A DNA stretch of 64,000 nt from Saprospiraceae bacterium (GTDB taxonomy: Bacteria > Bacteroidota > Bacteroidia > Chitinophagales > Saprospiraceae), in NCBI GenBank assembly GCA_016715985.1, contig JADJXD010000005.1:13299-77298 (forward strand), in the 5' to 3' direction. The notes under the pieces were generated by a model. The model did not search any database. It saw nothing but the letters and a program-made list of their open reading frames with translations, and had not been told where the DNA came from. Shown here piece by piece: positions 1-64,000 of the stretch (within the stretch, counting starts at the first letter, position 1; each line of letters opens with the position of its first letter). Both the position numbers and the translations under genes were made by a program.

Positions 1-601
1 ACCCGGTAATAAAATCACCGCCCAGCCATAAAACAAGGTTATCAATTTGGGAGTGATTTCGGTCTATGTTTACAAGTCTTTGACTGTTTTGAATGCACCT
101 TGACCACCTCTTTTGAGCAATTTCTAAATTGTATTCATTCAAATCATTTATTGTCTGAGGATCGACCGTTTCCTCAAAGTGCCAATCGCTTAATAAAATT
201 ACCGGGGTAGCATGGTTTTTATTATCGTTTTCATTTGGTCTTTCAATGCTTGGAATCTCGTCTCCTTCTTTTATTGCCAACAGGAAATCGCATCGCTGTT
301 CCAAAACTTCGTATTCTTTTAAAAGGTGCTTATACTTGGCCTCTGCCTGTCGTGCAATGGCCTTTTCTCGGTTTAGCATCCGATCATTAAAGATCAATTC
401 TGCTGCTGACGCTTCGCGCTTAGGTTGCTCCTGTACATTTGGTGCGCTACCCCTTACGTGGGCATATAGCTTTTTTCTGATGTAATTTCTCGGAGCATTT
501 AATTCATTGGCTACTTTTAAAATAAAGTCGCTTCGGCCTTCTCGTGGTGTGTTTCTAAATGCTTCTATGTAATTAGTGAGGTTATATTTTTGCTCTGCCA
601 T
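1..601 (-). CDS. calcineurin-like metallophosphoesterase, N-terminal ~200 codons only (copy 1; 3' part lies left of the window)
   Basis: Start ATG at 599-601. Colinear with 54461-55061 of the intact 403-aa ORF at a constant offset of 54460, with only scattered substitutions. The LLSDWHF (DxH) and GGDF motifs fall inside the window. Confidence 0.6.
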   Translation of the reverse strand, partial: MAEQKYNLTNYIEAFRNTPREGRSDFILKVANELNAPRNYIRKKLYAHVRGSAPNVQEQPKREASAAELIFNDRMLNREKAIARQAEAKYKHLLKEYEVLEQRCDFLLAIKEGDEIPSIERPNENDNKNHATPVILLSDWHFEETVDPQTINDLNEYNLEIAQKRWSRCIQNSQRLVNIDRNHSQIDNLVLWLGGDFITG

Positions 602-604
602 TAC

Positions 605-1045
605 TTAAATTTTTAACCAAACGAACGCAAACAAATCGGGATGAATGACCGGGTTACGGCCCCTGTTCTCGAATCTGCACATTTCGTTTATTATTAAATA
701 GATTTCCTCTCGCTTCCATCTGATAACCTGTCGTGATCTCATGCCCGTGCCAATTGAAACGGCCTCATAATATGGCTGTAACTCCGTGCCGGGTCGTGCA
801 TATTTATTTATTAACTTCTCTATTGTATTGGCCTTGTCTAAGTGGATGTAATTGCATACCGTTGCCAGCATTGCATGAATGCCATTGTGATAAAAGTCGA
901 ATGACTCATAAGTCTTTTGGCCCGACTTGGTGGTCTTTCCTGTCCATGCCATTTTTGAAATATAGATACCTCCCGGATTATTGAGTTTCATTAGCCGGGT
1001 GGCATTGGGGTAATTTTCAAATGTTATCAATTCGGGCGTGGTCAT
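605..1045 (-). CDS. phage late protein of unknown function (copy 1)
   Basis: 146-aa ORF that overlaps the upstream endolysin gene by 4 nt. Contains an LNNPGGI motif. Near-identical copy at 55065-55505. Confidence 0.5.
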   Translation of the reverse strand: MTTPELITFENYPNATRLMKLNNPGGIYISKMAWTGKTTKSGQKTYESFDFYHNGIHAMLATVCNYIHLDKANTIEKLINKYARPGTELQPYYEAVSIGTGMRSRQVIRWKREEIYLIINEMCRFENRGRNPVIHPDLFAFVWLKI

Positions 1046-1479
1046 AAACTACGATAACCGAGTAGCCTTGATTTTTTGAAATCTGCAATTGAAACACTAT
1101 CCATTGAATTGCCGGATAGCAATTTTACCGTGTCGAGATTTTCGTTTATGTAAAGTCCTATGTGTCCTTTTCCGGGGCCTCTTTCCAAAATGCACAAATC
1201 CCCAAGTTTGGGATGATCTGTTTTTGTTCCAACCTCTAAGAATTTACGAGCGGAAACAATGTGTAATTTATTGCTGGGCCAAATGCCGGACTCGATTAAA
1301 ATATTTGAAACGAAACATCCACACCATGCGAACTGTGAATCGTCTTCCGGGCGCGATATTCTGATGGAATCGCATGAGGCAAACATCCACGCCTTTACTG
1401 TTTCATCCCAGCCAATTGGATTTTCTTTTGTGCCGAGATATTTTATCCCGGTGAGAAATAGCTTTTCAGAATTATTCAT
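1042..1479 (-). CDS. NlpC/P60-like (TIGR02594-like) cell-wall peptidase, endolysin candidate (copy 1)
   Basis: 145 aa with a Cys motif (FAWCGCFVSN) and a His motif (GKGHIGLY), as in papain-fold peptidoglycan peptidases. Sits next to holin-like membrane ORFs. Confidence 0.6.
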   Translation of the reverse strand: MNNSEKLFLTGIKYLGTKENPIGWDETVKAWMFASCDSIRISRPEDDSQFAWCGCFVSNILIESGIWPSNKLHIVSARKFLEVGTKTDHPKLGDLCILERGPGKGHIGLYINENLDTVKLLSGNSMDSVSIADFKKSRLLGYRSL

Positions 1480-1499
1480 ATAGGTCTGTTTTTTGAAGT

Positions 1500-1530
1500 A
1501 AAAAAACAGGGCAAGGCATTACCCCTGCCC
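1500..1530 (-). terminator. rho-independent terminator (copy 1)
   Basis: Minus strand: GGGCAGGG-GUAAUG-CCUUGCCC (8-bp stem with one G.U pair), followed by UG and U7. Confidence 0.6.
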
Positions 1531-1586
1531 CGTGTCATAATTTACTTATTGGGATTTCCTGATAAGTGCGACCTCGCAATCCACTT

Positions 1587-1967
1587 TTAAAGACTGTGTG
1601 GGGAAGTTATCGAAGTAAATCTCAATGCCCCACAGGGCACGTTTCCGGTGATCGCTGCCGGGGTTGTTTGAACTCCGTCAATTGTTACAGTTGACAAAGT
1701 TTTCCAAACATTTCCACCATAGAGCCTGTGTTCAACTTTGAACGTTCCGGTTGTTGTGCCAGAGAGTGAATCCGCAACCACATTGATATGATAGTTGTAA
1801 GGATAAGTCAAATCCAAACAATTATTTACTACTGTGTCCGCATTTGTCAGGGTGTCGAGATATGTTCGTACAGCTGTACTTGCGTTTCCGTCAACCCTTG
1901 TGTTTTGCGCTTCGACCGAAAAGGCGAAGGCCACAAAAGAAATCAAGATTAAAAAATACTTTTTCAT
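1587..1967 (-). CDS. secreted small protein, unknown function (copy 1; 3' end frameshifted relative to copy 2)
   Basis: Signal peptide MKKYFLILISFVAFAFSVEAQ. The C-terminus diverges from copy 2 at GGGG (1600-1603) versus GCCGG. Confidence 0.5.
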   Translation of the reverse strand: MKKYFLILISFVAFAFSVEAQNTRVDGNASTAVRTYLDTLTNADTVVNNCLDLTYPYNYHINVVADSLSGTTTGTFKVEHRLYGGNVWKTLSTVTIDGVQTTPAAITGNVPCGALRFTSITSPHSL

Positions 1968-2063
1968 AGTTCTTAAATATTTAAGGTGAATAAAAAACAG
2001 TTTTAAAAACAGGGCAAATTTGACCTAAGCCGCCTTTGCCCCATTGCTGATATGAAACACAAC

Positions 2064-2342
2064 CTATTTTTTGGCTGTTAAAGGCTTGATACTGGATTCT
2101 CCTTTGGTAATCGTTCTCAATACCACGTTAATAATTGCGAGTAATAATCCTGCAATCGTTGGAATCCAAGTTGAATCACATACCCAAGCCTTGTTGAAAA
2201 GCTGAAATACGAATGTCAGAACTTCGCAAACCCACTGTGAAATACCTGTCCAGTCTTTCGCCTCCATAAAAGTGATAATAACGGCCAGCGTATTTATAAG
2301 AATGGTTCTTGATCCTTCGAGTGCAGCCCAAATCTTACTCAC
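2064..2342 (-). CDS. holin-like multi-TM membrane protein, 5'-truncated in this copy
   Basis: Copy 2 (56524-56916) is 130 aa with at least 3 hydrophobic segments. Here an A5 run (2366-2370) replaces A6 and breaks the frame; the intact frame would start near 2455. Confidence 0.45.
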   Translation of the reverse strand: MSKIWAALEGSRTILINTLAVIITFMEAKDWTGISQWVCEVLTFVFQLFNKAWVCDSTWIPTIAGLLLAIINVVLRTITKGESSIKPLTAKK

Positions 2343-2466
2343 TCCCGGAATAAGTTTAATAGCCCAAAAAGAGGTTGTGGGATTTTTATAATCAAATCCG
2401 CAATTGTTGTAAACAGTTTTAGGATGAACTGCAAAACCGTAATTACTGTGTTCATATAGTTGTTAT

Positions 2467-2691
2467 TTAAAATGGTTTAATGTTGTGAGTGCATGAATCT
2501 TGCATTATTTTTTTCGTCAGGGTGTCTATTCTTTTATTCAGAATTTCCATTTCTTCGAGTAGTTCGTTTTCCGTTACCGATATTTCGAGCCTTTCAAAAT
2601 CTGCCTTTGTGGTTTTTAGTTTTACAGGCTCAAACAAGGCGGCTGCACATAAAGCAGCAAGCCAAAACAAAACGATCTTTGCCTCTGCCAT
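2467..2691 (-). CDS. membrane-anchored coiled-coil protein, lysis-cassette candidate (copy 1)
   Basis: N-terminal TM segment IVLFWLAALCAAALF followed by a charged helix. Its start overlaps the stop of the upstream ORF. Confidence 0.4.
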   Translation of the reverse strand: MAEAKIVLFWLAALCAAALFEPVKLKTTKADFERLEISVTENELLEEMEILNKRIDTLTKKIMQDSCTHNIKPF

Positions 2692-2963
2692 TACTCAATA
2701 ATATTTTCAAGGTTTTCAATTTTAATATTTGCACTCTCAATTTGTGATATCATATATTCTGCAAATTGATCCAGCTTCATTTCACATCTTTTATGCGCTT
2801 CCTTACACTCTTTCAGTTGTTCCATTACAAAAGCATCATTGAGTTTATTTTCTGCCCTCCATTCATTCCAAAGGATGTAGATTATCAAAGTTGATCCCAT
2901 GAAGATTAACCTTGATTTTTCATCCTTGAATGCCTTTAATATGAGGTCTAATATCTTTTGCAT
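2691..2963 (-). CDS. membrane-anchored coiled-coil protein, lysis-cassette candidate (copy 1)
   Basis: TM segment LIFMGSTLIIYILW followed by a Glu/Lys-rich helix. Lies directly downstream of the fibre gene. Confidence 0.4.
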   Translation of the reverse strand: MQKILDLILKAFKDEKSRLIFMGSTLIIYILWNEWRAENKLNDAFVMEQLKECKEAHKRCEMKLDQFAEYMISQIESANIKIENLENIIE

Positions 2964-3106
2964 TGGTTTTCTATTAGGTTGGTTTGCAAAATGATTTTAT
3001 AACTCCAATATTTTTATAAATGCTTTGGCAACTGCATTTGGTAAAGTTTGATTTGTATCAGAATTTGTGATCTCTTTTTTTGTGGCATGGTTTTTTGTTT
3101 TTTTGG

Positions 3107-3856
3107 TTAATTTAATATTGCTCCGTAGCATAGTTTTTGTACATAAATATCCCTTACGTTTGATCCGACTCCTTTAAAGATTCCTGTTCTTGGCCCGATT
3201 GGTAAATTATTAGCAAGTGGACTTGCCATTTTCCCAACATACACACCGTCGATATAAAATCTAATTTCGCTGTTGGCTTTGTTGAGTTCTGTTCTAAGTG
3301 TATAGTTGACATCCACTGCCACAGAAATTCCTAAGTCCAACAACGTTTCAGAACCTACTGAATTTTTTGTGTATCCAACCCAATTACCCCCATAAACTCC
3401 GTGAGAATATCTAATACCATAAGACGAGTTAGGAAGTACAGAAGTTGAAAAAGGAGAATTTGCAACAACCCCTGATACAATTGTGAAAGAGTCTGTACCA
3501 GTTGACAATGTATTCATGGTCAGCATTGATTCCGTATAAAAATGACATTGGTTTGTAAGACCTGGAGATTGAGCCGTTTTTTGCAAATACACAACTGTTG
3601 CCCCTGATGCTGATGTTTGTGTGCCAAGATACCAAGCCGAGAGTGGCGTATTTCCATTTGACGCCTCCTGCGAAGATGACATTCCTGTTGCTGTTGCGAA
3701 AGCGATATTTCCCAAATCTCCTGCCGTTGTCGAGCCGGGAGCGTGGCAATCATCAACCGTTTTAAATCCTGTCGGTCTTTTGTAGCCAATGGGAACCCAA
3801 CGATCCAAAGTACCATCGTAATAAAATCGAATAGAACTTTTCTTCATTAAAATCAA
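3107..3856 (-). CDS. tail-fibre C-terminal beta-rich (lectin/LamG-like?) domain, a separate ORF in this copy
   Basis: In copy 2 the same 249 codons are fused in frame to the fibre. Here a 1-nt difference at 3906 (CCG versus CCGG) separates them. Confidence 0.55.
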   Translation of the reverse strand: MILMKKSSIRFYYDGTLDRWVPIGYKRPTGFKTVDDCHAPGSTTAGDLGNIAFATATGMSSSQEASNGNTPLSAWYLGTQTSASGATVVYLQKTAQSPGLTNQCHFYTESMLTMNTLSTGTDSFTIVSGVVANSPFSTSVLPNSSYGIRYSHGVYGGNWVGYTKNSVGSETLLDLGISVAVDVNYTLRTELNKANSEIRFYIDGVYVGKMASPLANNLPIGPRTGIFKGVGSNVRDIYVQKLCYGAILN

Positions 3857-6800
3857 ATCTTCCGAAAAATGAATGCGATTGGCTGCTGTTCCATCTGTGT
3901 GTTCCGTGCGAAATACAAATTATAATCCCCAACATTTACAATGGTCTTTTCTTCCCCATCTGTTTGTGCCTCCATTGAAGTGATCCCCCAGAATCCATCT
4001 GAAGAAACCCGTACAATATTTGCGTCTCCAAACCCTGTTGGGTTGTAGTTATCTTGTTCGCTTGTTATTTGCGATGGAGTTATTACTGATGGTGTTATTG
4101 TTTGCCAATCTGCATTTGCTCCGTCTGACATGAGGACTTGTCCTGCTGTTCCTTTTGATCCGTTTATGTCAATTCTTAGTGTTTGGGGTTTTAGATTTAT
4201 TACATCAGATAAAACATAAATCGAGTCAGATTCCACATCAATTTTGGAGTTGTCCGTTCCATCGTTTGCGTATAACTGAGCGTAGTTTTCATTAGCATAA
4301 ATCCAGCATTCATCCGTTGTCTTTGTGTTTTTTATTATCCATGACCCGTTCTCTGAATAAATCCTACTAAAAATATTATTCGTAGAGTCATTTGCATACA
4401 GATAAACTTCATCATCAAACCAAAAACCACGATCTGCATTTGTGATGGCTCCTGATGGATAATTCTTAATATATCCCATCATAAAATCAGCTCCGCGATT
4501 AAATGAGATGTAATCATTATCTCCCATTAAACCGTTTTGGACTTCGGTAAAACTGACAGCGTTGTTATCAATTGTCCAAACAGTTCCACTACTTGTAACT
4601 GTAATGTCTCCTTTGTCTCCATCCGAAACGCCTCCGGTAACATCAGAAAGATACGCAATAGTCTCGCGTGTGGCTCCTGTGGTTTTTGTAAAATAAAGTC
4701 TATCCGATAGAAATTCAATAGCTCCAACTTCCGCGCTGGACATAAGAGATCCGGAATTTAATTTTATGGGTGCTGAACTCGCGGCTGTTGACCCGGCCTG
4801 AATATGAAGTTTTGCAGATGGATTTGTGATAGGTGTTCCACCTCCTGAAATCGAAACCATACCATCACCATCAATTCGCATCTTCTCGTTTGCTGTTCCC
4901 GTTCCTTCATTTGCAAATATGATTGGAGCGTTTGACCCTTCGGCAATAAATCTGATACCATCTGTTACGAGTGCGGTTGCGCGTATTACAATAGATTGAT
5001 TGTCGAATAATCCTGATGTGGAGTAAGATGTTCCCAAGTGGTAAATCTCCAATCCGTCTGATCCTAATGTTCCGCCCGGTTCCACAATAGCAGATAGTGA
5101 ATAGTCGGCTGTTGCATTTCCTAAATTATAAACAGCATCCACACCGCCTGATGTTCGAGCAGTTGGCCCGGTTAAATTTCCGTTTGTATATCCGTGAATA
5201 TTACCCCCTGCGTTTAAAATTATTTCACTGCCTGACCCGGCTGAGAATGTTGCAGATGAGTTAAATGTTTTTGCACCGCCAAATGTTTGGGAGCCTGTCG
5301 TTACTACCCCCCTGGCTGATGCCGATGCATCCGGCAAGTTAAAAGTGTGCGTTGTCGAAGATGAGGAAATTGCAAAGTTTGTTCCGGCTGTTCCGACCAC
5401 CATTGTTTGAACGGCTCCCGTTAACCCGTTTATTTCAGTTATTCCGCTTCCTGTTGCGTGCAAACTATCATTTGAAATAGTAAGTCCATTACCAACGACG
5501 AGCTGTTGAGGATCGCCCGTACCGCCAGTGTATCTTCCGACCAGAACGCCTGTGCTGATGTTTTGCATTTTTGCAAACGTTACCGCATCATTGGCAATCG
5601 TTAAGGCTGTGCCCCCTGCTGATTTTGTTACATCTCCTGTAAATGCTGATGTTTGAATATTATTCGATGCGTCAAACTCTATGCCTCCCGTTACTCCGAT
5701 CTCGGTAGCATCTCCGCTACCTGCTGCATCCCGGCCCACGAGTTTATTTGTTGCAATATTTTGGAATTTGGCAAACGTTACAACATCGTTATCAATTGTC
5801 CATGTAAGACCACTTCCCGAAGTTGTCAGATCCCCAAAATCTCTGTCGTTAATTGCGAGTAGTGGCGTACCATCCACATATTGCAGTGAAGCATTTATCA
5901 TGGCTCCGACTGCGTCTTGAGCGTCTTCTGTGGTAAATCCACTCGCTGCATTTATTGTTAGGGCTGTTCCTGTTCTCGAAATTGTAATATTTGATCCCTC
6001 AACAAATGAAATGTCTGAGGCTGTGCCTGACAAATCAAGCGTAAAAGTCGTACCATCGTCTGACCCGGAGAACCCCTGCGAGTCTGTATTATCCAAATAA
6101 GCAGAAAGCGAAACTGAATCCCGGATCACACCGTCGTCATCCAGCGATATTCTTAAATAATTATTTGAAATATCAAGGGTGTCAATGCTTTGGTTATCGG
6201 TGTCAACTTCGGTAATATCTATTGTGTTACCTCCTGATATAGTAATTTCGTCTGTGCCTGAATTATAGCTTAAAGTTTGAGCGTCGGTATTATCTAAATA
6301 AGGAGATAGATCAACTGTTTTAAAAACTTGCGCATCGTCTTCGAGTGATAGTCTTAAAAGATTCGAAGCAATTTCAAAAGTATCAATCGTTTGATTGTCG
6401 GCTCCGGCTGGAATTGTTATGATTTTTCGGTTTTCCCCATCATTTAAAAGAGATAAGAAAATTGTATCATTTGATCTTGTGAATGTGTCAATAGTTTGGA
6501 TTTCATTAGTTGCGGAGCTATCATTTAAAACCACAAATCCACCGCCTAAATCAAGCCTTAAAGTTCCTTTTCCTGCGGTTGCCGTGAGTGCCTGAATTTC
6601 GTTTGAAGTTGACCCGTCAATTTCGTTGGCCTCAATAAATAATTTATTTAACGCCGGGTCATAATCTGTAACAACAATACCGACCCCTTCAAATTTTACT
6701 GTTTGATTTGAAATAACCTCTGTGTCCGCATCATCTGCGTCAATTGTCCACGCTTCGTTTGTTGTCGATCCGTCAACCTCAGTCGCGGTAATAACTAAAG

Positions 6801-9800
6801 TATTGGCCGGGGTTTCGGATAGCGTAATGATTCCGGCTCCTGAAATCGTTACATCGCTGCCCCCTGAAATTGCTATGTCGTAAGTGGGGCCAGCTCCTTC
6901 GATAGTTAAGTTTTGGCCGTCTGTATTGTCAAGGTAAGGTGCTAAGTTTACACTGTCATAAATAACTCCGTCCGAACTTAAAGATGCCTTTAACCAGTTT
7001 GAAGCAATTTCAAAAGTATCAATAGTCTGAATTTCGTTTGTTACAGACCCGTCCACTTCCGAACCGTTGGATGCGCTCGTTATTCTTCCGTCTGCATCGA
7101 CCGTTAAAGTTGCAAGTGTATAAGTCGCCGGTGTTACGGCGGTGCTTATTAATTCACTTGCTCCAACTGAATTGGCTGTGATGTGATCTGCTCCGATTGC
7201 ATTTGAAATAATTTTAACGGCTGTAACCGAGCTATCGGCAAGGTCAACAGTGGCAATAGCTCCATCATTTATTTTGATAGATGTAATTGAGTTTGTATCA
7301 ACTGTCCAAACCGTGCCTGATCCCGTTACGTCAACATCTCCATAATCTCCATCTGCAACACCTCCGGTTATGTCAGACAAATAAGCGATGGTCTCTCTTG
7401 TGGCTCCCGTTGTTTTGGTGAAATATAATCGGTCTGAGTTAAATTCCAATGCTCCGACTTCCGGGCTTGTGTTGAGCGATCCTGATGTAAATTTTATCGG
7501 GGCCGTTCCGGCTGCTGTGCCTTGCGCTGCAATATGAAGTTTGGCCGATGGATTGTCAACAGTTGACCCGTTTCCGGCAAGGCCAACATTTCCGGTTGCA
7601 GAAATATTCATTCTCTCTGTGCCACCGGTGCGAAAACTATGCCGAGGAAAGTTGTATTTTATTTTATTGGAGCCTGAAAGCGTAAGGCTTGTGTCGGATG
7701 TCGTACCTGAATAGGCAATGGATTGGCTTATGTAGTTTGGATTTATCATAGTATATCCAAAGCTTGTTGTGTTGTGTATTAAATAGCCAAATTGAACTCC
7801 ATCATTTGTATTGATGTTTAAACCCTTGTACCCCCCTGCATTATATTCAGATAATTGTACCCCTGTTTCGATTTTTAAAGTATCATTAAATGTTTTCTCT
7901 CCTGCAAATGTTTGGTCTGTTGTGGTCATTGCACCACGATTCGATGCGCTGGCATCGGGAAGATTAAAGGTGTGTACATTTCCACCAGATGAAATATTAA
8001 AATCTGATCCACTTGTTCCGGTTGCAAATGTTTGTGTTGCTCCTGTTTGTGAGTTTAAAGATGTTATTCCTGTATTTGCATTAAAAGTTAGCTCTGTTCC
8101 GCTCCTTGTTATTGTTATGGCTGTTCCCTCTTTAAATGAAATGTCGGAAGCTGTGCCGGAAAGGTCAAGGGTGAAGGTAGTTCCGTCATCGCTTCCTGAG
8201 AATCCCTGACTGTCTGTGTTGTCCAAGTAAGGAGATAAAGAAACGCTGTCAAGTATAACGCCATCACTTTGTAGTGATAGTCTTAAATAGTTGTTGTTAA
8301 TGTCAAATGTATCTACTTGCTGAAATTCATTTGTCGCTGATGAGTCATTTAAAACCACGCTGCCACCATCAACAAGTCTGATCGTTCCGCCGCCTCCGGT
8401 GATCGTTAAGTCTTGGGTGTCCGTGTTATCTAAATATGGAGCAAGTGAAACACTTTTAAAAGCTTCCCCGTCATCTTCGTTTGAGATTCTAAGAATATTT
8501 GCCGCAATCTCGAATGTGTCAATTTTTTGGTTATCGGCAGCTCCGGGAATGACCACATATTTTTCAGCGATGCCATCGTTCAAAAGTGAAATAAATAAAC
8601 TGTCATTTGAAACTCTGAACGTGTCCACGTTTTGAATTTCATTTGTGGTACTTCCGTCAACTTCGGACTGCAAATATCTTCCGTCAAGATCGACTGTGTT
8701 TCCAGCAGGGGTAATTGTCAATTCTCCATTACCTCCATTCCAACTAAGTGTTTGTAGTTCGTTGGTTGCGGAGCTATCATTTAATACAACCGATCCACCA
8801 TCAACCAATCTTATTGTGCCTCCACCGCCCGTAATTGTTAAGTCCTGCGTATCCGTGTTATCTAAATAAGGGGCTAAATTGACTGACTTAAAAGCCTGTG
8901 CATCATCTTCCAAAGAAATTCTAAGGGTGTTTGAACTTATGTCGAAAGTGTCAATAGTCTGGTTATCGGCTCCTGCCGGAATTGTAACATATTTTTGAGC
9001 TTGTCCATCCTGTGAAAGAGACAGGTAAATAGTGTCATTTGACCGGGTGAATGTGTCGATCGTCTGAATTTCGTTCGTTGAACTGCTATCGTTTAGCGTT
9101 ACTGAGCCACCGCCTAAACTTAGATTAATAGTACCTCCACCGCCTCCGGTTATTGATAAAGACTGAATTTCGTTTGATGTACTTCCATCCACTTCAGTTT
9201 GAAGGTAGCGACCGTCAAGATCGACCGTGTTTCCTCCTGAAATAGTTAATTCTCCGTTGCCTCCGTTCCACGTTAAAGTCTGTGCGTCAGTGTTATCAAG
9301 ATATGGAGATAGGTCAACTGTTTTATATAACTCACCATCATTAAATAATGAAAGCCGGAGCGTGTTGCTGCTTATAGTAAATGTGTCAATTGTTTGCAGT
9401 TCGTTGGTTGCCGATGAGTCGTTTAATGTTACACTACCTCCATTGACTAAATTAATAGTTCCCTTGCCGCCCGTGATGCTTAAATCCTGCGTATCTGTAT
9501 CATCCAAAAATCCTGAAAGGTCAACCGTGTGCAATGCTTCCCCGTCATCTTCTAAGGATATTCTTAAAGTTGTTCCGCTTAAATCAAATGTATCTACCTT
9601 TTGATTTCCGCTTGATAGAATTTGTATTTTTTTTGCCGCTTGTCCATCCCCGGAAAGAGATAGCGTTAATGTGTCGTTTGAAAATGTGGCCGTGTCAATT
9701 GTCTGACTATCCGTATTGTCTAAATACCCGGCAAGGCTCACAACTTTTGCAGCCTCCCCGTCATCTTCAACACTTATTTTGAGATCATTTCCGGTTAATG

Positions 9801-10383
9801 AAAATGTATCAATTTTTTGATTATCTGCCCCACCTGAAACCACAACATATTTGGCTGCTTGCCCATCGCTTGAAAGGCTTAATTTAATGGTGTCGGCTGC
9901 ATAGGAAAATGTGTCAATCGTTTGGATTTCATTTATAGAACTCGAATCTCCTAAAGTGATCGAAGGGCTATTTTGTAAATTGATTGTTCCTTTTCCAGCC
10001 GTGATACTTAAATCTTGGGTGTCTCCACCGGATGATGTAAGCAAAACCCATGAGGCTCCGTCATATCTCCAAACTTCATTCGATGCATTTATTACAACCC
10101 AGCTCTGTTTATCTCCGGGTGTGTATGCTGGTGTTCCTGATCCACCAATCAATTGCACACGAAAACCAGCCTTTTCCCAATCTGCTGCATCCCGGTTGTA
10201 TTCGTACCAGTGCCCGGTAGTTGTGTCAATTGCGATTTCTGCGTAATAATCTACATCGACCGCCACGCCAGGCACTCCGTTTGTATAGATGACTCCTGAT
10301 CCTTTTACAATAGCCTGAGCGTTTAGCCCGACTGTTGCAATGGTTAAAAATAATAGTGTAAGAAATAGGGTTATTTGTTTCAT
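3853..10383 (-). CDS. giant modular tail fibre / receptor-binding protein (allele 1, 2176 aa)
   Basis: N-terminal signal-like segment. At least 9 modules ending in YLDNTD. Repeated fibre motifs HTFNLPDASAS.RG....QTF.G.KTF and AKLHI.A...APIK..SGSL...EVGA.EF..DRLYFTKTTGATRETIAYLSD. Confidence 0.75.
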   Translation of the reverse strand: MKQITLFLTLLFLTIATVGLNAQAIVKGSGVIYTNGVPGVAVDVDYYAEIAIDTTTGHWYEYNRDAADWEKAGFRVQLIGGSGTPAYTPGDKQSWVVINASNEVWRYDGASWVLLTSSGGDTQDLSITAGKGTINLQNSPSITLGDSSSINEIQTIDTFSYAADTIKLSLSSDGQAAKYVVVSGGADNQKIDTFSLTGNDLKISVEDDGEAAKVVSLAGYLDNTDSQTIDTATFSNDTLTLSLSGDGQAAKKIQILSSGNQKVDTFDLSGTTLRISLEDDGEALHTVDLSGFLDDTDTQDLSITGGKGTINLVNGGSVTLNDSSATNELQTIDTFTISSNTLRLSLFNDGELYKTVDLSPYLDNTDAQTLTWNGGNGELTISGGNTVDLDGRYLQTEVDGSTSNEIQSLSITGGGGGTINLSLGGGSVTLNDSSSTNEIQTIDTFTRSNDTIYLSLSQDGQAQKYVTIPAGADNQTIDTFDISSNTLRISLEDDAQAFKSVNLAPYLDNTDTQDLTITGGGGTIRLVDGGSVVLNDSSATNELQTLSWNGGNGELTITPAGNTVDLDGRYLQSEVDGSTTNEIQNVDTFRVSNDSLFISLLNDGIAEKYVVIPGAADNQKIDTFEIAANILRISNEDDGEAFKSVSLAPYLDNTDTQDLTITGGGGTIRLVDGGSVVLNDSSATNEFQQVDTFDINNNYLRLSLQSDGVILDSVSLSPYLDNTDSQGFSGSDDGTTFTLDLSGTASDISFKEGTAITITRSGTELTFNANTGITSLNSQTGATQTFATGTSGSDFNISSGGNVHTFNLPDASASNRGAMTTTDQTFAGEKTFNDTLKIETGVQLSEYNAGGYKGLNINTNDGVQFGYLIHNTTSFGYTMINPNYISQSIAYSGTTSDTSLTLSGSNKIKYNFPRHSFRTGGTERMNISATGNVGLAGNGSTVDNPSAKLHIAAQGTAAGTAPIKFTSGSLNTSPEVGALEFNSDRLYFTKTTGATRETIAYLSDITGGVADGDYGDVDVTGSGTVWTVDTNSITSIKINDGAIATVDLADSSVTAVKIISNAIGADHITANSVGASELISTAVTPATYTLATLTVDADGRITSASNGSEVDGSVTNEIQTIDTFEIASNWLKASLSSDGVIYDSVNLAPYLDNTDGQNLTIEGAGPTYDIAISGGSDVTISGAGIITLSETPANTLVITATEVDGSTTNEAWTIDADDADTEVISNQTVKFEGVGIVVTDYDPALNKLFIEANEIDGSTSNEIQALTATAGKGTLRLDLGGGFVVLNDSSATNEIQTIDTFTRSNDTIFLSLLNDGENRKIITIPAGADNQTIDTFEIASNLLRLSLEDDAQVFKTVDLSPYLDNTDAQTLSYNSGTDEITISGGNTIDITEVDTDNQSIDTLDISNNYLRISLDDDGVIRDSVSLSAYLDNTDSQGFSGSDDGTTFTLDLSGTASDISFVEGSNITISRTGTALTINAASGFTTEDAQDAVGAMINASLQYVDGTPLLAINDRDFGDLTTSGSGLTWTIDNDVVTFAKFQNIATNKLVGRDAAGSGDATEIGVTGGIEFDASNNIQTSAFTGDVTKSAGGTALTIANDAVTFAKMQNISTGVLVGRYTGGTGDPQQLVVGNGLTISNDSLHATGSGITEINGLTGAVQTMVVGTAGTNFAISSSSTTHTFNLPDASASARGVVTTGSQTFGGAKTFNSSATFSAGSGSEIILNAGGNIHGYTNGNLTGPTARTSGGVDAVYNLGNATADYSLSAIVEPGGTLGSDGLEIYHLGTSYSTSGLFDNQSIVIRATALVTDGIRFIAEGSNAPIIFANEGTGTANEKMRIDGDGMVSISGGGTPITNPSAKLHIQAGSTAASSAPIKLNSGSLMSSAEVGAIEFLSDRLYFTKTTGATRETIAYLSDVTGGVSDGDKGDITVTSSGTVWTIDNNAVSFTEVQNGLMGDNDYISFNRGADFMMGYIKNYPSGAITNADRGFWFDDEVYLYANDSTNNIFSRIYSENGSWIIKNTKTTDECWIYANENYAQLYANDGTDNSKIDVESDSIYVLSDVINLKPQTLRIDINGSKGTAGQVLMSDGANADWQTITPSVITPSQITSEQDNYNPTGFGDANIVRVSSDGFWGITSMEAQTDGEEKTIVNVGDYNLYFARNTQMEQQPIAFIFRKI

Positions 10384-10387
10384 ATAA

Positions 10388-11182
10388 TTAAGGTTCTACA
10401 ATTTTTTTAATGGCTCCGAGTGGCATTCCGTAAACATTGCCAACAGAACACATATAAAAGTCTCCATAATCCAAGTCAACTTTTGCCAACGTATCACTTG
10501 CATAATAAGGCAGTACATTTTCAGGTGGAATAAATTTGCATCGTGGCGAACGGCCTTTGAATCCGACATTGGTGTCTATGCCTAAAATACCACCATCCAA
10601 ACCCGTTGGGCTGCCGTTGCTTTGTTCGATGAATCCGACATCCTGAATAATCTTTCGAACTATGCCCCATGCATAACCATAAGAATTATCGGCACTCAAT
10701 AAATAGTAATCTCCTTTATTAAACCAGCCCTGATTATGCGCTGCCGTATCGTTTGGAAAAAATAAAAGTGAATCGCAACAATTACACGGGTCTCCACCGC
10801 CACCCGTTGCGCCCTGAACTGCATAGCCTCCGACCAGTCTCCACGCTCCACGTTTCCATGTTAAATGAATTTCAAATGAATCAATCGGAACGCGAACGCC
10901 ATACATCCAAAATGGTGTCGAGCCTGTATTTCTTACTGTAACATCATCTCCCCAGGTTGTATCTGTTGGGGCCGGAAGTGAAAGGGTAATATCCGGTGTG
11001 TTTTGATCTATAATAAATGATGAGTAATGATCGACCGTTTCGTATGCTGTGCCGACCGGGCCACTCACCGTAATGTCTGCAATTTGTAGAGTGATCTTTT
11101 TTAATGCATCGTTTACAATATATTGGCCCGTTGCACAAAACGCAACTGTTGAAAACGCCAATATTTTTATAAATCCCTTCAT
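10388..11182 (-). CDS. secreted / virion-associated protein, unknown function
   Basis: 264 aa with signal peptide MKGFIKILAFSTVAFCATGQ. Lies immediately upstream of the fibre gene. Confidence 0.5.
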   Translation of the reverse strand: MKGFIKILAFSTVAFCATGQYIVNDALKKITLQIADITVSGPVGTAYETVDHYSSFIIDQNTPDITLSLPAPTDTTWGDDVTVRNTGSTPFWMYGVRVPIDSFEIHLTWKRGAWRLVGGYAVQGATGGGGDPCNCCDSLLFFPNDTAAHNQGWFNKGDYYLLSADNSYGYAWGIVRKIIQDVGFIEQSNGSPTGLDGGILGIDTNVGFKGRSPRCKFIPPENVLPYYASDTLAKVDLDYGDFYMCSVGNVYGMPLGAIKKIVEP

Positions 11183-11579
11183 TAATCTTTTTTAAAAACA
11201 GCACATTGATTTCTCGCCGTGCTGTTCCATTATTATGAATAAACCTACTCCAATTTACTTTTGCCCTTTTTTGCCTCCAATAATTCGCCACATCTTTATC
11301 ACTTCCTCCGATGTTTCCTTTCTCATCTCTTATCGGCCACTTACCCATCGGGCAATGTGTATCTTCGTAATGTGGTGGAAGCGAAAAAACATTTACACTT
11401 ACTTTGCTTTGGCTCTTTACTGAAATTACACAGGTGCATATTTTACATACACCATTTTCATTCATCGGGCAAGTGGAACAAACTGCTTTTCTTGCCTCCG
11501 TTAACTTTGGATCATCCAGCCATTCTTTTACAAGTAGCTTTCGACCGATAAATGATTTCGCCTCTGTAACTAAATGCAT
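10944..11579 (-). CDS. Cys-rich small protein; the annotated 3' half is probably an artefact
   Basis: CSTCP..GVCKICTC motifs in the first ~110 aa. The ORF then runs through a terminator hairpin and 240 nt of the next gene. Removing one base from the T6 run at 11267-11272 would give a stop near 11250. Confidence 0.4.
   Translation of the reverse strand: MHLVTEAKSFIGRKLLVKEWLDDPKLTEARKAVCSTCPMNENGVCKICTCVISVKSQSKVSVNVFSLPPHYEDTHCPMGKWPIRDEKGNIGGSDKDVANYWRQKRAKVNWSRFIHNNGTARREINVLFLKKINEGIYKNIGVFNSCVLCNGPIYCKRCIKKDHSTNCRHYGEWPGRHSIRNGRSLLIIYYRSKHTGYYPFTSGPNRYNLGR
11194..11226 (-). terminator. candidate rho-independent terminator
   Basis: Minus strand: AACAGCAC-N14-GUGCUGUU followed by UUU. Lies just upstream of the ATG at 11182. 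Confidence 0.35.
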
Positions 11580-11581
11580 CG

Positions 11582-12265
11582 TTAGTGTTTAAATGCAAAT
11601 CTTCTTCTTTGGCTGCCTTGTACCGTTGTACAATCTCCGCAATCCAAAAAACTAACTTTAGCAGTACGGTAATCATATCCCGTTGCCGGGTTTGAATCGT
11701 ATTTATCCTGCTGCTCTTTTATGTATTCGATCATCTCCTCTGTGATGATATTTATATTTTCTTTTAATGCCCGTAAGGCCATGTCAAGGCTTTTGTAATC
11801 GGCTCCGACTGTATTGGAATTATCTTCTGTTTGAATTACTGCGCCCTTGCCTGTGAATTTTACAGTCTCCTGTGGCACTATCGACCGGATCACTTCATTT
11901 GCGATAATTGGCCGTAAGTAAATTTTCCAAAGGTTATTGTATTCGGCAACTGAAAACTTTGTGGCTGGTTTCCATTTAGTGGCAACCAACGAAGGTTCCT
12001 CTGTATTTGAATTATGAGTACTTTCGTATAAATCATCTTCCCACCAGCGCATATCTCCAATTGAATAACTGCCGGCTGTCCATTGCGCTTTGTTTTCCCA
12101 ATTATTCTTTACACCCTGTAAAACCAAATAAAAATCGTTACCTACACAACTGCGAAAAAATCGCTGCTCGATAATTGGGATCATGCGAGTTGCCTTGTCA
12201 GGGGGAAAACTCCTCTCCGCAAGGCTGTATCTAATTACCTCATTGGTTGTTATTATCGCTGACAT
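11582..12265 (-). CDS. structural-module protein, unknown function
   Basis: 227-aa ORF tightly packed between the portal candidate and the fibre region. Confidence 0.45.
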   Translation of the reverse strand: MSAIITTNEVIRYSLAERSFPPDKATRMIPIIEQRFFRSCVGNDFYLVLQGVKNNWENKAQWTAGSYSIGDMRWWEDDLYESTHNSNTEEPSLVATKWKPATKFSVAEYNNLWKIYLRPIIANEVIRSIVPQETVKFTGKGAVIQTEDNSNTVGADYKSLDMALRALKENINIITEEMIEYIKEQQDKYDSNPATGYDYRTAKVSFLDCGDCTTVQGSQRRRFAFKH

Positions 12266-12316
12266 CTTGCATTGGTGTTTGAGGTTTTTCCAATTTGGTT
12301 TCCTGCGCTGCTTTCA

Positions 12317-13630
12317 TCAGGTGGTCGAATGGATTTTTACTTTCGATTCCTGTCTCCAAAATTCTTGCTTCATGGTCTGTTCTGCCACAAAACGAATTGC
12401 TTTATTTATGACATCGTTGTCAATTATGCTTTGATAATACTCAAGGATGGGTAGTTTCGTTTTTAGCTCGTCTATGAATGCGGATGTGCTTAGTCCTGTG
12501 TTGGCGTCCAGTCCGAGTAGTTTTCTTGAAAGGCCATTTGTAACGATTATATTGTCCGTTGCAATGGTGTCCATGACCTTGTAATAATCATGCTGGGTGT
12601 TTATATTGAACTCATGCACAAATGCAGGGGTGGCAGTCGCTGGTCGTGATGACATTAAAATACTTGTTGGGTCATCTCCCTGATTTGAGAAGTTATTTAT
12701 CCATCTATCATGTGCGCTTCCAAACCCGGCTTTTTTTGCTTCTTCATCATCGGTTGCAGTGTTGCCTCCGAGATCATCTGCAAATTCGATGAGAACCTTT
12801 CCGGTGAAATTATTATGCGCTGCTTTTAACAGATACTCTTTGTTTTTTATTTCCAAAAATGCATCCATTGAACAAGGCCACCAATCGGGCCGACCATAAA
12901 ATTCATTCTCTCCGAGTTTTACATGAATCATTGTACGGGTTGAACCGTCTTTGTCTTTACTGTAAAAAGGAAAAGTCGGAATTAAATCAGGCGCATTTTC
13001 TTTTAAGTATCTTCGATCCCAACTCCGAGAAACAGCAACCTGCTTTGGTTCAAATAAATTTGGAATCTTGTATAAACAATGTTTCGTGGGGTGAAACTTT
13101 AATACTGTTTTATACTGACCCATTGACTGCATAATTCTTACTTCGAGCCATGCGTTACCATTGGATTTTAAACTTCTGAAAAGTGAGTGCTTTAATGAAC
13201 TCCAATCTCTTGACGGAATATCAAAGGTTTTTACCCATTCCAAGAATTTTAGTTTCTCATCCTTTGGAAGTGGTGTTTCTTTTTCGCCTTCCTCCAATAA
13301 ATCAAAATCGGTGTCAACTATTTTTTTGATATTCGACTTACCACCGAAACATAAAAATGTAAGTGAATTTATTACACCTCCGAGGGTCGGAGATAATAAT
13401 GCAAGGTTATCAATAAAACGTAAAACCGTATGCTGACTATCGTGTGAATAACCGGCATACGGAACATAGTCGTTTTTTTCAAAAAATGATTGAAGCTGCT
13501 TAGTGTCCTGACACTCCTCAGCGATCGGATCAATGAGCGTGAAATTCTTTAGCGCAACATTTGTTTTGCTATATGCTTTCCATGCAACATTGCATTTGGG
13601 GCAACCATTTGTACAATAGTTACAGGCCAC
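12317..13630 (-). CDS. portal protein candidate
   Basis: 437 aa. The segment GENEFYGRPDWW...KEYLLKAAHNNFTGKVLIEF resembles the conserved YG.P.w...ff.N core of PBSX/P2-type portals. Recognised by eye only. Confidence 0.5.
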   Translation of the reverse strand: MACNYCTNGCPKCNVAWKAYSKTNVALKNFTLIDPIAEECQDTKQLQSFFEKNDYVPYAGYSHDSQHTVLRFIDNLALLSPTLGGVINSLTFLCFGGKSNIKKIVDTDFDLLEEGEKETPLPKDEKLKFLEWVKTFDIPSRDWSSLKHSLFRSLKSNGNAWLEVRIMQSMGQYKTVLKFHPTKHCLYKIPNLFEPKQVAVSRSWDRRYLKENAPDLIPTFPFYSKDKDGSTRTMIHVKLGENEFYGRPDWWPCSMDAFLEIKNKEYLLKAAHNNFTGKVLIEFADDLGGNTATDDEEAKKAGFGSAHDRWINNFSNQGDDPTSILMSSRPATATPAFVHEFNINTQHDYYKVMDTIATDNIIVTNGLSRKLLGLDANTGLSTSAFIDELKTKLPILEYYQSIIDNDVINKAIRFVAEQTMKQEFWRQESKVKIHSTT

Positions 13631-13633
13631 ATC

Positions 13634-13990
13634 TTAAGGTTTTGAATTTGTGGAAACTGAATCTTTTACACTTTCTTTCGGTTGCTCTCGTTTATTTTGG
13701 TTTTTGTACCACTCGCAATTTTCGGAGAGCGAAGCCCTGACAACCTTTTCTTGGTCAGGGCTTAATTCTCCTATTTTGTTCGTTAACTCTGGACATGATT
13801 GCAGGATCAGTTTAAACTCCTCCTGTGTTGCTGCCGGAACAACTCTTTTACCATCCGGGTAAATTTTTGATTTGTTTACCTTGATATGTATATCCCAAGG
13901 TTTTAAATTCACAGGATAAACATTTCCTCCTGAATCAACAGGAATAACAAACGGTGCGTTGTCGGCCTTACAATTAATCAATCCAATCAT
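13634..13990 (-). CDS. head-module protein, unknown function
   Basis: 118-aa ORF, closely spaced with its neighbours. Confidence 0.4.
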   Translation of the reverse strand: MIGLINCKADNAPFVIPVDSGGNVYPVNLKPWDIHIKVNKSKIYPDGKRVVPAATQEEFKLILQSCPELTNKIGELSPDQEKVVRASLSENCEWYKNQNKREQPKESVKDSVSTNSKP

Positions 13991-14015
13991 AGTGTTGTGT
14001 TTTATCGGTTAATGA

Positions 14016-14609
14016 TTATGAGAAATTCAATGCGTTCAAATAAGTAGCGTGTACTGTGTCGATCTTAGTTGAGTATGCTAACTCTTTAGATTGACCTACA
14101 ATTTCCAGTGAAGCAAATTCATAGTCGTTGTTACCAACGCCGGACTGTGTGCCTGGCTTTGCTCTCAATGGAGTTGTGCATTTACGGAATGCACTTGTAG
14201 TTTTGTCTGTGTACTCAAATCCAAAGGCACGAATGGAGCCGGATTTGTACTCGACAAAAACAATCAAATCACATTCTGCTTTTAAGAGATTCAATGAATG
14301 GATTTTCTCTGCGGAAAGTCCTTCGTATTGAATGCTTATTTGAATGTCCACTGGTGTGCCGGGGTCTCCGGGTGTTTCGTTTACGAATGCAGTTTTGTTA
14401 TCTGAAAATTCGTATTCTGCCAGTCCGTTTGTTGCTGATAATGCAACTGCGGATATTTCATAGCCGGGTGCTGGTGTTCCTGCGAGTGCTGTTAGTGTGG
14501 CTGTGGCGAGTTCGCTGTAACGACCGATCCACAATTTGAGAATACCACCTATCTTATCATCGCATCCACCGGCGGCGGCTTGCGTTAAGTCCATTATTTT
14601 TGTTGACAT
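14016..14609 (-). CDS. head/tail structural protein, unknown function
   Basis: 197-aa ORF just downstream of the capsid candidate. Shares the AACACCC/TAACA leader motif with the capsid and scaffold genes. Confidence 0.45.
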   Translation of the reverse strand: MSTKIMDLTQAAAGGCDDKIGGILKLWIGRYSELATATLTALAGTPAPGYEISAVALSATNGLAEYEFSDNKTAFVNETPGDPGTPVDIQISIQYEGLSAEKIHSLNLLKAECDLIVFVEYKSGSIRAFGFEYTDKTTSAFRKCTTPLRAKPGTQSGVGNNDYEFASLEIVGQSKELAYSTKIDTVHATYLNALNFS

Positions 14610-14641
14610 TGTTAGGGTGTTTTAAGTGTTAAAAAATTGTG

Positions 14642-15895
14642 TTATGGCCTAACTGCGGTGTATGAAGCATTCACCATGTACTTGTCTCTCAAAATAGCGG
14701 TTGCCATTTGGTAATTCGTCTCAAGGAAGTATGCACCTCCATCTGATGGAGTTGGACTCTTTGTGATTGAAAGACCCATGCCAGCAAATTGATCCATTGC
14801 AGGAACATCCAACGCAAGACCAAGATTTTGTGGAACGGTCATCAATATTCTGTGATGATAAAATCCAACGGTACGTGCGATATGATCCCAATCTGATCTT
14901 TTTACAATCAACTTTCCTTTCCAAACAAATGCGTTGTGGGTAACTTTATTTTTTAGTTCGATTCCCAACTCATCCGCCACCATGCCATCCATATTGTAGC
15001 AAAGTGAACTCGCTAATCCTGGATATGCGCCTGTGATCTGTTCGACCAGTTTGTTAAAGATTCCGCTTGTTACAAATACTATGGGATGCTCATGTAATTC
15101 TTTTAGTCCATCCATTGCAACTGAAAATTCAGGATCTGCCAATGTTTCTAAATCATCAATCCACTGCAATGCGTCTCCGATGAATTTATCTCCATCCATT
15201 TCGCCACCGTCGAATGTGTTATTCAACCATGCGTGTGAACCATCTTTAAGAGCATCAATTTGTTTTAAGAATCCATCGCATGACTGCAATGTATCTTCAA
15301 CTCTGTCAAGTACTCCTTGTGATAATGCAAGTGGATTTGCTGCAACTGTCGCTGCAACTATTGGGTGATTTCCATGCCATGCAATTGAAGTGTAATCGTT
15401 TCCGATTGCTGCGATTGTGCGGTTTACGAATTGTTGGAAAATTGCCTCTCCGCCTTCGGTTGCTCGAATTTCGTTGAGATCATTTCCGGCTCCCCAAATG
15501 CTTGACCATGCAGCATCTAATTGAGCAACGATAGAGTCTTTACACAGTTTTAAAAATACATGATTCTTGCAAAGTGTTTTGCTGACCTCCGTCATTTCGT
15601 GATCTGTCAACGCTGTGCGTGAACAGTTTGAAGGTCGGGTCGTAGTTATCCAATTCAAAGAATCGAAAGAAGCCCAACGAGCTTTTCCACCGACTACATT
15701 GTCGGATATGTTGTAAGCTCCAATCATGTTTGCAATCAAGTCCTCCTTGTACACAAGGAATAATGCCAACAACTTGAGAGCCTCTGCGGAAGTAAATTGA
15801 ACTTGACCGCCGTTTGGTGCGCCGTTCGCTGCTCTTGACACGGCAGCGAATACACCATCAAAGTTTATGGGTTTAACCATTGTTGTTTGTGCCAT
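14642..15895 (-). CDS. major capsid protein candidate
   Basis: 417 aa, directly after the protease and coiled-coil scaffold ORFs. Call based on synteny only. Confidence 0.55.
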   Translation of the reverse strand: MAQTTMVKPINFDGVFAAVSRAANGAPNGGQVQFTSAEALKLLALFLVYKEDLIANMIGAYNISDNVVGGKARWASFDSLNWITTTRPSNCSRTALTDHEMTEVSKTLCKNHVFLKLCKDSIVAQLDAAWSSIWGAGNDLNEIRATEGGEAIFQQFVNRTIAAIGNDYTSIAWHGNHPIVAATVAANPLALSQGVLDRVEDTLQSCDGFLKQIDALKDGSHAWLNNTFDGGEMDGDKFIGDALQWIDDLETLADPEFSVAMDGLKELHEHPIVFVTSGIFNKLVEQITGAYPGLASSLCYNMDGMVADELGIELKNKVTHNAFVWKGKLIVKRSDWDHIARTVGFYHHRILMTVPQNLGLALDVPAMDQFAGMGLSITKSPTPSDGGAYFLETNYQMATAILRDKYMVNASYTAVRP

Positions 15896-15921
15896 AGTGT
15901 TAATTATTTAAAGGGTGTTAA

Positions 15922-16302
15922 TTACAATTTGATTTTCCACGTGGACTGAGGCGGTGGTGTCGCTTTCTTCTCTCCTGCTTTCTCAATCACATTTCCATCA
16001 CCGGAAATATTGATTCCTTTTGCTGCTTTGATTTCGTTGAGTTCTTTTCCGAAATCAGCACGGAATGACTCGATCTTTGTGTCGATGTCGGCAGAATTGA
16101 TTTTACTTTCAAGGTCATTCATACGGGATTGTATGATGTCCAATTTTGCATTCAGTTGTTCGATGACTTCTGCGCTTTCTGTTTTCAGTTGTTCTGCGAA
16201 CAGGTCGCTTTTCTTTTGGATTTCGTCTGCTGCAAAATTTGCAATTTGGTTTGCCACGTTGACAACCAAATCAGTTTTTAAATCATCGGATGCCTCCGTC
16301 AT
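15922..16302 (-). CDS. scaffolding protein candidate
   Basis: 126 aa, acidic and helical or coiled-coil, between the protease and capsid genes. Confidence 0.5.
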   Translation of the reverse strand: MTEASDDLKTDLVVNVANQIANFAADEIQKKSDLFAEQLKTESAEVIEQLNAKLDIIQSRMNDLESKINSADIDTKIESFRADFGKELNEIKAAKGINISGDGNVIEKAGEKKATPPPQSTWKIKL

Positions 16303-16413
16303 TTTCTGATGTACTTCGGCCTCTGTGCTTTCGGGATTGAGGCAAAGATTTCTTTTGCCTTACCCACTATTAAATCAAAAATTTCTGTTCTCATAGTGTT
16401 ACTTTAAAGGGTG

Positions 16414-17301
16414 TTATTTTAAATATACTTTTAGTCGTTTGATTGCCACATCTTCGCTGCCGATCATATCTGCAAGGCCACGTTTCTTTGCCTCTATGGC
16501 ATGAAACATTCCACCCCGTAAGGTTTCGTCTCGTTTTTTTATGGGCCTGTTTGATTCTACAAGTGATTGGAAAGCTTCTACACTTTCATTCAGCATTGCT
16601 TTGATTCCTGTTGAATCTCCTGTTTCTATGTAGCTGCGGAAACCAGAATTTTTGTCGCTCGACAAATCAGAATAGATGTCATCGAAGCGGTCTTTATATT
16701 GTTGTAAGAATTTCTTATCCAGCGAAACAAGTGCGCCAATGCTTCCAAGTCTTGACAGCTCACCACTTGCAACTATTTCTTTTACTCCGGCAATTGCCAT
16801 GTATGCAGCCGAGCCAGCATTATGAACATACGCCACAACAGGTTTTTTAAAATCCCTGATGGCATTGAACATTATTTGTCCTGCCATCGCTTCGCCACCA
16901 CCTGAATTTACTTCGAGTATCGCTCCTTCGATGTTTGGATTATCGCGATAAAAAAGTAAGTTGTTTGCAAGTTCCTGAACGCCCATTTGGCAAAGGCCAC
17001 CTTGAACGCTCATGTAATCGTTGAGAAATAATTTTACGATGCTGCCCTTTGGTAGTGATGATAATTTATCATCCTTCATATCATACAGATTTCCCGTTTC
17101 TACAATGCGTGAAAAATTGGGAGTGATATATTCTGATGTGATTGGCTTTATAAAAGCCTGTGAGTTTGTTTCGATTGCATGAGCAAATCGAGAAAGGTAG
17201 CCAAGCCCAAATACCGGGTCAATAGCGAGTTCTTTGCCGATAAGCAAAATGAGAGCCTTTTCTAAGGCGGTGCGGTTTTGGCTTTGTACTACCTCTGACA
17301 T
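16414..17301 (-). CDS. S49/ClpP-family serine peptidase (prohead protease)
   Basis: Motifs EVNSGGGEAMAG and HNAGSAAYMIA are typical of SppA/ClpP-fold peptidases. Head-module position. Confidence 0.7.
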   Translation of the reverse strand: MSEVVQSQNRTALEKALILLIGKELAIDPVFGLGYLSRFAHAIETNSQAFIKPITSEYITPNFSRIVETGNLYDMKDDKLSSLPKGSIVKLFLNDYMSVQGGLCQMGVQELANNLLFYRDNPNIEGAILEVNSGGGEAMAGQIMFNAIRDFKKPVVAYVHNAGSAAYMAIAGVKEIVASGELSRLGSIGALVSLDKKFLQQYKDRFDDIYSDLSSDKNSGFRSYIETGDSTGIKAMLNESVEAFQSLVESNRPIKKRDETLRGGMFHAIEAKKRGLADMIGSEDVAIKRLKVYLK

Positions 17302-17350
17302 TATTGGGATGTTGTCGGAGGTAAAGGTAATATATATAAATATTCCTAAT

Positions 17351-17611
17351 TTATCTACATACCTCTTTAGGTATAAAAATGCTACTCTTTTTCATTCCTA
17401 CTTTTATATTTTTAATGACTTGCCCGTGCAGTTTATATCTATGTGCAAGTATTCCGGTGCTTTCGCCGCGTTCAATGGTTTTTTTGACAAGTGTTTTTAA
17501 AATTTGATTATCCGTTAATGGACTTAAGAAATCAAAATCACACGGGCATGGTTCCATGATTCCGAGCGATTTTAAGAAATCCGTTCTAATCTTTTGGCTG
17601 CTTTCTGTCAT
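17351..17611 (-). CDS. small protein, unknown function
   Basis: 86-aa ORF overlapping the upstream stop by 4 nt. Confidence 0.4.
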   Translation of the reverse strand: MTESSQKIRTDFLKSLGIMEPCPCDFDFLSPLTDNQILKTLVKKTIERGESTGILAHRYKLHGQVIKNIKVGMKKSSIFIPKEVCR

Positions 17612-20600
17612 TCTAAAATTAGTTTTTCGGTTTCAATTGCAAATGTGAACAAATCCCATACTTCGCCCTGTTTACCCGGTGATCCACAACAATAGCGGTA
17701 ATTTGTTAGCTCATATCTGTCGTGGATATAAACCAAATGGCTTAAATCTCTGCCCTGTATGGCCTCTTTTATTCCTTCGTACTCTTTGACCGGTATTCTT
17801 TCTACTCTCATATCGTCAACATTGCCCGTTTTTTCGTAACTGCAAAATCCTACTGATGAGCATTTCGCTATTAAAATTACTTCTGTGTTTGCCTGAATAA
17901 ATACATCTGCGGTACTGACCCGTGAGATGACCGTTCCGCTTTCTGCTTTCTTAACACCTCCATGTAACCATAGCCATGTTGTTGTTCCAGCACACCCGGC
18001 CATTGATCCGGTGAGGCTGTATTTTTTTCCTGTGTCCGTTAATCCGGTGCTTAAGGTGTCCGTCAAAATTGGACTTGAGGCGTTTGCCACCATTTCATTG
18101 AAATTTGAGGCTGCGTCATTTAAGAAATAGTCAACAGTTGACACCCGAAACCGAACTTTGAAACTGGTTCCATAGGGTGAAAAGTTTTCGAGTATCGGGG
18201 CTGATGTGGTTTCGAGTTGAAATTCTTTACCTGTGGCCGCAATGTTTCCCGTGCTTGTTGCCATTACATCGGTTCCAAGATTTGCCCCCAGCCATGTTGC
18301 CGTTGGATTGTGTTTAGCTACAAATCCAATGTTAACCGTTTTTGTCGCGGCCCCCGAAACTGAAACAAATAACAGGTAATCTTCTTCGTTATTAAATCCC
18401 AACACTCCGAGTTCTGAATGAATCTTGCCTTCCAATGCTGCTTTGAGTCCATCGTTTGTATCTCCGACCTGATATTCAATGTCTAAGGTCAAAAGGTGCT
18501 GCGCGCCAATGACAAGGCCGACCGCTTCGCTGACTTCGAGCGTGTCGATTGTGGCTCCTGTGTTCCAAGTATAAACATATTCAGTTCGGAAATTCCACCT
18601 GTACCAAATTACTATTTTCTCTTTGATCTCGACAGGTGCGCCCGGATTTTGTTCTATCCATGTACGAATACTTGGGATGTGGTGAATTGAATTATCAATT
18701 GGTTCTACCTTCCATGTGGCCGATGCAGGAACATCCGGGTTTTCCCATTTCTGCTCATGTGTACAAACTGCATTTGTTGGAGTAATTGCCGGGGTAAGGG
18801 TGTTTACACACGCCCCACAGTCTGACTCGACCACAGGCGAGCAATACGGGGGGCAGCCCTCATCACACCAAACGATTGAGCGTCGGACCTCCCAACATTT
18901 CATTAAAGATATTATCTCGTTATCATACTCCGACCACTCCTGATTTTTTCCTTTTTCTCGATATTGAATCCGGTCATAAACAGCTTTACCGTTAAATTCT
19001 CCGGATCGGTAAAAAAAGTAGGATTGTGGCGTTTTGGTTATTACGACTGTTGGGGGATAAACAAACTGATCCGGGTCTGGACACTCACCCGTTGTTGGCA
19101 ATGTGCTGACCGTAGTAATATCCGACCGTCTGATGTCTCCGGTCGTGTAGGTGACTTCGGCAAAGAAGTACACGTTTTCAACAATGGAAGAAAGGCGGGG
19201 TATATCAATCCCGGTTTCATAAAGTTTCCAGTTGGTTCCATCTTCTGAATAATAAATCTTTGTATCTGAAACTGTCAGCTCGTGGGTTCCATTTTCCTGT
19301 GCCTCAATGATGTTGCCGACCTTCGTAGGGGTAACGGTTGGCTTAAGTTGAACGATGATCTTATAATTTAATGTAATCGGGGGGCAGCCATTTGAAAACG
19401 TTAAAATAAGTTGAACGTCTGTATTTTTAACCGGAACACTTACCACGTTGCCTACTGTCCACGTGTTCACCCCTTCGTACTTATATCTCCATGTCGTTGT
19501 CGCAATTGGACTGGCAATGTTACCAGCATAGGAAAATGTATAAACCTGACCAACTTTTGAATAAGTGATGTATGGGTAATTCTCGCATGATAGTGGAACT
19601 TCAAAGCCGATGCATTCATCTAATACTTGCCTGTCGGCTATGCAAGTGATCTCCGCTATTTCGGTAAACGCATTCCATGAGTTTACTTTTATCAATCTAC
19701 CCATGAGATCACCGTCGTGGATGTTTGGGCTGCTGATTAAAACCCTTTCCCGGAAATGTTCACTCAAATAATCTTCTTCATTCCATTGGCATTTAACTCT
19801 GATCTGTGGGTTATCTCGAATGAATAGGTCATATTTTTTATGGATCAATTCGTACAGATCATCGTCGTGATAACCGTAGGTCAATTTTCGAGTTGGAACG
19901 GACAGGGTAAAGTCTGGGTAGGCTCCTGTTATTTCGGTTCCCATGTTACATTTTTGATACACATGAGGAAGTAGGCTTCGTTTTGTGCCCCACCGCCACA
20001 GGTAAACTTCTGAAATGTCAATTGCTGATCCTGTCGGAGTGGGTTTTCTAAAAAACTGATGTTCGACCCCGGCTGCTATCATTATCCGGGGGCCAATGTC
20101 ATATGATAATTCGCCGTTTAAATTGTCCGTTAAATAGGGAGCCTCTATGATTCCACCGTCAACCTCTGCCCCTGTGTCTGCGCTAAATGAGGCTTCAAAA
20201 TATGGGTTCTCGAATACTTCGTTTTGATCCCTTGACTTGCGATCATATCCGTTATCTACAAATCGTGAATAGGGTTCGTATTCATCCCACCCGTATGACT
20301 TTATTTTTGCGTCTGTGCTTTTTTTGAATGCATAAATCCGATTCTTTGCCAACTTTTCAAGCTGGGTGTATTTCTCGGAGTTGGTTAATTGCTTTGCTTT
20401 GACGTTATTTAAACTTGAATTAAAGTACCCGGAAATTGTATCTCCAAAGAAATCAATATCATAAGGTGTCAAGAAGTAAACTGTGTTAGATGACCAATCT
20501 GTATAGATCATCAATTGGAATAAATGGCAAAGTCCTTTCAGATAATCGAGTGTGGAGTCATGTCTTAGGTTCTCACCAATGTTTACCGTGTCGCCATCGT

Positions 20601-21843
20601 GCAATAATCTTTTACGTGGGGTGTTGAAAAAGACTGATCCGTTGTGTACGTTTAAGACAGAAACCTTTGGGCCAACGCTTGTGTATTCAACATAAACCTT
20701 TTCACCCGGCTTAAGTAATAAATTATCTACTCTGAAATTTACGACATATCCAAATTCGGCAATCTTATTTTTTGTAAATCCTGTTTCGTAAACATCCCTT
20801 ACATCTTTGTACCCATTTGCGTATTCATGCACTAAACGAAATCCAATATTGCTTCCTGATCCAAAAGTTGAAGCTTCTGCTATTAAATAGTCGATGATTA
20901 AATCTGCCTGTATGTCAAAGATTCCGGGCCGTGAAAATATACCCGTTACAGGATCATAATTGCCTCCTGGGTCTTCGATTTCTATATTAAATTTTATTTT
21001 TGTCCAATTCCCTGCTGTCGATGTTAGTCTTGTTGTTAAATAATCAACTCCATAAAATATATTCTTATACCTCGACGATCCCTCTGTGGTAGCCTTAAAC
21101 TTAATTCTTTTTAGGTCATCTTCGGAGCTAAATAACTCTTTCTTAAGTGAATACGTTACTAACCTCCGACCTGTGTCTGTTTCCAAAATAGGGCATGAAA
21201 ATTTCCATCCGGCTTCACAAAATGCAAGTTGCATGGTCTTAAGAGCGTGGATAAGTGGCCGAAAATCTGCCATGCTTAAAACTATCTTTCCGTCTTGTTT
21301 ATTTACATATCGGCCATAAAAACAATGGCCAAAATAATAACCGGGATCTCCGTCAAGATACTTGGGGTTATCCTGCCAGTTTGTTTCCAAATTATCTTCC
21401 GTGTATTCAAATTCTCCGAAATCCAATTCATCTAAAAAGATGTCCTTTAATTTATAGAGCCAGTGGTCATCTGAATTGATTAACTGGATTTCGATTCTGT
21501 CGGATTGCTTATCGTATTCAATGACCCGAAGTTTGTTCTCTATGAGGTTTGCGCTTCCAAGTTCCACATCTACCGCGTGATCGGGGTAGTCGTTGTCTAT
21601 TTGTTCCACATCCATGCTGACCCCTAAAAGAGCAAGATTCTTTTGTGTTGCCGGCAGCGATGTGTCTAAAACTGTTTCGGCTGTGATCTGATTTATGTCC
21701 GTCAGTTTTTGGATTTCTTTGCTCAGGCTCAATCCAAAGTCGGAGTCAGTATCTAAATAGATCAAATTTCCTACCCTCCAATTCGGATTTATCCAAATGT
21801 TACCCGGTGAAGGGTCGCGATATAATAGCCTGATGTCTGCCAT
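17608..21843 (-). CDS. large tail-tip / baseplate protein (Tal or host-specificity position)
   Basis: 1411 aa, second gene after the tape measure, with its start overlapping the upstream stop. Confidence 0.5.
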   Translation of the reverse strand: MADIRLLYRDPSPGNIWINPNWRVGNLIYLDTDSDFGLSLSKEIQKLTDINQITAETVLDTSLPATQKNLALLGVSMDVEQIDNDYPDHAVDVELGSANLIENKLRVIEYDKQSDRIEIQLINSDDHWLYKLKDIFLDELDFGEFEYTEDNLETNWQDNPKYLDGDPGYYFGHCFYGRYVNKQDGKIVLSMADFRPLIHALKTMQLAFCEAGWKFSCPILETDTGRRLVTYSLKKELFSSEDDLKRIKFKATTEGSSRYKNIFYGVDYLTTRLTSTAGNWTKIKFNIEIEDPGGNYDPVTGIFSRPGIFDIQADLIIDYLIAEASTFGSGSNIGFRLVHEYANGYKDVRDVYETGFTKNKIAEFGYVVNFRVDNLLLKPGEKVYVEYTSVGPKVSVLNVHNGSVFFNTPRKRLLHDGDTVNIGENLRHDSTLDYLKGLCHLFQLMIYTDWSSNTVYFLTPYDIDFFGDTISGYFNSSLNNVKAKQLTNSEKYTQLEKLAKNRIYAFKKSTDAKIKSYGWDEYEPYSRFVDNGYDRKSRDQNEVFENPYFEASFSADTGAEVDGGIIEAPYLTDNLNGELSYDIGPRIMIAAGVEHQFFRKPTPTGSAIDISEVYLWRWGTKRSLLPHVYQKCNMGTEITGAYPDFTLSVPTRKLTYGYHDDDLYELIHKKYDLFIRDNPQIRVKCQWNEEDYLSEHFRERVLISSPNIHDGDLMGRLIKVNSWNAFTEIAEITCIADRQVLDECIGFEVPLSCENYPYITYSKVGQVYTFSYAGNIASPIATTTWRYKYEGVNTWTVGNVVSVPVKNTDVQLILTFSNGCPPITLNYKIIVQLKPTVTPTKVGNIIEAQENGTHELTVSDTKIYYSEDGTNWKLYETGIDIPRLSSIVENVYFFAEVTYTTGDIRRSDITTVSTLPTTGECPDPDQFVYPPTVVITKTPQSYFFYRSGEFNGKAVYDRIQYREKGKNQEWSEYDNEIISLMKCWEVRRSIVWCDEGCPPYCSPVVESDCGACVNTLTPAITPTNAVCTHEQKWENPDVPASATWKVEPIDNSIHHIPSIRTWIEQNPGAPVEIKEKIVIWYRWNFRTEYVYTWNTGATIDTLEVSEAVGLVIGAQHLLTLDIEYQVGDTNDGLKAALEGKIHSELGVLGFNNEEDYLLFVSVSGAATKTVNIGFVAKHNPTATWLGANLGTDVMATSTGNIAATGKEFQLETTSAPILENFSPYGTSFKVRFRVSTVDYFLNDAASNFNEMVANASSPILTDTLSTGLTDTGKKYSLTGSMAGCAGTTTWLWLHGGVKKAESGTVISRVSTADVFIQANTEVILIAKCSSVGFCSYEKTGNVDDMRVERIPVKEYEGIKEAIQGRDLSHLVYIHDRYELTNYRYCCGSPGKQGEVWDLFTFAIETEKLILE

Positions 21844-23000
21844 TAAAAGTCTTCGTTTTGTGAATTAATCGTTTCAGATAAATAGCCTGAGAATTGGAAA
21901 TCGAGTAGCTTGTTTTTTTCTGTGATCTTTACGCTTGCAGGGTCGAGTATAAATTTTTCCCACCTCAAATTTGCTCCATAGCCTTTTTGGGCATGATGTC
22001 CGGGGCTGGAACAAAAGTTCTGTAAGTACCGAAGTGTTCCCGGCCATTCATCAAATTGAATATTGAAGGTTAGTTTTCGCGTTCCAATCGGCACAATAAG
22101 ACTTTGCCCTCCCGTTTTGTGTTGGGTTTGGCTTAAGTCCATAGGTTTGTAAATAACCTGTCCTGATCTTTCCAGTTCTTCCGTTAATGGCTTGCCCGTT
22201 GCCATCATTGCACGGCCTCCCATCGGCTCTAAGAATAGAACTCCGATGTAATTGTCTATTTCGGAGCAACAGCAATATTCGATTCTGTATTCTTTGCCTG
22301 GTTCTGCGGTTCCATCGTTTATTAATATAGTTGCATGGGTAGGAGGGTCAGTAATTGAATAGAGGCTGTAATCCAAACAAATGTACTTTACTGTGGTGGC
22401 CCCTGAGAATGTGAAATTTTGTGTTGACCCAGATTGAACTGTTCCGTTCCAAAATTTTAGTACGCCTGTTCCGATGCCTAAATACCACAGGTAGTCTTTG
22501 GAACCATGTAACAGCTTCCATCTGTCGGGTCTTTGGTGCAGTAGCAGTCCTGTTCTCGGTGCTGTAAATCCGGCCGAGTTGCCCCATAGTGCAATTGTGT
22601 CAGAATTTGCATTTGCATTAATGATGTAAAATGTATTCGAGTCGCTGGAAATTGACTTGACGGTGGCGCAAGTTGTTGAGTTAAAACTAACCTCCCCGTA
22701 TTTCATCTTCACATCTTTTATGATGTTGCTATCCGTTTGAACGGTTGCGCTTTCCGTTGGAAATGATGTATAAACCAATTTCCGGGCTATACTTTTAAAA
22801 TTGCGGTGAAAATCAGTATTGATCGCAAAGGGTTTGTACTTCTTATCTTCTTGTAATCGTGTGCCTCCACCTTCGGCCAGATAATAACCAAAATCCAATC
22901 GTGTCGGGGGTGTACCTAAATCCGTCATTTGGATGATAAACGGCACATCGAAATGGGCCGGGGAGTATTTCTTTGCTTGACTTATTAAATTGATTGCCAT
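21843..23000 (-). CDS. distal-tail (Dit-position) protein
   Basis: 385 aa, immediately downstream of the tape measure gene. Call based on synteny only. Confidence 0.45.
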   Translation of the reverse strand: MAINLISQAKKYSPAHFDVPFIIQMTDLGTPPTRLDFGYYLAEGGGTRLQEDKKYKPFAINTDFHRNFKSIARKLVYTSFPTESATVQTDSNIIKDVKMKYGEVSFNSTTCATVKSISSDSNTFYIINANANSDTIALWGNSAGFTAPRTGLLLHQRPDRWKLLHGSKDYLWYLGIGTGVLKFWNGTVQSGSTQNFTFSGATTVKYICLDYSLYSITDPPTHATILINDGTAEPGKEYRIEYCCCSEIDNYIGVLFLEPMGGRAMMATGKPLTEELERSGQVIYKPMDLSQTQHKTGGQSLIVPIGTRKLTFNIQFDEWPGTLRYLQNFCSSPGHHAQKGYGANLRWEKFILDPASVKITEKNKLLDFQFSGYLSETINSQNEDF

Positions 23001-23006
23001 TATTTT

Positions 23007-26000
23007 TTAAATTACTTTTCTCAAATTAGTTCTGCCCTCTCTTAGTGCCTCTTTGGTTGCCTGTTTTATTCCTTCCGATGTTCCGGCTGCTGTTCCCCTT
23101 GTTGCTCCCCTTTCCACTCTTTCTGATATTGCATCTGCCAGCCTTTCGATCTGGTCGTCTGAAAATTCAATCTTGTTGTTTCCGCTCCCTCCAAATGGAA
23201 TAATGATCGGTATCACAGGATCAAATCGTTTTCTTGATGGTGTCTGAATTTCAAATAAAACCCTGCGCCTTTTCTGAATTGTCTTTGCAATTTCAGTTTC
23301 TAAATCGGTAACTGCTCCGGCGTTGGTGCGCTTTCTATCCGAGTCCAAAAGATTAAACAGCCAATCGTTTTTAGTGGTCTGCTTTGCCGGTGCGATGTAT
23401 TCGTTTGCATGGAGTATACCTGTTCCAATTGGTCTTTCCCCTGTTTCATCCGGTGGGGCAACGCTGCCGCCTGTAAAACCGCCCTGCCCTTTACTATTGA
23501 AGTATGCACCCTTTGCGAATGTTTGGGATTTCATTTTCGCTATTTGGATTGCTGTCTGCGCTCCGATAAAAAGAGCTGCAACGGCCCCGGCAATTGGCCC
23601 CAACTCCGCAAATGCTTTAATGATTGCCAATGATGAGTCGATGATCGCTTTTGAAATGGCAGCCTTTTTCCGCTTTTCGCTTTGTTGCCGGTCGATTTCA
23701 TCAATCTTTTGCGCTTTCTCTCTTTCCAATCTCTCTACCTCTGCGCTATTTCCCTGCGCTGCTTTGATTTGATTCTCATAGCTCTTTTCAATCCTTGAGC
23801 GTTGTGCATCGAATACTTTTTCATTGTTGGCCGCTTCGATTTCAAAGAGTGCATCTGAAATAGACTGCGCTAAATTTAACGCCTCCTGTTTTGCGATCCG
23901 GGCAGCATCTTCCAAATCTTTTTTCCTTGCCTCCCTTCGCTTTAAATTTTCCCTTTCTTCCAGCTTTGTTTTGGATAACTCTGCTGCCTCATGAGCTGCC
24001 ACGCCCTTGTCGCTTAAGTCCTGAATGTTCGATTGTAAATCCTGTTCAAGTTTTAATCGGCTTGCGTTGTAATCCTTATCGAGTTGTTCAAGTTCTTTTG
24101 TAGCCTTTTTGTTGGTCTCAAGTTTAAATTGAGTAGCCGTAACTTCATCGACCTTTCCGTCTCTTTGGTCGGAATCTATTTGCAAAAGGTCTAAAGCAAG
24201 TTGGTCTTGTATGTTTTGCTTTCGGGCTGCGAGTGTCTGCGCCATGATCGAAACCTCCGCTTCGTACTGTTTTTGAAGTCCAGCCTTGATTTCATCTTCA
24301 AAATTGGCGCGTAATTCTGCAATCTTGTCCAGTTTTTCCGCTTCGATTTCCTGTGATCGCTTAGAAAATTCCTCCTCTGTGATCGCTCCCTGTGCAAGTG
24401 CAATTTCAAGGTCTTGAACATTTGATGTAAACTGTATCTCAATTTCCCTCTCTGCCTGTTGTAAATCAAACTGTGTTTGAGAAATCTTAATGTCGATTTC
24501 TGTTTTGTTGATCTCGCCTATGATTCTTAAAACTTCCTGTCGTGTATCTTCCAGTTCTTTGGTGGCCTCCTTTAGTGTTTTGGTGCGCTCCTCTTTGATC
24601 TTAGTAACGGCTGCGTCCTCTGTCTTTCTTAATGCAGAAATCAACTCATTGCTTTTCTCAATTTCGATCTGGTCAGCATCCGTTTTAATGGTTTTTAGTT
24701 CGAGAGAGTCAAGGTTTTTTTGTATTTCATCGACCTGTCGCTTGGTGTTCTCTTTTACCTCTTTTATTTTTTTATCAAATTCATTCGGGATAGCTGCAAT
24801 ATCCAAATCAGAAATCTTTTTCTTTAGCTCCTCAATTCTTTTTTGCTGCTCCTGAATTGCTTTGTCTGCATCTTCATTGAGTTTTTTCTCGGCTTCGATT
24901 GATTCTTTAGTTACACTAAGTCTTTTTCCTGATAGTGCCGCCAATTGAGTGAGTCCTGCTGCTGCTTTTTTAATTAGTTCACTTCGTTTGGCTTCACTTA
25001 TATCACCTGTATTTAATTCTTTTTGAACGCCCTTAAATTCTGCATTTAGTTTTAACGCATAGTCTTTGGCTGCTTTACTTGCCTTGTCATCGCTTAATAC
25101 TTTTGCTGTTTCCCCAATGACTGCCTTTATACGGGTGTTTAGTTTTTCTGCATCACTAAAACTTGCATTCGTTACAGGAAGTCCAAGAGCCTTTGCGATG
25201 GTCTTGTCGTACTCCGAAAATGTTTTATCAACATCATTAATTTGGCTTTGGAGTTGTTTTATTTCGGCCTCTTTTTCTTGGGTGAATTTTGCAATGGCCT
25301 GATCCTGTGTTTGCCCGGATAGTCCTTTGACAAAGTTTTGTCCAGTTGTTAATCTACCAGCTTTTAAGTGAGCAATTTCAATGCTTTTATTTATCTGTTC
25401 GGTCAGTAACGCCTCTTTTGTTTGTGCCTTGATCCTTTCTCCAACTTGCTTTAAAACGGTGCTGGTTAACTCCTGTTGAATCTGATTCAGACGCTCTATA
25501 CTTGCATATTCCAAATCATATTGATCTATTAAATCTGGGTACTTTGTAACCAATTCGGTTATGAGCGCATCACGGCCCTCCCGGCTTAATGTTTCGTCTT
25601 TTAGTGCTTCGGTTACGCCCTTAATACTTGAAACCTCCCTGATCGCTGTTTCTTCCAAAGTTTTTAGCCCTCTTTCAAGTGTACGGGTGCTTTCATCGAA
25701 TACGTTTACACCCAAAGCAACATCCGAGAAAAACCTTGTTATCGTGTTTGCTGCGGAAATTAAACCTTTTCCGACTGCCTCTTTGAAGTTATTAAAGTCA
25801 ACGGTTAATTTTCGTAATCCTTGAAGATCAGTGTTATTGACAGCCGTTGCAAGTCCTCCAAATTTGCCCTGTACCTCACCTAAGATTATGGCCTGTGCTT
25901 TATAAATATCATTTTGCTTTAGTGCCTGTTTGATATTTTCCTGAGCGGATGCATCCAATGAAATACCAGCCTTTTGCAAAAGTGTTATTCCTTTGATTGG

Positions 26001-27548
26001 ATTTTCTAAAGCCTTACCAAGTAATTGGGTGGCCCCTTTTAAATCTCCATCTAAAACAGTTGAAAGGTCAAGAGCTGCTTTTTGTGCATCTTGAAATACT
26101 TGCCCCTGAATGTTTCCAAATTTTAACAGGCCGGATGTAATATCATTTAAAATCTGATCTCCATCAATTCCCGTGAGTACTTCCAACTCCTTAGCCATTT
26201 CCTGCAATCCTTCGGCTGTCTGACCTGAATTGTTGTTGGTAACTTTTAGCTGCTGGTTAATTTTTGCCAGTGCCGTTTCGGCCTGTGTAAACTCCGTAAC
26301 AGAACCCTTTGCAAATCCAGTTAATGCCCCCAGCGTGGCAATGATTCCACCGCCAATTAATCCACCTGTTACAATGTCGGATATACTTGCCAATTTACCG
26401 CCCAATCGTGTGAGGCTGTTTCCTGTTTGGTCGAGTGTGCCCCGGACTGATGCTAATTCTCTTACCCGGTCGTCTATTTGCCCCAAAACACTTGCCCTTT
26501 CTCCTGCCCGTGCTATGTCGTTGCCTAATTCTTTGAACTCATCACCAAGTTTTTGAATCTCTGCCCGGAGTGCTTTTTCTCGCGCGATCAAATCCCCCTT
26601 GAAAATATCACCAAGTTCTTTTTGTGCCAAAAGTCCTTCCCGTTGCAACTCCTCCAACTTTGGAAGTAAGCCTTGAATTGCGCTTTGGTAGTTACCTACA
26701 TTGCGCCTGAAATTTCCGATTGACTGCTCCTGTAATGAAACTGTCTCGTGTATGGAATTGATTTTGTTTTTTAACTCCTGCCCTCTTGCTCCCTCCCTTT
26801 CTGCCTGACTTAAAAGATCGTATTCTTTTGCAAGTTTATTGAGTTCAAGTCTTAGACCGACAACACTATCCTTTGGGATGTTTTTAGCCATGCGCTCAAA
26901 TTCGGCATTGACCTCTTTTATGGATGTCTTGACTTCTTTTTTCTTTATGTTTAATTGATCCAGCTCCTCATTTAACCCAGCCAATAAATTAGCCTTTTGG
27001 TCGCTGGTCAGGTCTCCACTTTTCAAAACCTGTACCCGTTGTTTAGATATTTCCTTAATCCTGATTTCGACCTGAGACAATGACTTATACAATTGTTGTA
27101 CACTTTTGTCATCAATATTTTGGATGGATGGCTTTAGTTTGGCTATAGTTTCAACTGCTGTCTTGGCTGCTCCGTTTAATTGTGAGAATGCAACGTTGGT
27201 TTGTTTGACTTGGGTGTCCGATAATCCTTCCGGGGCTTTTACTTTAGAAAGTTGCTCCTCTGTTTGTGATACCTGTGCTTGAAGGTCTTTGAGTTGGTTT
27301 TTTAACTCCTTTATAGTAGCTACAATTTCCGGGCTTAGTTTTGTTTCTTTGACCTTCCCCAACACTTTTAATAGATCGTTTATTCCCTGTGCGTCGAATG
27401 ATGTGTTAAGACTTATTTTGGTAGCTTGAACGCTCTTTATTTGTTTTTGAACATCGACCAATTTTTTCTTAATTAAATCTAATTCATTCACCGTCTTATC
27501 GCTCCCGATAACCGATAGTCTAAAACCGAGCTGTCTTGTTGCTGCCAT
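23007..27548 (-). CDS. tail tape measure protein
   Basis: 1513 aa, Lys/Glu/Gln-rich coiled coil with two Gly-rich hydrophobic segments (GGLIGGGIIATLGALTGFA; LGPIAGAVAALFIGAQTAI). Confidence 0.85.
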   Translation of the reverse strand: MAATRQLGFRLSVIGSDKTVNELDLIKKKLVDVQKQIKSVQATKISLNTSFDAQGINDLLKVLGKVKETKLSPEIVATIKELKNQLKDLQAQVSQTEEQLSKVKAPEGLSDTQVKQTNVAFSQLNGAAKTAVETIAKLKPSIQNIDDKSVQQLYKSLSQVEIRIKEISKQRVQVLKSGDLTSDQKANLLAGLNEELDQLNIKKKEVKTSIKEVNAEFERMAKNIPKDSVVGLRLELNKLAKEYDLLSQAEREGARGQELKNKINSIHETVSLQEQSIGNFRRNVGNYQSAIQGLLPKLEELQREGLLAQKELGDIFKGDLIAREKALRAEIQKLGDEFKELGNDIARAGERASVLGQIDDRVRELASVRGTLDQTGNSLTRLGGKLASISDIVTGGLIGGGIIATLGALTGFAKGSVTEFTQAETALAKINQQLKVTNNNSGQTAEGLQEMAKELEVLTGIDGDQILNDITSGLLKFGNIQGQVFQDAQKAALDLSTVLDGDLKGATQLLGKALENPIKGITLLQKAGISLDASAQENIKQALKQNDIYKAQAIILGEVQGKFGGLATAVNNTDLQGLRKLTVDFNNFKEAVGKGLISAANTITRFFSDVALGVNVFDESTRTLERGLKTLEETAIREVSSIKGVTEALKDETLSREGRDALITELVTKYPDLIDQYDLEYASIERLNQIQQELTSTVLKQVGERIKAQTKEALLTEQINKSIEIAHLKAGRLTTGQNFVKGLSGQTQDQAIAKFTQEKEAEIKQLQSQINDVDKTFSEYDKTIAKALGLPVTNASFSDAEKLNTRIKAVIGETAKVLSDDKASKAAKDYALKLNAEFKGVQKELNTGDISEAKRSELIKKAAAGLTQLAALSGKRLSVTKESIEAEKKLNEDADKAIQEQQKRIEELKKKISDLDIAAIPNEFDKKIKEVKENTKRQVDEIQKNLDSLELKTIKTDADQIEIEKSNELISALRKTEDAAVTKIKEERTKTLKEATKELEDTRQEVLRIIGEINKTEIDIKISQTQFDLQQAEREIEIQFTSNVQDLEIALAQGAITEEEFSKRSQEIEAEKLDKIAELRANFEDEIKAGLQKQYEAEVSIMAQTLAARKQNIQDQLALDLLQIDSDQRDGKVDEVTATQFKLETNKKATKELEQLDKDYNASRLKLEQDLQSNIQDLSDKGVAAHEAAELSKTKLEERENLKRREARKKDLEDAARIAKQEALNLAQSISDALFEIEAANNEKVFDAQRSRIEKSYENQIKAAQGNSAEVERLEREKAQKIDEIDRQQSEKRKKAAISKAIIDSSLAIIKAFAELGPIAGAVAALFIGAQTAIQIAKMKSQTFAKGAYFNSKGQGGFTGGSVAPPDETGERPIGTGILHANEYIAPAKQTTKNDWLFNLLDSDRKRTNAGAVTDLETEIAKTIQKRRRVLFEIQTPSRKRFDPVIPIIIPFGGSGNNKIEFSDDQIERLADAISERVERGATRGTAAGTSEGIKQATKEALREGRTNLRKVI

Positions 27549-27659
27549 TATGCAATTGCTTTTTCAAATTCATCTAAAATCAAATTCCCTTCATCCTCCA
27601 ATGTGTCTTGTATGGTTGTTCCGATCAGCTCTATTTCTTTACTTGCTTTTGTGCTTTCG

Positions 27660-28079
27660 TCAATGAATAATAATCGGCGGCCATTGCCCGAATATTGAAA
27701 ACTTGATCTCGATGGCATTCCCTCCCTCTTGTGAACGTGTGCCGTTGCAAACGCTGCGCTTTTGGCTTCTTTCTCTGATCTTCCCTTTGCTCGAAAAAGC
27801 GATCAATCCTTCAATGTACTTGCTCGTTTTTCTCCCAGTACTTCTGCCACCGAAAGGAATACGTTTTGCCTGAACCCCCTTCTCAATGAATACGTGATAA
27901 TCCAACATCGAAACATCTAAGTTCATGTCGTTTCCATTTTCGGAAACTCCAAATAAAATTGAATTGGATAACTTACCCGTGTTGACGTGGCCTTGTTGTT
28001 TTAGCTCCTCTTTGATTTCATTTGAGATAGAACCGCCAAATCGGAGCAACGTGCTTTTAATTTTATCCCTGAGATTCAT
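27660..28079 (-). CDS. tail-module protein upstream of the tape measure; reading continues in the +1 frame to 27548
   Basis: The +1 frame (..AKSAAFATAHVHKREGMPSRSSFQYSGNGRR..EFEKAIA*) ends in a TAATG overlap with the tape-measure ATG. The likely switch point is the A5 run at 27794-27798. Confidence 0.45.
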   Translation of the reverse strand: MNLRDKIKSTLLRFGGSISNEIKEELKQQGHVNTGKLSNSILFGVSENGNDMNLDVSMLDYHVFIEKGVQAKRIPFGGRSTGRKTSKYIEGLIAFSSKGKIRERSQKRSVCNGTRSQEGGNAIEIKFSIFGQWPPIIIH

Positions 28080-28303
28080 TAGTTTAATTGTGGGTTAAAT
28101 GATAAATCAGGAAATACTATTCTCGTTACCAGCTCCGGGCTTTGTAGGTTCTTATCTTTTTGGATGATGCAAAAAAAGTTAATGTAGAACCCTCCATGTA
28201 GAAATGGCTCTATGTATGTGAAATTAAACCGCTCGTATGTCGATTTAACTTTTTCCATAGACAAATGATTTTCCAGACTGTGTAAAATCAAACGCCACGA
28301 CAT
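28079..28303 (-). CDS. small structural-module protein (probable start ATG at 28258)
   Basis: Its stop overlaps the next ATG (TAATG). Confidence 0.4.
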   Translation of the reverse strand: MSWRLILHSLENHLSMEKVKSTYERFNFTYIEPFLHGGFYINFFCIIQKDKNLQSPELVTRIVFPDLSFNPQLN

Positions 28304-29006
28304 CGCAGTGGTATTCAGTAAATTTTAATTCCATGCTTACCCCAGCATAATTATGACCGCTTTGTGGCGGCACAATGCTTAATTCTGTGGTTTGGCCATC
28401 GGATAGCATATTGACCAAAAACTCATTTAACTGGGTTTCTCTTACCACAAAAGAAGTTATTAAGTTATTGGTGTCCTGATACGTCAAAAGATCGGTATTG
28501 AAATATCCGCTTTCGGTGCTTGCGTCTAAGTGGGTAATGGTGCAATAACGAACGCTGTCGATGTACTTGCAAACCCGTCTTAGAATTGTCCTACAATTGT
28601 TATACACCTCTGCCAGCTCCCGGTCGCTCTTAGTGTTGTTCTGATCCTTGTTGTTTTCCCAGCGATCAAGTAAATACAGTCTGATCCGGTGTTCTATCTT
28701 TTGTGCCTGCCGGTTGTTCTTAAATAAATCCGTAATTGATCCCTGATTTTCTTGAACCAATAAAAGCGGTGGCGCAATTTCAAAAACGCTGGACTTCTTC
28801 TTATCATATCGTTTCGAGTAACAATAATCTGTGTTATGACTTCTGATGTCGTGGTTTAATGTAGCGTGGCTCAATTCATCCACATGGTCAACCCATGCAA
28901 ACGTATTCACTTCGATGGCTCCATTATCCGGGAAATACATAACCGCCTCCCTCAGATGTTGAAAGAAGCGGTTAAGTGTGTACGGTGCTTGGGATGGTTT
29001 TAACAT
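28245..29006 (-). CDS. hypothetical structural-module protein
   Basis: 253-aa ORF. Confidence 0.45.
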   Translation of the reverse strand: MLKPSQAPYTLNRFFQHLREAVMYFPDNGAIEVNTFAWVDHVDELSHATLNHDIRSHNTDYCYSKRYDKKKSSVFEIAPPLLLVQENQGSITDLFKNNRQAQKIEHRIRLYLLDRWENNKDQNNTKSDRELAEVYNNCRTILRRVCKYIDSVRYCTITHLDASTESGYFNTDLLTYQDTNNLITSFVVRETQLNEFLVNMLSDGQTTELSIVPPQSGHNYAGVSMELKFTEYHCDVVAFDFTQSGKSFVYGKS

Positions 29007-29025
29007 TTACTTTTTTAGGTTTAAA

Positions 29026-29340
29026 TTATTCTCGCTTTTGTGGGATGTTCACCATCCAAACTATTGTTGACTCTTTTATCGGGGTTCCATCCCGGTTTAA
29101 GTAGCCTTGTATTTCGACCTTTGGTTTTTCCTTTGTGCCTTTATTTTTGAACACCCCAAAACCAACATCAGTCTGCGGTGAGCATAGGGCACATTGAGAA
29201 AAAAGGAGTACCAGCTGCACTGTGTCCAATTTGGTTGTGTCTTGCGTCAATGGCTCCGGGGTGCTTGGGCCTGATGGTTGTCCGTGTACGGAAATCGCTG
29301 AGAAAAGGATCAATAAAATAAATAGGTTTTTGAAATTCAT
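29026..29340 (-). CDS. small secreted protein
   Basis: Signal peptide MNFKNLFILLILFSAISVHGQ. Confidence 0.45.
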   Translation of the reverse strand: MNFKNLFILLILFSAISVHGQPSGPSTPEPLTQDTTKLDTVQLVLLFSQCALCSPQTDVGFGVFKNKGTKEKPKVEIQGYLNRDGTPIKESTIVWMVNIPQKRE

Positions 29341-29342
29341 AG

Positions 29343-29714
29343 TTAATTGTTTTTGGTTGTGTATAAATTCGGAAAACTCTTTTTGTGTACGCTCATGTAA
29401 ACCGGGATGTCTTTCTCTACATAATTTTGTAATCCCTTCATCCCTTTGTCCATGAAAATATTTTTAATCATTTCCTGATGTTCGACTTGCTCATGCTCCG
29501 TAACCGGATATTCAAACCACGGGATCACCCTTTCATTTTTCCAATACTCAATTCCGAGCGTCAATAGTTCAAATCCGGGAACCTTTAGAATCTTGGTTTT
29601 AAAGATTGGCTTTGGCAGTGCCTTTGCCAGCTCGTTTAAAACGGCCTTATTCTTCTTGTACTCTTTTAGGGAGTACTTTGGTTTCCATCCTTGCGTATTT
29701 ACTGCTGCCTCCAT
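29343..29714 (-). CDS. hypothetical protein
   Basis: 123-aa ORF. An unlisted 52-codon ORF (29699-29857) bridges the gap to the upstream gene. Confidence 0.4.
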   Translation of the reverse strand: MEAAVNTQGWKPKYSLKEYKKNKAVLNELAKALPKPIFKTKILKVPGFELLTLGIEYWKNERVIPWFEYPVTEHEQVEHQEMIKNIFMDKGMKGLQNYVEKDIPVYMSVHKKSFPNLYTTKNN

Positions 29715-29843
29715 ATCTTGTTTGGTAGATTTGCGATGTCGTGAATGAATGCTATGTCTCCATGTGGTTGTTCAAGGTTAATATCCCCATTGGTGAGATT
29801 GATTAACTCTTGTTCTTTTTTGGGGTTCTCGTCTGTGAAATTC

Positions 29844-30869
29844 TTAGGAACGTGCATTGTGGGAAGAAATTAGGTTAACAATTTGGGTAAATTTTGCTCT
29901 CATTATTGATTCCAATTTGTTTTGCCCCTCTTTTTGAAAAGGGTTTAATTCGAGTAATTGAGCCGTTACGGATTTCATGCCTACCCTCTTATAAATCTTC
30001 TTACCCCGTGCCTTTGCCTTTAACTCCGCTTCTCTTTCTTCGGGGCTGCTTGCCTCAAAAGTGGATTCAAAAAAATAGGCGTTCTCAGGTATTGATCTTA
30101 ACTCAGCGATATAACCTTGAAACCAGCGTTCTATCCAGTTGGCAGTTTGCCAGTCCACATCCTGAAATTCCAAAATCTTATTCGATAGCCAAATCTTAAA
30201 CTCATCCTCATCAATTGGAATCTCATCGCAATGAAGCAGTAACACAACTTCGGAGACGTACTTGGTGAACAATAACGCTGCATCCTTATCTGTGCCCTTG
30301 TTGTCCTTGTCGCTTCCAAGCCACGTTTCGTAATTGTTGTTTACCTGTATCGCCTCAATGGCTTGCTTGTACGTTACACTCTTATGGATGACGGCCCCTG
30401 TGATCGGGTGCTTGTCAACTTGTGGCATCGTGTACTCCCTTTCCTTAAACGTGATCTTTTCAGGCATTGGGTTTTGGTCGGCCTGATTAATCACGTTGGT
30501 TAGGTAAATCCAAATGTCAACAAGGCTTTTTTCCAATTGCTTTTGGTTTATGCCCTTGACTTGCTTTCCCAACTGATCCAGTTTGTTGAAGAAATCCGAC
30601 TCCTCCATTTCTAAGAAGTTGACTCCCTTCAAATTTAGGATAGTGCTTAGGTCAATGTCAAATGTTCGGCTCAATGCTTTGGCGATCGTTAAAAGGAAAC
30701 CTGCCCGGCTCTTAAATAAATTATCCTCATGCTTCTTTAAGTATGAGATCACTTCCATTTGTCCGAAATCAAAATCAATCTTTTGACTCAGTTTAAACTC
30801 GGTCGGATTCTCAGGAAGCGAAAATTTTAGGTGTGTTCCATCTGTCCTTTCGAGAGCGACTACCAGCAT
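29844..30869 (-). CDS. hypothetical protein
   Basis: 341-aa ORF abutting the upstream ORF. Confidence 0.45.
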   Translation of the reverse strand: MLVVALERTDGTHLKFSLPENPTEFKLSQKIDFDFGQMEVISYLKKHEDNLFKSRAGFLLTIAKALSRTFDIDLSTILNLKGVNFLEMEESDFFNKLDQLGKQVKGINQKQLEKSLVDIWIYLTNVINQADQNPMPEKITFKEREYTMPQVDKHPITGAVIHKSVTYKQAIEAIQVNNNYETWLGSDKDNKGTDKDAALLFTKYVSEVVLLLHCDEIPIDEDEFKIWLSNKILEFQDVDWQTANWIERWFQGYIAELRSIPENAYFFESTFEASSPEEREAELKAKARGKKIYKRVGMKSVTAQLLELNPFQKEGQNKLESIMRAKFTQIVNLISSHNARS

Positions 30870-31382
30870 TTATTTTAAATTGTTGAAGGCTGCTTTCAAG
30901 TCCTCAAATATCTCCTCATAGGTTTTGCCTTTAGAGTCAATGCCAAGTCCTGCCAGTTTCTTCTTGAACTGTGCCGGGGTTTTAAAGTTGGCTTTGGCTT
31001 TGTCCAGTCCATCGGTTACAAGATCGAGTATCTCGCTTTCGTTGGATGGGGTTTTGATCTCATCCTCTGTCAGTACCATTGGCTCCGGGTCTGCTGCCTT
31101 TGGTTGCTCCTTAACAGGTTCTGCAACCTTCCTCACTGTTTTTTTTTCAAAGTCTTCCTTTGAAAATTCAGCATTCGGGGGCATTGTTTTGCCGGATGGT
31201 GCTGTGGTGTGAATGGTCTTTTTTAATTTAAAAGACTTCTCTCGCTCAAATGAACGGTTGTTTTGTTGCACCAATGCAAAAAGGCCCTGCAAAAGGCCCT
31301 GTGTTTCTCCATTGTATGCTGTTGTGTCGATTAGGTTGTCGATGGCTGTAATGAGTGCAACCTTTGTCTTAATGTCTGACAT
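30870..31382 (-). CDS. hypothetical protein
   Basis: 170-aa ORF downstream of the terminase genes. Confidence 0.45.
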   Translation of the reverse strand: MSDIKTKVALITAIDNLIDTTAYNGETQGLLQGLFALVQQNNRSFEREKSFKLKKTIHTTAPSGKTMPPNAEFSKEDFEKKTVRKVAEPVKEQPKAADPEPMVLTEDEIKTPSNESEILDLVTDGLDKAKANFKTPAQFKKKLAGLGIDSKGKTYEEIFEDLKAAFNNLK

Positions 31383-31462
31383 TGCTAAATCGGTTTTGGT
31401 TACTAAATAAAGACCTGTAAATATAATGTAATTTTCCTAATATGTACCGTATTTTAACATAT

Positions 31463-32722
31463 TTATGCAGTCCAAAATTTCCGCTTTTGGGTTTTAACCT
31501 TCCGTGGGTTCACTCCCTTATTCAAAACAGCATGCCTGTTAAAGTAAGTCATTGCATCTAAAATATGGTTATCCTTATCAATAGGAACGTTTTTATCAAA
31601 TAACCCTGCCCTGTTTTTGTAGATGTAATTTCCCAGCTCATAAATGAAATTCTTTGATCCCTGCACTACCTCTATGCCAAGCTGGTTGTTGAGTTCAATG
31701 CCCTGCTTTACTGATCCGGGTGGCTTGTCTGCCGGAATAATGTTCCAGCCTTTTTTTGCCAGCCAGTCAATAGCGTCAAGGTTTGAGCTATCCGCGATGA
31801 TCGGATCGCTTTTGCCGACTCCAAACTGCGGTAACATTTCATCCAGCGAATAGGCGTTTATCCCGGTTTCGTAAATGAGTTCCTGACCCACAAACTTTAA
31901 ACTTCCTTTCCTGTTGCCACATCGAAGTAACACCAAAGGATCATTTGCAAAACCCCAATCTATTGAATAGCCAAAATTTGACAAGTCCTTGATGTCAGGA
32001 AAACGGTCTATGACTGTCCATTCCTGATACACCATCCCCTCAACTATGCCTGTGAGTCCAAGTCCGTACACCCTCCATTTGTTCTCCCAATAACTTGAAC
32101 CGGTTTGCTTCCATTTATGCCAGTAACCCTTGATCTGTTGCCGGGTTTTTTCCGGACAAAATTCGTTATCCAAAAAAGTGGAAACGAAACCTTTTGCCCG
32201 TTTATCGCTTAAGACTTCCGTATGCACCCAAAATTTTGCTGTTGGGTTATAGTCGATGTATGTGCGCTTTTTTGTCCGTTGTTCAATTTCAAAATAAATC
32301 TCGTAGGGAATGCCGTTTGCCTCGTTAAAGAATGAGTAATCCCGTTTACCGTTCTTGGCATCCTGAGCCGAGTCAAAGGAAACAAACTCAATGAGCGATC
32401 CGTTTTTAAACTCGTATGGCCCTTCCTTAGCCTTTGGGTTGGTTAGAAAGAGTCTGAACGCTGGATTGTTCGCTATTAGATTTCGGAAGTCTCTGAGTGC
32501 CCCACGTTTCAAATTGGGCATATCCTGCCCAACGATGGTAATTTGACTGCCCGGTTCAAAGACCGCTATGCTTCCAAGTTCTTGAAGGATTGAAACTGTC
32601 TTACTGCTTGAAGTGCCGCCCTGTGCGACAATGATTTCGTATTCTCTTAAACTTCTTAAGATGTGGAAAACAGATGTAACTGTTTCCCATAAAACTAACC
32701 TGTCATAATTGGCCCCATTCAC
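31463..32722 (-). CDS. terminase large subunit
   Basis: Walker A-like AQGGTSSSKT, followed by FFNEANG, IDYNPT and DNHILDAMTY, as in PBSX/Terminase_3-type TerL. Confidence 0.8.
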   Translation of the reverse strand: MNGANYDRLVLWETVTSVFHILRSLREYEIIVAQGGTSSSKTVSILQELGSIAVFEPGSQITIVGQDMPNLKRGALRDFRNLIANNPAFRLFLTNPKAKEGPYEFKNGSLIEFVSFDSAQDAKNGKRDYSFFNEANGIPYEIYFEIEQRTKKRTYIDYNPTAKFWVHTEVLSDKRAKGFVSTFLDNEFCPEKTRQQIKGYWHKWKQTGSSYWENKWRVYGLGLTGIVEGMVYQEWTVIDRFPDIKDLSNFGYSIDWGFANDPLVLLRCGNRKGSLKFVGQELIYETGINAYSLDEMLPQFGVGKSDPIIADSSNLDAIDWLAKKGWNIIPADKPPGSVKQGIELNNQLGIEVVQGSKNFIYELGNYIYKNRAGLFDKNVPIDKDNHILDAMTYFNRHAVLNKGVNPRKVKTQKRKFWTA

Positions 32723-33216
32723 TCAATTGGTTTTATGGTTGGGGTGGATGATGGGAGCTGCTTTGTGGCCTCATAGATATTGCCATTCTTAGCCAGCTCT
32801 ATAAGTTCACCAGTTACGTTTATGTTTTGATTGGTTGGGGCGTTCCATCCGAAGAACTCGGCTGCTTGTTTGCCTGCCTGTAACTTATCCCTAAATGATG
32901 GATATTTGCCGTTGGTGTCAGGTTCGCCATCCCAAATTTGCTTTAACCCTGCGATGTAGTCCATTTGGGAAAATAGTTCGGCCATTCTTTCCCTCTCGGC
33001 TGGTCGTGTTTCCTTTCTGAATGCTTGGTCGTGGAGTTTGTCTATTTCAGTCCTAACAGCTTCGTAATGAGTGTCATAAGTCAGTTTGGCTAATTTTATA
33101 CCCTGTTCGGCTAATATCTTTCTTTGTCCTACTTTAGATTGATAGTCAGGGTTTGTTCTGTTATCATAAAGTATTCGGGCTAATTGCTTTATATCTATCT
33201 TGGTAGCGACTGCCAT
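32719..33216 (-). CDS. terminase small subunit candidate
   Basis: 165 aa with a 4-nt overlap with terL. It is the first gene behind a strong promoter-like box. Confidence 0.45.
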   Translation of the reverse strand: MAVATKIDIKQLARILYDNRTNPDYQSKVGQRKILAEQGIKLAKLTYDTHYEAVRTEIDKLHDQAFRKETRPAERERMAELFSQMDYIAGLKQIWDGEPDTNGKYPSFRDKLQAGKQAAEFFGWNAPTNQNINVTGELIELAKNGNIYEATKQLPSSTPTIKPIE

Positions 33217-33223
33217 ATTTTAG

Positions 33224-33252
33224 CAAATATACAATTTATTCTAATATGTTCC
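33224..33252 (-). promoter_or_regulatory. Bacteroidota-type promoter candidate
   Basis: Minus strand: GGAACATATTAGAATAAATTGTATATTTG. The TAnnTTTG -7 box ends 8 nt before the ATG. Confidence 0.5.
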
Positions 33253-33340
33253 ACGTGGAACGGTTATATTATTGGGGTAACTATATACTTATTCATCCTG
33301 AACCATATTTCTTCACTTCAAAGGCGATGTTGTTTTTTTT

Positions 33341-34186
33341 TTAAAACGCCTCACAACTCTCTGCACATCCGTCAATCTTCTCCCTTTTAGCCATCTTAAC
33401 TATCTCGTGTATCGGCATTGATGATAAAATCAAAATGTCTTTTGGTGAAAGATTACCACGGTAAAAGTTAAACGGTGGGTTTAAATCCGTATTTCGAGGA
33501 TTAAAATAACCATATTTATCAGTCATTGATTGCCACCACTCGAAAGATTTAGGGTTCCGTACCATATTCCTACACAATCTTAAAATATCTTTCTTCCAAC
33601 AATTTATGCAATTTCCTTCGTCTCCGTGTATATTTAAATCGAAATCTTGAGCACCCCACCACGAACTGATAAAACTTTTATCAACGGGATTCAAATCAAT
33701 CAAAGGATACAAGATTTTGTCTTTTTTGTGGCTTGCACTTTTCCTGCCCTCTTCGTCTTTTCTAATACCAATTGCAACATGATAACCTGCCCAACCAAGT
33801 TTTCTTGCAAATGCTTTAATTGTTCTTTGTTTCAATATTGTAGAACAGAACGGGGTATTTGTAGAAGGGATACCAACTTTTGAAATCATTTCTTCAAAAG
33901 GTTCCCCTTTCCGTGAAGCGGTGTTATAAGAAACAATTTTTGGGTTAACCCGCCACCCTTTTTCAGAACCAGCTCTATATTCCACCCAAAAAATAGGAAT
34001 GTTCCATTCAAGCGAACACTCATCTATGAAAAGCAAAGTGCCCTCTGCTTCCAATCCCGTATTTGCAAATACAACTTTTATGTCCCACTCTTGTCTTTCT
34101 TCCCACTCATTGAATAACCACCATAGCATATAAGCGGACGTTCTGCCTCCGCTAAATGAAACTAATAATTGTTTCTTTTTACTCAT
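33341..34186 (-). CDS. PP-loop ATP pyrophosphatase / PAPS-reductase-like protein
   Basis: [11 protein letters not shown] (a variant of the SGGxDS PP-loop), CxxC (NCINCW) and a C-terminal GCAESCEAF cysteine cluster. Confidence 0.65.
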
Positions 34187-34206
34187 TTCCCACCTTTTTA
34201 GTACTT

Positions 34207-34214
34207 CAAATATA
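34207..34214 (-). promoter_or_regulatory. -7 box TATATTTG inside the cassette
   Basis: Lies 20 nt upstream of the ATG at 34186. Confidence 0.4.
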
Positions 34215-34249
34215 AGTCATTTTCGCTTTAAAAACAAATATGTTTTGAT

Positions 34250-34981
34250 TTATTTTACCCTATATTTGTTAAATATTTTAACAGGATGAATAAGTATATA
34301 GTTACCATATTTTTTTCTTACATCTGCAATTGCTTTTTGTTCGTCTCCTTCGTGTCGAGCAAGGCAATTCCAATAAAGCTGTCCTGTTTCCCAATCTTCA
34401 ATCATCATATTACTCTCTTTTCCTTGATTGTCGATTATTTTAAACTTGAATTTGTAAGGTAGTTTCTGAACAACCTCAAATTTACCTTCTTGATTAGTTT
34501 CAAATAAATTGAGTTGGTTCAACTTAGCTAATTTGTCTTTGTCCCATTCTCTTTCAACTGGCTCTGCGTAGAAATCCAAAATCTCTGTTGGTTTAAATAC
34601 TGCCAATGATGTGCAAATATTTTTGTCCTTGGCTTCTGCTATCAATTCAGTTAGGTTGTAATAAATTTTCCCTAAGCAGATTTTCTTGCGTTCTTCCCAA
34701 TTACTTTTGGTGTCAATGTGTCCAACTACATTTATCTCTGTGTCAATACTTTTAGGTCGATAACTTTCAGGACGGAAATCGCTTGTGTTTTTTACCAAAT
34801 CAACTTCAATCCAATCATATTTTTTGTATTGTTCGTTATATGACTTTTTTCGGAACGGAACAGGGTAAAGACGTATCCAAGTCCCATCTTCACGAAACCC
34901 TGCTGTGCAAACCAATTCATCATATTTTGCCGAAAGTGTTGGATAAGTCTTTACAGTAATGAGAACTTTTGTTAGTGCCAT
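34250..34981 (-). CDS. uncharacterised 243-aa protein; its last 18 codons lie inside the inverted-repeat cassette
   Basis: Starts with MALTKVLITVKTYPTLSAKYDELVCTAGF. Its ATG lies 2 nt after the stop of the reconstructed DUF488 gene. The right inverted repeat encodes GNYILIHP. Confidence 0.5.
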   Translation of the reverse strand: MALTKVLITVKTYPTLSAKYDELVCTAGFREDGTWIRLYPVPFRKKSYNEQYKKYDWIEVDLVKNTSDFRPESYRPKSIDTEINVVGHIDTKSNWEERKKICLGKIYYNLTELIAEAKDKNICTSLAVFKPTEILDFYAEPVEREWDKDKLAKLNQLNLFETNQEGKFEVVQKLPYKFKFKIIDNQGKESNMMIEDWETGQLYWNCLARHEGDEQKAIADVRKKYGNYILIHPVKIFNKYRVK

Positions 34982-35114
34982 TTTTAAATATGTTTTACTT
35001 CATAGTCAAATGCAGGAAGTTTTTCTATGGCTTCTGCTAAATGTTTACGATGGCACTGGCAAATATTAGCTTCAAAACAAGTTAGGGCAATACGCTTGTG
35101 TTCTTTCAATAAAT

Positions 35115-35867
35115 CTAATATGTGTAATTGTGAATTGGTTGTTTTGGATAGATTGTTTTTACGGTAAATGGAAAAAGTTTATCGTAATCGCTTTGTGTAT
35201 TTAATTCTTGTCTTTGTTCTGATTGTATGCCAACTTCAGGAATATGAACATACTGTATGCCTAAGCTTCCGCAATATTTTTTTAACTGACTTTTGCTAAA
35301 GCCAAATTTCATACTTAATGGATTGTTCCGTACATCAACCAAAACTTTAACATCATTTTTAAGCAAACGAACCAAATATTCTTCCAACGAAATACCTTCA
35401 TAACCAATAGTAAAAAGCACGGTCTTATTTGCTCTTGGTTTGGACTTGTTTACTTTTTCCAACTCCTCTTTTGTTAAGATGTTTTCGGCAGCTTCACTCT
35501 TGATGGCGTAAAAAGGGAAATTCAAGTAAGTGTGTTTCATTAAAGCCGTTGCACTCAATTTGCCATAATGAGTTTTTACTTCCTGCAATAGTTTCAAGTC
35601 GGCAGGTTTTAGTTGTTTCAGGTAATCGGTTGAGTCTTTTTTTGTAAAGGACTTTTCATCTTCTGTTAAAAATCCTCTTGTTACCATTGCGGTCATATCT
35701 GCATTTGCAGAATAAGAGTAACAACCGAAGCGATAGGGAATAAAATCGTATTCACTTTTTACCTGTCTTTGGGTAAAAAAGAAAAGTAGTTTCTGTAAAC
35801 GAATTTTATCTAATTGTCCGTCAAACAGTTGCAGTATTGCGAGTATTATTTTTCTTCGGTAAAACAC
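35115..35867 (-). CDS. winged-helix (YwgA/Panacea-like) N-domain fused to a DUF488 domain; 3' end frameshifted
   Basis: DUF488-like TIGYEG.SLEEY...DVRNNP.S.KFGFSK. The conserved C-terminus (RIALTCFEANICQCHRKHLAEAI..) reads in another frame down to the stop at 34984-34986. The switch is at the A5 run at 35172-35176. Confidence 0.55.
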   Translation of the reverse strand: MFYRRKIILAILQLFDGQLDKIRLQKLLFFFTQRQVKSEYDFIPYRFGCYSYSANADMTAMVTRGFLTEDEKSFTKKDSTDYLKQLKPADLKLLQEVKTHYGKLSATALMKHTYLNFPFYAIKSEAAENILTKEELEKVNKSKPRANKTVLFTIGYEGISLEEYLVRLLKNDVKVLVDVRNNPLSMKFGFSKSQLKKYCGSLGIQYVHIPEVGIQSEQRQELNTQSDYDKLFPFTVKTIYPKQPIHNYTY

Positions 35868-35961
35868 TGTGCAAAGTTAAGAATATTAAATTATTGATTG
35901 TATTTAATTGAGCTTTTTCCTTTAACCTAAAATTGTTAATAGCGGACTTGTTTATTTTCCT

Positions 35962-36792
35962 TTAAACATTTCGCTTATTAAATATCCAATTAGTAAACGC
36001 CCCTACTGCCAAAGCGGCATTAACAATTTCATCTGTATTCGATTTATTTCCGTTGGCTAAATACTCATTATACTGATTTTGAGAAATTTTTCCATTTCTG
36101 TATAAGATAAGCATATACTCGTCTTTTTCTTGCTTTGTGGCAAGTCCTGCTCTAAGTCTGTCACCTAAGTAGGAAAGTCTTTGAAAGTCTAATAGGTTCT
36201 TTTGTGAAAAGTATGTTGGTCGTGGCTCTGCAGCAATGGCTAAATCTTCTTGTTTTACTTCAATTGTTTTTGGCTGCAATGCTTCTTTTAATGCCGTTTG
36301 GTAAAGCAAGGTTGTATATTCCTGATTGACTTTTACGCTTGTTTCCAATTCATCACACAAATTCATTAATTCCTCTATTTTGGAAACTATGCGTTTTTGT
36401 TCTGATAATGGTGGAAATGCAATGAAAAATTCGACTAAATCTCTTTGATATAAATGGGGTGTTGTTGCCCCCATAATTCTAGAATTAACTATTTTCTGAA
36501 AATGCTCGCTTAATAAATAATAATAAAGGAATTTTAATTGAACTTGCTTTGATGGTCGAATTAGAAGTAAAGATGAGTTTATTGTAGCGGGCTCCTGCAA
36601 ATCTTTAATTATTCCAAGTTTTCCTATACCCGCACCATCCTTACATATCAAAATATCACCATTTCTAAGCATTATCTCAGGACTCTCGTCATATCTCTCT
36701 TTTGAAATATGATAAGCCTGTGAATAATCAACGTAATCTCCATAGTTAAGTGAATAAACGGATAAAAAAGTGGGCCATTTTTTTGTATTCAC
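35962..36792 (-). CDS. hsdS: Type I R-M specificity subunit HsdS, C-terminal fragment
   Basis: Conserved region LSEQKRIVSKIEELMNLCDELE. Joins the upstream fragment if the T7 run (36778-36784) is shortened by one base. Confidence 0.8.
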   Translation of the reverse strand: MNTKKWPTFLSVYSLNYGDYVDYSQAYHISKERYDESPEIMLRNGDILICKDGAGIGKLGIIKDLQEPATINSSLLLIRPSKQVQLKFLYYYLLSEHFQKIVNSRIMGATTPHLYQRDLVEFFIAFPPLSEQKRIVSKIEELMNLCDELETSVKVNQEYTTLLYQTALKEALQPKTIEVKQEDLAIAAEPRPTYFSQKNLLDFQRLSYLGDRLRAGLATKQEKDEYMLILYRNGKISQNQYNEYLANGNKSNTDEIVNAALAVGAFTNWIFNKRNV

Positions 36793-37474
36793 TTGCTGTC
36801 AGTCCTTTCCAACCAATTCTACCATTCAATTCTGCAATTTCTCCAAGTCTGCACCAAGACCAGTTTGAAGGAGTTTTAAATGGAACATCAGCCAAATTTA
36901 TTTTGGGTAATGCTTTCTCTTTTTTGCCTGATTTTGCCTTCTCTACTTTTATCTTTTCAAGAAGTTTTGATGCTGGTTCGTCTTTTGGGTTTTGGGGAAC
37001 TAATTTACCTTGCATTGCATCTTTCAAAATCTGCTGTCGCAGTTTTTTGATTAACTCTAACTGGTGTGATTGTTCATTTATTAATTCATCCTTATATGAA
37101 TTACCCACTATGAACTTTGATTTAACTTCAAGTTGTTGTTTAATGTCAAAATATGGCAGACGATAATTTCCAAAAGACTTTAATCCAATTGCTTCTTTTG
37201 ATGTTCCTGCTTTAGTGTTTCTTACAATATCATCTTTCAAAACATTGAAAATAATATGATAAAATTGCAAGTCAATTGGATATTTCTCTTCATTCTTTGG
37301 GGTAAGAATAAAGCACAAATCGCTTGATATAAACTTGCCATTTACATAATGCGTTCTGCCTAATGAACCTGATGCAGCAGCAGCAAAAATTAATGCTTCA
37401 CAGTCATATACATATTCATTATGAGTTTTCCATTCAGAAGAAGCTGTAATGAAAGTGTATTTCCTGGTATGCAC
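36746..37474 (-). CDS. hsdS: Type I R-M specificity subunit HsdS, N-terminal and central fragment
   Basis: FITASSEWKTHNEY..ASGSLGRTHYVNGKFISSDLCFIL is a known TRD type. The true ATG at 37535 overlaps the hsdM stop and is out of frame by 1 nt near 37460-37462. Confidence 0.8.
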   Translation of the reverse strand: MHTRKYTFITASSEWKTHNEYVYDCEALIFAAAASGSLGRTHYVNGKFISSDLCFILTPKNEEKYPIDLQFYHIIFNVLKDDIVRNTKAGTSKEAIGLKSFGNYRLPYFDIKQQLEVKSKFIVGNSYKDELINEQSHQLELIKKLRQQILKDAMQGKLVPQNPKDEPASKLLEKIKVEKAKSGKKEKALPKINLADVPFKTPSNWSWCRLGEIAELNGRIGWKGLTASEYKKMAHFFIRLFT

Positions 37475-37532
37475 TTAGAACTTTGTAAAGTCCCTTTTTC
37501 AAACTGAAATAAATCTGATATTGGAACCAAAC

Positions 37533-38054
37533 TCATTTAACCGCCTGTTTTAATTGGTTCAACAAGTTATTGCTTTTAGCAAAACTCTTATCTAAAAGTT
37601 GCATCAATTCCTGTGTGTTGTTTTCGTGTTCTTCCTCTTGTTTGGTGGGGTTCTTAATATCCAAATCATAATTACGCTCAATAATGGTTTTGATATTTAC
37701 TTTCCAAGCTACCTCACTTTCTTTGCGTTTGTTCCACCATTTTTTAATCGGTTCAAGCTCTTTTATTTGAATTGGTTTAGTTTTGCTATATGCCTTTTGT
37801 CCTACAGGTAAACGATGTTCATAATACCAAATGTCTTTAGTAGATTTTCCTTTTTCAAAAAACAATAAGTTGGTTGCAACCGTTGCATAAGGTTGAAAAA
37901 CTGAATTTGGCAACCTAATAATCGTGTGTAGATTGCAATCTTTTAATAATTTCTCCCTAATTCTTTGTTTTACACCTTCACCTGTTAAACTCCCATCAGG
38001 TAAAACAATTCCTGCTCGTCCTTCATTTTTCAAAAGATGAATCATCAAAATCAA
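37533..38054 (-). CDS. hsdM: Type I R-M methyltransferase HsdM, C-terminal fragment
   Basis: LKNEGRAGIVLPDGSL.GEGV...IREKLL..CNLHTIIRLP. In frame with the upstream fragment if one base is added to the A4 run at 38053-38056. Confidence 0.85.
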   Translation of the reverse strand: MILMIHLLKNEGRAGIVLPDGSLTGEGVKQRIREKLLKDCNLHTIIRLPNSVFQPYATVATNLLFFEKGKSTKDIWYYEHRLPVGQKAYSKTKPIQIKELEPIKKWWNKRKESEVAWKVNIKTIIERNYDLDIKNPTKQEEEHENNTQELMQLLDKSFAKSNNLLNQLKQAVK

Positions 38055-38956
38055 AAGAGGTCTGCACTTTCTTTAGTTCGGAAGCTTTGAGGAAAATTGT
38101 TTTCGTTGTTATTGGCTACTATTCCCCCAAATGGCGGATTTGCCAATATTACATTTACACGGTGCTTCTCAGTAAAGTTGCTCAAAGGTTGGTCTAAAGC
38201 ATCACCAAATCGAATATTCGGCACTTCAATATCGTGCAAAATCAAATTGGTAGTTGCCAACAAATAGGGAAGTGGTTTATACTCCCAACCAATAATATTT
38301 TCTTCAATGGATTTTCTTTCTTTAACTGAATTAGCTTGCTTCTTCAAGTGTTCAATGGCACAAGTCAAGTAGCCACCCGTGCCGCAGGCAGGGTCCAATA
38401 TTTTCTCGCCAATTTGGGGGTTGATAATATCGGTAATGAATTGTGTAATGGCTCGTGGCGTGTAGAACTCTCCACTTTTACCTGCACTTTGCAATTCTTT
38501 TAATATATTTTCGTAAAGCTCACCAAAAGAATGGCGGTCTTTGGCAACATTAAAATCTAGCTCATTTAACTTGTTCAATACCTTTCGGATATTGATTCCG
38601 CTTTTCATATAGTTGTGATTGCCCTCAAAAACCTCACGAACAATTAAAGCCCTTCGGTTTCCCGTGCTTACATCCACATTTCTCAATGCAGGAAACAGTT
38701 CTCGGTCAACGAACTCTAACAATTCATCACCTGTCATTCCTTCATCATCACCTGCCCAAGCATCCCAATGAAATTTTGAAGGAATCGGAGATTTGTATTT
38801 GTCATCTAAGATTTCAAGTTCCTTGTCTTTGTCTGAAAATATTTTTAAAAATAGCATCCACCCCAATTGTTCAATGCGTTGTGCATCACCGTTCAATCCG
38901 GTGTCCTGCCACATTATTTTTCTTATGCTATCTATTATGCCTGATATATTTCCCAT
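38051..38956 (-). CDS. hsdM: Type I R-M methyltransferase HsdM, N-terminal fragment
   Basis: GEFYTPR, DPACGTGGYL and NPPFGG motifs. Confidence 0.9.
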   Translation of the reverse strand: MGNISGIIDSIRKIMWQDTGLNGDAQRIEQLGWMLFLKIFSDKDKELEILDDKYKSPIPSKFHWDAWAGDDEGMTGDELLEFVDRELFPALRNVDVSTGNRRALIVREVFEGNHNYMKSGINIRKVLNKLNELDFNVAKDRHSFGELYENILKELQSAGKSGEFYTPRAITQFITDIINPQIGEKILDPACGTGGYLTCAIEHLKKQANSVKERKSIEENIIGWEYKPLPYLLATTNLILHDIEVPNIRFGDALDQPLSNFTEKHRVNVILANPPFGGIVANNNENNFPQSFRTKESADLF

Positions 38957-38963
38957 TTATCTG

Positions 38964-39329
38964 TTACGCTATTTTATACAGTTCTTTTTCTAATTCTTTC
39001 ACGGCTTCAAGGTATTTTTCCTTGCTGCCAAACTCATTGATAATTTCGATCGGTGAACCGAAATCAGTAAGCGGCTTTACTTTTAAAACTTCAATGCTTT
39101 CAATGTTTGTAATGCCTTCGTCTGCATACTTGTCAAGTAGGGTTTCTAAAACTTTTACACCGGGAAAGCATTTCTTAACCCGTTGGATGTGGTTGTATCT
39201 GTCCTCGGGTTCCCCGCAAATTAAAACTCTGTCAATTTGTGGATGTCCTTTTACTTCACATGGGATGCACTCGGTTTTATGGCATCCGAAAGCGGAGAGG
39301 ATTAAAAAACAAATCAATAGCTTTTTCAT
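38964..39329 (-). CDS. chimeric ORF: lipoprotein-like signal peptide fused to an HsdR C-terminal-domain remnant
   Basis: N-terminus MKKLLICFLILSAFGC. The C-terminus VLETLLDKYADEGI..IE..VLKVKP...FGSP.EII.EFGSKEKYLEAVKELEKELY resembles the EcoEI-type HsdR C-terminal domain. No helicase or nuclease part is present. Confidence 0.5.
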   Translation of the reverse strand: MKKLLICFLILSAFGCHKTECIPCEVKGHPQIDRVLICGEPEDRYNHIQRVKKCFPGVKVLETLLDKYADEGITNIESIEVLKVKPLTDFGSPIEIINEFGSKEKYLEAVKELEKELYKIA

Positions 39330-39339
39330 GTTTTACTTT

Positions 39340-39669
39340 TTAAAAAGGCATTTCATCATCATGGGTTACTTTGATTGGTTGCATTTGGTTTTGACCTTGT
39401 GTTTTTTTGTAGTTCGGATCAGGAACAAAATCATCCACCTTTACCGAGTGGGTTCTGTATTCCGTTTGGTTTTCCGGTTTAAGTGGAAAAATTACAAGGT
39501 CAATGCTTTTGTGTTCGTTTCCGTTTTTGTCCTTCCATGTTTTGATCTTGTCCTTTGCCTGTCCTTTGGTAAACTCCCAAAGAGCTGTTAAGTCAATTTG
39601 CAATTTGATTCCGTTGTTTCCAATTGTTCGGCCATTGCCGACATACATTTCTTTTTTTTCAGTACTCAT
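39340..39669 (-). CDS. single-stranded DNA-binding protein candidate
   Basis: 109 aa ending in the acidic tip HDDEMPF (SSB consensus DDD.PF). Adjacent to the replication module. Confidence 0.5.
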   Translation of the reverse strand: MSTEKKEMYVGNGRTIGNNGIKLQIDLTALWEFTKGQAKDKIKTWKDKNGNEHKSIDLVIFPLKPENQTEYRTHSVKVDDFVPDPNYKKTQGQNQMQPIKVTHDDEMPF

Positions 39670-39670
39670 T

Positions 39671-39793
39671 TTATTGAATTAGTTTAGTGATTGCGTTTGT
39701 TACCATAATTGAAAATCCAATTACCACGATGTACAAAATGATCCCTTGAATTTTTCCGGGTTGTGAATCGTCGTGTTCGTATCTATTTTTCAT
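39671..39793 (-). CDS. 40-aa single-TM peptide (not in the ORF track)
   Basis: ATG at 39793 and stop 1 nt before the SSB ATG. Hydrophobic core IILYIVVIGFSIMV. Confidence 0.3.
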   Translation of the reverse strand: MKNRYEHDDSQPGKIQGIILYIVVIGFSIMVTNAITKLIQ

Positions 39794-39872
39794 TGCTTTT
39801 AAAATTGTGGGGCAGCCTCAAACCGCCCCGAAGTTTTGGTTATTAATTTGCTTTTGCCATTTTTTACTTTTC

Positions 39873-39908
39873 AAAAACCAGCCGGGCAAATGAATAAATC
39901 CCGGCTGG
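39873..39908 (-). terminator. rho-independent terminator downstream of the tRNA
   Basis: Minus strand: CCAGCCGGG-N13-CCCGGCUGG (9-bp stem) followed by U5. Confidence 0.7.
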
Positions 39909-39935
39909 AACTCATCAAAATTCAAAACAAATGTG

Positions 39936-40008
39936 TGGCAGGGGCAGGACTCGAACCTGCGCACATCCGGTTATGAGCCGGACAATCTACCAACTGATAT
40001 ACCCTGCT
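39936..40008 (-). tRNA. tRNA with CAU anticodon (Met, or Ile2 if lysidine-modified)
   Basis: The cloverleaf folds by hand. It has U8, A14, G18G19, A21, an anticodon stem UCCGG/CCGGA with loop CUCAUAA, and a T arm GCAGG-UUCGAGU-CCUGC. There is an A1.C72 mismatch and no encoded CCA. Confidence 0.8.
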
Positions 40009-40067
40009 ATAAAACTCCCTACTTTAAGGGAGTGAAACACTTACTAAAACCTGAGCTTATGCATATA

Positions 40068-40096
40068 CAAATATAATTTAATTTTTCTAATTTGTT
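40068..40096 (-). promoter_or_regulatory. promoter candidate driving the tRNA
   Basis: Minus strand: AACAAATTAGAAAAATTAAATTATATTTG, with the -7 box about 60 nt upstream of the tRNA 5' end. Confidence 0.45.
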
Positions 40097-40110
40097 TCTG
40101 CCAAAAAGTG

Positions 40111-40326
40111 TTAAATGCTGCACTTTTTTTCAACACATTCAATCTTTATGCTTCCTATCCGCTTGGCCATTAAGTTGATCCCGGCCTTGATATACATCTT
40201 GGTTTCAGGACTCATTTCCCTTTCGACTTCAATTTCTAAACAAAGTTCCTTTCTTAGTTCTTCTATTTGATTTTCCATTTGGTTCAATTTATTTGCTTGT
40301 TTATTCTTGTTTTTGCTTGCATTCAA
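40111..40326 (-). CDS. small coiled-coil protein, unknown function
   Basis: 71-aa ORF flanked by a 14-bp direct repeat (40045-40058 and 40331-40344). Confidence 0.4.
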   Translation of the reverse strand: MNASKNKNKQANKLNQMENQIEELRKELCLEIEVEREMSPETKMYIKAGINLMAKRIGSIKIECVEKKCSI

Positions 40327-40397
40327 CTTTTAAAACCTGAGCTTTCCCATCGTTATGGGAGTAATTCAGGTAATTCTGATGTAAGGCTTAAAATACC

Positions 40398-41213
40398 CTA
40401 CACATACGTGTTTCTTTTGCTCTTTCCATAAATTTCAACAACGTGGAACATTTCTTTGAATCGGTCAATACTCCGGCCATCCATGTATGAAAACAGGGTC
40501 AATGGTTTAGATTCATCATCCAGCACAATGTTTGAACTTATGAACGTGAACAACCCTTTTGATTTCCATAGTTCGTATCGGTTTTGGATGATCTCATTCA
40601 TTGAGTATTTATAGTCTCCATAATGCGAGACTTGGTTTATCTTCTCGGTCATGTCATCCAAAAACAAATGACTTTCATTGGCATAAGTTAGGTCAACTTC
40701 GTGGCCGTTGATCTTCTTTGAAATGTCCCTTGTCATGGATGACCACAGGACTATGCCGGGGTTTTTGATAACGTTAAACGAAATGTGCGCTGATTGAATC
40801 GCTGCCCGTAAAAGCGTTGTTTTACCTATTCCGGGGCTTGACCAAAAATAAAGGCCGCCTTTGCCATTTAATGTTTCGTTGGGTAGGTCAAAAATGAAGT
40901 CGATAATTAGTTTACAAGCATCCGCATAGGATTGATCCTGTTTGATTTGCTCGGCTATCTCTGCCCCTGATTTCCCGATAACCGAAACTAAGTACTTCCA
41001 AAAAACTTGTTTTGCCTCGCTTTCCATGTACATTTTTTTGACTGGATGATCCGGCATTGAATTTACCTTTTCCCAATATTCTTTGGATTTTTCGGTTACC
41101 GGAAGCGGTGCGAATTGCTCCTCGGTGCGCTTTCTCCACTTAGCATTGTAGGCATCAATTTGAGCCTGGGTTACTTGGGCGGAGACTTGTACGGTCGTTT
41201 GGTCGGTTGTCAT
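40398..41213 (-). CDS. AAA+ ATPase, DnaC/IstB-like helicase loader candidate
   Basis: Walker A SSPGIGKTT and Walker B HLFLDDMTE. Overlaps the upstream replication-associated ORF. Confidence 0.55.
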   Translation of the reverse strand: MTTDQTTVQVSAQVTQAQIDAYNAKWRKRTEEQFAPLPVTEKSKEYWEKVNSMPDHPVKKMYMESEAKQVFWKYLVSVIGKSGAEIAEQIKQDQSYADACKLIIDFIFDLPNETLNGKGGLYFWSSPGIGKTTLLRAAIQSAHISFNVIKNPGIVLWSSMTRDISKKINGHEVDLTYANESHLFLDDMTEKINQVSHYGDYKYSMNEIIQNRYELWKSKGLFTFISSNIVLDDESKPLTLFSYMDGRSIDRFKEMFHVVEIYGKSKRNTYV

Positions 41214-41464
41214 GCCTGTGCTGTTTTTGGGATCATTCCTAATCTTTCCATTCCTTTGCGGTTATGTTCGTCTGCGATATCCAAGACCCCGGAGTTAATT
41301 CGTAAGTGGTCTTGGCTGGTTCCGTTTTGGAACTTGCCTGTTTTTTTGTCGGTAAGGTTTCGCATAATCCAGCCACGTGCTGATGCTTTCCAATCCTTCA
41401 TTTTGTTTTTGCCGACTTTCCATCCGTTGGATTCGTAGAAAGCGAAAAATCTTCCAGCTTCCAT
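41210..41464 (-). CDS. C-terminal part of a replisome-organiser/DnaD-like protein
   Basis: The motif FYESNGWKVGKNKMKDWKASARGW is common at the C-terminus of phage replication organisers. The frame stays open upstream to about 41550 (..KPTENETIKFFKNQNSTE) with no ATG. Confidence 0.45.
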   Translation of the reverse strand: MEAGRFFAFYESNGWKVGKNKMKDWKASARGWIMRNLTDKKTGKFQNGTSQDHLRINSGVLDIADEHNRKGMERLGMIPKTAQA

Positions 41465-41570
41465 TTCGGTCGAGTTTTGATTTTTGAAAAATTTAATGGT
41501 TTCGTTTTCCGTTGGTTTTTGAAAATTTTTTCCTCTCTTAATTCTTTTATCATTTTCATATTCAATTACA

Positions 41571-41596
41571 TTTTCTTATCTTTTCTTATCCTTATC
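41571..41596. repeat. short tandem repeat TTTTCTTATC x2.6 (iteron-like)
   Basis: Read directly from the sequence. Lies in the ORF-poor 41465-42213 region next to the replication genes. Confidence 0.5.
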
Positions 41597-42173
41597 TTAG
41601 TGTTTGCTCCATCTTCTTTTTGAGTGTTTGTTTGAGCCAAATTGTTATAAATGTTGTTTATTTTATAGCATTTTTCAAGCCTTTTTTCGTTTTCGCCTAA
41701 ATTTTCAAAATTACAATGCACTTATCATTCTTTTGCAAAAGTTCATCCGCATGGAATGCAAATAACACCCTCGGCAAAAACCAATTTCGATGATTCTAGG
41801 GTAAACATCCACTGGCATATTCTTGCACTTTAAATTAAAATTTTAATTGGTTGCCTTTTGTGGTCATTTGCTTTACAAATTGAGGTAAACATGACCTGGT
41901 TTATGCCTCAAAATTAAGTCTGATTGCATTTAGCTATTGCGAACATTCAAGCAATTTTTTCGTTTGGCATGTCAAAAAATCCTTCGGCCAAATTTCGGCG
42001 TATGGATAAACCTCTTAGCCATTGTTAATAAAAAAAGCCACCCACAAGGACATCGAGGAAGCCTGCAAAACAGAGGCATCATGCGGCCTTTTGTTTCCGA
42101 TTGAATGGCCTCAGAATGGCTTTATTTAAAAAATTCGTTTGTTCTATTATCACAGTGATGTATTTTGGCACTA

Positions 42174-42203
42174 CAAATATATATTTATTTCTAATATATT
42201 CAC
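42174..42203 (-). promoter_or_regulatory. promoter candidate firing into the ORF-poor region
   Basis: Minus strand: GTGAATATATTAGAAATAAATATATATTTG, with a TAnnTTTG -7 box. Confidence 0.45.
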
Positions 42204-42213
42204 CTTTTATGTT

Positions 42214-42450
42214 TTAAAAAGTTTTTAACATTTTTTTTCGACTATTTTCGAGCCTTGCCCGGCCTCTGGACAGCACCCAGTCTGACATCTTTATGCACTT
42301 TGTGGGGCAGTATTTCTTCCGGCCTTTGGGATGATCTGAGCGCAAACCGAATTGATCTGCATACTTTTTAAAGGTGTTTATTGACACCCCCACCAAGTTG
42401 GATGCATCGGCCAATGTCAAAGGTTCGGTTAATAGTTTTGCAAGGGTCAT
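42214..42450 (-). CDS. small HTH-like DNA-binding protein
   Basis: 78 aa. The segment LTLADASNLVGVSINTFKKYADQFGL resembles a helix-turn-helix. Confidence 0.4.
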   Translation of the reverse strand: MTLAKLLTEPLTLADASNLVGVSINTFKKYADQFGLRSDHPKGRKKYCPTKCIKMSDWVLSRGRARLENSRKKMLKTF

Positions 42451-42875
42451 TTAGCTTTTATTATTCTGAGTTCTGCGCCCGGATCAATTTCGTTAATAAG
42501 TGCGGTTAATAGCTTCCATTTTATTTGCCATAACGGCAATTCTAAGCCCTTGACTTCGATATAAATTCGCTGTCCGTGTTTGTCGGTTGCGATAAAATCA
42601 ATGTAGTAATTGGCAATAAATACGCCATTGACCCTCAAAGGAATTTTAACTTGCCTTTCCCATTTTAATATATCTCCTGACTTAATTTGCCAGTCTAAAT
42701 CTTGAGCGACTTTTGCTTCAAGTTTGGAATCGTATTTCTTCTCTCCATATTCAGTTGAAACATTTTTATACTTCGATTTTGTTCTAAATGCTTTTAATCC
42801 CATTTGTCTATAAGATGATGCCGGAACCTTTGTAGCTCCTTCAATTGGTTTTAGCTTTGGGTCTGGTTTAAACAT
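42447..42875 (-). CDS. DUF1064-like PD-(D/E)XK nuclease (phage resolvase-like)
   Basis: YDSKLEAKVAQDL...YYIDFIATDKHGQRIYIEVKG matches the DUF1064 pattern (YDSK.E, D..EVKG). Confidence 0.55.
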   Translation of the reverse strand: MFKPDPKLKPIEGATKVPASSYRQMGLKAFRTKSKYKNVSTEYGEKKYDSKLEAKVAQDLDWQIKSGDILKWERQVKIPLRVNGVFIANYYIDFIATDKHGQRIYIEVKGLELPLWQIKWKLLTALINEIDPGAELRIIKAK

Positions 42876-43011
42876 TCGTTATTGTTTTATAAAATATTGC
42901 GTATGTTTTTATCGCTAATTAAATCCATTTGGTGGGATAAACGATAGTTTGTAGCGTGTATAAATGAGTTATAGGCAATAGGGCAGACGTTCTTCGTTTC
43001 AACATTTGTGG

Positions 43012-43031
43012 AAGAAAAAAAAGAAAAAAAG
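43012..43031. repeat. left arm of a 20-bp perfect inverted repeat (AAGA8GA7G) flanking the methyltransferase gene
   Basis: Reverse complement of 43903-43922. A further inverted pair lies at 42968-42983 and 43953-43968 (15/16 matches). Confidence 0.7.
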
Positions 43032-43043
43032 CCCACCGCACTT

Positions 43044-43898
43044 TTAAAATAATTCATTTTTATTCTGTTTACTTACCCAAATATCATTTAGCCTTTTTAC
43101 TGCTATATCATAAATCGGTTTATCTTTTTCAATTCCTATGCAATATCTATCAGTATTTATACAAGCTGCCGCAGTTGTTCCGCTTCCTATGCAATTATCT
43201 AATACCAATTCGCCCTTATTGGTATAAGTTTTTATTAGAGTTTCTATTAATAATATTGGTTTTTGTGTTGGATGTCCTAAATACTCTCTTGATATTGGTC
43301 TAATGGAATTGCATTTAATTACAGAAGATGGATTTTTTTCATCAGGAGAATACCTTTGTGCTTCAATATCTTTATAAGCAACGGATTGTTGATTCCCCGA
43401 CATTGTATTAGAAACATTAAACTTGCCACCATTTTTTATCATACTACTTACTGTTTTATCTGTTCTTGGTATCATTTGTTTATTATATGTTGGCTGTGAT
43501 TTATAAAAAACGATAATGTTTTCGTGATACTTCATTGGTCTTTTATTTGATTGCCCCATTCCTGTCGGGTTTGATTTCTCCCATATTAATTCGTACTTAA
43601 ACAAATTGATGTTACTCATAATTAAAGCACTTGTAAAAGGCTGTGAACCAAATAAAACTATTGCGCCATTTTGTTTAATTAACTTGTCGTATCGTTCCCA
43701 TAGTTTCTCAAAAGGAATTATAGTGTCCCATTTACAAGCGGTAGTCCCGTATGGTAAATCGCAAAGTATCATATCTACTTTTGTATTATCTTCAATCATC
43801 AAGTCCATTACTTCTAAGCAATCACCGTGATATAGTTGCAACTTTTCGCCACAGTAAACTGAATAGTCCAACCAAGTTTTATTATTAAAATTTTCCAT
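43044..43898 (-). CDS. DNA methyltransferase (beta-class N6-adenine / N4-cytosine)
   Basis: Motif IV CDLPYG near the N-terminus and motif I LDNCIGSGTT near the C-terminus. Confidence 0.8.
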   Translation of the reverse strand: MENFNNKTWLDYSVYCGEKLQLYHGDCLEVMDLMIEDNTKVDMILCDLPYGTTACKWDTIIPFEKLWERYDKLIKQNGAIVLFGSQPFTSALIMSNINLFKYELIWEKSNPTGMGQSNKRPMKYHENIIVFYKSQPTYNKQMIPRTDKTVSSMIKNGGKFNVSNTMSGNQQSVAYKDIEAQRYSPDEKNPSSVIKCNSIRPISREYLGHPTQKPILLIETLIKTYTNKGELVLDNCIGSGTTAAACINTDRYCIGIEKDKPIYDIAVKRLNDIWVSKQNKNELF

Positions 43899-43902
43899 CC
43901 CT

Positions 43903-43922
43903 CTTTTTTTCTTTTTTTTCTT
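43903..43922. repeat. right arm of the 20-bp perfect inverted repeat (CT7CT8CTT)
   Basis: Reverse complement of 43012-43031. On the mRNA it forms the A-rich leader directly before the ATG. Confidence 0.7.
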
Positions 43923-43950
43923 TAGTGCTTCGATTAAACATTCTGCTAAA
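43921..43950 (-). promoter_or_regulatory. conserved upstream box TTTAGCAGAATGTTTAATCGAAGCACTAAAG
   Basis: The same box, with one mismatch, occurs at 44749-44779 upstream of the second methyltransferase. Partial copies lie at 42992-43010, 44080-44097 and 45587-45600. Confidence 0.5.
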
Positions 43951-44068
43951 AATCCCTACTGCCTATAACAGCGGTTTTGTGCTATTTGCCCCATCAACAT
44001 TTGTGGTAAATTGAAGCCTTGTGCAAGGGGCAAACAGACACAAAGCCGCAAAACGTTAGCTGCAAGCA

Positions 44069-44734
44069 CTACTGACCTGCTTCGATTAAACATTGTGAAT
44101 GAAAAGTTTTTAAAATTTCCCCAGCCCGCTTTTGTTTTTTCAAAACAATAAAGTATGAATGAAACTTCCTTGCGTGGTGTTGGTTGCTGTGGTTGTGTCC
44201 AATTATCCTGTTTTTAGCAAGCAAGATGAAAAGGTCTTTGTTGTAAAAACCAATCCTTTCAGCCTCATTCATAATGTATATATGTGAAAACCATTGTTTT
44301 CCACTACTTACAGTATCTTGGCATTTAATTATCAGCGTTCCATTTGGCTCAAGTATTCTATAAAACTCTTCCAAACATTCTGAATACCATTTCCAAAGGT
44401 CTTGTATATACCTAAATCCGTGAAACCTTTCGCCAATAATGCCAGAAGGCTTTTGTTTTGTATGTCCTACCACGAATGGCGGGTCAAACATTATTGATGA
44501 AATGCTATTGTCCAAGTGTGGTAAATCATTTGCGTTTGCCTGTAAAGTATCGTCTGTTTGCGGAAACAAATCAAACTTTTCTAAAGGCTCATCAATGCCA
44601 GCTTTGTTGTAAAAATTACCCTTAGAATATGTCGGGTCTAATTCAATGCCTTGTGGGCAATGAAGTTTTACTATGTCACGTATAATTTCGTGTTGGTCAT
44701 AGTTTATTGTTGATATTACTTTTCCTTCGCTCAT
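44069..44734 (-). CDS. DNA methyltransferase (DPPF motif)
   Basis: The SIMFDPPF catalytic motif and ELDPTYSKG. 221 aa. Confidence 0.65.
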   Translation of the reverse strand: MSEGKVISTINYDQHEIIRDIVKLHCPQGIELDPTYSKGNFYNKAGIDEPLEKFDLFPQTDDTLQANANDLPHLDNSISSIMFDPPFVVGHTKQKPSGIIGERFHGFRYIQDLWKWYSECLEEFYRILEPNGTLIIKCQDTVSSGKQWFSHIYIMNEAERIGFYNKDLFILLAKNRIIGHNHSNQHHARKFHSYFIVLKKQKRAGEILKTFHSQCLIEAGQ

Positions 44735-44748
44735 TTTAAAAACTTTTC

Positions 44749-44779
44749 TTTAGTGCTTCGATTCAACATTCTGCTAAAT
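44749..44779 (-). promoter_or_regulatory. second copy of the conserved upstream box
   Basis: Minus strand: TTTAGCAGAATGTTGAATCGAAGCACTAAAG, 14 nt before the ATG at 44734. Confidence 0.5.
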
Positions 44780-44865
44780 TTACCGTGCCAGCAGCTAACA
44801 CGGGCTAAAACGGCATTAAAACGACCGTTTAGCCCCATCCGTTATATGCTATGCTGTGCGACACC

Positions 44866-45189
44866 CTAAAATGGCAAGTCATCAGACATAGGATTTTTTG
44901 GTTTAAAATACATTCTTACTTTGTATGGAAATTGATACCTTACATAACGCCAAAAAACATTACGACACCAGTATATTCTCCATATAAGCCATATTTGACA
45001 TTTAGCGTACCATTTATACTCAAATTCTGATATTTTACAGCAGAATATACTACTTGATAAACTACCTTCAATTACTTTTACCTCAAAAGCATTTTTATAC
45101 ATAAAGAAAACAGGATTTAAAACGACATCCCATTTCATTAATTTGTGTTTTGCTTTTATTCTTATTGGTAATCTTAAACTACTTTTCAT
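44866..45189 (-). CDS. hypothetical aromatic/basic-rich protein ending in an SSB-tip-like SDDLPF
   Basis: 107-aa ORF and the only long ORF in this interval. The C-terminus reads PKNPMSDDLPF*. Confidence 0.35.
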   Translation of the reverse strand: MKSSLRLPIRIKAKHKLMKWDVVLNPVFFMYKNAFEVKVIEGSLSSSIFCCKISEFEYKWYAKCQIWLIWRIYWCRNVFWRYVRYQFPYKVRMYFKPKNPMSDDLPF

Positions 45190-45586
45190 TACTTGGAATA
45201 TTTAATTGTTCGTGCCTTAAACCCATAGTGTATGACTTGTAATTAATGTGCTGTGGTTTTTCATTAAACATATTAAAATCTACATCAGAACTTTGCCAAT
45301 CCAAAATGTTCCCTTTGGGTTGTTTAGTGTTTAAATCCAAAATAATATCAGACAAATTGAAAAAATATTGGCAAGCAAAAGAAGCTATGCCTCCAATTTC
45401 ATCGCCTACCCAACCATCAAAATCAATTTGTTGCTTATTACAAAATTTTTGAATCCATTCATTACAGACAAATTCATATTGTCTATTAAGTTCTTGTAAT
45501 TTGACTGTCTTTGCCATAATTTTATATTTTACACCCCTTAAAAAAGCACAGCTTATAACACGGGTTTGGCAAAAGTGGGCAGACAC
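45179..45586 (-). CDS. hypothetical protein (probable start MAKTVK at 45516)
   Basis: The first ~23 codons of the listed ORF overlap an intergenic repeat copy. Confidence 0.4.
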   Translation of the reverse strand: MSAHFCQTRVISCAFLRGVKYKIMAKTVKLQELNRQYEFVCNEWIQKFCNKQQIDFDGWVGDEIGGIASFACQYFFNLSDIILDLNTKQPKGNILDWQSSDVDFNMFNEKPQHINYKSYTMGLRHEQLNIPSNEK

Positions 45587-45639
45587 ATTCTGCTAAAATT
45601 GAGCATCCTACAAGCCCACCTTCGCCAAGCCCGATAACG

Positions 45640-46026
45640 TTACCAGCAAGCACTACTGTCAGTCTTCGTATCAACTATTTCGCAATTTATGAGTTCAAAA
45701 AATGGTTCGCTTCCAAACATTATTTCGTGTTCAATAACCTCCAAAAATCCTTCGCTATCAAATACTCTTTCGCCTTGTGCCTCACCTGTTCCTTTGCACA
45801 TATGGCAATCTACAATATCGCCTCCTTGCTCAATCTGTGTAAAGCCACCGCATCTACTACACACCGCTTCTTCGTTATCATCGGGCTTATCCTTCCAATG
45901 CTGTGAGTATTTCATATCAATTTTCGCAAGTAGCTTTTTTGCCTTTGCTATAAATTCATCCTTCGTCATTTTTGGAGGTTGGCTATCCGTTTCCAAATCA
46001 ATGTTTGTGCTAAATATATCGTCCAT
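45640..46026 (-). CDS. small protein with a DnaJ-type zinc finger
   Basis: CSRCGG...CHMCKGTG (CxxCxG / CxxCxGxG). Confidence 0.45.
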   Translation of the reverse strand: MDDIFSTNIDLETDSQPPKMTKDEFIAKAKKLLAKIDMKYSQHWKDKPDDNEEAVCSRCGGFTQIEQGGDIVDCHMCKGTGEAQGERVFDSEGFLEVIEHEIMFGSEPFFELINCEIVDTKTDSSACW

Positions 46027-46163
46027 TTTTTTAGTTTTTCAATTTAAGTTTCTGCTCAATAATCCGTGCCAGCGGGTAACATACGGTTTGAAGAAATAAA
46101 TTTTTTGTCTTGTCTATTTTTAATTGTAAAAAATTTACATTCTCAAACCGTCCACCGTTGTCA

Positions 46164-46556
46164 TCAATTCTCAAACAATCCACCACCCAAATGCTTAGAT
46201 TTATAATCTTCCAATCCTTTAGCGGCGTGGAGCATTGCGTCGGCTCTTTGCTTTAAAGAATTTATTTGGCTACCAACATCGCTTAAATCAGTTGAACAAT
46301 AATAGCCTGATGAAGTCGCAATTAACGGGAGTATGCCATGACTTCTGATATGGTTTACTAATTTCCTCAATCGTGGTTCGCTGAGTTTTTTTGTTAGGCC
46401 ATATTTTGCATAGTCCTGATTTATGAATCTCACCACTTCAGGGGTTTTGATCGGATTATCTTTTGTCCGATTTCTGAAACCACGTACTAAAACATTTACA
46501 AGTCGCTGTTCTTCGTCAGTAAGTGGCTTGGTTATTTGCTCGAATGTTTCGATCAT
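46164..46556 (-). CDS. hypothetical protein
   Basis: 130-aa ORF with a 4-nt overlap with the upstream gene. Confidence 0.4.
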   Translation of the reverse strand: MIETFEQITKPLTDEEQRLVNVLVRGFRNRTKDNPIKTPEVVRFINQDYAKYGLTKKLSEPRLRKLVNHIRSHGILPLIATSSGYYCSTDLSDVGSQINSLKQRADAMLHAAKGLEDYKSKHLGGGLFEN

Positions 46557-47122
46557 ATAATTGTCTCTTGAAGTTGTTTGCAGATTAAAATGTACTGATG
46601 GTATTCTTTTATCTGCGCCGGTGTGTAATTGTTTTCTTCACCTGTTTTCTGAAATTCATTTTCCCATTCTGCAATTGATTTTTTAATACATCCAATTTGA
46701 ATTTCATTAGTTGCATACCAGTTTACAGAATGTCGAGAACCAATTAGAAATAGTGTTTTAAAAATCGATGCCCCGTTTCCAATCGATGCCCTGTTTCCAA
46801 TCGATGCCCTGTTTCCAATCGATGCCCCGTCTCCAATCGATGCCCCGTCTCCAATCGATGCCCTGTTTCCAATCGATGCCCCGTCTCCAATCGATGCCCT
46901 GTTTCCAATCGATGCCCCGTCTCCAATCGATGCCCCGTCTCCAATCGATGCCCTGTTTCCAATCGATGCCCCGTCTCCAATCGATGCCCCGTCTCCAATC
47001 GATGCCCCGTCTCCAATCGAAATGAGTCTTTTTTCTAATTCAGATTTTAAATCGCTCAAATTTTCGTATTCAAAATTAATTTTGTTGTAGTTTTCATCGA
47101 GTAGGTAAATTGCTTTTTTCAT
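46553..47122 (-). CDS. hexapeptide-repeat (left-handed beta-helix-like) protein
   Basis: 14 consecutive IG[DN][GR]AS hexapeptides, encoded by a perfect 18-bp tandem array. Confidence 0.55.
   Translation of the reverse strand: MKKAIYLLDENYNKINFEYENLSDLKSELEKRLISIGDGASIGDGASIGDGASIGNRASIGDGASIGDGASIGNRASIGDGASIGNRASIGDGASIGDGASIGNRASIGNRASIGNGASIFKTLFLIGSRHSVNWYATNEIQIGCIKKSIAEWENEFQKTGEENNYTPAQIKEYHQYILICKQLQETII
46764..47022. repeat. 18-bp tandem repeat x14.4 (ATCGATGCCC[CT]GT[CT]TCCA)
   Basis: 14 complete units of three sequence types (8 A, 5 B, 1 C hybrid). Open in all frames on both strands. Confidence 0.95.
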
Positions 47123-47138
47123 TTCTTTGTTTTAGTTA

Positions 47139-47693
47139 TTATAAAATTTCCATTTGCATTTCAACAATTTGTTTTGAGTTCTTGCCCTCTTCAAAATGGA
47201 GTCTAAACTCCTCCCGTGATAGAAATTCTATCCCGTATTGATTGGCATAGGTCGAAATAATCTCCTCCTCATATCGGTTTATAAAATCTCCATCGCTCAT
47301 TTTGGTTGTGGTCATTGGAACCACAATAAATTCAGGCACGTTGCCCCGTGCATCTTTTTTCTGTAATACGTTTTTTATTAATGCAGGGTTAAAGATTTGC
47401 TTGTGATACTCGTGCAAAGTATCTACATCAATCGGCGTGAGTTCTCCTGTCGTTGGGTCAATGAGTTGGTTAATCTCATTTCGATTCATGTACTCGACAA
47501 TCATCGGGAGTACGTGGCCAAAGTGAAAGCGATATTTCCAGCCTCCGACTCTTTTTACTTCCTGAATAAAAACCTTATACATTCCCTCACCCATTTCATC
47601 AAAGGTTTTCTTTAATGCGTACCGGGATTGATCGGCTAACTTTATTTCGCTGCCGCTTTTTACTTTGGAAATGTATAAGGTTGTGGGTTGCAT
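47139..47693 (-). CDS. hypothetical early protein
   Basis: 184-aa ORF. Confidence 0.4.
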   Translation of the reverse strand: MQPTTLYISKVKSGSEIKLADQSRYALKKTFDEMGEGMYKVFIQEVKRVGGWKYRFHFGHVLPMIVEYMNRNEINQLIDPTTGELTPIDVDTLHEYHKQIFNPALIKNVLQKKDARGNVPEFIVVPMTTTKMSDGDFINRYEEEIISTYANQYGIEFLSREEFRLHFEEGKNSKQIVEMQMEIL

Positions 47694-47696
47694 TGT

Positions 47697-48263
47697 TTAT
47701 AATAAATTGATTTGTGAGTTAGCCCAAACAATAAATGCATCAAACTTTTTTTCAATTTCTTCTTTAACCGCTCCGGCCTCTTCTTTTGTTTGGATTTCGA
47801 TAGTTGACTTTGAGAATCCAGTTAGCCACTTTTTTAGCTTCTCTTTATCACCTGCTTTTGCAAGTTTCTTTTCCGCATCTAATTTGGCCTTTAATTCTGC
47901 TGCTGCTTTGTCCTCTGCATCTTTTTTGGCCTTAGCTTCTGCCTGTTGTTTTGCTTTTAATTCGGCCTCTAATTTGGCGTTCTCCTCTATTTTATCCTTG
48001 AGCTTTGCGTCTACAATTGCTTTTTCTTTTGCTGCTTCAGCCCTTTCTTTTTCGAGTTCCTTTTCCCTCGCCTCCATTTTAGCCTTGAGCGTTGCGTTAT
48101 CGTCTTTAATTCTTTGCCTCTCCGCTTCTTCTGCTTTTTCTTTTGCGATGCGCTCCGCTTCCGCTTTCTTTTCAGCTTCAATTTTATCATTGTACTGCTT
48201 TTCAATTCCTGACAAGTAGGTAGTAAAACCTTGATCGCTCATGTTTTCAAATTCTGATCTCAT
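47697..48263 (-). CDS. Lys/Glu/Ala-rich coiled-coil protein, C-terminal fragment of a larger frameshifted gene
   Basis: Joins 48247-48630 if one base is removed from the T6 run at 48308-48313. Confidence 0.45.
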   Translation of the reverse strand: MRSEFENMSDQGFTTYLSGIEKQYNDKIEAEKKAEAERIAKEKAEEAERQRIKDDNATLKAKMEAREKELEKERAEAAKEKAIVDAKLKDKIEENAKLEAELKAKQQAEAKAKKDAEDKAAAELKAKLDAEKKLAKAGDKEKLKKWLTGFSKSTIEIQTKEEAGAVKEEIEKKFDAFIVWANSQINLL

Positions 48264-48630
48264 TACAACGTCTGTAAATTTTGATACCTGTAAAATTCTT
48301 TGTTGAATTTTTTAACTCCTTTTGTTCGGCTTCAAAACGCTCTCTTGTTTCTTCCTTCCATCGTGCATTTTCTTCAATCTCTTTTGTGAGGAGTTGCATG
48401 GTTTGTTTGGATTTTAACCATAGCTGATCTTCTGTTTTAAAACTTAACATTTGGGCCTGAACTTCGGAACGCTTTGCATCAAACGTCTTTTCTGCTTCCA
48501 GCCTTACTTGTCGAACTCCTAATCTTATGGTGTTGGCAAGCTTCATGTTTACCTTGTCGTTTTCGTCTTTTACGACAATGGAATCTAATTGATCTCTCAT
48601 TTTTGCCACTCCATTAAAAACATGATTCAA
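48247..48630 (-). CDS. central fragment of the same coiled-coil gene
   Basis: An upstream ATG at 48744 (MTTQTQPMQSNEIAIILPQEVEQIAKSVSAEK..) joins this frame if one base is added to the T7 run at 48649-48655. Confidence 0.45.
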   Translation of the reverse strand: MNHVFNGVAKMRDQLDSIVVKDENDKVNMKLANTIRLGVRQVRLEAEKTFDAKRSEVQAQMLSFKTEDQLWLKSKQTMQLLTKEIEENARWKEETRERFEAEQKELKNSTKNFTGIKIYRRCNEIRI

Positions 48631-48751
48631 AACAGATTGAACCTCTGATTTTTTTCTGCTGATACTGATTTAGCTATTTGTTCAACTTCCTGTGGAAGGA
48701 TAATAGCGATTTCATTTGATTGCATTGGTTGTGTTTGTGTTGTCATTTTTT

Positions 48752-49435
48752 TTAAAGATTTATATTGTTTAAATATTCCCGGCACCCGTCAATTCTGCAA
48801 TACAGTTTTTTGATTTGTTCGGGTTCAAATTCATAGTGCTTTTCGTAAATTCTTTTTTCAAGTGGCACATTAGAAAAGTGATAATTTGAAATCATTTGAG
48901 CGGTGAACTCTTTAAATGTTTCGTTATCATCGCTTAGTCCGCTTTGATAATACGCCTTTTTAATTTCCCTTTGTATGATTGAATCGGGAGTGTCAACTAA
49001 ACAATAAACTAAGGTGGCTTTTTTCTTACCAGTCAAGGCCATGTAGCTTTGAAGCTGCCACCAATAAAGTTTATTTTCTTCCCGAATTGATTTTGCGAAC
49101 GTAAAAAAATCCCAACTGCTTTTGATGTCGATGACTTCATCCTCTGTAACAATGTCAGGAGTTCCGATCAGATAATCATTTTGGAATCGTTCTGCATTTT
49201 TAAAGTACAATTCATTTTTAAAATCCGTGTACAAAGTGATAGAATCTTCTTCGACCGCTAAACCTTTTTCAAGGAATTTTGAAACAAGGTCTTTGGACTT
49301 ATTGTATGTGACTTTTATGTAGCACTCATCCAAATATTTCTTGACAGTTTCGCCAAGTGGCTGCGATTTATCCCGACCATTGGTCATCAATATACCAACT
49401 TGGGAAGGTCTGAATTTATAATTGTCAAAATTCAT
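48752..49435 (-). CDS. PD-(D/E)XK exonuclease (YqaJ/lambda-Exo-like) candidate
   Basis: GTPDIV...EVIDIKSS (D...[DE]xK). Translationally coupled to the annealase candidate. Confidence 0.5.
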   Translation of the reverse strand: MNFDNYKFRPSQVGILMTNGRDKSQPLGETVKKYLDECYIKVTYNKSKDLVSKFLEKGLAVEEDSITLYTDFKNELYFKNAERFQNDYLIGTPDIVTEDEVIDIKSSWDFFTFAKSIREENKLYWWQLQSYMALTGKKKATLVYCLVDTPDSIIQREIKKAYYQSGLSDDNETFKEFTAQMISNYHFSNVPLEKRIYEKHYEFEPEQIKKLYCRIDGCREYLNNINL

Positions 49436-50088
49436 TTTACTTCTGCCAGTTTGGTGTCAAATAATTCCTGAACATCTTTATTCAGGTGTGGTCTTAGTTT
49501 TTCCAGCTCGGTTTTGCTTGTGGCCTTGCTGATTAAAAGCATGATTCTTTGAGTAGCCGGATCTTCTTTAATTTCCTGAAACCTTCCGACCAATGAGTCA
49601 TAAGCCATGAGATCTTTGCGGTTTAAGTCTTTTCCAAAGATCCTTCCGATTTTTTCGGCTGCGTCTTTGATTGCATACGTTTCGGCTGCTGGGAGTGCCA
49701 TTTGTACGGCTGCATTTTTTATGTGGTTAAAATCCACAGCTCCTGCTCCCTTGTCTGTTTGCATTGGGGCAGCTCCGACTCCATCTTGAAATAATGTTTC
49801 ACCTGTGATTGGATCGACGTAATAAAGGCGAACATGAACAGCGCATGAGTTTGCAACGACCTTGAAGTCTTTTACCTCGACCCACCATTTTATAAATAGT
49901 GCCGTAAGTAAGTATTCCACTTTGTCAATTGGCAAATACTTTGACTTGTTTGCAAGATCATTTGTTTTAACCCATTTAGCTGGGGGCTCTTGGTTCAGGC
50001 GAACTTGTAAGTCATTCAGTTTGCCTTTGGTTTCATCCATCGAAACCAGCTCATCGTATGTAGGGATTTTTTTAATTGCGGTTGTCAT
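49432..50088 (-). CDS. Rad52/Sak-like single-strand annealing protein candidate
   Basis: YLPIDKVEYLLTALF..WWVEV followed by AAETYAIKDAAEKIGRIFGKDL resembles the Rad52-family core. Recognised by eye only. Confidence 0.5.
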   Translation of the reverse strand: MTTAIKKIPTYDELVSMDETKGKLNDLQVRLNQEPPAKWVKTNDLANKSKYLPIDKVEYLLTALFIKWWVEVKDFKVVANSCAVHVRLYYVDPITGETLFQDGVGAAPMQTDKGAGAVDFNHIKNAAVQMALPAAETYAIKDAAEKIGRIFGKDLNRKDLMAYDSLVGRFQEIKEDPATQRIMLLISKATSKTELEKLRPHLNKDVQELFDTKLAEVK

Positions 50089-50109
50089 TTCATTTAAATT
50101 TGATGATGA

Positions 50110-50319
50110 TTAATTCTGTGTAATTTGTTCAATTGCCCGTTCAACTTTTGAGGCGAGTTCGGGGTGCTTGGGCTGGATGATTGGGATAAGATCATTGAAA
50201 ATTGATTTCATCCTTACCGGGTTCATTGTTTGAAAGTGGGGCAATCCGTTGCCACCTTTGGAAAGGTAAAATGATGCGAGTTTTGCATTCTTGTTACCAT
50301 CAGTTTTGTTCAGATTCAT
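50110..50319 (-). CDS. hypothetical protein
   Basis: 69-aa ORF. Confidence 0.35.
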   Translation of the reverse strand: MNLNKTDGNKNAKLASFYLSKGGNGLPHFQTMNPVRMKSIFNDLIPIIQPKHPELASKVERAIEQITQN

Positions 50320-50418
50320 TTTCAGTAGTTTTTAAAGATTCGATAATTCCGAAATAAATTATTGCGGCTGTGATTGAATAAAAAAGTGCTTGGGTAATTA
50401 TTAGTAAAATCATTTTGG

Positions 50419-50736
50419 TTAATTGTATGATCCGGTTTGTTTTCTTAAAAAGACTCGGCCTGTGCCGATTCCTATTTTTGTTTCAAATAAAAAGGAGTCG
50501 ATTTCTGCGATCTCCCCTCTTATGGTCAATTCAAACATTGAGTTGTAAATCGTGGTTTCGCTTCTGATTTTTCCAAACTGGTTTAACTTTTCAACCATCA
50601 TTTTGGCCTCGCATTGCATTTCTAATTCTTTGAGTCTTAGCCGGGGTATCTTAACTCCGGCCTCATGTTTGCATCCAGGCTGCTGCTCGTTTTTTCGGTT
50701 TTTGTTTTCCATATTCATGAGATTTAGATTTTTCAT
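50419..50736 (-). CDS. hypothetical protein
   Basis: 105-aa ORF. Confidence 0.35.
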   Translation of the reverse strand: MKNLNLMNMENKNRKNEQQPGCKHEAGVKIPRLRLKELEMQCEAKMMVEKLNQFGKIRSETTIYNSMFELTIRGEIAEIDSFLFETKIGIGTGRVFLRKQTGSYN

Positions 50737-50739
50737 TCT

Positions 50740-51210
50740 TTAATTTCCTTTTTCGTGGTCGTGGCGGTAATCGTTGTCGCTATGGTCGAAGTCTGAAATG
50801 TCCTCAGCTAATTGACCTGATCTGCGATAGTGAACATCACAAATCAAGTACAATGTGTCGTGTAAATGCTTTTCGATTCTTTCGAGTGGCACATATTCGC
50901 CTGTGATGTCATCGACTGGGGAGGCTGCTACCTCAATGATTTTTAGCTCGTAATCGGGTGATTCAAAATCCGGGTTAATGATTTGGGCAGTAAACCTGAT
51001 GTCATATAAAACCCCTTCGATGGTGCGCTCTATTTGATGCGCTGAATTTCTTTCTTCCATTGTGATGGGTGGGAAATAAACAAGGTGGTTTTGCGCGATG
51101 GATTTTCTTACACTTAACATTGTATCAAGTGCGCTCTTTGCTTCCTTAATTGCAACGTCAAGGTGGTTTAGCGTTTCGATCGTGTGATGGTCAAGATTTA
51201 ACGTACTCAT
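50740..51210 (-). CDS. hypothetical early protein
   Basis: 156-aa ORF, the first gene after a terminator. Confidence 0.4.
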   Translation of the reverse strand: MSTLNLDHHTIETLNHLDVAIKEAKSALDTMLSVRKSIAQNHLVYFPPITMEERNSAHQIERTIEGVLYDIRFTAQIINPDFESPDYELKIIEVAASPVDDITGEYVPLERIEKHLHDTLYLICDVHYRRSGQLAEDISDFDHSDNDYRHDHEKGN

Positions 51211-51231
51211 TTTGTTTTGTTTTGCATTTTT

Positions 51232-51262
51232 AAAAACCGGGCAGCTATGCGCAACCGCCCGG
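51232..51262 (-). terminator. rho-independent terminator
   Basis: Minus strand: CCGGGC-N14-GCCCGG followed by U5. Confidence 0.5.
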
Positions 51263-51367
51263 CTGGTTCCAAAATTCCATTCTTGGGATGGTTCCGATTG
51301 GTCGGATTTTATGAACGAAGCATCTTTGATATTTTAAATTCCTATCTATATAGAAATTCCTAATATG

Positions 51368-51625
51368 TTAATTTTCAACGGATTGCATCAAATTCCGCTT
51401 GGCTTGTTGTAATTTTGCCAAATAACCGAGCAAGTCATGCACAGCGTAATACTTTGACCTTCCAAGATTAATGGAAGGGATTTGCCGGGAAATCAACTTG
51501 AAGGCTTGTGGCCCCATTCCTAAGTATTGAGCCGCTTCTTCATAATTTTTTAACCCTGCTTCGATCGCTGCCTGTGGTTTCGTCTTGGTTGTCATTGTGT
51601 AATTGTTTATTAAATTGTAGTACAA
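51368..51625 (-). CDS. excisionase/MerR-like HTH DNA-binding protein (probable start at 51595)
   Basis: YEEAAQYLGMGPQAFKLISRQIPSINLGRSKYYAVHDLLGYL fits the excisionase-family HTH pattern. The -7 box lies inside the first codons of the listed ORF. Confidence 0.5.
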   Translation of the reverse strand: MYYNLINNYTMTTKTKPQAAIEAGLKNYEEAAQYLGMGPQAFKLISRQIPSINLGRSKYYAVHDLLGYLAKLQQAKRNLMQSVEN

Positions 51626-51654
51626 ATATACTATTGTCTTTACGTATTTGTCAA
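51623..51654 (-). promoter_or_regulatory. early promoter candidate
   Basis: Minus strand: TTGACA-N18-TATATTTG. Confidence 0.5.
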
Positions 51655-51714
51655 GTTTTTGGGTAATTATTTTACACTTTTGTTTATAATTTTTAAATAA
51701 TAATATATAACGTT

Positions 51715-51840
51715 TTGACAGGCAAAGACTTAGAAAATATTATAAAATTATTGAGGTTCACCAATACGGAGGCAGCAAACATTCTTGGGGTTACTCGCCA
51801 AACCCTGTACACATGGATAGGCCGAGCAAAATGCCGTTAA
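51715..51840 (+). CDS. 41-aa Cro-like HTH protein (TTG start; not in the ORF track)
   Basis: ..RFTNTEAANILGVTRQTLYTWIG... This is the only convincing plus-strand gene. It is divergent from the 51368-51625 operon. Confidence 0.4.
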   Translation: MTGKDLENIIKLLRFTNTEAANILGVTRQTLYTWIGRAKCR

Positions 51841-51867
51841 GGTGTTTGGGATTTTGAATGATAGGAA

Positions 51868-52092
51868 TTAATCAAGGTCTTTAATTTGGAGCGAAATATC
51901 TACCCCGACAAATTCAGCTATTTTCAAAAATACATCCACCGAAGGGCAAAATTTCCCGTTTAGCATTTTGCTTAAATTCGCCTGATCTATCCCGGTTTTG
52001 GCCTCAATGTCCTTTTGGGTTATGCCTTTGTCGTATGCTGCCTGAAAGACATATTTTAAAAGCAGTAACCGGGATTCTTTTATTTTGGTCAT
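51868..52092 (-). CDS. XRE-family HTH regulator (repressor or antitoxin-like)
   Basis: GITQKDIEAKTGIDQANLSKMLNG is a classic XRE helix-turn-helix. Confidence 0.65.
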   Translation of the reverse strand: MTKIKESRLLLLKYVFQAAYDKGITQKDIEAKTGIDQANLSKMLNGKFCPSVDVFLKIAEFVGVDISLQIKDLD

Positions 52093-52337
52093 GGTTTTAT
52101 TGTTTGAGTGATTAGTGCTTTATGGCACTCCATAGATCGGTCTTCATGGCAAACTTCAAAATCCATAATTATGTAATCTTTTGAATAATATATCTTTCTC
52201 GCCACAATAAACCGTAGCTGAATATCACTACAAAGTTCTTGGATTGCTTTTCCAAGTTTGCCTTTTGGCACAAAACTCTTGGGCCACAAAATATCAAACA
52301 GGTTTAACGATTTGGCAAGTTCAAAGTCCAATACCAT
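52089..52337 (-). CDS. small protein translationally coupled to the XRE regulator (toxin-like position)
   Basis: ATGA overlap with the downstream HTH gene. I found no recognisable motif. Confidence 0.3.
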   Translation of the reverse strand: MVLDFELAKSLNLFDILWPKSFVPKGKLGKAIQELCSDIQLRFIVARKIYYSKDYIIMDFEVCHEDRSMECHKALITQTIKP

Positions 52338-52433
52338 TGTGTCTACTTAGTAAATCAAATTCCTTTTTTTCAGAAGAACTATCGCTCATTCTATTAAGGC
52401 CTTTTAGTAGTTGATTTTCAAAACAATCCGCAT

Positions 52434-53046
52434 TAAAAAGAGGTAACTATATACTTATTGGGACTAAATTCATTCCTCCGAAAGTCCAAAATCTCATTTT
52501 TTAGACTTTCTTCTTTACAGGCGTATAATCCGGTTTTGGTTCTTTAACCAACGCCTTGATTACCTGATCAAATGTACCGTGTATCTTTAACGGCTTATCG
52601 TATTTTGAAGCCCGAACTTTTGGTTCTTTTGGGGCTTTGTCAGGAATGCAAAGATCTTAATGATGCCGGAAAATAGTCCCTGTCTGACAATGGAGACGAA
52701 ATTCTAATTCATTAAATGGTTTATCCCAATTGTTACCAATTGAAATTCCATCGGTAACATCTGAATAAACGGTTGTCTTTCTATATACTCGCTTTGCGTC
52801 CGATACATTCAGGTTATGCATTGCACACAATTCGTATGCCCGTATCAAATCAAATTCATCACCAAAAAACCTAACAGTTGGAACATCAAAACAATGCCCC
52901 CTTCCTCCCTGACAAGATTCAAATGTTTCAAATCCGTATTTATTTAGTAATGCAACTGCTTCTCGGATGCCAAAATCAAGACCCTCTATTTGATCAACAT
53001 CAAATTTTTTATTTAGTCCCATTAGCTATATAGTTACCTAAAAAGA
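52434..53046. mobile_element. 597-bp transposon-like element: 28-bp terminal inverted repeats plus an 8-bp target-site duplication
   Basis: Inverted repeats at 52442-52469 and 53011-53038 (25/28 matches). TAAAAAGA lies directly outside both ends (52434-52441 and 53039-53046). Confidence 0.65.
52657..53022 (-). CDS. cargo ORF of the inverted-repeat element, unknown function
   Basis: 121 aa with its ATG inside the right inverted repeat. 51 further sense codons follow the TAA in frame, to 52501. Confidence 0.4.
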   Translation of the reverse strand: MGLNKKFDVDQIEGLDFGIREAVALLNKYGFETFESCQGGRGHCFDVPTVRFFGDEFDLIRAYELCAMHNLNVSDAKRVYRKTTVYSDVTDGISIGNNWDKPFNELEFRLHCQTGTIFRHH

Positions 53047-53582
53047 TATTTCCCGTTGTCGCTTGACCAGCAAAAAAATTCAGTGTGTTTCATATAATTT
53101 TACTTTACACGTATTTCAATAGCCTGATCCCAATTACTTTGTTAAAATCTCTTTAATCAAAGAGATATTACTGATGCTTATTGCCCTAATGCAATCGGAA
53201 GGAGTTAATCCTTTATAGCCTGTTTTGGCAGCAATCATCCCACCAATTGCATATAAATCATTTTGAGTGAAATGATTCAGGAACTTCAACTCGTAAGGAG
53301 TAAGACAGTTTTGGTTTTCGCTTACACTTTATTATCTTCTTCCCAAAAGGGAAAGGGGGCAACGTTTAAAAACCCCGGTTTTTTTTTCCCCCGGAGGTTA
53401 TTATGTTCTTGGTCTTTTCAAAGAAGTTCTGTTTGATGTGTTTTTTGGAACCCAGAGATAAATTGTTTTCATTTTAATTTGTTTTGTTGTTAATTAATGA
53501 TACAAAGATATGGCCTATTTGCCATATTCCTATACCCTAAAAGGCTATTTTTAATATATTTATTATTGTAATATGTTTGCTG

Positions 53583-53597
53583 GTTACAACTTGTAAC
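53583..53597. promoter_or_regulatory. 15-bp palindrome GTTACAA-C-TTGTAAC (operator-like)
   Basis: Read directly from the sequence. Lies in the ORF-poor end region. Confidence 0.35.
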
Positions 53598-53608
53598 GGT
53601 TTGCTTGT

Positions 53609-53643
53609 GGGGTAAGTTGGGGGGTATCTTAGGGGGTAATCTT
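53609..53643. repeat. three G-rich direct repeats (GGGGTAAGTT / GGGGGGTATCTT / AGGGGGTAATCTT)
   Basis: Read directly from the sequence. This composition is unique in the window. Confidence 0.5.
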
Positions 53644-53849
53644 TTGCGCAAAGTACCAAAAGTCGTTGCTTATTGCACAAAATTTCTAAATGTCCACGCT
53701 CCGTGAACACTTCGCCAAAATGAACGATAATGCGGAAATTCGCCTTTATGTGCGATCGGGTATAAAAATGGTTTATTCGGGCAAATTATATCTAAATAGG
53801 TATAATTTATAGCAACCTTGTCAGGCTTAAGCTGACACAATGAATATGA

Positions 53850-55061
53850 TTAATAACAAAAGATCGGGGCCTTTATGGTCATGCCTTTTTTTGAGTCAAT
53901 CAACGAATAACTCTGCATCGGATTTTCAGGACTTGCTCCAATACTTTGAGCATACACGTTAAACCCTATCCCGGAGCCGTTTACAATGCAGTCCTTTGTT
54001 GCTTGGAATAATTGATGATAATGCCCCATGAAATTATAATTAGCCTGTATCTGTTGGTTATAGCGGTGAATTGCTTTAATTAAAGGCACGGTTAGTCCTC
54101 CAATACCGCCCTGATAGCTTACTGTATCTCCATGCCAAAAGCGGCAAGTGTAGTCGTAAATGTCGCAATAAGAAAATAGGCCGTTTGGTATTTTAAACTC
54201 CACCCGTGTTTCGCCTTTCTGATTGAAGTAATCCGCTATATCATTGTACATCATCCACTCGTAAGAATTGCGGTAAGATGTTGCTATTTGCTTTTGCTTT
54301 GTTACCCGGCCATGATTTCCGTAACTACAAACAGCAATAATCTTCTTGTATTTTCCATGCTCCAAATAAAATTCAATGGCTGCAATAATGTTCTTTTTTG
54401 CAAAACGCACTGCCATTGTTGGGCTTAAGGAGTTCACTTGTTGCATTTCTTCGTGGATGTACCCGGTAATAAAATCACCGCCCAGCCATAAAACAAGGTT
54501 ATCAATTTGGGAGTGATTTCGGTCTATGTTTACAAGTCTTTGACTGTTTTGAATGCACCTTGACCACCTCTTTTGAGCAATCTCTAAATTGTATTCATTC
54601 AAATCATTTATTGTCTGAGGATCGACCGTTTCTTCGAAGTGCCAATCACTTAATAAAATTACCGGGGTAGCATGGTTTTTATTGTCGTTTTCCTTTGGTC
54701 TTTCAATGCTTGGAATCTCGTCTCCTTCTTTTATTGCCAACAGGAAATCGCATCGCTGTTCCAAAACTTCGTACTCTTTTAATAGGTGCTTGTACTTGGC
54801 CTCTGCCTGTCGTGCAATTGCCTTTTCTCGGTTTAACATCCGATCATTAAAGATCAATTCTGCTGCTGACGCTTCGCGCTTAGGTTGCTCCTGTACATTT
54901 GGTGCGCTACCCCTTACGTGGTCATATAGCTTTTTTCTGATGTAATTTCTCGGAGCATTTAATTCATTGGCTACTTTTAAAATAAAGTCGCTTCGACCTT
55001 CTCGTGGTGTGTTTCTAAATGCTTCTATGTAATTAGTGAGGTTATATTTTTGCTCTGCCAT
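53850..55061 (-). CDS. calcineurin-like metallophosphoesterase with an N-terminal HTH/coiled-coil extension (copy 2, complete)
   Basis: LLSDWHF (DxH), GGDF, YGNHGR, WHGD and GHYHQ motifs in canonical order. Confidence 0.7.
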   Translation of the reverse strand: MAEQKYNLTNYIEAFRNTPREGRSDFILKVANELNAPRNYIRKKLYDHVRGSAPNVQEQPKREASAAELIFNDRMLNREKAIARQAEAKYKHLLKEYEVLEQRCDFLLAIKEGDEIPSIERPKENDNKNHATPVILLSDWHFEETVDPQTINDLNEYNLEIAQKRWSRCIQNSQRLVNIDRNHSQIDNLVLWLGGDFITGYIHEEMQQVNSLSPTMAVRFAKKNIIAAIEFYLEHGKYKKIIAVCSYGNHGRVTKQKQIATSYRNSYEWMMYNDIADYFNQKGETRVEFKIPNGLFSYCDIYDYTCRFWHGDTVSYQGGIGGLTVPLIKAIHRYNQQIQANYNFMGHYHQLFQATKDCIVNGSGIGFNVYAQSIGASPENPMQSYSLIDSKKGMTIKAPIFCY

Positions 55062-55064
55062 TAC

Positions 55065-55505
55065 TTAAATTTTTAACCAAACGAACGCAAACAAATCGGG
55101 ATGAATGACCGGGTTACGGCCCCTGTTCTCGAATCTGCACATTTCGTTTATTATTAAATAGATTTCCTCTCGCTTCCATCTGATAACCTGTCGTGATCTC
55201 ATGCCCGTGCCAATTGAAACGGCCTCATAATATGGCTGTAACTCCGTGCCGGGTCGTGCATATTTATTTATTAACTTCTCTATTGTATTGGCCTTGTCTA
55301 AGTGGATGTAATTGCATACCGTTGCCAGCATTGCATGAATGCCGTTATGGTAAAAGTCGAATGACTCATAAACCTTTTGGCCCGACTTTGTGGTCTTTCC
55401 TGTCCATGCCATTTTTGAAATATAGATACCTCCCGGATTATTGAGTTTCATTAGCCGGGTGGCATTGGGGTAATTTTCAAATGTTATCAATTCGGGTGTG
55501 GTCAT
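55065..55505 (-). CDS. phage late protein of unknown function (copy 2)
   Basis: 146 aa, differing at 1 residue from 605-1045. Confidence 0.5.
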   Translation of the reverse strand: MTTPELITFENYPNATRLMKLNNPGGIYISKMAWTGKTTKSGQKVYESFDFYHNGIHAMLATVCNYIHLDKANTIEKLINKYARPGTELQPYYEAVSIGTGMRSRQVIRWKREEIYLIINEMCRFENRGRNPVIHPDLFAFVWLKI

Positions 55506-55939
55506 AAAGTCCTGTAACCGAGTAGCCTTGATTTTTTGAAATCTGCAATTGAAACACTATCCATTGAATTGCCGGATAGCAATTTTACCGTGTCGAGATT
55601 TTCGTTTATGTAAAGTCCTATGTGTCCTTTTCCGGGGCCTCTTTCCAAAATGCACAAATCCCCAAGTTTGGGATGATCTGTTTTAGTTCCGACCTCTAAG
55701 AATTTACGAGCTGCAACAATATGTAATTTATTGCTGGGCCAAATGCCGGACTCGATTAAAATATTTGAAACGAAACATCCACACCATGCGAACTGTGAAT
55801 CGTCTTCCGGGCGTGAAATTTTGAGGGAATCGCATGAGGCGAATATCCACGCCTTTACTGTTTCATCCCAGCCAATTGGATTTTCTTTTGTGCCGAGATA
55901 TTTTATCCCGGTGAGAAATAGCTTTTCAGAATTATTCAT
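55502..55939 (-). CDS. NlpC/P60-like (TIGR02594-like) cell-wall peptidase, endolysin candidate (copy 2)
   Basis: Same motifs as copy 1, with a few substitutions. Confidence 0.6.
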   Translation of the reverse strand: MNNSEKLFLTGIKYLGTKENPIGWDETVKAWIFASCDSLKISRPEDDSQFAWCGCFVSNILIESGIWPSNKLHIVAARKFLEVGTKTDHPKLGDLCILERGPGKGHIGLYINENLDTVKLLSGNSMDSVSIADFKKSRLLGYRTL

Positions 55940-55959
55940 ATAGGTCTGTTTTTTGAAGT

Positions 55960-55990
55960 AAAAAAACAGGGCAAGGCGTTACCCCTGCCC
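55960..55990 (-). terminator. rho-independent terminator (copy 2)
   Basis: Same stem and U7 tract as at 1500-1530, with one loop substitution. Confidence 0.6.
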
Positions 55991-56005
55991 CGTGTCATAA
56001 TTTAC

Positions 56006-56407
56006 TTATTGGGATTTCCTGATAAGTGCGACCTCGCAATCCACTTTTAAAGACTGTGTGCCGGAAGTTATCGAAGTAAATCTCAATGCCCCACAGGGCA
56101 CGTTTCCGGTGATCGCTGCCGGGGTTGTTTGAACTCCGTCAATTGTTACAGTTGACAAAGTTTTCCAAACGTTTCCACCATAGAGCCTGTGTTCAACTTT
56201 GAACGTTCCGGTTGTTGTGCCAGAGAGTGAATCCGCAACCACATTGATATGATAGTTGTAAGGATAAGTCAAATCCAAACAAGTATTTACTACTGTGTCC
56301 GCATTTGTCAGGGTGTCGAGATATGTTCGTACTGCTGTACTTGCGTTTCCGTCAACCCTTGTGTTTTGCGCTTCGACCGAAAAGGCGAAGGCCACAAAAG
56401 AAATCAA
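56006..56407 (-). CDS. secreted small protein (copy 2; 5' end frameshifted, signal-peptide start lost)
   Basis: A5 here versus A6 in copy 1 just after the ATG. The C-terminus is 14 aa longer than in copy 1. Confidence 0.5.
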   Translation of the reverse strand: MISFVAFAFSVEAQNTRVDGNASTAVRTYLDTLTNADTVVNTCLDLTYPYNYHINVVADSLSGTTTGTFKVEHRLYGGNVWKTLSTVTIDGVQTTPAAITGNVPCGALRFTSITSGTQSLKVDCEVALIRKSQ

Positions 56408-56523
56408 GATTAAAAATACTTTTTCATAGTTCTTAAATATTTAAGGTGAATAAAAAACAGTTTTAAAAACAGGGCAAATTTGACCTAAGCCGCCTTTGCC
56501 CCATTGCTGATATGAAACACAAC

Positions 56524-56916
56524 CTATTTTTTGGCTGTTAAAGGCTTGATACTGGATTCTCCTTTGGTAATCGTTCTCAATACCACGTTAATAATTGCGA
56601 GTAATAATCCTGCAATCGTTGGAATCCAAGTTGAATCACATACCCAAGCCTTGTTGAAAAGCTGAAATACGAATGTCAGAACTTCGCAAACCCATTGTGA
56701 AATACCTGTCCAGTCTTTCGCCTCCATAAAAGTGATAATAACGGCCAGCGTATTTATCAGAATGGTTCGTGATCCTTCGAGTGCAGCCCAAATCTTACTC
56801 ACTCCCGGAATAAGTTTAATGGCCCAAAAAAGAGGTTGTGGGATTTTTATAATCAAATCCGCAATTGTTGTAAACAGTTTTAGGATGAACTGCAAAACCG
56901 TAATTACTGTGTTCAT
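56524..56916 (-). CDS. holin-like multi-TM membrane protein (copy 2, intact)
   Basis: 130 aa with several hydrophobic segments and a basic C-terminus. Lies next to the endolysin candidate. Confidence 0.5.
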   Translation of the reverse strand: MNTVITVLQFILKLFTTIADLIIKIPQPLFWAIKLIPGVSKIWAALEGSRTILINTLAVIITFMEAKDWTGISQWVCEVLTFVFQLFNKAWVCDSTWIPTIAGLLLAIINVVLRTITKGESSIKPLTAKK

Positions 56917-56927
56917 ATAGTTGTTAT

Positions 56928-57152
56928 TTAAAATGGTTTAATGTTGTGAGTGCATGAATCTTGCATTATTTTTTCCGTCAGGGTGTCTATTCTTTTATTC
57001 AGAATTTCCATTTCTTCGAGTAGTTCGTTTTCCGTTACCGATATTTCGAGCCTTTCAAAATCTGCCTTTGTGGTTTTTAGTTTTACAGGCTCAAACAAGG
57101 CGGCTGCACATAAAGCAGCAAGCCAAAACAAAACGATCTTTGCCTCTGCCAT
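56928..57152 (-). CDS. membrane-anchored coiled-coil protein (copy 2)
   Basis: Differs at 1 aa from 2467-2691. Confidence 0.4.
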   Translation of the reverse strand: MAEAKIVLFWLAALCAAALFEPVKLKTTKADFERLEISVTENELLEEMEILNKRIDTLTEKIMQDSCTHNIKPF

Positions 57153-57424
57153 TACTCAATAATATTTTCAAGGTTTTCAATTTTAATATTTGCACTCTCA
57201 ATTTGTGATATCATATATTCTGCAAATTGATCCAGCTTCATTTCACATCTTTTATGCGCTTCCTTACACTCTTTCAGTTGTTCCATTACAAAAGCATCAT
57301 TGAGTTTATTTTCTGCCCTCCATTCATTCCAAAGGATGTAGATTATCAAAGTTGATCCCATGAAGATTAACCTTGATTTTTCATCCTTGAATGCCTTTAA
57401 TATGAGGTCTAATATCTTTTGCAT
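57152..57424 (-). CDS. membrane-anchored coiled-coil protein (copy 2)
   Basis: Translation identical to 2691-2963. Confidence 0.4.
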   Translation of the reverse strand: MQKILDLILKAFKDEKSRLIFMGSTLIIYILWNEWRAENKLNDAFVMEQLKECKEAHKRCEMKLDQFAEYMISQIESANIKIENLENIIE

Positions 57425-57567
57425 TGGTTTTCTATTAGGTTGGTTTGCAAAATGATTTTATAACTCCAATATTTTTATAAATGCTTTGGCAACTGCATTT
57501 GGTAAAGTTTGATTTGTATCAGAATTTGTGATCTCTTTTTTTGTGGCATGGTTTTTTGTTTTTTTGG

Positions 57568-60500
57568 TTAATTTAATATTGCTCCGTAGCATAGTTTTTG
57601 TACATAAATATCCCTTGCGTTTGATCCGACTCCTTTAAAGATTCCTGTTCTTGGCCCGATTGGTAAATTATTAGCAAGTGGACTTGCCATTTTGCCAACA
57701 TACACACCGTCGATATAAAATCTAATTTCGCTGTTGGCTTTGTTGAGTTCTGTTCTAAGTGTATAGTTGACATCCACTGCCACAGCAATTCCTAAGTCCA
57801 ACAACGTTTCAGAACCTCCTGAATTTTTTGTGTATCCAACCCAATTACCCCCATAAACTCCGTGAGAATATCTAATGCCATAAGACGAGTTAGGAAGTTT
57901 AGAAGTTGAAAAAGGAGAACTTGCAACAACCCCTGATACAATTGTGAAAGAGTCTGTACCAGTTGACAATGTATTCATGGTCAGCATTGATTCCGTATAA
58001 AAATGACATTGGCTTGTAAGACCTGGAGATTCAGCCGTTTTTTGCAAATACACAACTGTTGCCCCTGATGCTGATGTTTGTGTGCCAAGATACCAAGCCG
58101 AGAGTGGCGTATTTCCATTTGACGCCTCCTGCGAATATGACAATCCTGATGCTGTTGCGAAAGCGATATTTCCCAAATCTCCTGCCGTTGTCGAGCCGGG
58201 AGCGTGGCAATCATCAACCGTTTTAAATCCTGTCGGTCTTTTGTAGCCAATGGGAACCCAACGATCCAAAGTACCATCGTAATAAAATCGAATAGAACTT
58301 TTCTTCATTAAAATCAAATCTTCCGAAAAATGAATGCGATTGGCTGCTGTTCCATCTGTGTGTTCCGGTGCGAAATACAAATTATAATCCCCAACATTTA
58401 CAATGGTCTTTTCTTCCCCATCTGTTTGTGCCTCCATTGAAGTGATCCCCCAGAATCCATCTGAAGAAACCCGTACAATATTTGCATCTCCAAACCCTGT
58501 TGGATTATAGTTGTCTTGTTCGCTTGTTATTTGCGATGGAGTTATTACTGATGGTGTTATTGTTTGCCAGTTGGCATTTGCTCCGTCTGACATGAGGACT
58601 TGTCCTGCTGTTCCTTTTGATCCGTTTATGTCAATTCTTAGTGTTTGGGGTTTTAGATTTATTACATCGGACCTAACATAAATGGAGTCAGAATCCACAT
58701 CAATTTTGGAGTTGTCCGTTCCATCGTTTGCGTATAACTGAGCGTAGTTTTCATTAGCATAAATCCAGCATTCATCTGTTGTCTTGGTGTTCTTAATAAT
58801 CCATGATCCATTTTCCGAATAAATCCGACTAAAAATATTATTCGTGGAATCATTTGCATACATATAAATCTCATCATCAAACCAAAAACCCCTATCTGCA
58901 TTTGTGATGGCTCCTGATGGATAATTCTTAATATATCCCATCATAAAATCAGCTCCGCGATTAAATGAGATGTAATCATTGTCTCCCATTAAACCGTTTT
59001 GGACTTCGGTAAAACTGACAGCGTTGTTATCGACTGACCAAACACCCCCCGAAACAGTTATATCTCCATAATCTGCATCACTTACCCCACCAGTTGCGGT
59101 TAAGTCATATTCAGTACCAGCGTCATTTTTGAAATATAACTTTCCATCCGTTTTCGCATAAGTATATCCAAAACCACTTGCCGGAGTTGAAGGGGCCGCT
59201 ATCTCTGCTGTTTTTAATTGTTTATCGAATTGAGTTTCGCCTGAAAATAAATTCAAAGTATTTGCCCCTGATTGATAAATTCCATAAGTAGATGCATTGG
59301 AATAAGGAATATTTACACCTCTGTAAGTTGCACTTGCTAAACTGGTTAAAGTTGGGTTTATGTTTAATCCTATTTGTGCGCCGCTTCCAGTTGAAGTAAT
59401 GTTATAAACGTTTGCAATTTCTATGGCTGTCATTGTTCCACTTCCCGAAGCTTTGACATATTCATCGCGAAATTTCATAATGTCCTTGTCTAAGCCAGGT
59501 GCAGTAAAATCGCTTATGGCATCGCCTATGAAAATACTTGATGTGTCGTTTTGTACATTAATACTTATACCATCGAGATTATCATTTATGATTGAAATTC
59601 CTTGATCTGATGTGATCTCATAGTCTAATTGAGGAAAGACCCCAGCGTTGTTTATAACAACATTATCCCCGGTTCCAACTGTTAACTGATCGGAAATTCT
59701 TACTGTTGGAGTTTCGATTTCAACTGAATCAACTTCAACTCTTATCGTGGTTGTGGTTCCATTTGTTGCATAAATAGCAAAATAATCCTTCCATTGGTCT
59801 ATTTCTGTGTATTGTGTGTTTGCGGTGTTTGTTGCCCTAATTGCAAGTTGATCGTCCATTCTTATATAAGAGTAGGCAGCATTTACGCTATCTGCTCCCA
59901 TTAAATAGACCTTGCCGCTTGATCCCTCAAAAAATAGCCCTCTGTTTCTTGGTGTGGTTCCCAAAGTTGGGAAATTATAAAAATACCCAAGTCCAAAATC
60001 ATCAGGGTTTGCGATGCTTGTCGCTGTTTGTGCGTAAGTACCATCTGATACTGTGCCATCGCCTCCATAAATACCACCACCAGAAGAAATCAATGTTGTT
60101 CCTGACATTGATAACCCGGAGCCCAATGTAATAGCTGCAATATTTCCAGTTGATCCCCTGCCAAGTAATTGAGAAGCAGATAAAGCTACTTCTGCCACAT
60201 TAGCTGACCCTGCTGTATTATTTGCAAGAACTGAATTTGCGGCAACGTTTTGAAGTTTTGCATAGGTAACTTGATCGTCTCCAATGTCTGCTGTGGCAAT
60301 TGCTCCGTCGTTTATTTCAGTTGTAGTAATTGTTGAAGCGTCGATGTTCCAAACAGTTCCACTACTTGAAACCGTTATATCTCCTTTGTCTCCATCTGAA
60401 ACGCCTGTTACATCTGATAAGTAGGCAATCGTTTCACGGGTGGCCCCTGTGGTTTTGGTAAAGTAAAGTCTATCTGTTAAAAACTCAATTGCCCCAACTT

Positions 60501-63500
60501 CTTCCGTTGTTAAAAGTGAGCCTGAATTTAATTTGATCGGTGCGGTATTAGCAGAAGTTGACCCGGCTTGAATATGAAGTTTTGCCGTTGGATTGGTGAT
60601 TGCGGTTCCCCCTCCTGAAATTGAAACCATGCCATCGGGATCAATCCTCATTCTTTCATTGGCCGAGGCAAGGCCCCCGGTTGCAAAAACGATTTCGTCG
60701 GCTCCTTCTGTGATTAATCTTAAACCTGCGCTTGTGCTTGTATTAGTTTTAATTACTGCTGAACTTGCAGCAAACAATCCGCTTGTTGAATAAGATGCTC
60801 CGAGGTGATAAATTTCAAGGCCCTGTGTTCCAAGTGTGCCGCCCGGCTCCAAAATTTCGACAAGTGAATAATCCGACGTAGAATTTGAAAGCCCAAAGAC
60901 ACCATCTGCCCCGGCTGTGTTTCTTAGAATTATTCCTGTTAAATTTCCGTTTGTGTACCCGTGTATTTTACCCCCGGTGTTTGAAATTATTTCACTACCT
61001 GATCCTGCTGCAAATGTTGCAGAAGAATTAAAGGTTTTGGCTCCTCCAAATGTTTGTGTTCCCGTTGTTACGGCTCCACGATTTGAGGCACTTGCATCAG
61101 GCAAATTAAAAGTGTGAGTACTTCCTGAACTTGAAATATTAAAGTTAGTTCCCGATGTTCCAACGACCATTGTTTGAGCCACATCTGTAAGCCCATTTAT
61201 AGAAGTTATGCCTCCGCCTCCGCTTACTTTTATTGAGTCGTTTGAAATAGTTAAACCATTTCCTATAACCAACTCTTGAACGTCTCCTGTACCTCCGGTA
61301 TATCTTCCTAAAACCTTACCTGTTGCCATGTTTTGTATTTTGGCGTAGGTTACAGCGTCGTTATCTATGGTCATAGTTAACCCACTTCCCGAAGTTGTCA
61401 GGTCTCCAAAATCTCGGTCATTAATTGCAAGTAATGGAGTGCCGTCAACATATTGAAGTGAGGTGTTTATCATCGCTCCAACTGCATCCTGAGCGTCCTC
61501 AGTTGTGAATCCTCCTGATGAATTAATTGTGAGAGCGGTTCCAGTTCTTGAGATCGTTATTCCTGTGCCCTCAACAAAAGAAATATCTGAGGCCGTGCCT
61601 GACAAGTCCAGTGTAAAAGTCGTACCATCGTCTGACCCGGAAAATCCTTGAGCGTCTGTGTTATCCAAGTAAGCAGCCAACGAAACTGAATCTCGAATTA
61701 CACCGTCATCATCGAGTGAAATTCTTAGAAAATTATTCGTTATGTCGAGCGTGTCAATGCTTTGGTTATCGGTGTCAACTTCTGTAATGTCGATCGTGTT
61801 GCCTCCTGAAATTGTGATTTCGTCTGTGCCTGAATTGTAGCTTAATGTTTGAGCGTCTGTGTTATCAAGATAAGGGGCAAGGTTTACAGTTTTAAAAACC
61901 TGTGCATCATCTTCGAGTGATAATCTTAAAAGATTTGAGGCAATTTCAAAAGTGTCTATCGTTTGATTGTCGGCACCGGCTGGAATTGTTATGATTTTTC
62001 GGTTTTCCCCATCATTTAAAAGAGATAAGAAAATTGTATCATTTGATCTTGTGAATGTGTCAATAGTTTGGATTTCATTAGTTGCGGAGCTATCATTTAA
62101 AACCACAAATCCACCGCCTAAATCAAGCCTTAAAGTTCCTTTTCCTGCGGTTGCCGTGAGTGCCTGAATTTCGTTTGAAGTTGACCCGTCAATTTCTGTG
62201 GCATCAATTGTCAAAGTGTTGGCCGCAGGGTTGTAATCCGTTGTTACAATTCCTGATCCTTCAAAAGTTACTGTTTGATTTGAAATTACTTCGGTGTCTG
62301 CATCATCTCCATCAATTGTCCACGCTTCATTTGTTACAGAGCCGTCCACTTCCGAGCCATTGGACGCTGATGTTATCCTTCCGTCTGCATCAACTGTTAA
62401 TGTTGCGAGTGTGTAAGTGGCTGGTGTAACGGCTGTGCTTATTAATTCACTTGCTCCAACTGAATTAGCGGTTATGTGATCGACTCCCACCGCATTTGAA
62501 ATGATTTTAACGGCTGTAACCGAGCTATCGGCAAGGTCAACGGTGGCAACTCCTCCGGTGGCTATTTCTGTGCTTCCAATTACTCCTGCGTCTATTTCCC
62601 AAACCGAGCCGCCTGAAACAGTAATGTCTCCTTTGTCTCCATCGCTTATTCCTCCGGTGGCCGTTAAATCAAACTCTGTTCCTGCATCGTTTTTAAAATA
62701 AATAAGTCCGTCGGTTTTTTCATACAATCTTCCATAACCACTTGCCGGGGTGCTTGGTGCTGAAATCTCTGCCGTCTCAATGTAGTTTCCAAATATCGTT
62801 ACTCCGGTGAATAAGTTTCTTGTATTAGCTCCATTTTGATAAATGCCATAACTTGTTGCATCATCGTAATTCATGTACACCCCACGAACGCCCCCATTTG
62901 TGGCCGTGATCGTTGGATTAATATAAATTGGAGCATACCATCCAGCCGCCCCTCCTGTTTGGTTTATTGTTTTACCAAAATAAAAATCCGCTAAATCTCC
63001 CGTGCCACTTGTTGGTTGAAATGTATTTTCAAACGCCCATTCTTTCTTAAGTCCTGCCGTGTGAGTTCTTCCATTTGATGCTAAGTGCCCGTAAACAGAA
63101 GTTGCGCCACCTTGAATATCAAAATACATAGCGGCTCCTGATGTGGCTGTGCTTTGAATTGTAAGTGTATTGTTATTTGCACGTATAGAATAATTTTGAG
63201 CTGCTGAAATGGAGCTCGCCCCAATGCTTACAGCATTTGATGTTCCGACGCTTAGAATTGAGGATGTAGATATACTGGCCCTCTTTGTGCCGTTGGTTTC
63301 AAAATTCAAAGCAAAATTATCGTTGGTTCCTATGGTGATTTCTGCCCCGTTTGTATTCCCATTTTGAATTATAAAATCTGTGGTGGCATCCGTTGGGGTA
63401 ATTGTGCCATCAGTAATTTTGGCAGATGTTACAGCGTTGTCGGCCAGTTTCCCGGTCGTTACTGCTAAATCATTTATCTTGCCTGTGGTAACAGCTAAGT

Positions 63501-64000
63501 CATTTATCTTAGCAGTTGTTACGGCTGCATCATTTATTTTTATCGTTGTGATAGCGTTTGTGTCAACTGTCCAAACTGTGCCCGTAGATGTAACGTCTAT
63601 GTCTCCATAATCTCCATCGGCAATGCCTCCGGTGATGTCAGATAAATAAGCAATTGTTTCCCTTGTTGCTCCTGTTGTTTTAGTGAAATAAAGACGATCA
63701 GAATTAAATTCCAACGCCCCAACTTCGGGGGTTGTATTTAGTGATCCTGATGTGAATTTTATTGGCGCTGTTCCGGCTGCTGTGCTTTGTGCTGCAATAT
63801 GTAGTTTAGCGGTTGGATTATCAACTGCCGACCCATTAGCAGCAAGTCCTACGTTTCCACTTAAGGAAACATTTAATCTTTTTGTTCCGTTAGTCCATAA
63901 CGAAAGATCATTATTTGCTTTATAGTAAGAGTGTTTTAAATTGCCTATTGCTGATATGGTAAATGAAGAATCGGCTCTTGCAACAACTCTTGAAGACGAG
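57568..64000 (-). CDS. giant modular tail fibre (allele 2; 5' end beyond the window; C-terminal domain fused)
   Basis: The frame is open from 57568 to the window edge; the listed start at 63714 is only the first TTG. Shares blocks with allele 1 but has different modules and an insertion of roughly 400 codons. Confidence 0.75.
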   Translation of the reverse strand, partial: SSSRVVARADSSFTISAIGNLKHSYYKANNDLSLWTNGTKRLNVSLSGNVGLAANGSAVDNPTAKLHIAAQSTAAGTAPIKFTSGSLNTTPEVGALEFNSDRLYFTKTTGATRETIAYLSDITGGIADGDYGDIDVTSTGTVWTVDTNAITTIKINDAAVTTAKINDLAVTTGKINDLAVTTGKLADNAVTSAKITDGTITPTDATTDFIIQNGNTNGAEITIGTNDNFALNFETNGTKRASISTSSILSVGTSNAVSIGASSISAAQNYSIRANNNTLTIQSTATSGAAMYFDIQGGATSVYGHLASNGRTHTAGLKKEWAFENTFQPTSGTGDLADFYFGKTINQTGGAAGWYAPIYINPTITATNGGVRGVYMNYDDATSYGIYQNGANTRNLFTGVTIFGNYIETAEISAPSTPASGYGRLYEKTDGLIYFKNDAGTEFDLTATGGISDGDKGDITVSGGSVWEIDAGVIGSTEIATGGVATVDLADSSVTAVKIISNAVGVDHITANSVGASELISTAVTPATYTLATLTVDADGRITSASNGSEVDGSVTNEAWTIDGDDADTEVISNQTVTFEGSGIVTTDYNPAANTLTIDATEIDGSTSNEIQALTATAGKGTLRLDLGGGFVVLNDSSATNEIQTIDTFTRSNDTIFLSLLNDGENRKIITIPAGADNQTIDTFEIASNLLRLSLEDDAQVFKTVNLAPYLDNTDAQTLSYNSGTDEITISGGNTIDITEVDTDNQSIDTLDITNNFLRISLDDDGVIRDSVSLAAYLDNTDAQGFSGSDDGTTFTLDLSGTASDISFVEGTGITISRTGTALTINSSGGFTTEDAQDAVGAMINTSLQYVDGTPLLAINDRDFGDLTTSGSGLTMTIDNDAVTYAKIQNMATGKVLGRYTGGTGDVQELVIGNGLTISNDSIKVSGGGGITSINGLTDVAQTMVVGTSGTNFNISSSGSTHTFNLPDASASNRGAVTTGTQTFGGAKTFNSSATFAAGSGSEIISNTGGKIHGYTNGNLTGIILRNTAGADGVFGLSNSTSDYSLVEILEPGGTLGTQGLEIYHLGASYSTSGLFAASSAVIKTNTSTSAGLRLITEGADEIVFATGGLASANERMRIDPDGMVSISGGGTAITNPTAKLHIQAGSTSANTAPIKLNSGSLLTTEEVGAIEFLTDRLYFTKTTGATRETIAYLSDVTGVSDGDKGDITVSSSGTVWNIDASTITTTEINDGAIATADIGDDQVTYAKLQNVAANSVLANNTAGSANVAEVALSASQLLGRGSTGNIAAITLGSGLSMSGTTLISSGGGIYGGDGTVSDGTYAQTATSIANPDDFGLGYFYNFPTLGTTPRNRGLFFEGSSGKVYLMGADSVNAAYSYIRMDDQLAIRATNTANTQYTEIDQWKDYFAIYATNGTTTTIRVEVDSVEIETPTVRISDQLTVGTGDNVVINNAGVFPQLDYEITSDQGISIINDNLDGISINVQNDTSSIFIGDAISDFTAPGLDKDIMKFRDEYVKASGSGTMTAIEIANVYNITSTGSGAQIGLNINPTLTSLASATYRGVNIPYSNASTYGIYQSGANTLNLFSGETQFDKQLKTAEIAAPSTPASGFGYTYAKTDGKLYFKNDAGTEYDLTATGGVSDADYGDITVSGGVWSVDNNAVSFTEVQNGLMGDNDYISFNRGADFMMGYIKNYPSGAITNADRGFWFDDEIYMYANDSTNNIFSRIYSENGSWIIKNTKTTDECWIYANENYAQLYANDGTDNSKIDVDSDSIYVRSDVINLKPQTLRIDINGSKGTAGQVLMSDGANANWQTITPSVITPSQITSEQDNYNPTGFGDANIVRVSSDGFWGITSMEAQTDGEEKTIVNVGDYNLYFAPEHTDGTAANRIHFSEDLILMKKSSIRFYYDGTLDRWVPIGYKRPTGFKTVDDCHAPGSTTAGDLGNIAFATASGLSYSQEASNGNTPLSAWYLGTQTSASGATVVYLQKTAESPGLTSQCHFYTESMLTMNTLSTGTDSFTIVSGVVASSPFSTSKLPNSSYGIRYSHGVYGGNWVGYTKNSGGSETLLDLGIAVAVDVNYTLRTELNKANSEIRFYIDGVYVGKMASPLANNLPIGPRTGIFKGVGSNARDIYVQKLCYGAILN

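Follow-up and report, generated by a model that had tools for sequence, protein, structure and literature searches.

Gene content and organisation of the locus

The window, by which is meant the whole 64,000-nucleotide stretch of DNA that was analysed, carries a single backbone of phage genes that is flanked on both sides by a nuclease gene, a set of lysis genes and a giant fibre gene. The phage, a 54.5-kb siphovirus of Bacteroidota type from activated sludge, had not been described before. The left-hand copy of the flanking genes is referred to here as belonging to unit 1 and the right-hand copy to unit 2, and the features are as follows.

1..4582, minus strand: unit-1 copy (left arm) of the high-identity repeat, with the lysis genes, the fibre 3' end and the first 200 codons of the nuclease gene, which the window start truncates
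605..1479, minus strand: 146-aa protein and 145-aa CHAP-type lysin, unit 1 (phrog_873, phrog_1259, weak CHAP match)
1546..1967, minus strand: secreted protein gene, unit 1, its C-terminus frameshifted at ~1600 with loss of a CCGG
2064..2455, minus strand: unit-1 gene of the membrane (holin-like) protein, with a frameshift at 2365 (A5 versus A6)
3107..10383, minus strand: fibre allele 1, 2425 aa after repair of a 1-nt deletion at 3905, otherwise split into 2176 + 249 aa
10388..53022, minus strand: backbone seen once in the window, with a portal-like protein, an S49 protease and a PAPS-reductase-like protein among its products
23007..27548, minus strand: tape-measure gene, backbone
31463..32722, minus strand: TerL gene, backbone
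39935..40008: tRNA-Met, backbone
53023..53849, no strand: non-coding stretch from the nuclease gene to the first early gene
53850..55061, minus strand: metallophosphoesterase/exonuclease-like (nuclease) gene, unit 2, 403 aa (phrog_284 'exonuclease', E 1.9e-42)
54461..59044, minus strand: unit-2 copy (right arm) of the high-identity repeat (blastn)
55065..55939, minus strand: 146-aa protein and CHAP-type lysin, unit 2, counterpart of 605..1479
56006..56427, minus strand: unit-2 gene of the secreted protein, which lacks its start and signal peptide owing to an A6 to A5 change (plus strand) at 56411
56524..56916, minus strand: membrane (holin-like) protein gene, unit 2, intact, 130 aa
57568..64000, minus strand: fibre allele 2, a mosaic with respect to allele 1, with DUF5907 repeat; its frame is still open where the window ends and spans at least 2143 aa

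The backbone also includes a type I R-M remnant island, a DnaC-like ATPase, methyltransferases and exonucleases. The overlap of the open reading frames 10388-11182 and 10944-11579 was considered as a possible frameshift and rejected, since a normal start with a signal peptide seems to account for it. Searches with Pfam and PHROG found no integrase, recombinase, repressor or partition domain in any open reading frame of at least 150 aa in the complete unit, where many early proteins have no recognisable domain, so that an unconventional integrase may have escaped notice. When 23.6 kb of backbone was compared with the INPHARED phages by megablast there was no match, no exact 40-mer was present in IMG/VR, the relatives of TerL in IMG/VR reach 38% identity at most, and the nuclease protein had no match among the GTDB representative genomes. 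A homologue of the nuclease (P0015) lies in a crAss-like contig of 113.6 kb, an observation that says nothing about lifestyle. The sole PDB match of TerL is the nuclease domain of SPP1 G2P (E 4.6e-5). Packaging in SPP1 follows the headful mechanism, and the likeness may be taken as a weak hint at circular permutation.

The order of genes around the non-coding stretch at 53023-53849 is informative about the form of the map. In five independent short-read assemblies (L011, L024, L025, L031 and L032) fibre, lysis genes, nuclease and early genes are contiguous in this order, with the early genes directly after the nuclease, and the map is therefore circular. The stretch is thus the native junction between units and not an assembly seam. 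Scanning it for att-, cos- and ori-like repeats, promoters and terminators revealed nothing above chance.

Extent and identity of the repeat

A reading made from the sequence alone had described two diverged copies ~54,460 bp apart, which differ by scattered substitutions and 1-nt indels and of which the fibre parts become mosaic further in. Self-comparison of the window with blastn bears this out, as 1-4582 aligns with 54461-59044 at 97.906% identity over 4585 columns, with arm-to-arm offsets of 54460-54462, 92 mismatches and four gap openings, each of the latter a 1-nt indel. The gene content that had been assigned to the block likewise agrees with what is found, namely the metallophosphoesterase/exonuclease-like gene, the 146-aa protein, the CHAP lysin, the secreted protein, the membrane protein, two small proteins and the fibre 3' end. 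Beyond the high-identity arms the two fibres remain related through collinear but diverged blocks at 70-87% identity, which pair 4575-5592 with 60348-61362 (70%), 5749-6780 with 61321-62352 (84.5%), 7033-7256 with 62326-62549 (87%) and 7259-7623 with 63524-63888 (79%). The ~1.3 kb at 59045-60347 belong to fibre 2 only and are without counterpart in fibre 1. A search of the 440 aa specific to fibre 2 against 5.8 billion proteins returned short DUF5907-type matches only, such that the fibre-2 haplotype is without independent confirmation.

Nature of the differences between the arms

The substitutions and the indels that separate the arms are of quite different character. In the nuclease, 146-aa and CHAP genes the comparison of arm with arm gives a dS of 0.086 and a dN of 0.0086, hence a dN/dS of 0.10, and 26 of the 35 differences in these genes fall at third codon positions. 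Along the block dS varies from ~0 to 0.20, as in recombining strains. Two independent short-read contigs from other samples carry the unit-2 allele at most of the sites where the arms differ (37/40 in L034 and 33/36 in L035). The substitutions between the arms are genuine strain divergence that has been filtered by selection, which agrees with the sequence-only reading in that the copies did not arise as erroneous versions of a single sequence. The last 249 residues of the fibre show an excess of amino-acid changes, with 11 nonsynonymous differences to 2 synonymous. A diversity-generating retroelement was considered as the source of the fibre differences and rejected, the substitution spectrum having no adenine bias and Pfam detecting no reverse transcriptase domain. 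Errors at methylation motifs were similarly rejected as a general cause, with 16 of 18 CCGG sites identical in both arms and other motifs not enriched.

The four single-base indels, at 1600/56061, 1951/56411, 2365/56826 and 3905/58367, each break a gene in one arm only, and at these sites the genes are intact in L011, a 75% relative, and in the short-read contigs L024, L025, L026 and L034. Two of the four lie in A5/A6 runs, and CCGG is hit only by the two that lie outside homopolymers. At ~1600 the state of unit 2 is shared by L011 and by the short-read contigs L034 and L026; at 56411 the latter two have the 6-base run, like unit 1. The homologues of the holin-like protein are 129 aa long in L011 and are encoded by 130-aa genes in L024 and L025, and at the point that corresponds to 3905 both L011 and fibre 2 read without interruption. 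Two more frameshifts occur in the backbone, affecting HsdM and HsdS, in T4/5 and A6/7 runs. The indels therefore look like consensus errors, and the frameshifts are private to the source contig. Within the window there are three indel frameshifts in unit 1 and one in unit 2, a distribution that does not fit the simple picture of a good first lap followed by a poor second one.

The source contig beyond the window

The source contig measures 97,444 bp and belongs to a Saprospiraceae MAG with IPM42_ locus tags; at a period of 54,460 bp it amounts to 1.79 units. The flanks of the window were reconstructed from protein clusters and locus tags. Within the cluster of nuclease proteins, both MBK9258097.1 (IPM42_21855) and MBK9258152.1 (IPM42_22155) come from this 97,444-bp contig, the former matching the unit-1 nuclease at 200/200 residues and the latter, which is P0123, matching that of unit 2 at 403/403. 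That the window starts inside the repeat, as had been suggested, is clear from positions 2-601, which encode residues 1-200 of the complete 403-aa MBK9258097.1, so that the record extends leftward. To the right of the window, four proteins (IPM42_22205, 22225, 22265 and 22280) repeat parts of the window as second copies, namely the genes at 11582-12265, 14642-15895 and 21843-23000 and residues 1339-1388 of the tape measure. Second copies are thus confirmed at least up to the tape-measure gene, and unit 2 runs at least 13.5 kb past the window. This right-hand part of unit 2 is fragmented by frameshifts (391 versus 417 aa, 287 versus 385 aa, and a 50-aa piece of the tape measure), as is expected for the thinly covered end of a contig. 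To the left of the window, IPM42_21815 is a third allele of the window gene 50740-51210 and precedes nuclease gene 1 by eight genes rather than four, from which a partial third unit is apparent among the proteins of the source contig, with at least three haplotypes in series.

The repeat had been given as ~10 kb, a size that was set by the window; the repeat itself stands, and ~43 kb of the source contig are covered twice, by simple arithmetic (97,444 - 54,460). Neither the window nor the recovered flank proteins, which come from both sides and are all phage proteins, include a host gene; the ~11-15 kb of contig beyond these may yet hold a host flank. The same phage lineage has been binned with MAGs of two different Bacteroidota families, and binning therefore says nothing about integration.

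The way in which such contigs were assembled is relevant here. The Supplementary Data of Singleton et al. 2021 include a sister MAG in which pieces of this phage occur (L027, JADJXI010000010.1), and the IPM42 MAG appears to belong to the same activated-sludge set, judging by how near its locus-tag prefix and accession lie to those of the verified IPM51 MAG. In that study activated-sludge MAGs were assembled from Nanopore reads with Canu v1.8 and polished with Racon, medaka and Illumina Racon, and overlaps were removed only from contigs flagged suggestCircular=yes (Singleton et al. 2021). Canu usually gives more than 100% contiguity, up to ~200% for small circular replicons (PMC6966772, the Wick & Holt benchmark).

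Origin of the repeat

The central question concerning the locus is whether the two copies are present together in nature or have been brought together during assembly. Our preferred answer, with a probability of about 0.8, is that the repeat is an untrimmed Canu wrap-around through mixed haplotypes, the copies being different strains joined in silico and not a gene duplication. Of the three options that the sequence-only reading had left side by side, a wrap-around that captured two fibre haplotypes is accordingly the one that the evidence favours. The arms lie one full unit of the genome apart, the contig exceeds a single unit and the junction is a native adjacency, all as in a plain self-overlap; the arms, however, are not the same sequence apart from errors, in that they differ by selection-filtered substitutions and by mosaic fibres, which points to the mixed-haplotype variant of the artefact. 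The window would then be the middle of a Canu contig that makes ~1.79 laps of a ~54.5-kb circular siphovirus-like map. A single activated-sludge sample would have contained several closely related strains of the phage, which are ~98% alike for the greater part of the genome but diverge strongly in the fibre and some parts of the early region, such that reads of different strains would overlap in the common stretches and part in the variable ones. The path taken by Canu, as we infer it, would have led from the early genes of a partial unit 0 through the whole of unit 1 into a unit 2 with the other fibre allele, and would have ended in the tape-measure gene. Because its first and last 43 kb fall short of near-identity, the contig was probably not flagged as circular, and the overlap would have stayed because trimming was limited to flagged contigs. 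The two fibre alleles would then lie on separate DNA molecules. The window itself may occupy 16,001-80,000 of the contig, a placement that agrees with the data.

The alternative that the array is physically real, either as a head-to-tail run of two or three related prophages within a single Saprospiraceae chromosome or as a replicative hetero-concatemer formed by recombination between co-infecting strains, is unlikely. It draws on the exact head-to-tail arrangement of units with a period of one genome, on the binning of the contig with a bacterial MAG, on the presence of a more distant nuclease homologue (P0026, 54% identity) in a further Saprospiraceae MAG contig, and on the ~11-15 kb of contig outside the window and the recovered flank proteins; the frameshifts, too, could mark decaying prophage copies. 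Against this, a dN/dS of 0.10 denotes strong purifying selection and is a poor fit with decay, the frameshifts are mostly in homopolymers and become denser towards the contig end, and the same lineage is binned elsewhere with a different bacterial family. A real array would here need three distinct haplotypes in series. Rolling-circle concatemers consist of identical units. Tandem lysogeny, which had been among the earlier options, is in addition unsupported by gene content, with no integrase, recombinase or repressor domain found in the complete unit and no host gene visible in the window or the recovered flank proteins. That the contig is a single molecule, a head-to-tail array of three distinct but close genomes of an integrase-less Bacteroidota siphovirus, is quite improbable. 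Were it true, it would imply either a tandem, possibly episomal, carrier state in a Saprospiraceae host or a hetero-concatemer built by recombination, with several receptor-binding fibre alleles kept in one cell.

Two other accounts fare worse. That the arms are truly the same sequence, with differences that are Nanopore consensus errors removable by polishing, is suggested by the attribution of the assembly to Nanopore reads and by the four indels and further frameshifts, which do resemble such errors. This is very improbable given the third-position bias and low dN/dS of the substitutions in the three genes, the occurrence of unit-2 alleles in short-read contigs from other samples, and the two fibres, both open for more than 2100 codons despite 13-30% divergence and insertions of kilobase scale. 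A single phage genome with two late modules, or with a long diverged terminal repeat, has a still slighter chance of being correct. The window taken by itself does show only a ~10-kb late module twice, but a duplicated late module, one of the earlier options, is contradicted by a duplication that extends past the window on both sides, the copies of structural genes continuing rightward and a third copy of an early gene appearing leftward, to a total of 1.79 genome units. The relatives L011, L024 and L031 have one module per genome stretch. Terminal repeats that are regenerated at packaging are identical, and these arms differ by 2% and more. As a biological duplication the feature most likely does not exist.

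Relation to known systems and wider meaning

The closest parallel is the start-end overlap and concatemerisation of Canu contigs (PMC6966772), in which the contig also exceeds the replicon, the period equals the replicon size and the circular junction is native. The present case differs in that the arms are strain haplotypes (dN/dS 0.10, mosaic fibre), at least three of which are chained, and this is probably why the contig escaped circular flagging. In tandem polylysogeny related prophages lie head to tail at one att site, as with lambdoid, CTX and Stx phages. With this the contig shares whole-genome units of related, non-identical phages in direct order, but here neither an integrase nor an att site is detected, no host flank is seen, and the partial units at both contig ends are phage DNA. 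Headful terminal redundancy of the SPP1/P22 type and long direct terminal repeats of the T5/SPO1 type are identical within a molecule and take up a few per cent to ~10% of the genome. They likewise place the same genes at both ends of a linear representation, and TerL is weakly SPP1 G2P-like; the arms here, in contrast, differ by 2-30%, the overlap is ~79% of the unit and the duplication runs past both window ends.

The locus therefore serves as a caution that long-read MAG collections hold phage contigs longer than one genome that chain strains together. Such contigs make genomes look larger than they are, give rise to seeming paralogues and pseudogenes, and can be misread as tandem prophages or host-linked elements. 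As for the phage, its co-occurring strains differ mainly in the giant modular fibre (~2400 aa) and in early-region cassettes. The fibre shows the strain-level mosaicism that is familiar from receptor-binding fibres, with a conserved C-proximal part, shuffled DUF5907 modules and sharp breakpoints at 4582/59044. Nothing in this is unusual for phage fibres; it is real biology, of which the artefact displays two alleles next to each other.

Extent and content of the repeat

The two ends of the window carry corresponding stretches of successive 54,460-bp phage units, for which the sequence-only reading had proposed an alignment of 1-4570 with 54461-59032. Comparison of the window against itself with blastn confirms that alignment and places the block at 1-4582 (the unit 1 arm) and 54461-59044 (the unit 2 arm), with 97.9% identity, 92 mismatches and four gap openings. 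Past the block the two alleles of the giant fibre gene (fibre 1, 3107-10383; fibre 2, 57568-64000) share only diverged collinear blocks at 70-87% in blastn, which agrees with the mosaic structure that had been described for them. Around 1.3 kb of fibre 2 (59045-60347) is without counterpart in fibre 1, and its reading frame is open up to the window end. The minus strand carries all genes.

Genes of the repeat block and diverged collinear blocks of the fibre gene (unit 1 / unit 2, identity by blastn)
Repeat block, minus strand: metallophosphoesterase/exonuclease-like protein, 403 aa (phrog_284)
Repeat block, minus strand: 146-aa protein and CHAP-type lysin (PHROG/Pfam scans)
Repeat block, minus strand: secreted protein, membrane protein, two small proteins
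Repeat block, minus strand: giant fibre gene 3' end, with DUF5907 repeats
4575-5592 / 60348-61362: diverged fibre block, 70%
5749-6780 / 61321-62352: diverged fibre block, 84.5%
7033-7256 / 62326-62549: diverged fibre block, 87%
7259-7623 / 63524-63888: diverged fibre block, 79%

The source contig beyond the window

A single 97,444-bp contig, 'MAG: Saprospiraceae bacterium', encodes two members of the nuclease protein cluster: MBK9258097.1 (IPM42_21855), exact over the 200 unit-1 nuclease codons visible in the window, and MBK9258152.1 (IPM42_22155), identical to the unit-2 protein. When 20 more window proteins were looked up by exact match, the IPM42 locus-tag numbers proved to increase with window coordinates.

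Contig genes outside the window
IPM42_21815, left: third allele of the window gene 50740-51210
IPM42_22205, right: 227 aa, two substitutions relative to unit 1
IPM42_22225, right: 391 aa, frameshifted (417 in unit 1)
IPM42_22265, right: 287 aa, truncated (385 in unit 1)
IPM42_22280, right: 50-aa piece corresponding to tape-measure residues 1339-1388

IPM42_21815 precedes nuclease gene 1 by eight genes, the spacing in unit 1 being four. Since genes lie outside the window on both sides, the contig comprises one complete unit (unit 1) between two partial ones (units 0 and 2), its length corresponding to 1.79 units (97,444/54,460), and it probably ends within the second tape-measure gene. The window would then occupy about 16,001-80,000 of the contig. 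For several mid-genome genes (27660-34186), protein look-ups returned no further copy that reached 90% identity.

Differences between the arms

Across the nuclease, 146-aa and CHAP genes, third codon positions account for 26 of the 35 differences between arms, with a dS of 0.086 and a dN of 0.0086 (Nei-Gojobori); this bias, together with the dN/dS ratio of 0.10, marks the substitutions as genuine rather than errors. The dS is uneven along the block: the small genes at 2467-3131 give ~0, the fibre's last 249 codons 0.011, and the 225 codons upstream of those 0.20, a variation that has the signature of recombining strains. Within the fibre tip, formed by those last 249 codons (3107-3856 / 57568-58317), the alleles differ by 11 nonsynonymous and two synonymous changes (dN/dS ~1.7, on small numbers), against a dN/dS of ~0.1 both for the lysis genes and for the adjacent fibre codons. 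These few changes suggest diversifying selection on a receptor-binding tip, a domain in which a Pfam scan found no match.

Each of the four 1-nt indels disrupts a gene in a single arm, and every affected gene is intact in L011, a 75%-identical relative, and in the near-identical short-read contigs L024, L025, L026 and L034.

Single-nucleotide indels
1600, unit 1: secreted protein C-terminus lost
2365, unit 1: membrane protein N-terminus lost
3905, unit 1: fibre continuity broken
56411, unit 2: secreted protein start lost

Two of the four occur in A5/A6 runs. In the backbone, HsdM and HsdS are split by two more frameshifts at T4/5 and A6/7 runs, which may be assembly errors and not real pseudogenes. 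Both non-homopolymer indels, at 1600 and 3905 (unit 2: 56058-56061 and 58364-58367), abolish a CCGG site that unit 2 retains and that, at the 1600 position, short-read contigs retain as well; the two arms agree at the block's other 16 CCGG sites. This post hoc observation could reflect coincidence or a methylation-related Nanopore consensus error. Methyltransferase cassettes vary among strains of the window phage, with for instance a C5-methylase in L027 (JADJXI010000010.1, a sister-MAG contig with pieces of the same phage), whose alignment to the window is very indel-rich (53 gap openings in 3.9 kb).

Circular map, lifestyle and host

Fibre, lysis genes, nuclease and early genes follow one another without a break in L011, L024, L025, L031 and L032, five independent short-read assemblies, so that the unit junction at 53023-53849, where a scan revealed no special repeats or sites, is native. 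Among solved structures the sole match of TerL (31463-32722) is the SPP1 G2P nuclease domain (E 4.6e-5); SPP1 packages by a headful mechanism, and the likeness would lend slight support to circular permutation. When all ORFs of at least 150 aa in the complete unit were scanned with Pfam and PHROG, none matched an integrase, recombinase, repressor or partition protein; the same scans detected structural proteins, terminase, a PAPS-reductase-like protein, type I R-M remnants, a DnaC-like ATPase, methyltransferases, a resolvase-like protein and exonucleases. The phage lineage has been binned to two Bacteroidota families, Saprospiraceae (IPM42) and AKYH767/b-17BO (IPM51; NCBI label Sphingobacteriaceae), so that bin membership is no evidence of integration and host assignment by binning is unreliable here.

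Origin of the duplication

How, then, does one contig come to contain 1.79 phage units? The supplement of Singleton et al. 2021 lists L027 (locus tags IPM51_...) as MAG Kalu_18-Q3-R12-55_MAXAC.082. In that study Nanopore reads were assembled by Canu v1.8, polishing used Racon, medaka (two rounds) and Illumina Racon, and duplicated overlap was trimmed solely from Canu contigs flagged suggestCircular=yes (PMC8012365). Judging by its neighbouring locus-tag prefix and accessions, the IPM42 MAG is probably of the same submission as the IPM51 MAG. In a long-read assembler benchmark, circular replicons in Canu usually exceeded 100% contiguity, with values up to ~200% for small replicons representing a replicon duplicated inside one contig (PMC6966772).

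The duplication is best explained, with a probability of about 0.8, as a Canu wrap-around through several strains of a circular-map phage, and most likely no genome carries it. The sample would have held several strains of one such phage, whose reads would overlap where the strains are alike (98-100% identity) and part in the fibre and early cassettes. By changing strain within shared stretches, the Canu path would have unrolled the circle to a 1.79-lap spiral whose 43-kb prefix-suffix overlap, broken by variable loci, probably left the contig unflagged as circular and never trimmed. The 1-nt errors that remain, in homopolymers and elsewhere, are dense near the right contig end and would be Nanopore consensus errors surviving polishing. 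The structure behaves like the Canu start-end overlap of circular replicons, but departs from its plain form in that the arms differ in sequence, making it a mixed-haplotype variant.

Of the three options put forward by the sequence-only reading, assembly wrap-around with two fibre haplotypes is the best supported, whereas a duplicated late module is contradicted by copies outside the window, which make any true late-module duplication or diverged terminal repeat scarcely credible; the structure also falls outside the classes of terminal repeats, headful redundancy and DGRs. That the arms differ through pure sequencing error is very improbable given the codon-position bias, the open frames of both mosaic fibres, and the unit-2 allele found in short-read contigs L034 and L035 at 37 of 40 and 33 of 36 sites differing between arms, respectively. 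A physically real array, either tandem prophages or a hetero-concatemer, is unlikely: part of the contig is unseen, which leaves it some room, but it would need three different genomes in series, integration machinery is undetected, host DNA is not visible, and divergence under purifying selection is at odds with decaying copies. On testable features the structure does not qualify as a tandem-prophage array, and a real three-haplotype array is quite unlikely.

Other loci and relatives

The 121-aa gene at 52657-53022 (region 52634-53047), unmatched in Pfam and PHROG scans, behaves like a mobile cassette. Logan contig L028 has a copy with 100% identity over 405 nt, adjoining an IS1595-family transposase and a BglII-like endonuclease/MT-A70 methylase pair, and L027 has one with 99.3% identity, at another position in a related phage genome, where it replaces the entire R-M island. 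This low-GC island (34239-39146; 33% against ~40%) holds type I R-M remnants, with HsdS and HsdM each in two and an HsdR C-terminal fragment, as well as a DUF488 protein. Between the island and the DnaC-like ATPase gene lies a tRNA-Met (CAT; 39935-40008, minus strand), which is kept in L027. Around the 121-aa gene, unit 1 has ~2.1 kb (51742-53819) against ~0.4 kb in L024. Tandem 54-bp repeats of 94-97% identity (46763-47020) occur within the gene for a hexapeptide-repeat (left-handed beta-helix) protein at 46553-47122. Finally, the nuclease gene has a homologue of 58% identity at 10001-11236 of L029 (ENA ERZ27240679 k141_488621, 113.6 kb), a crAss-like phage contig with crAss_MUZ and CrAss_Ring_1 domains nearby, and the nuclease gene family is thus common to unrelated Bacteroidota phage groups.
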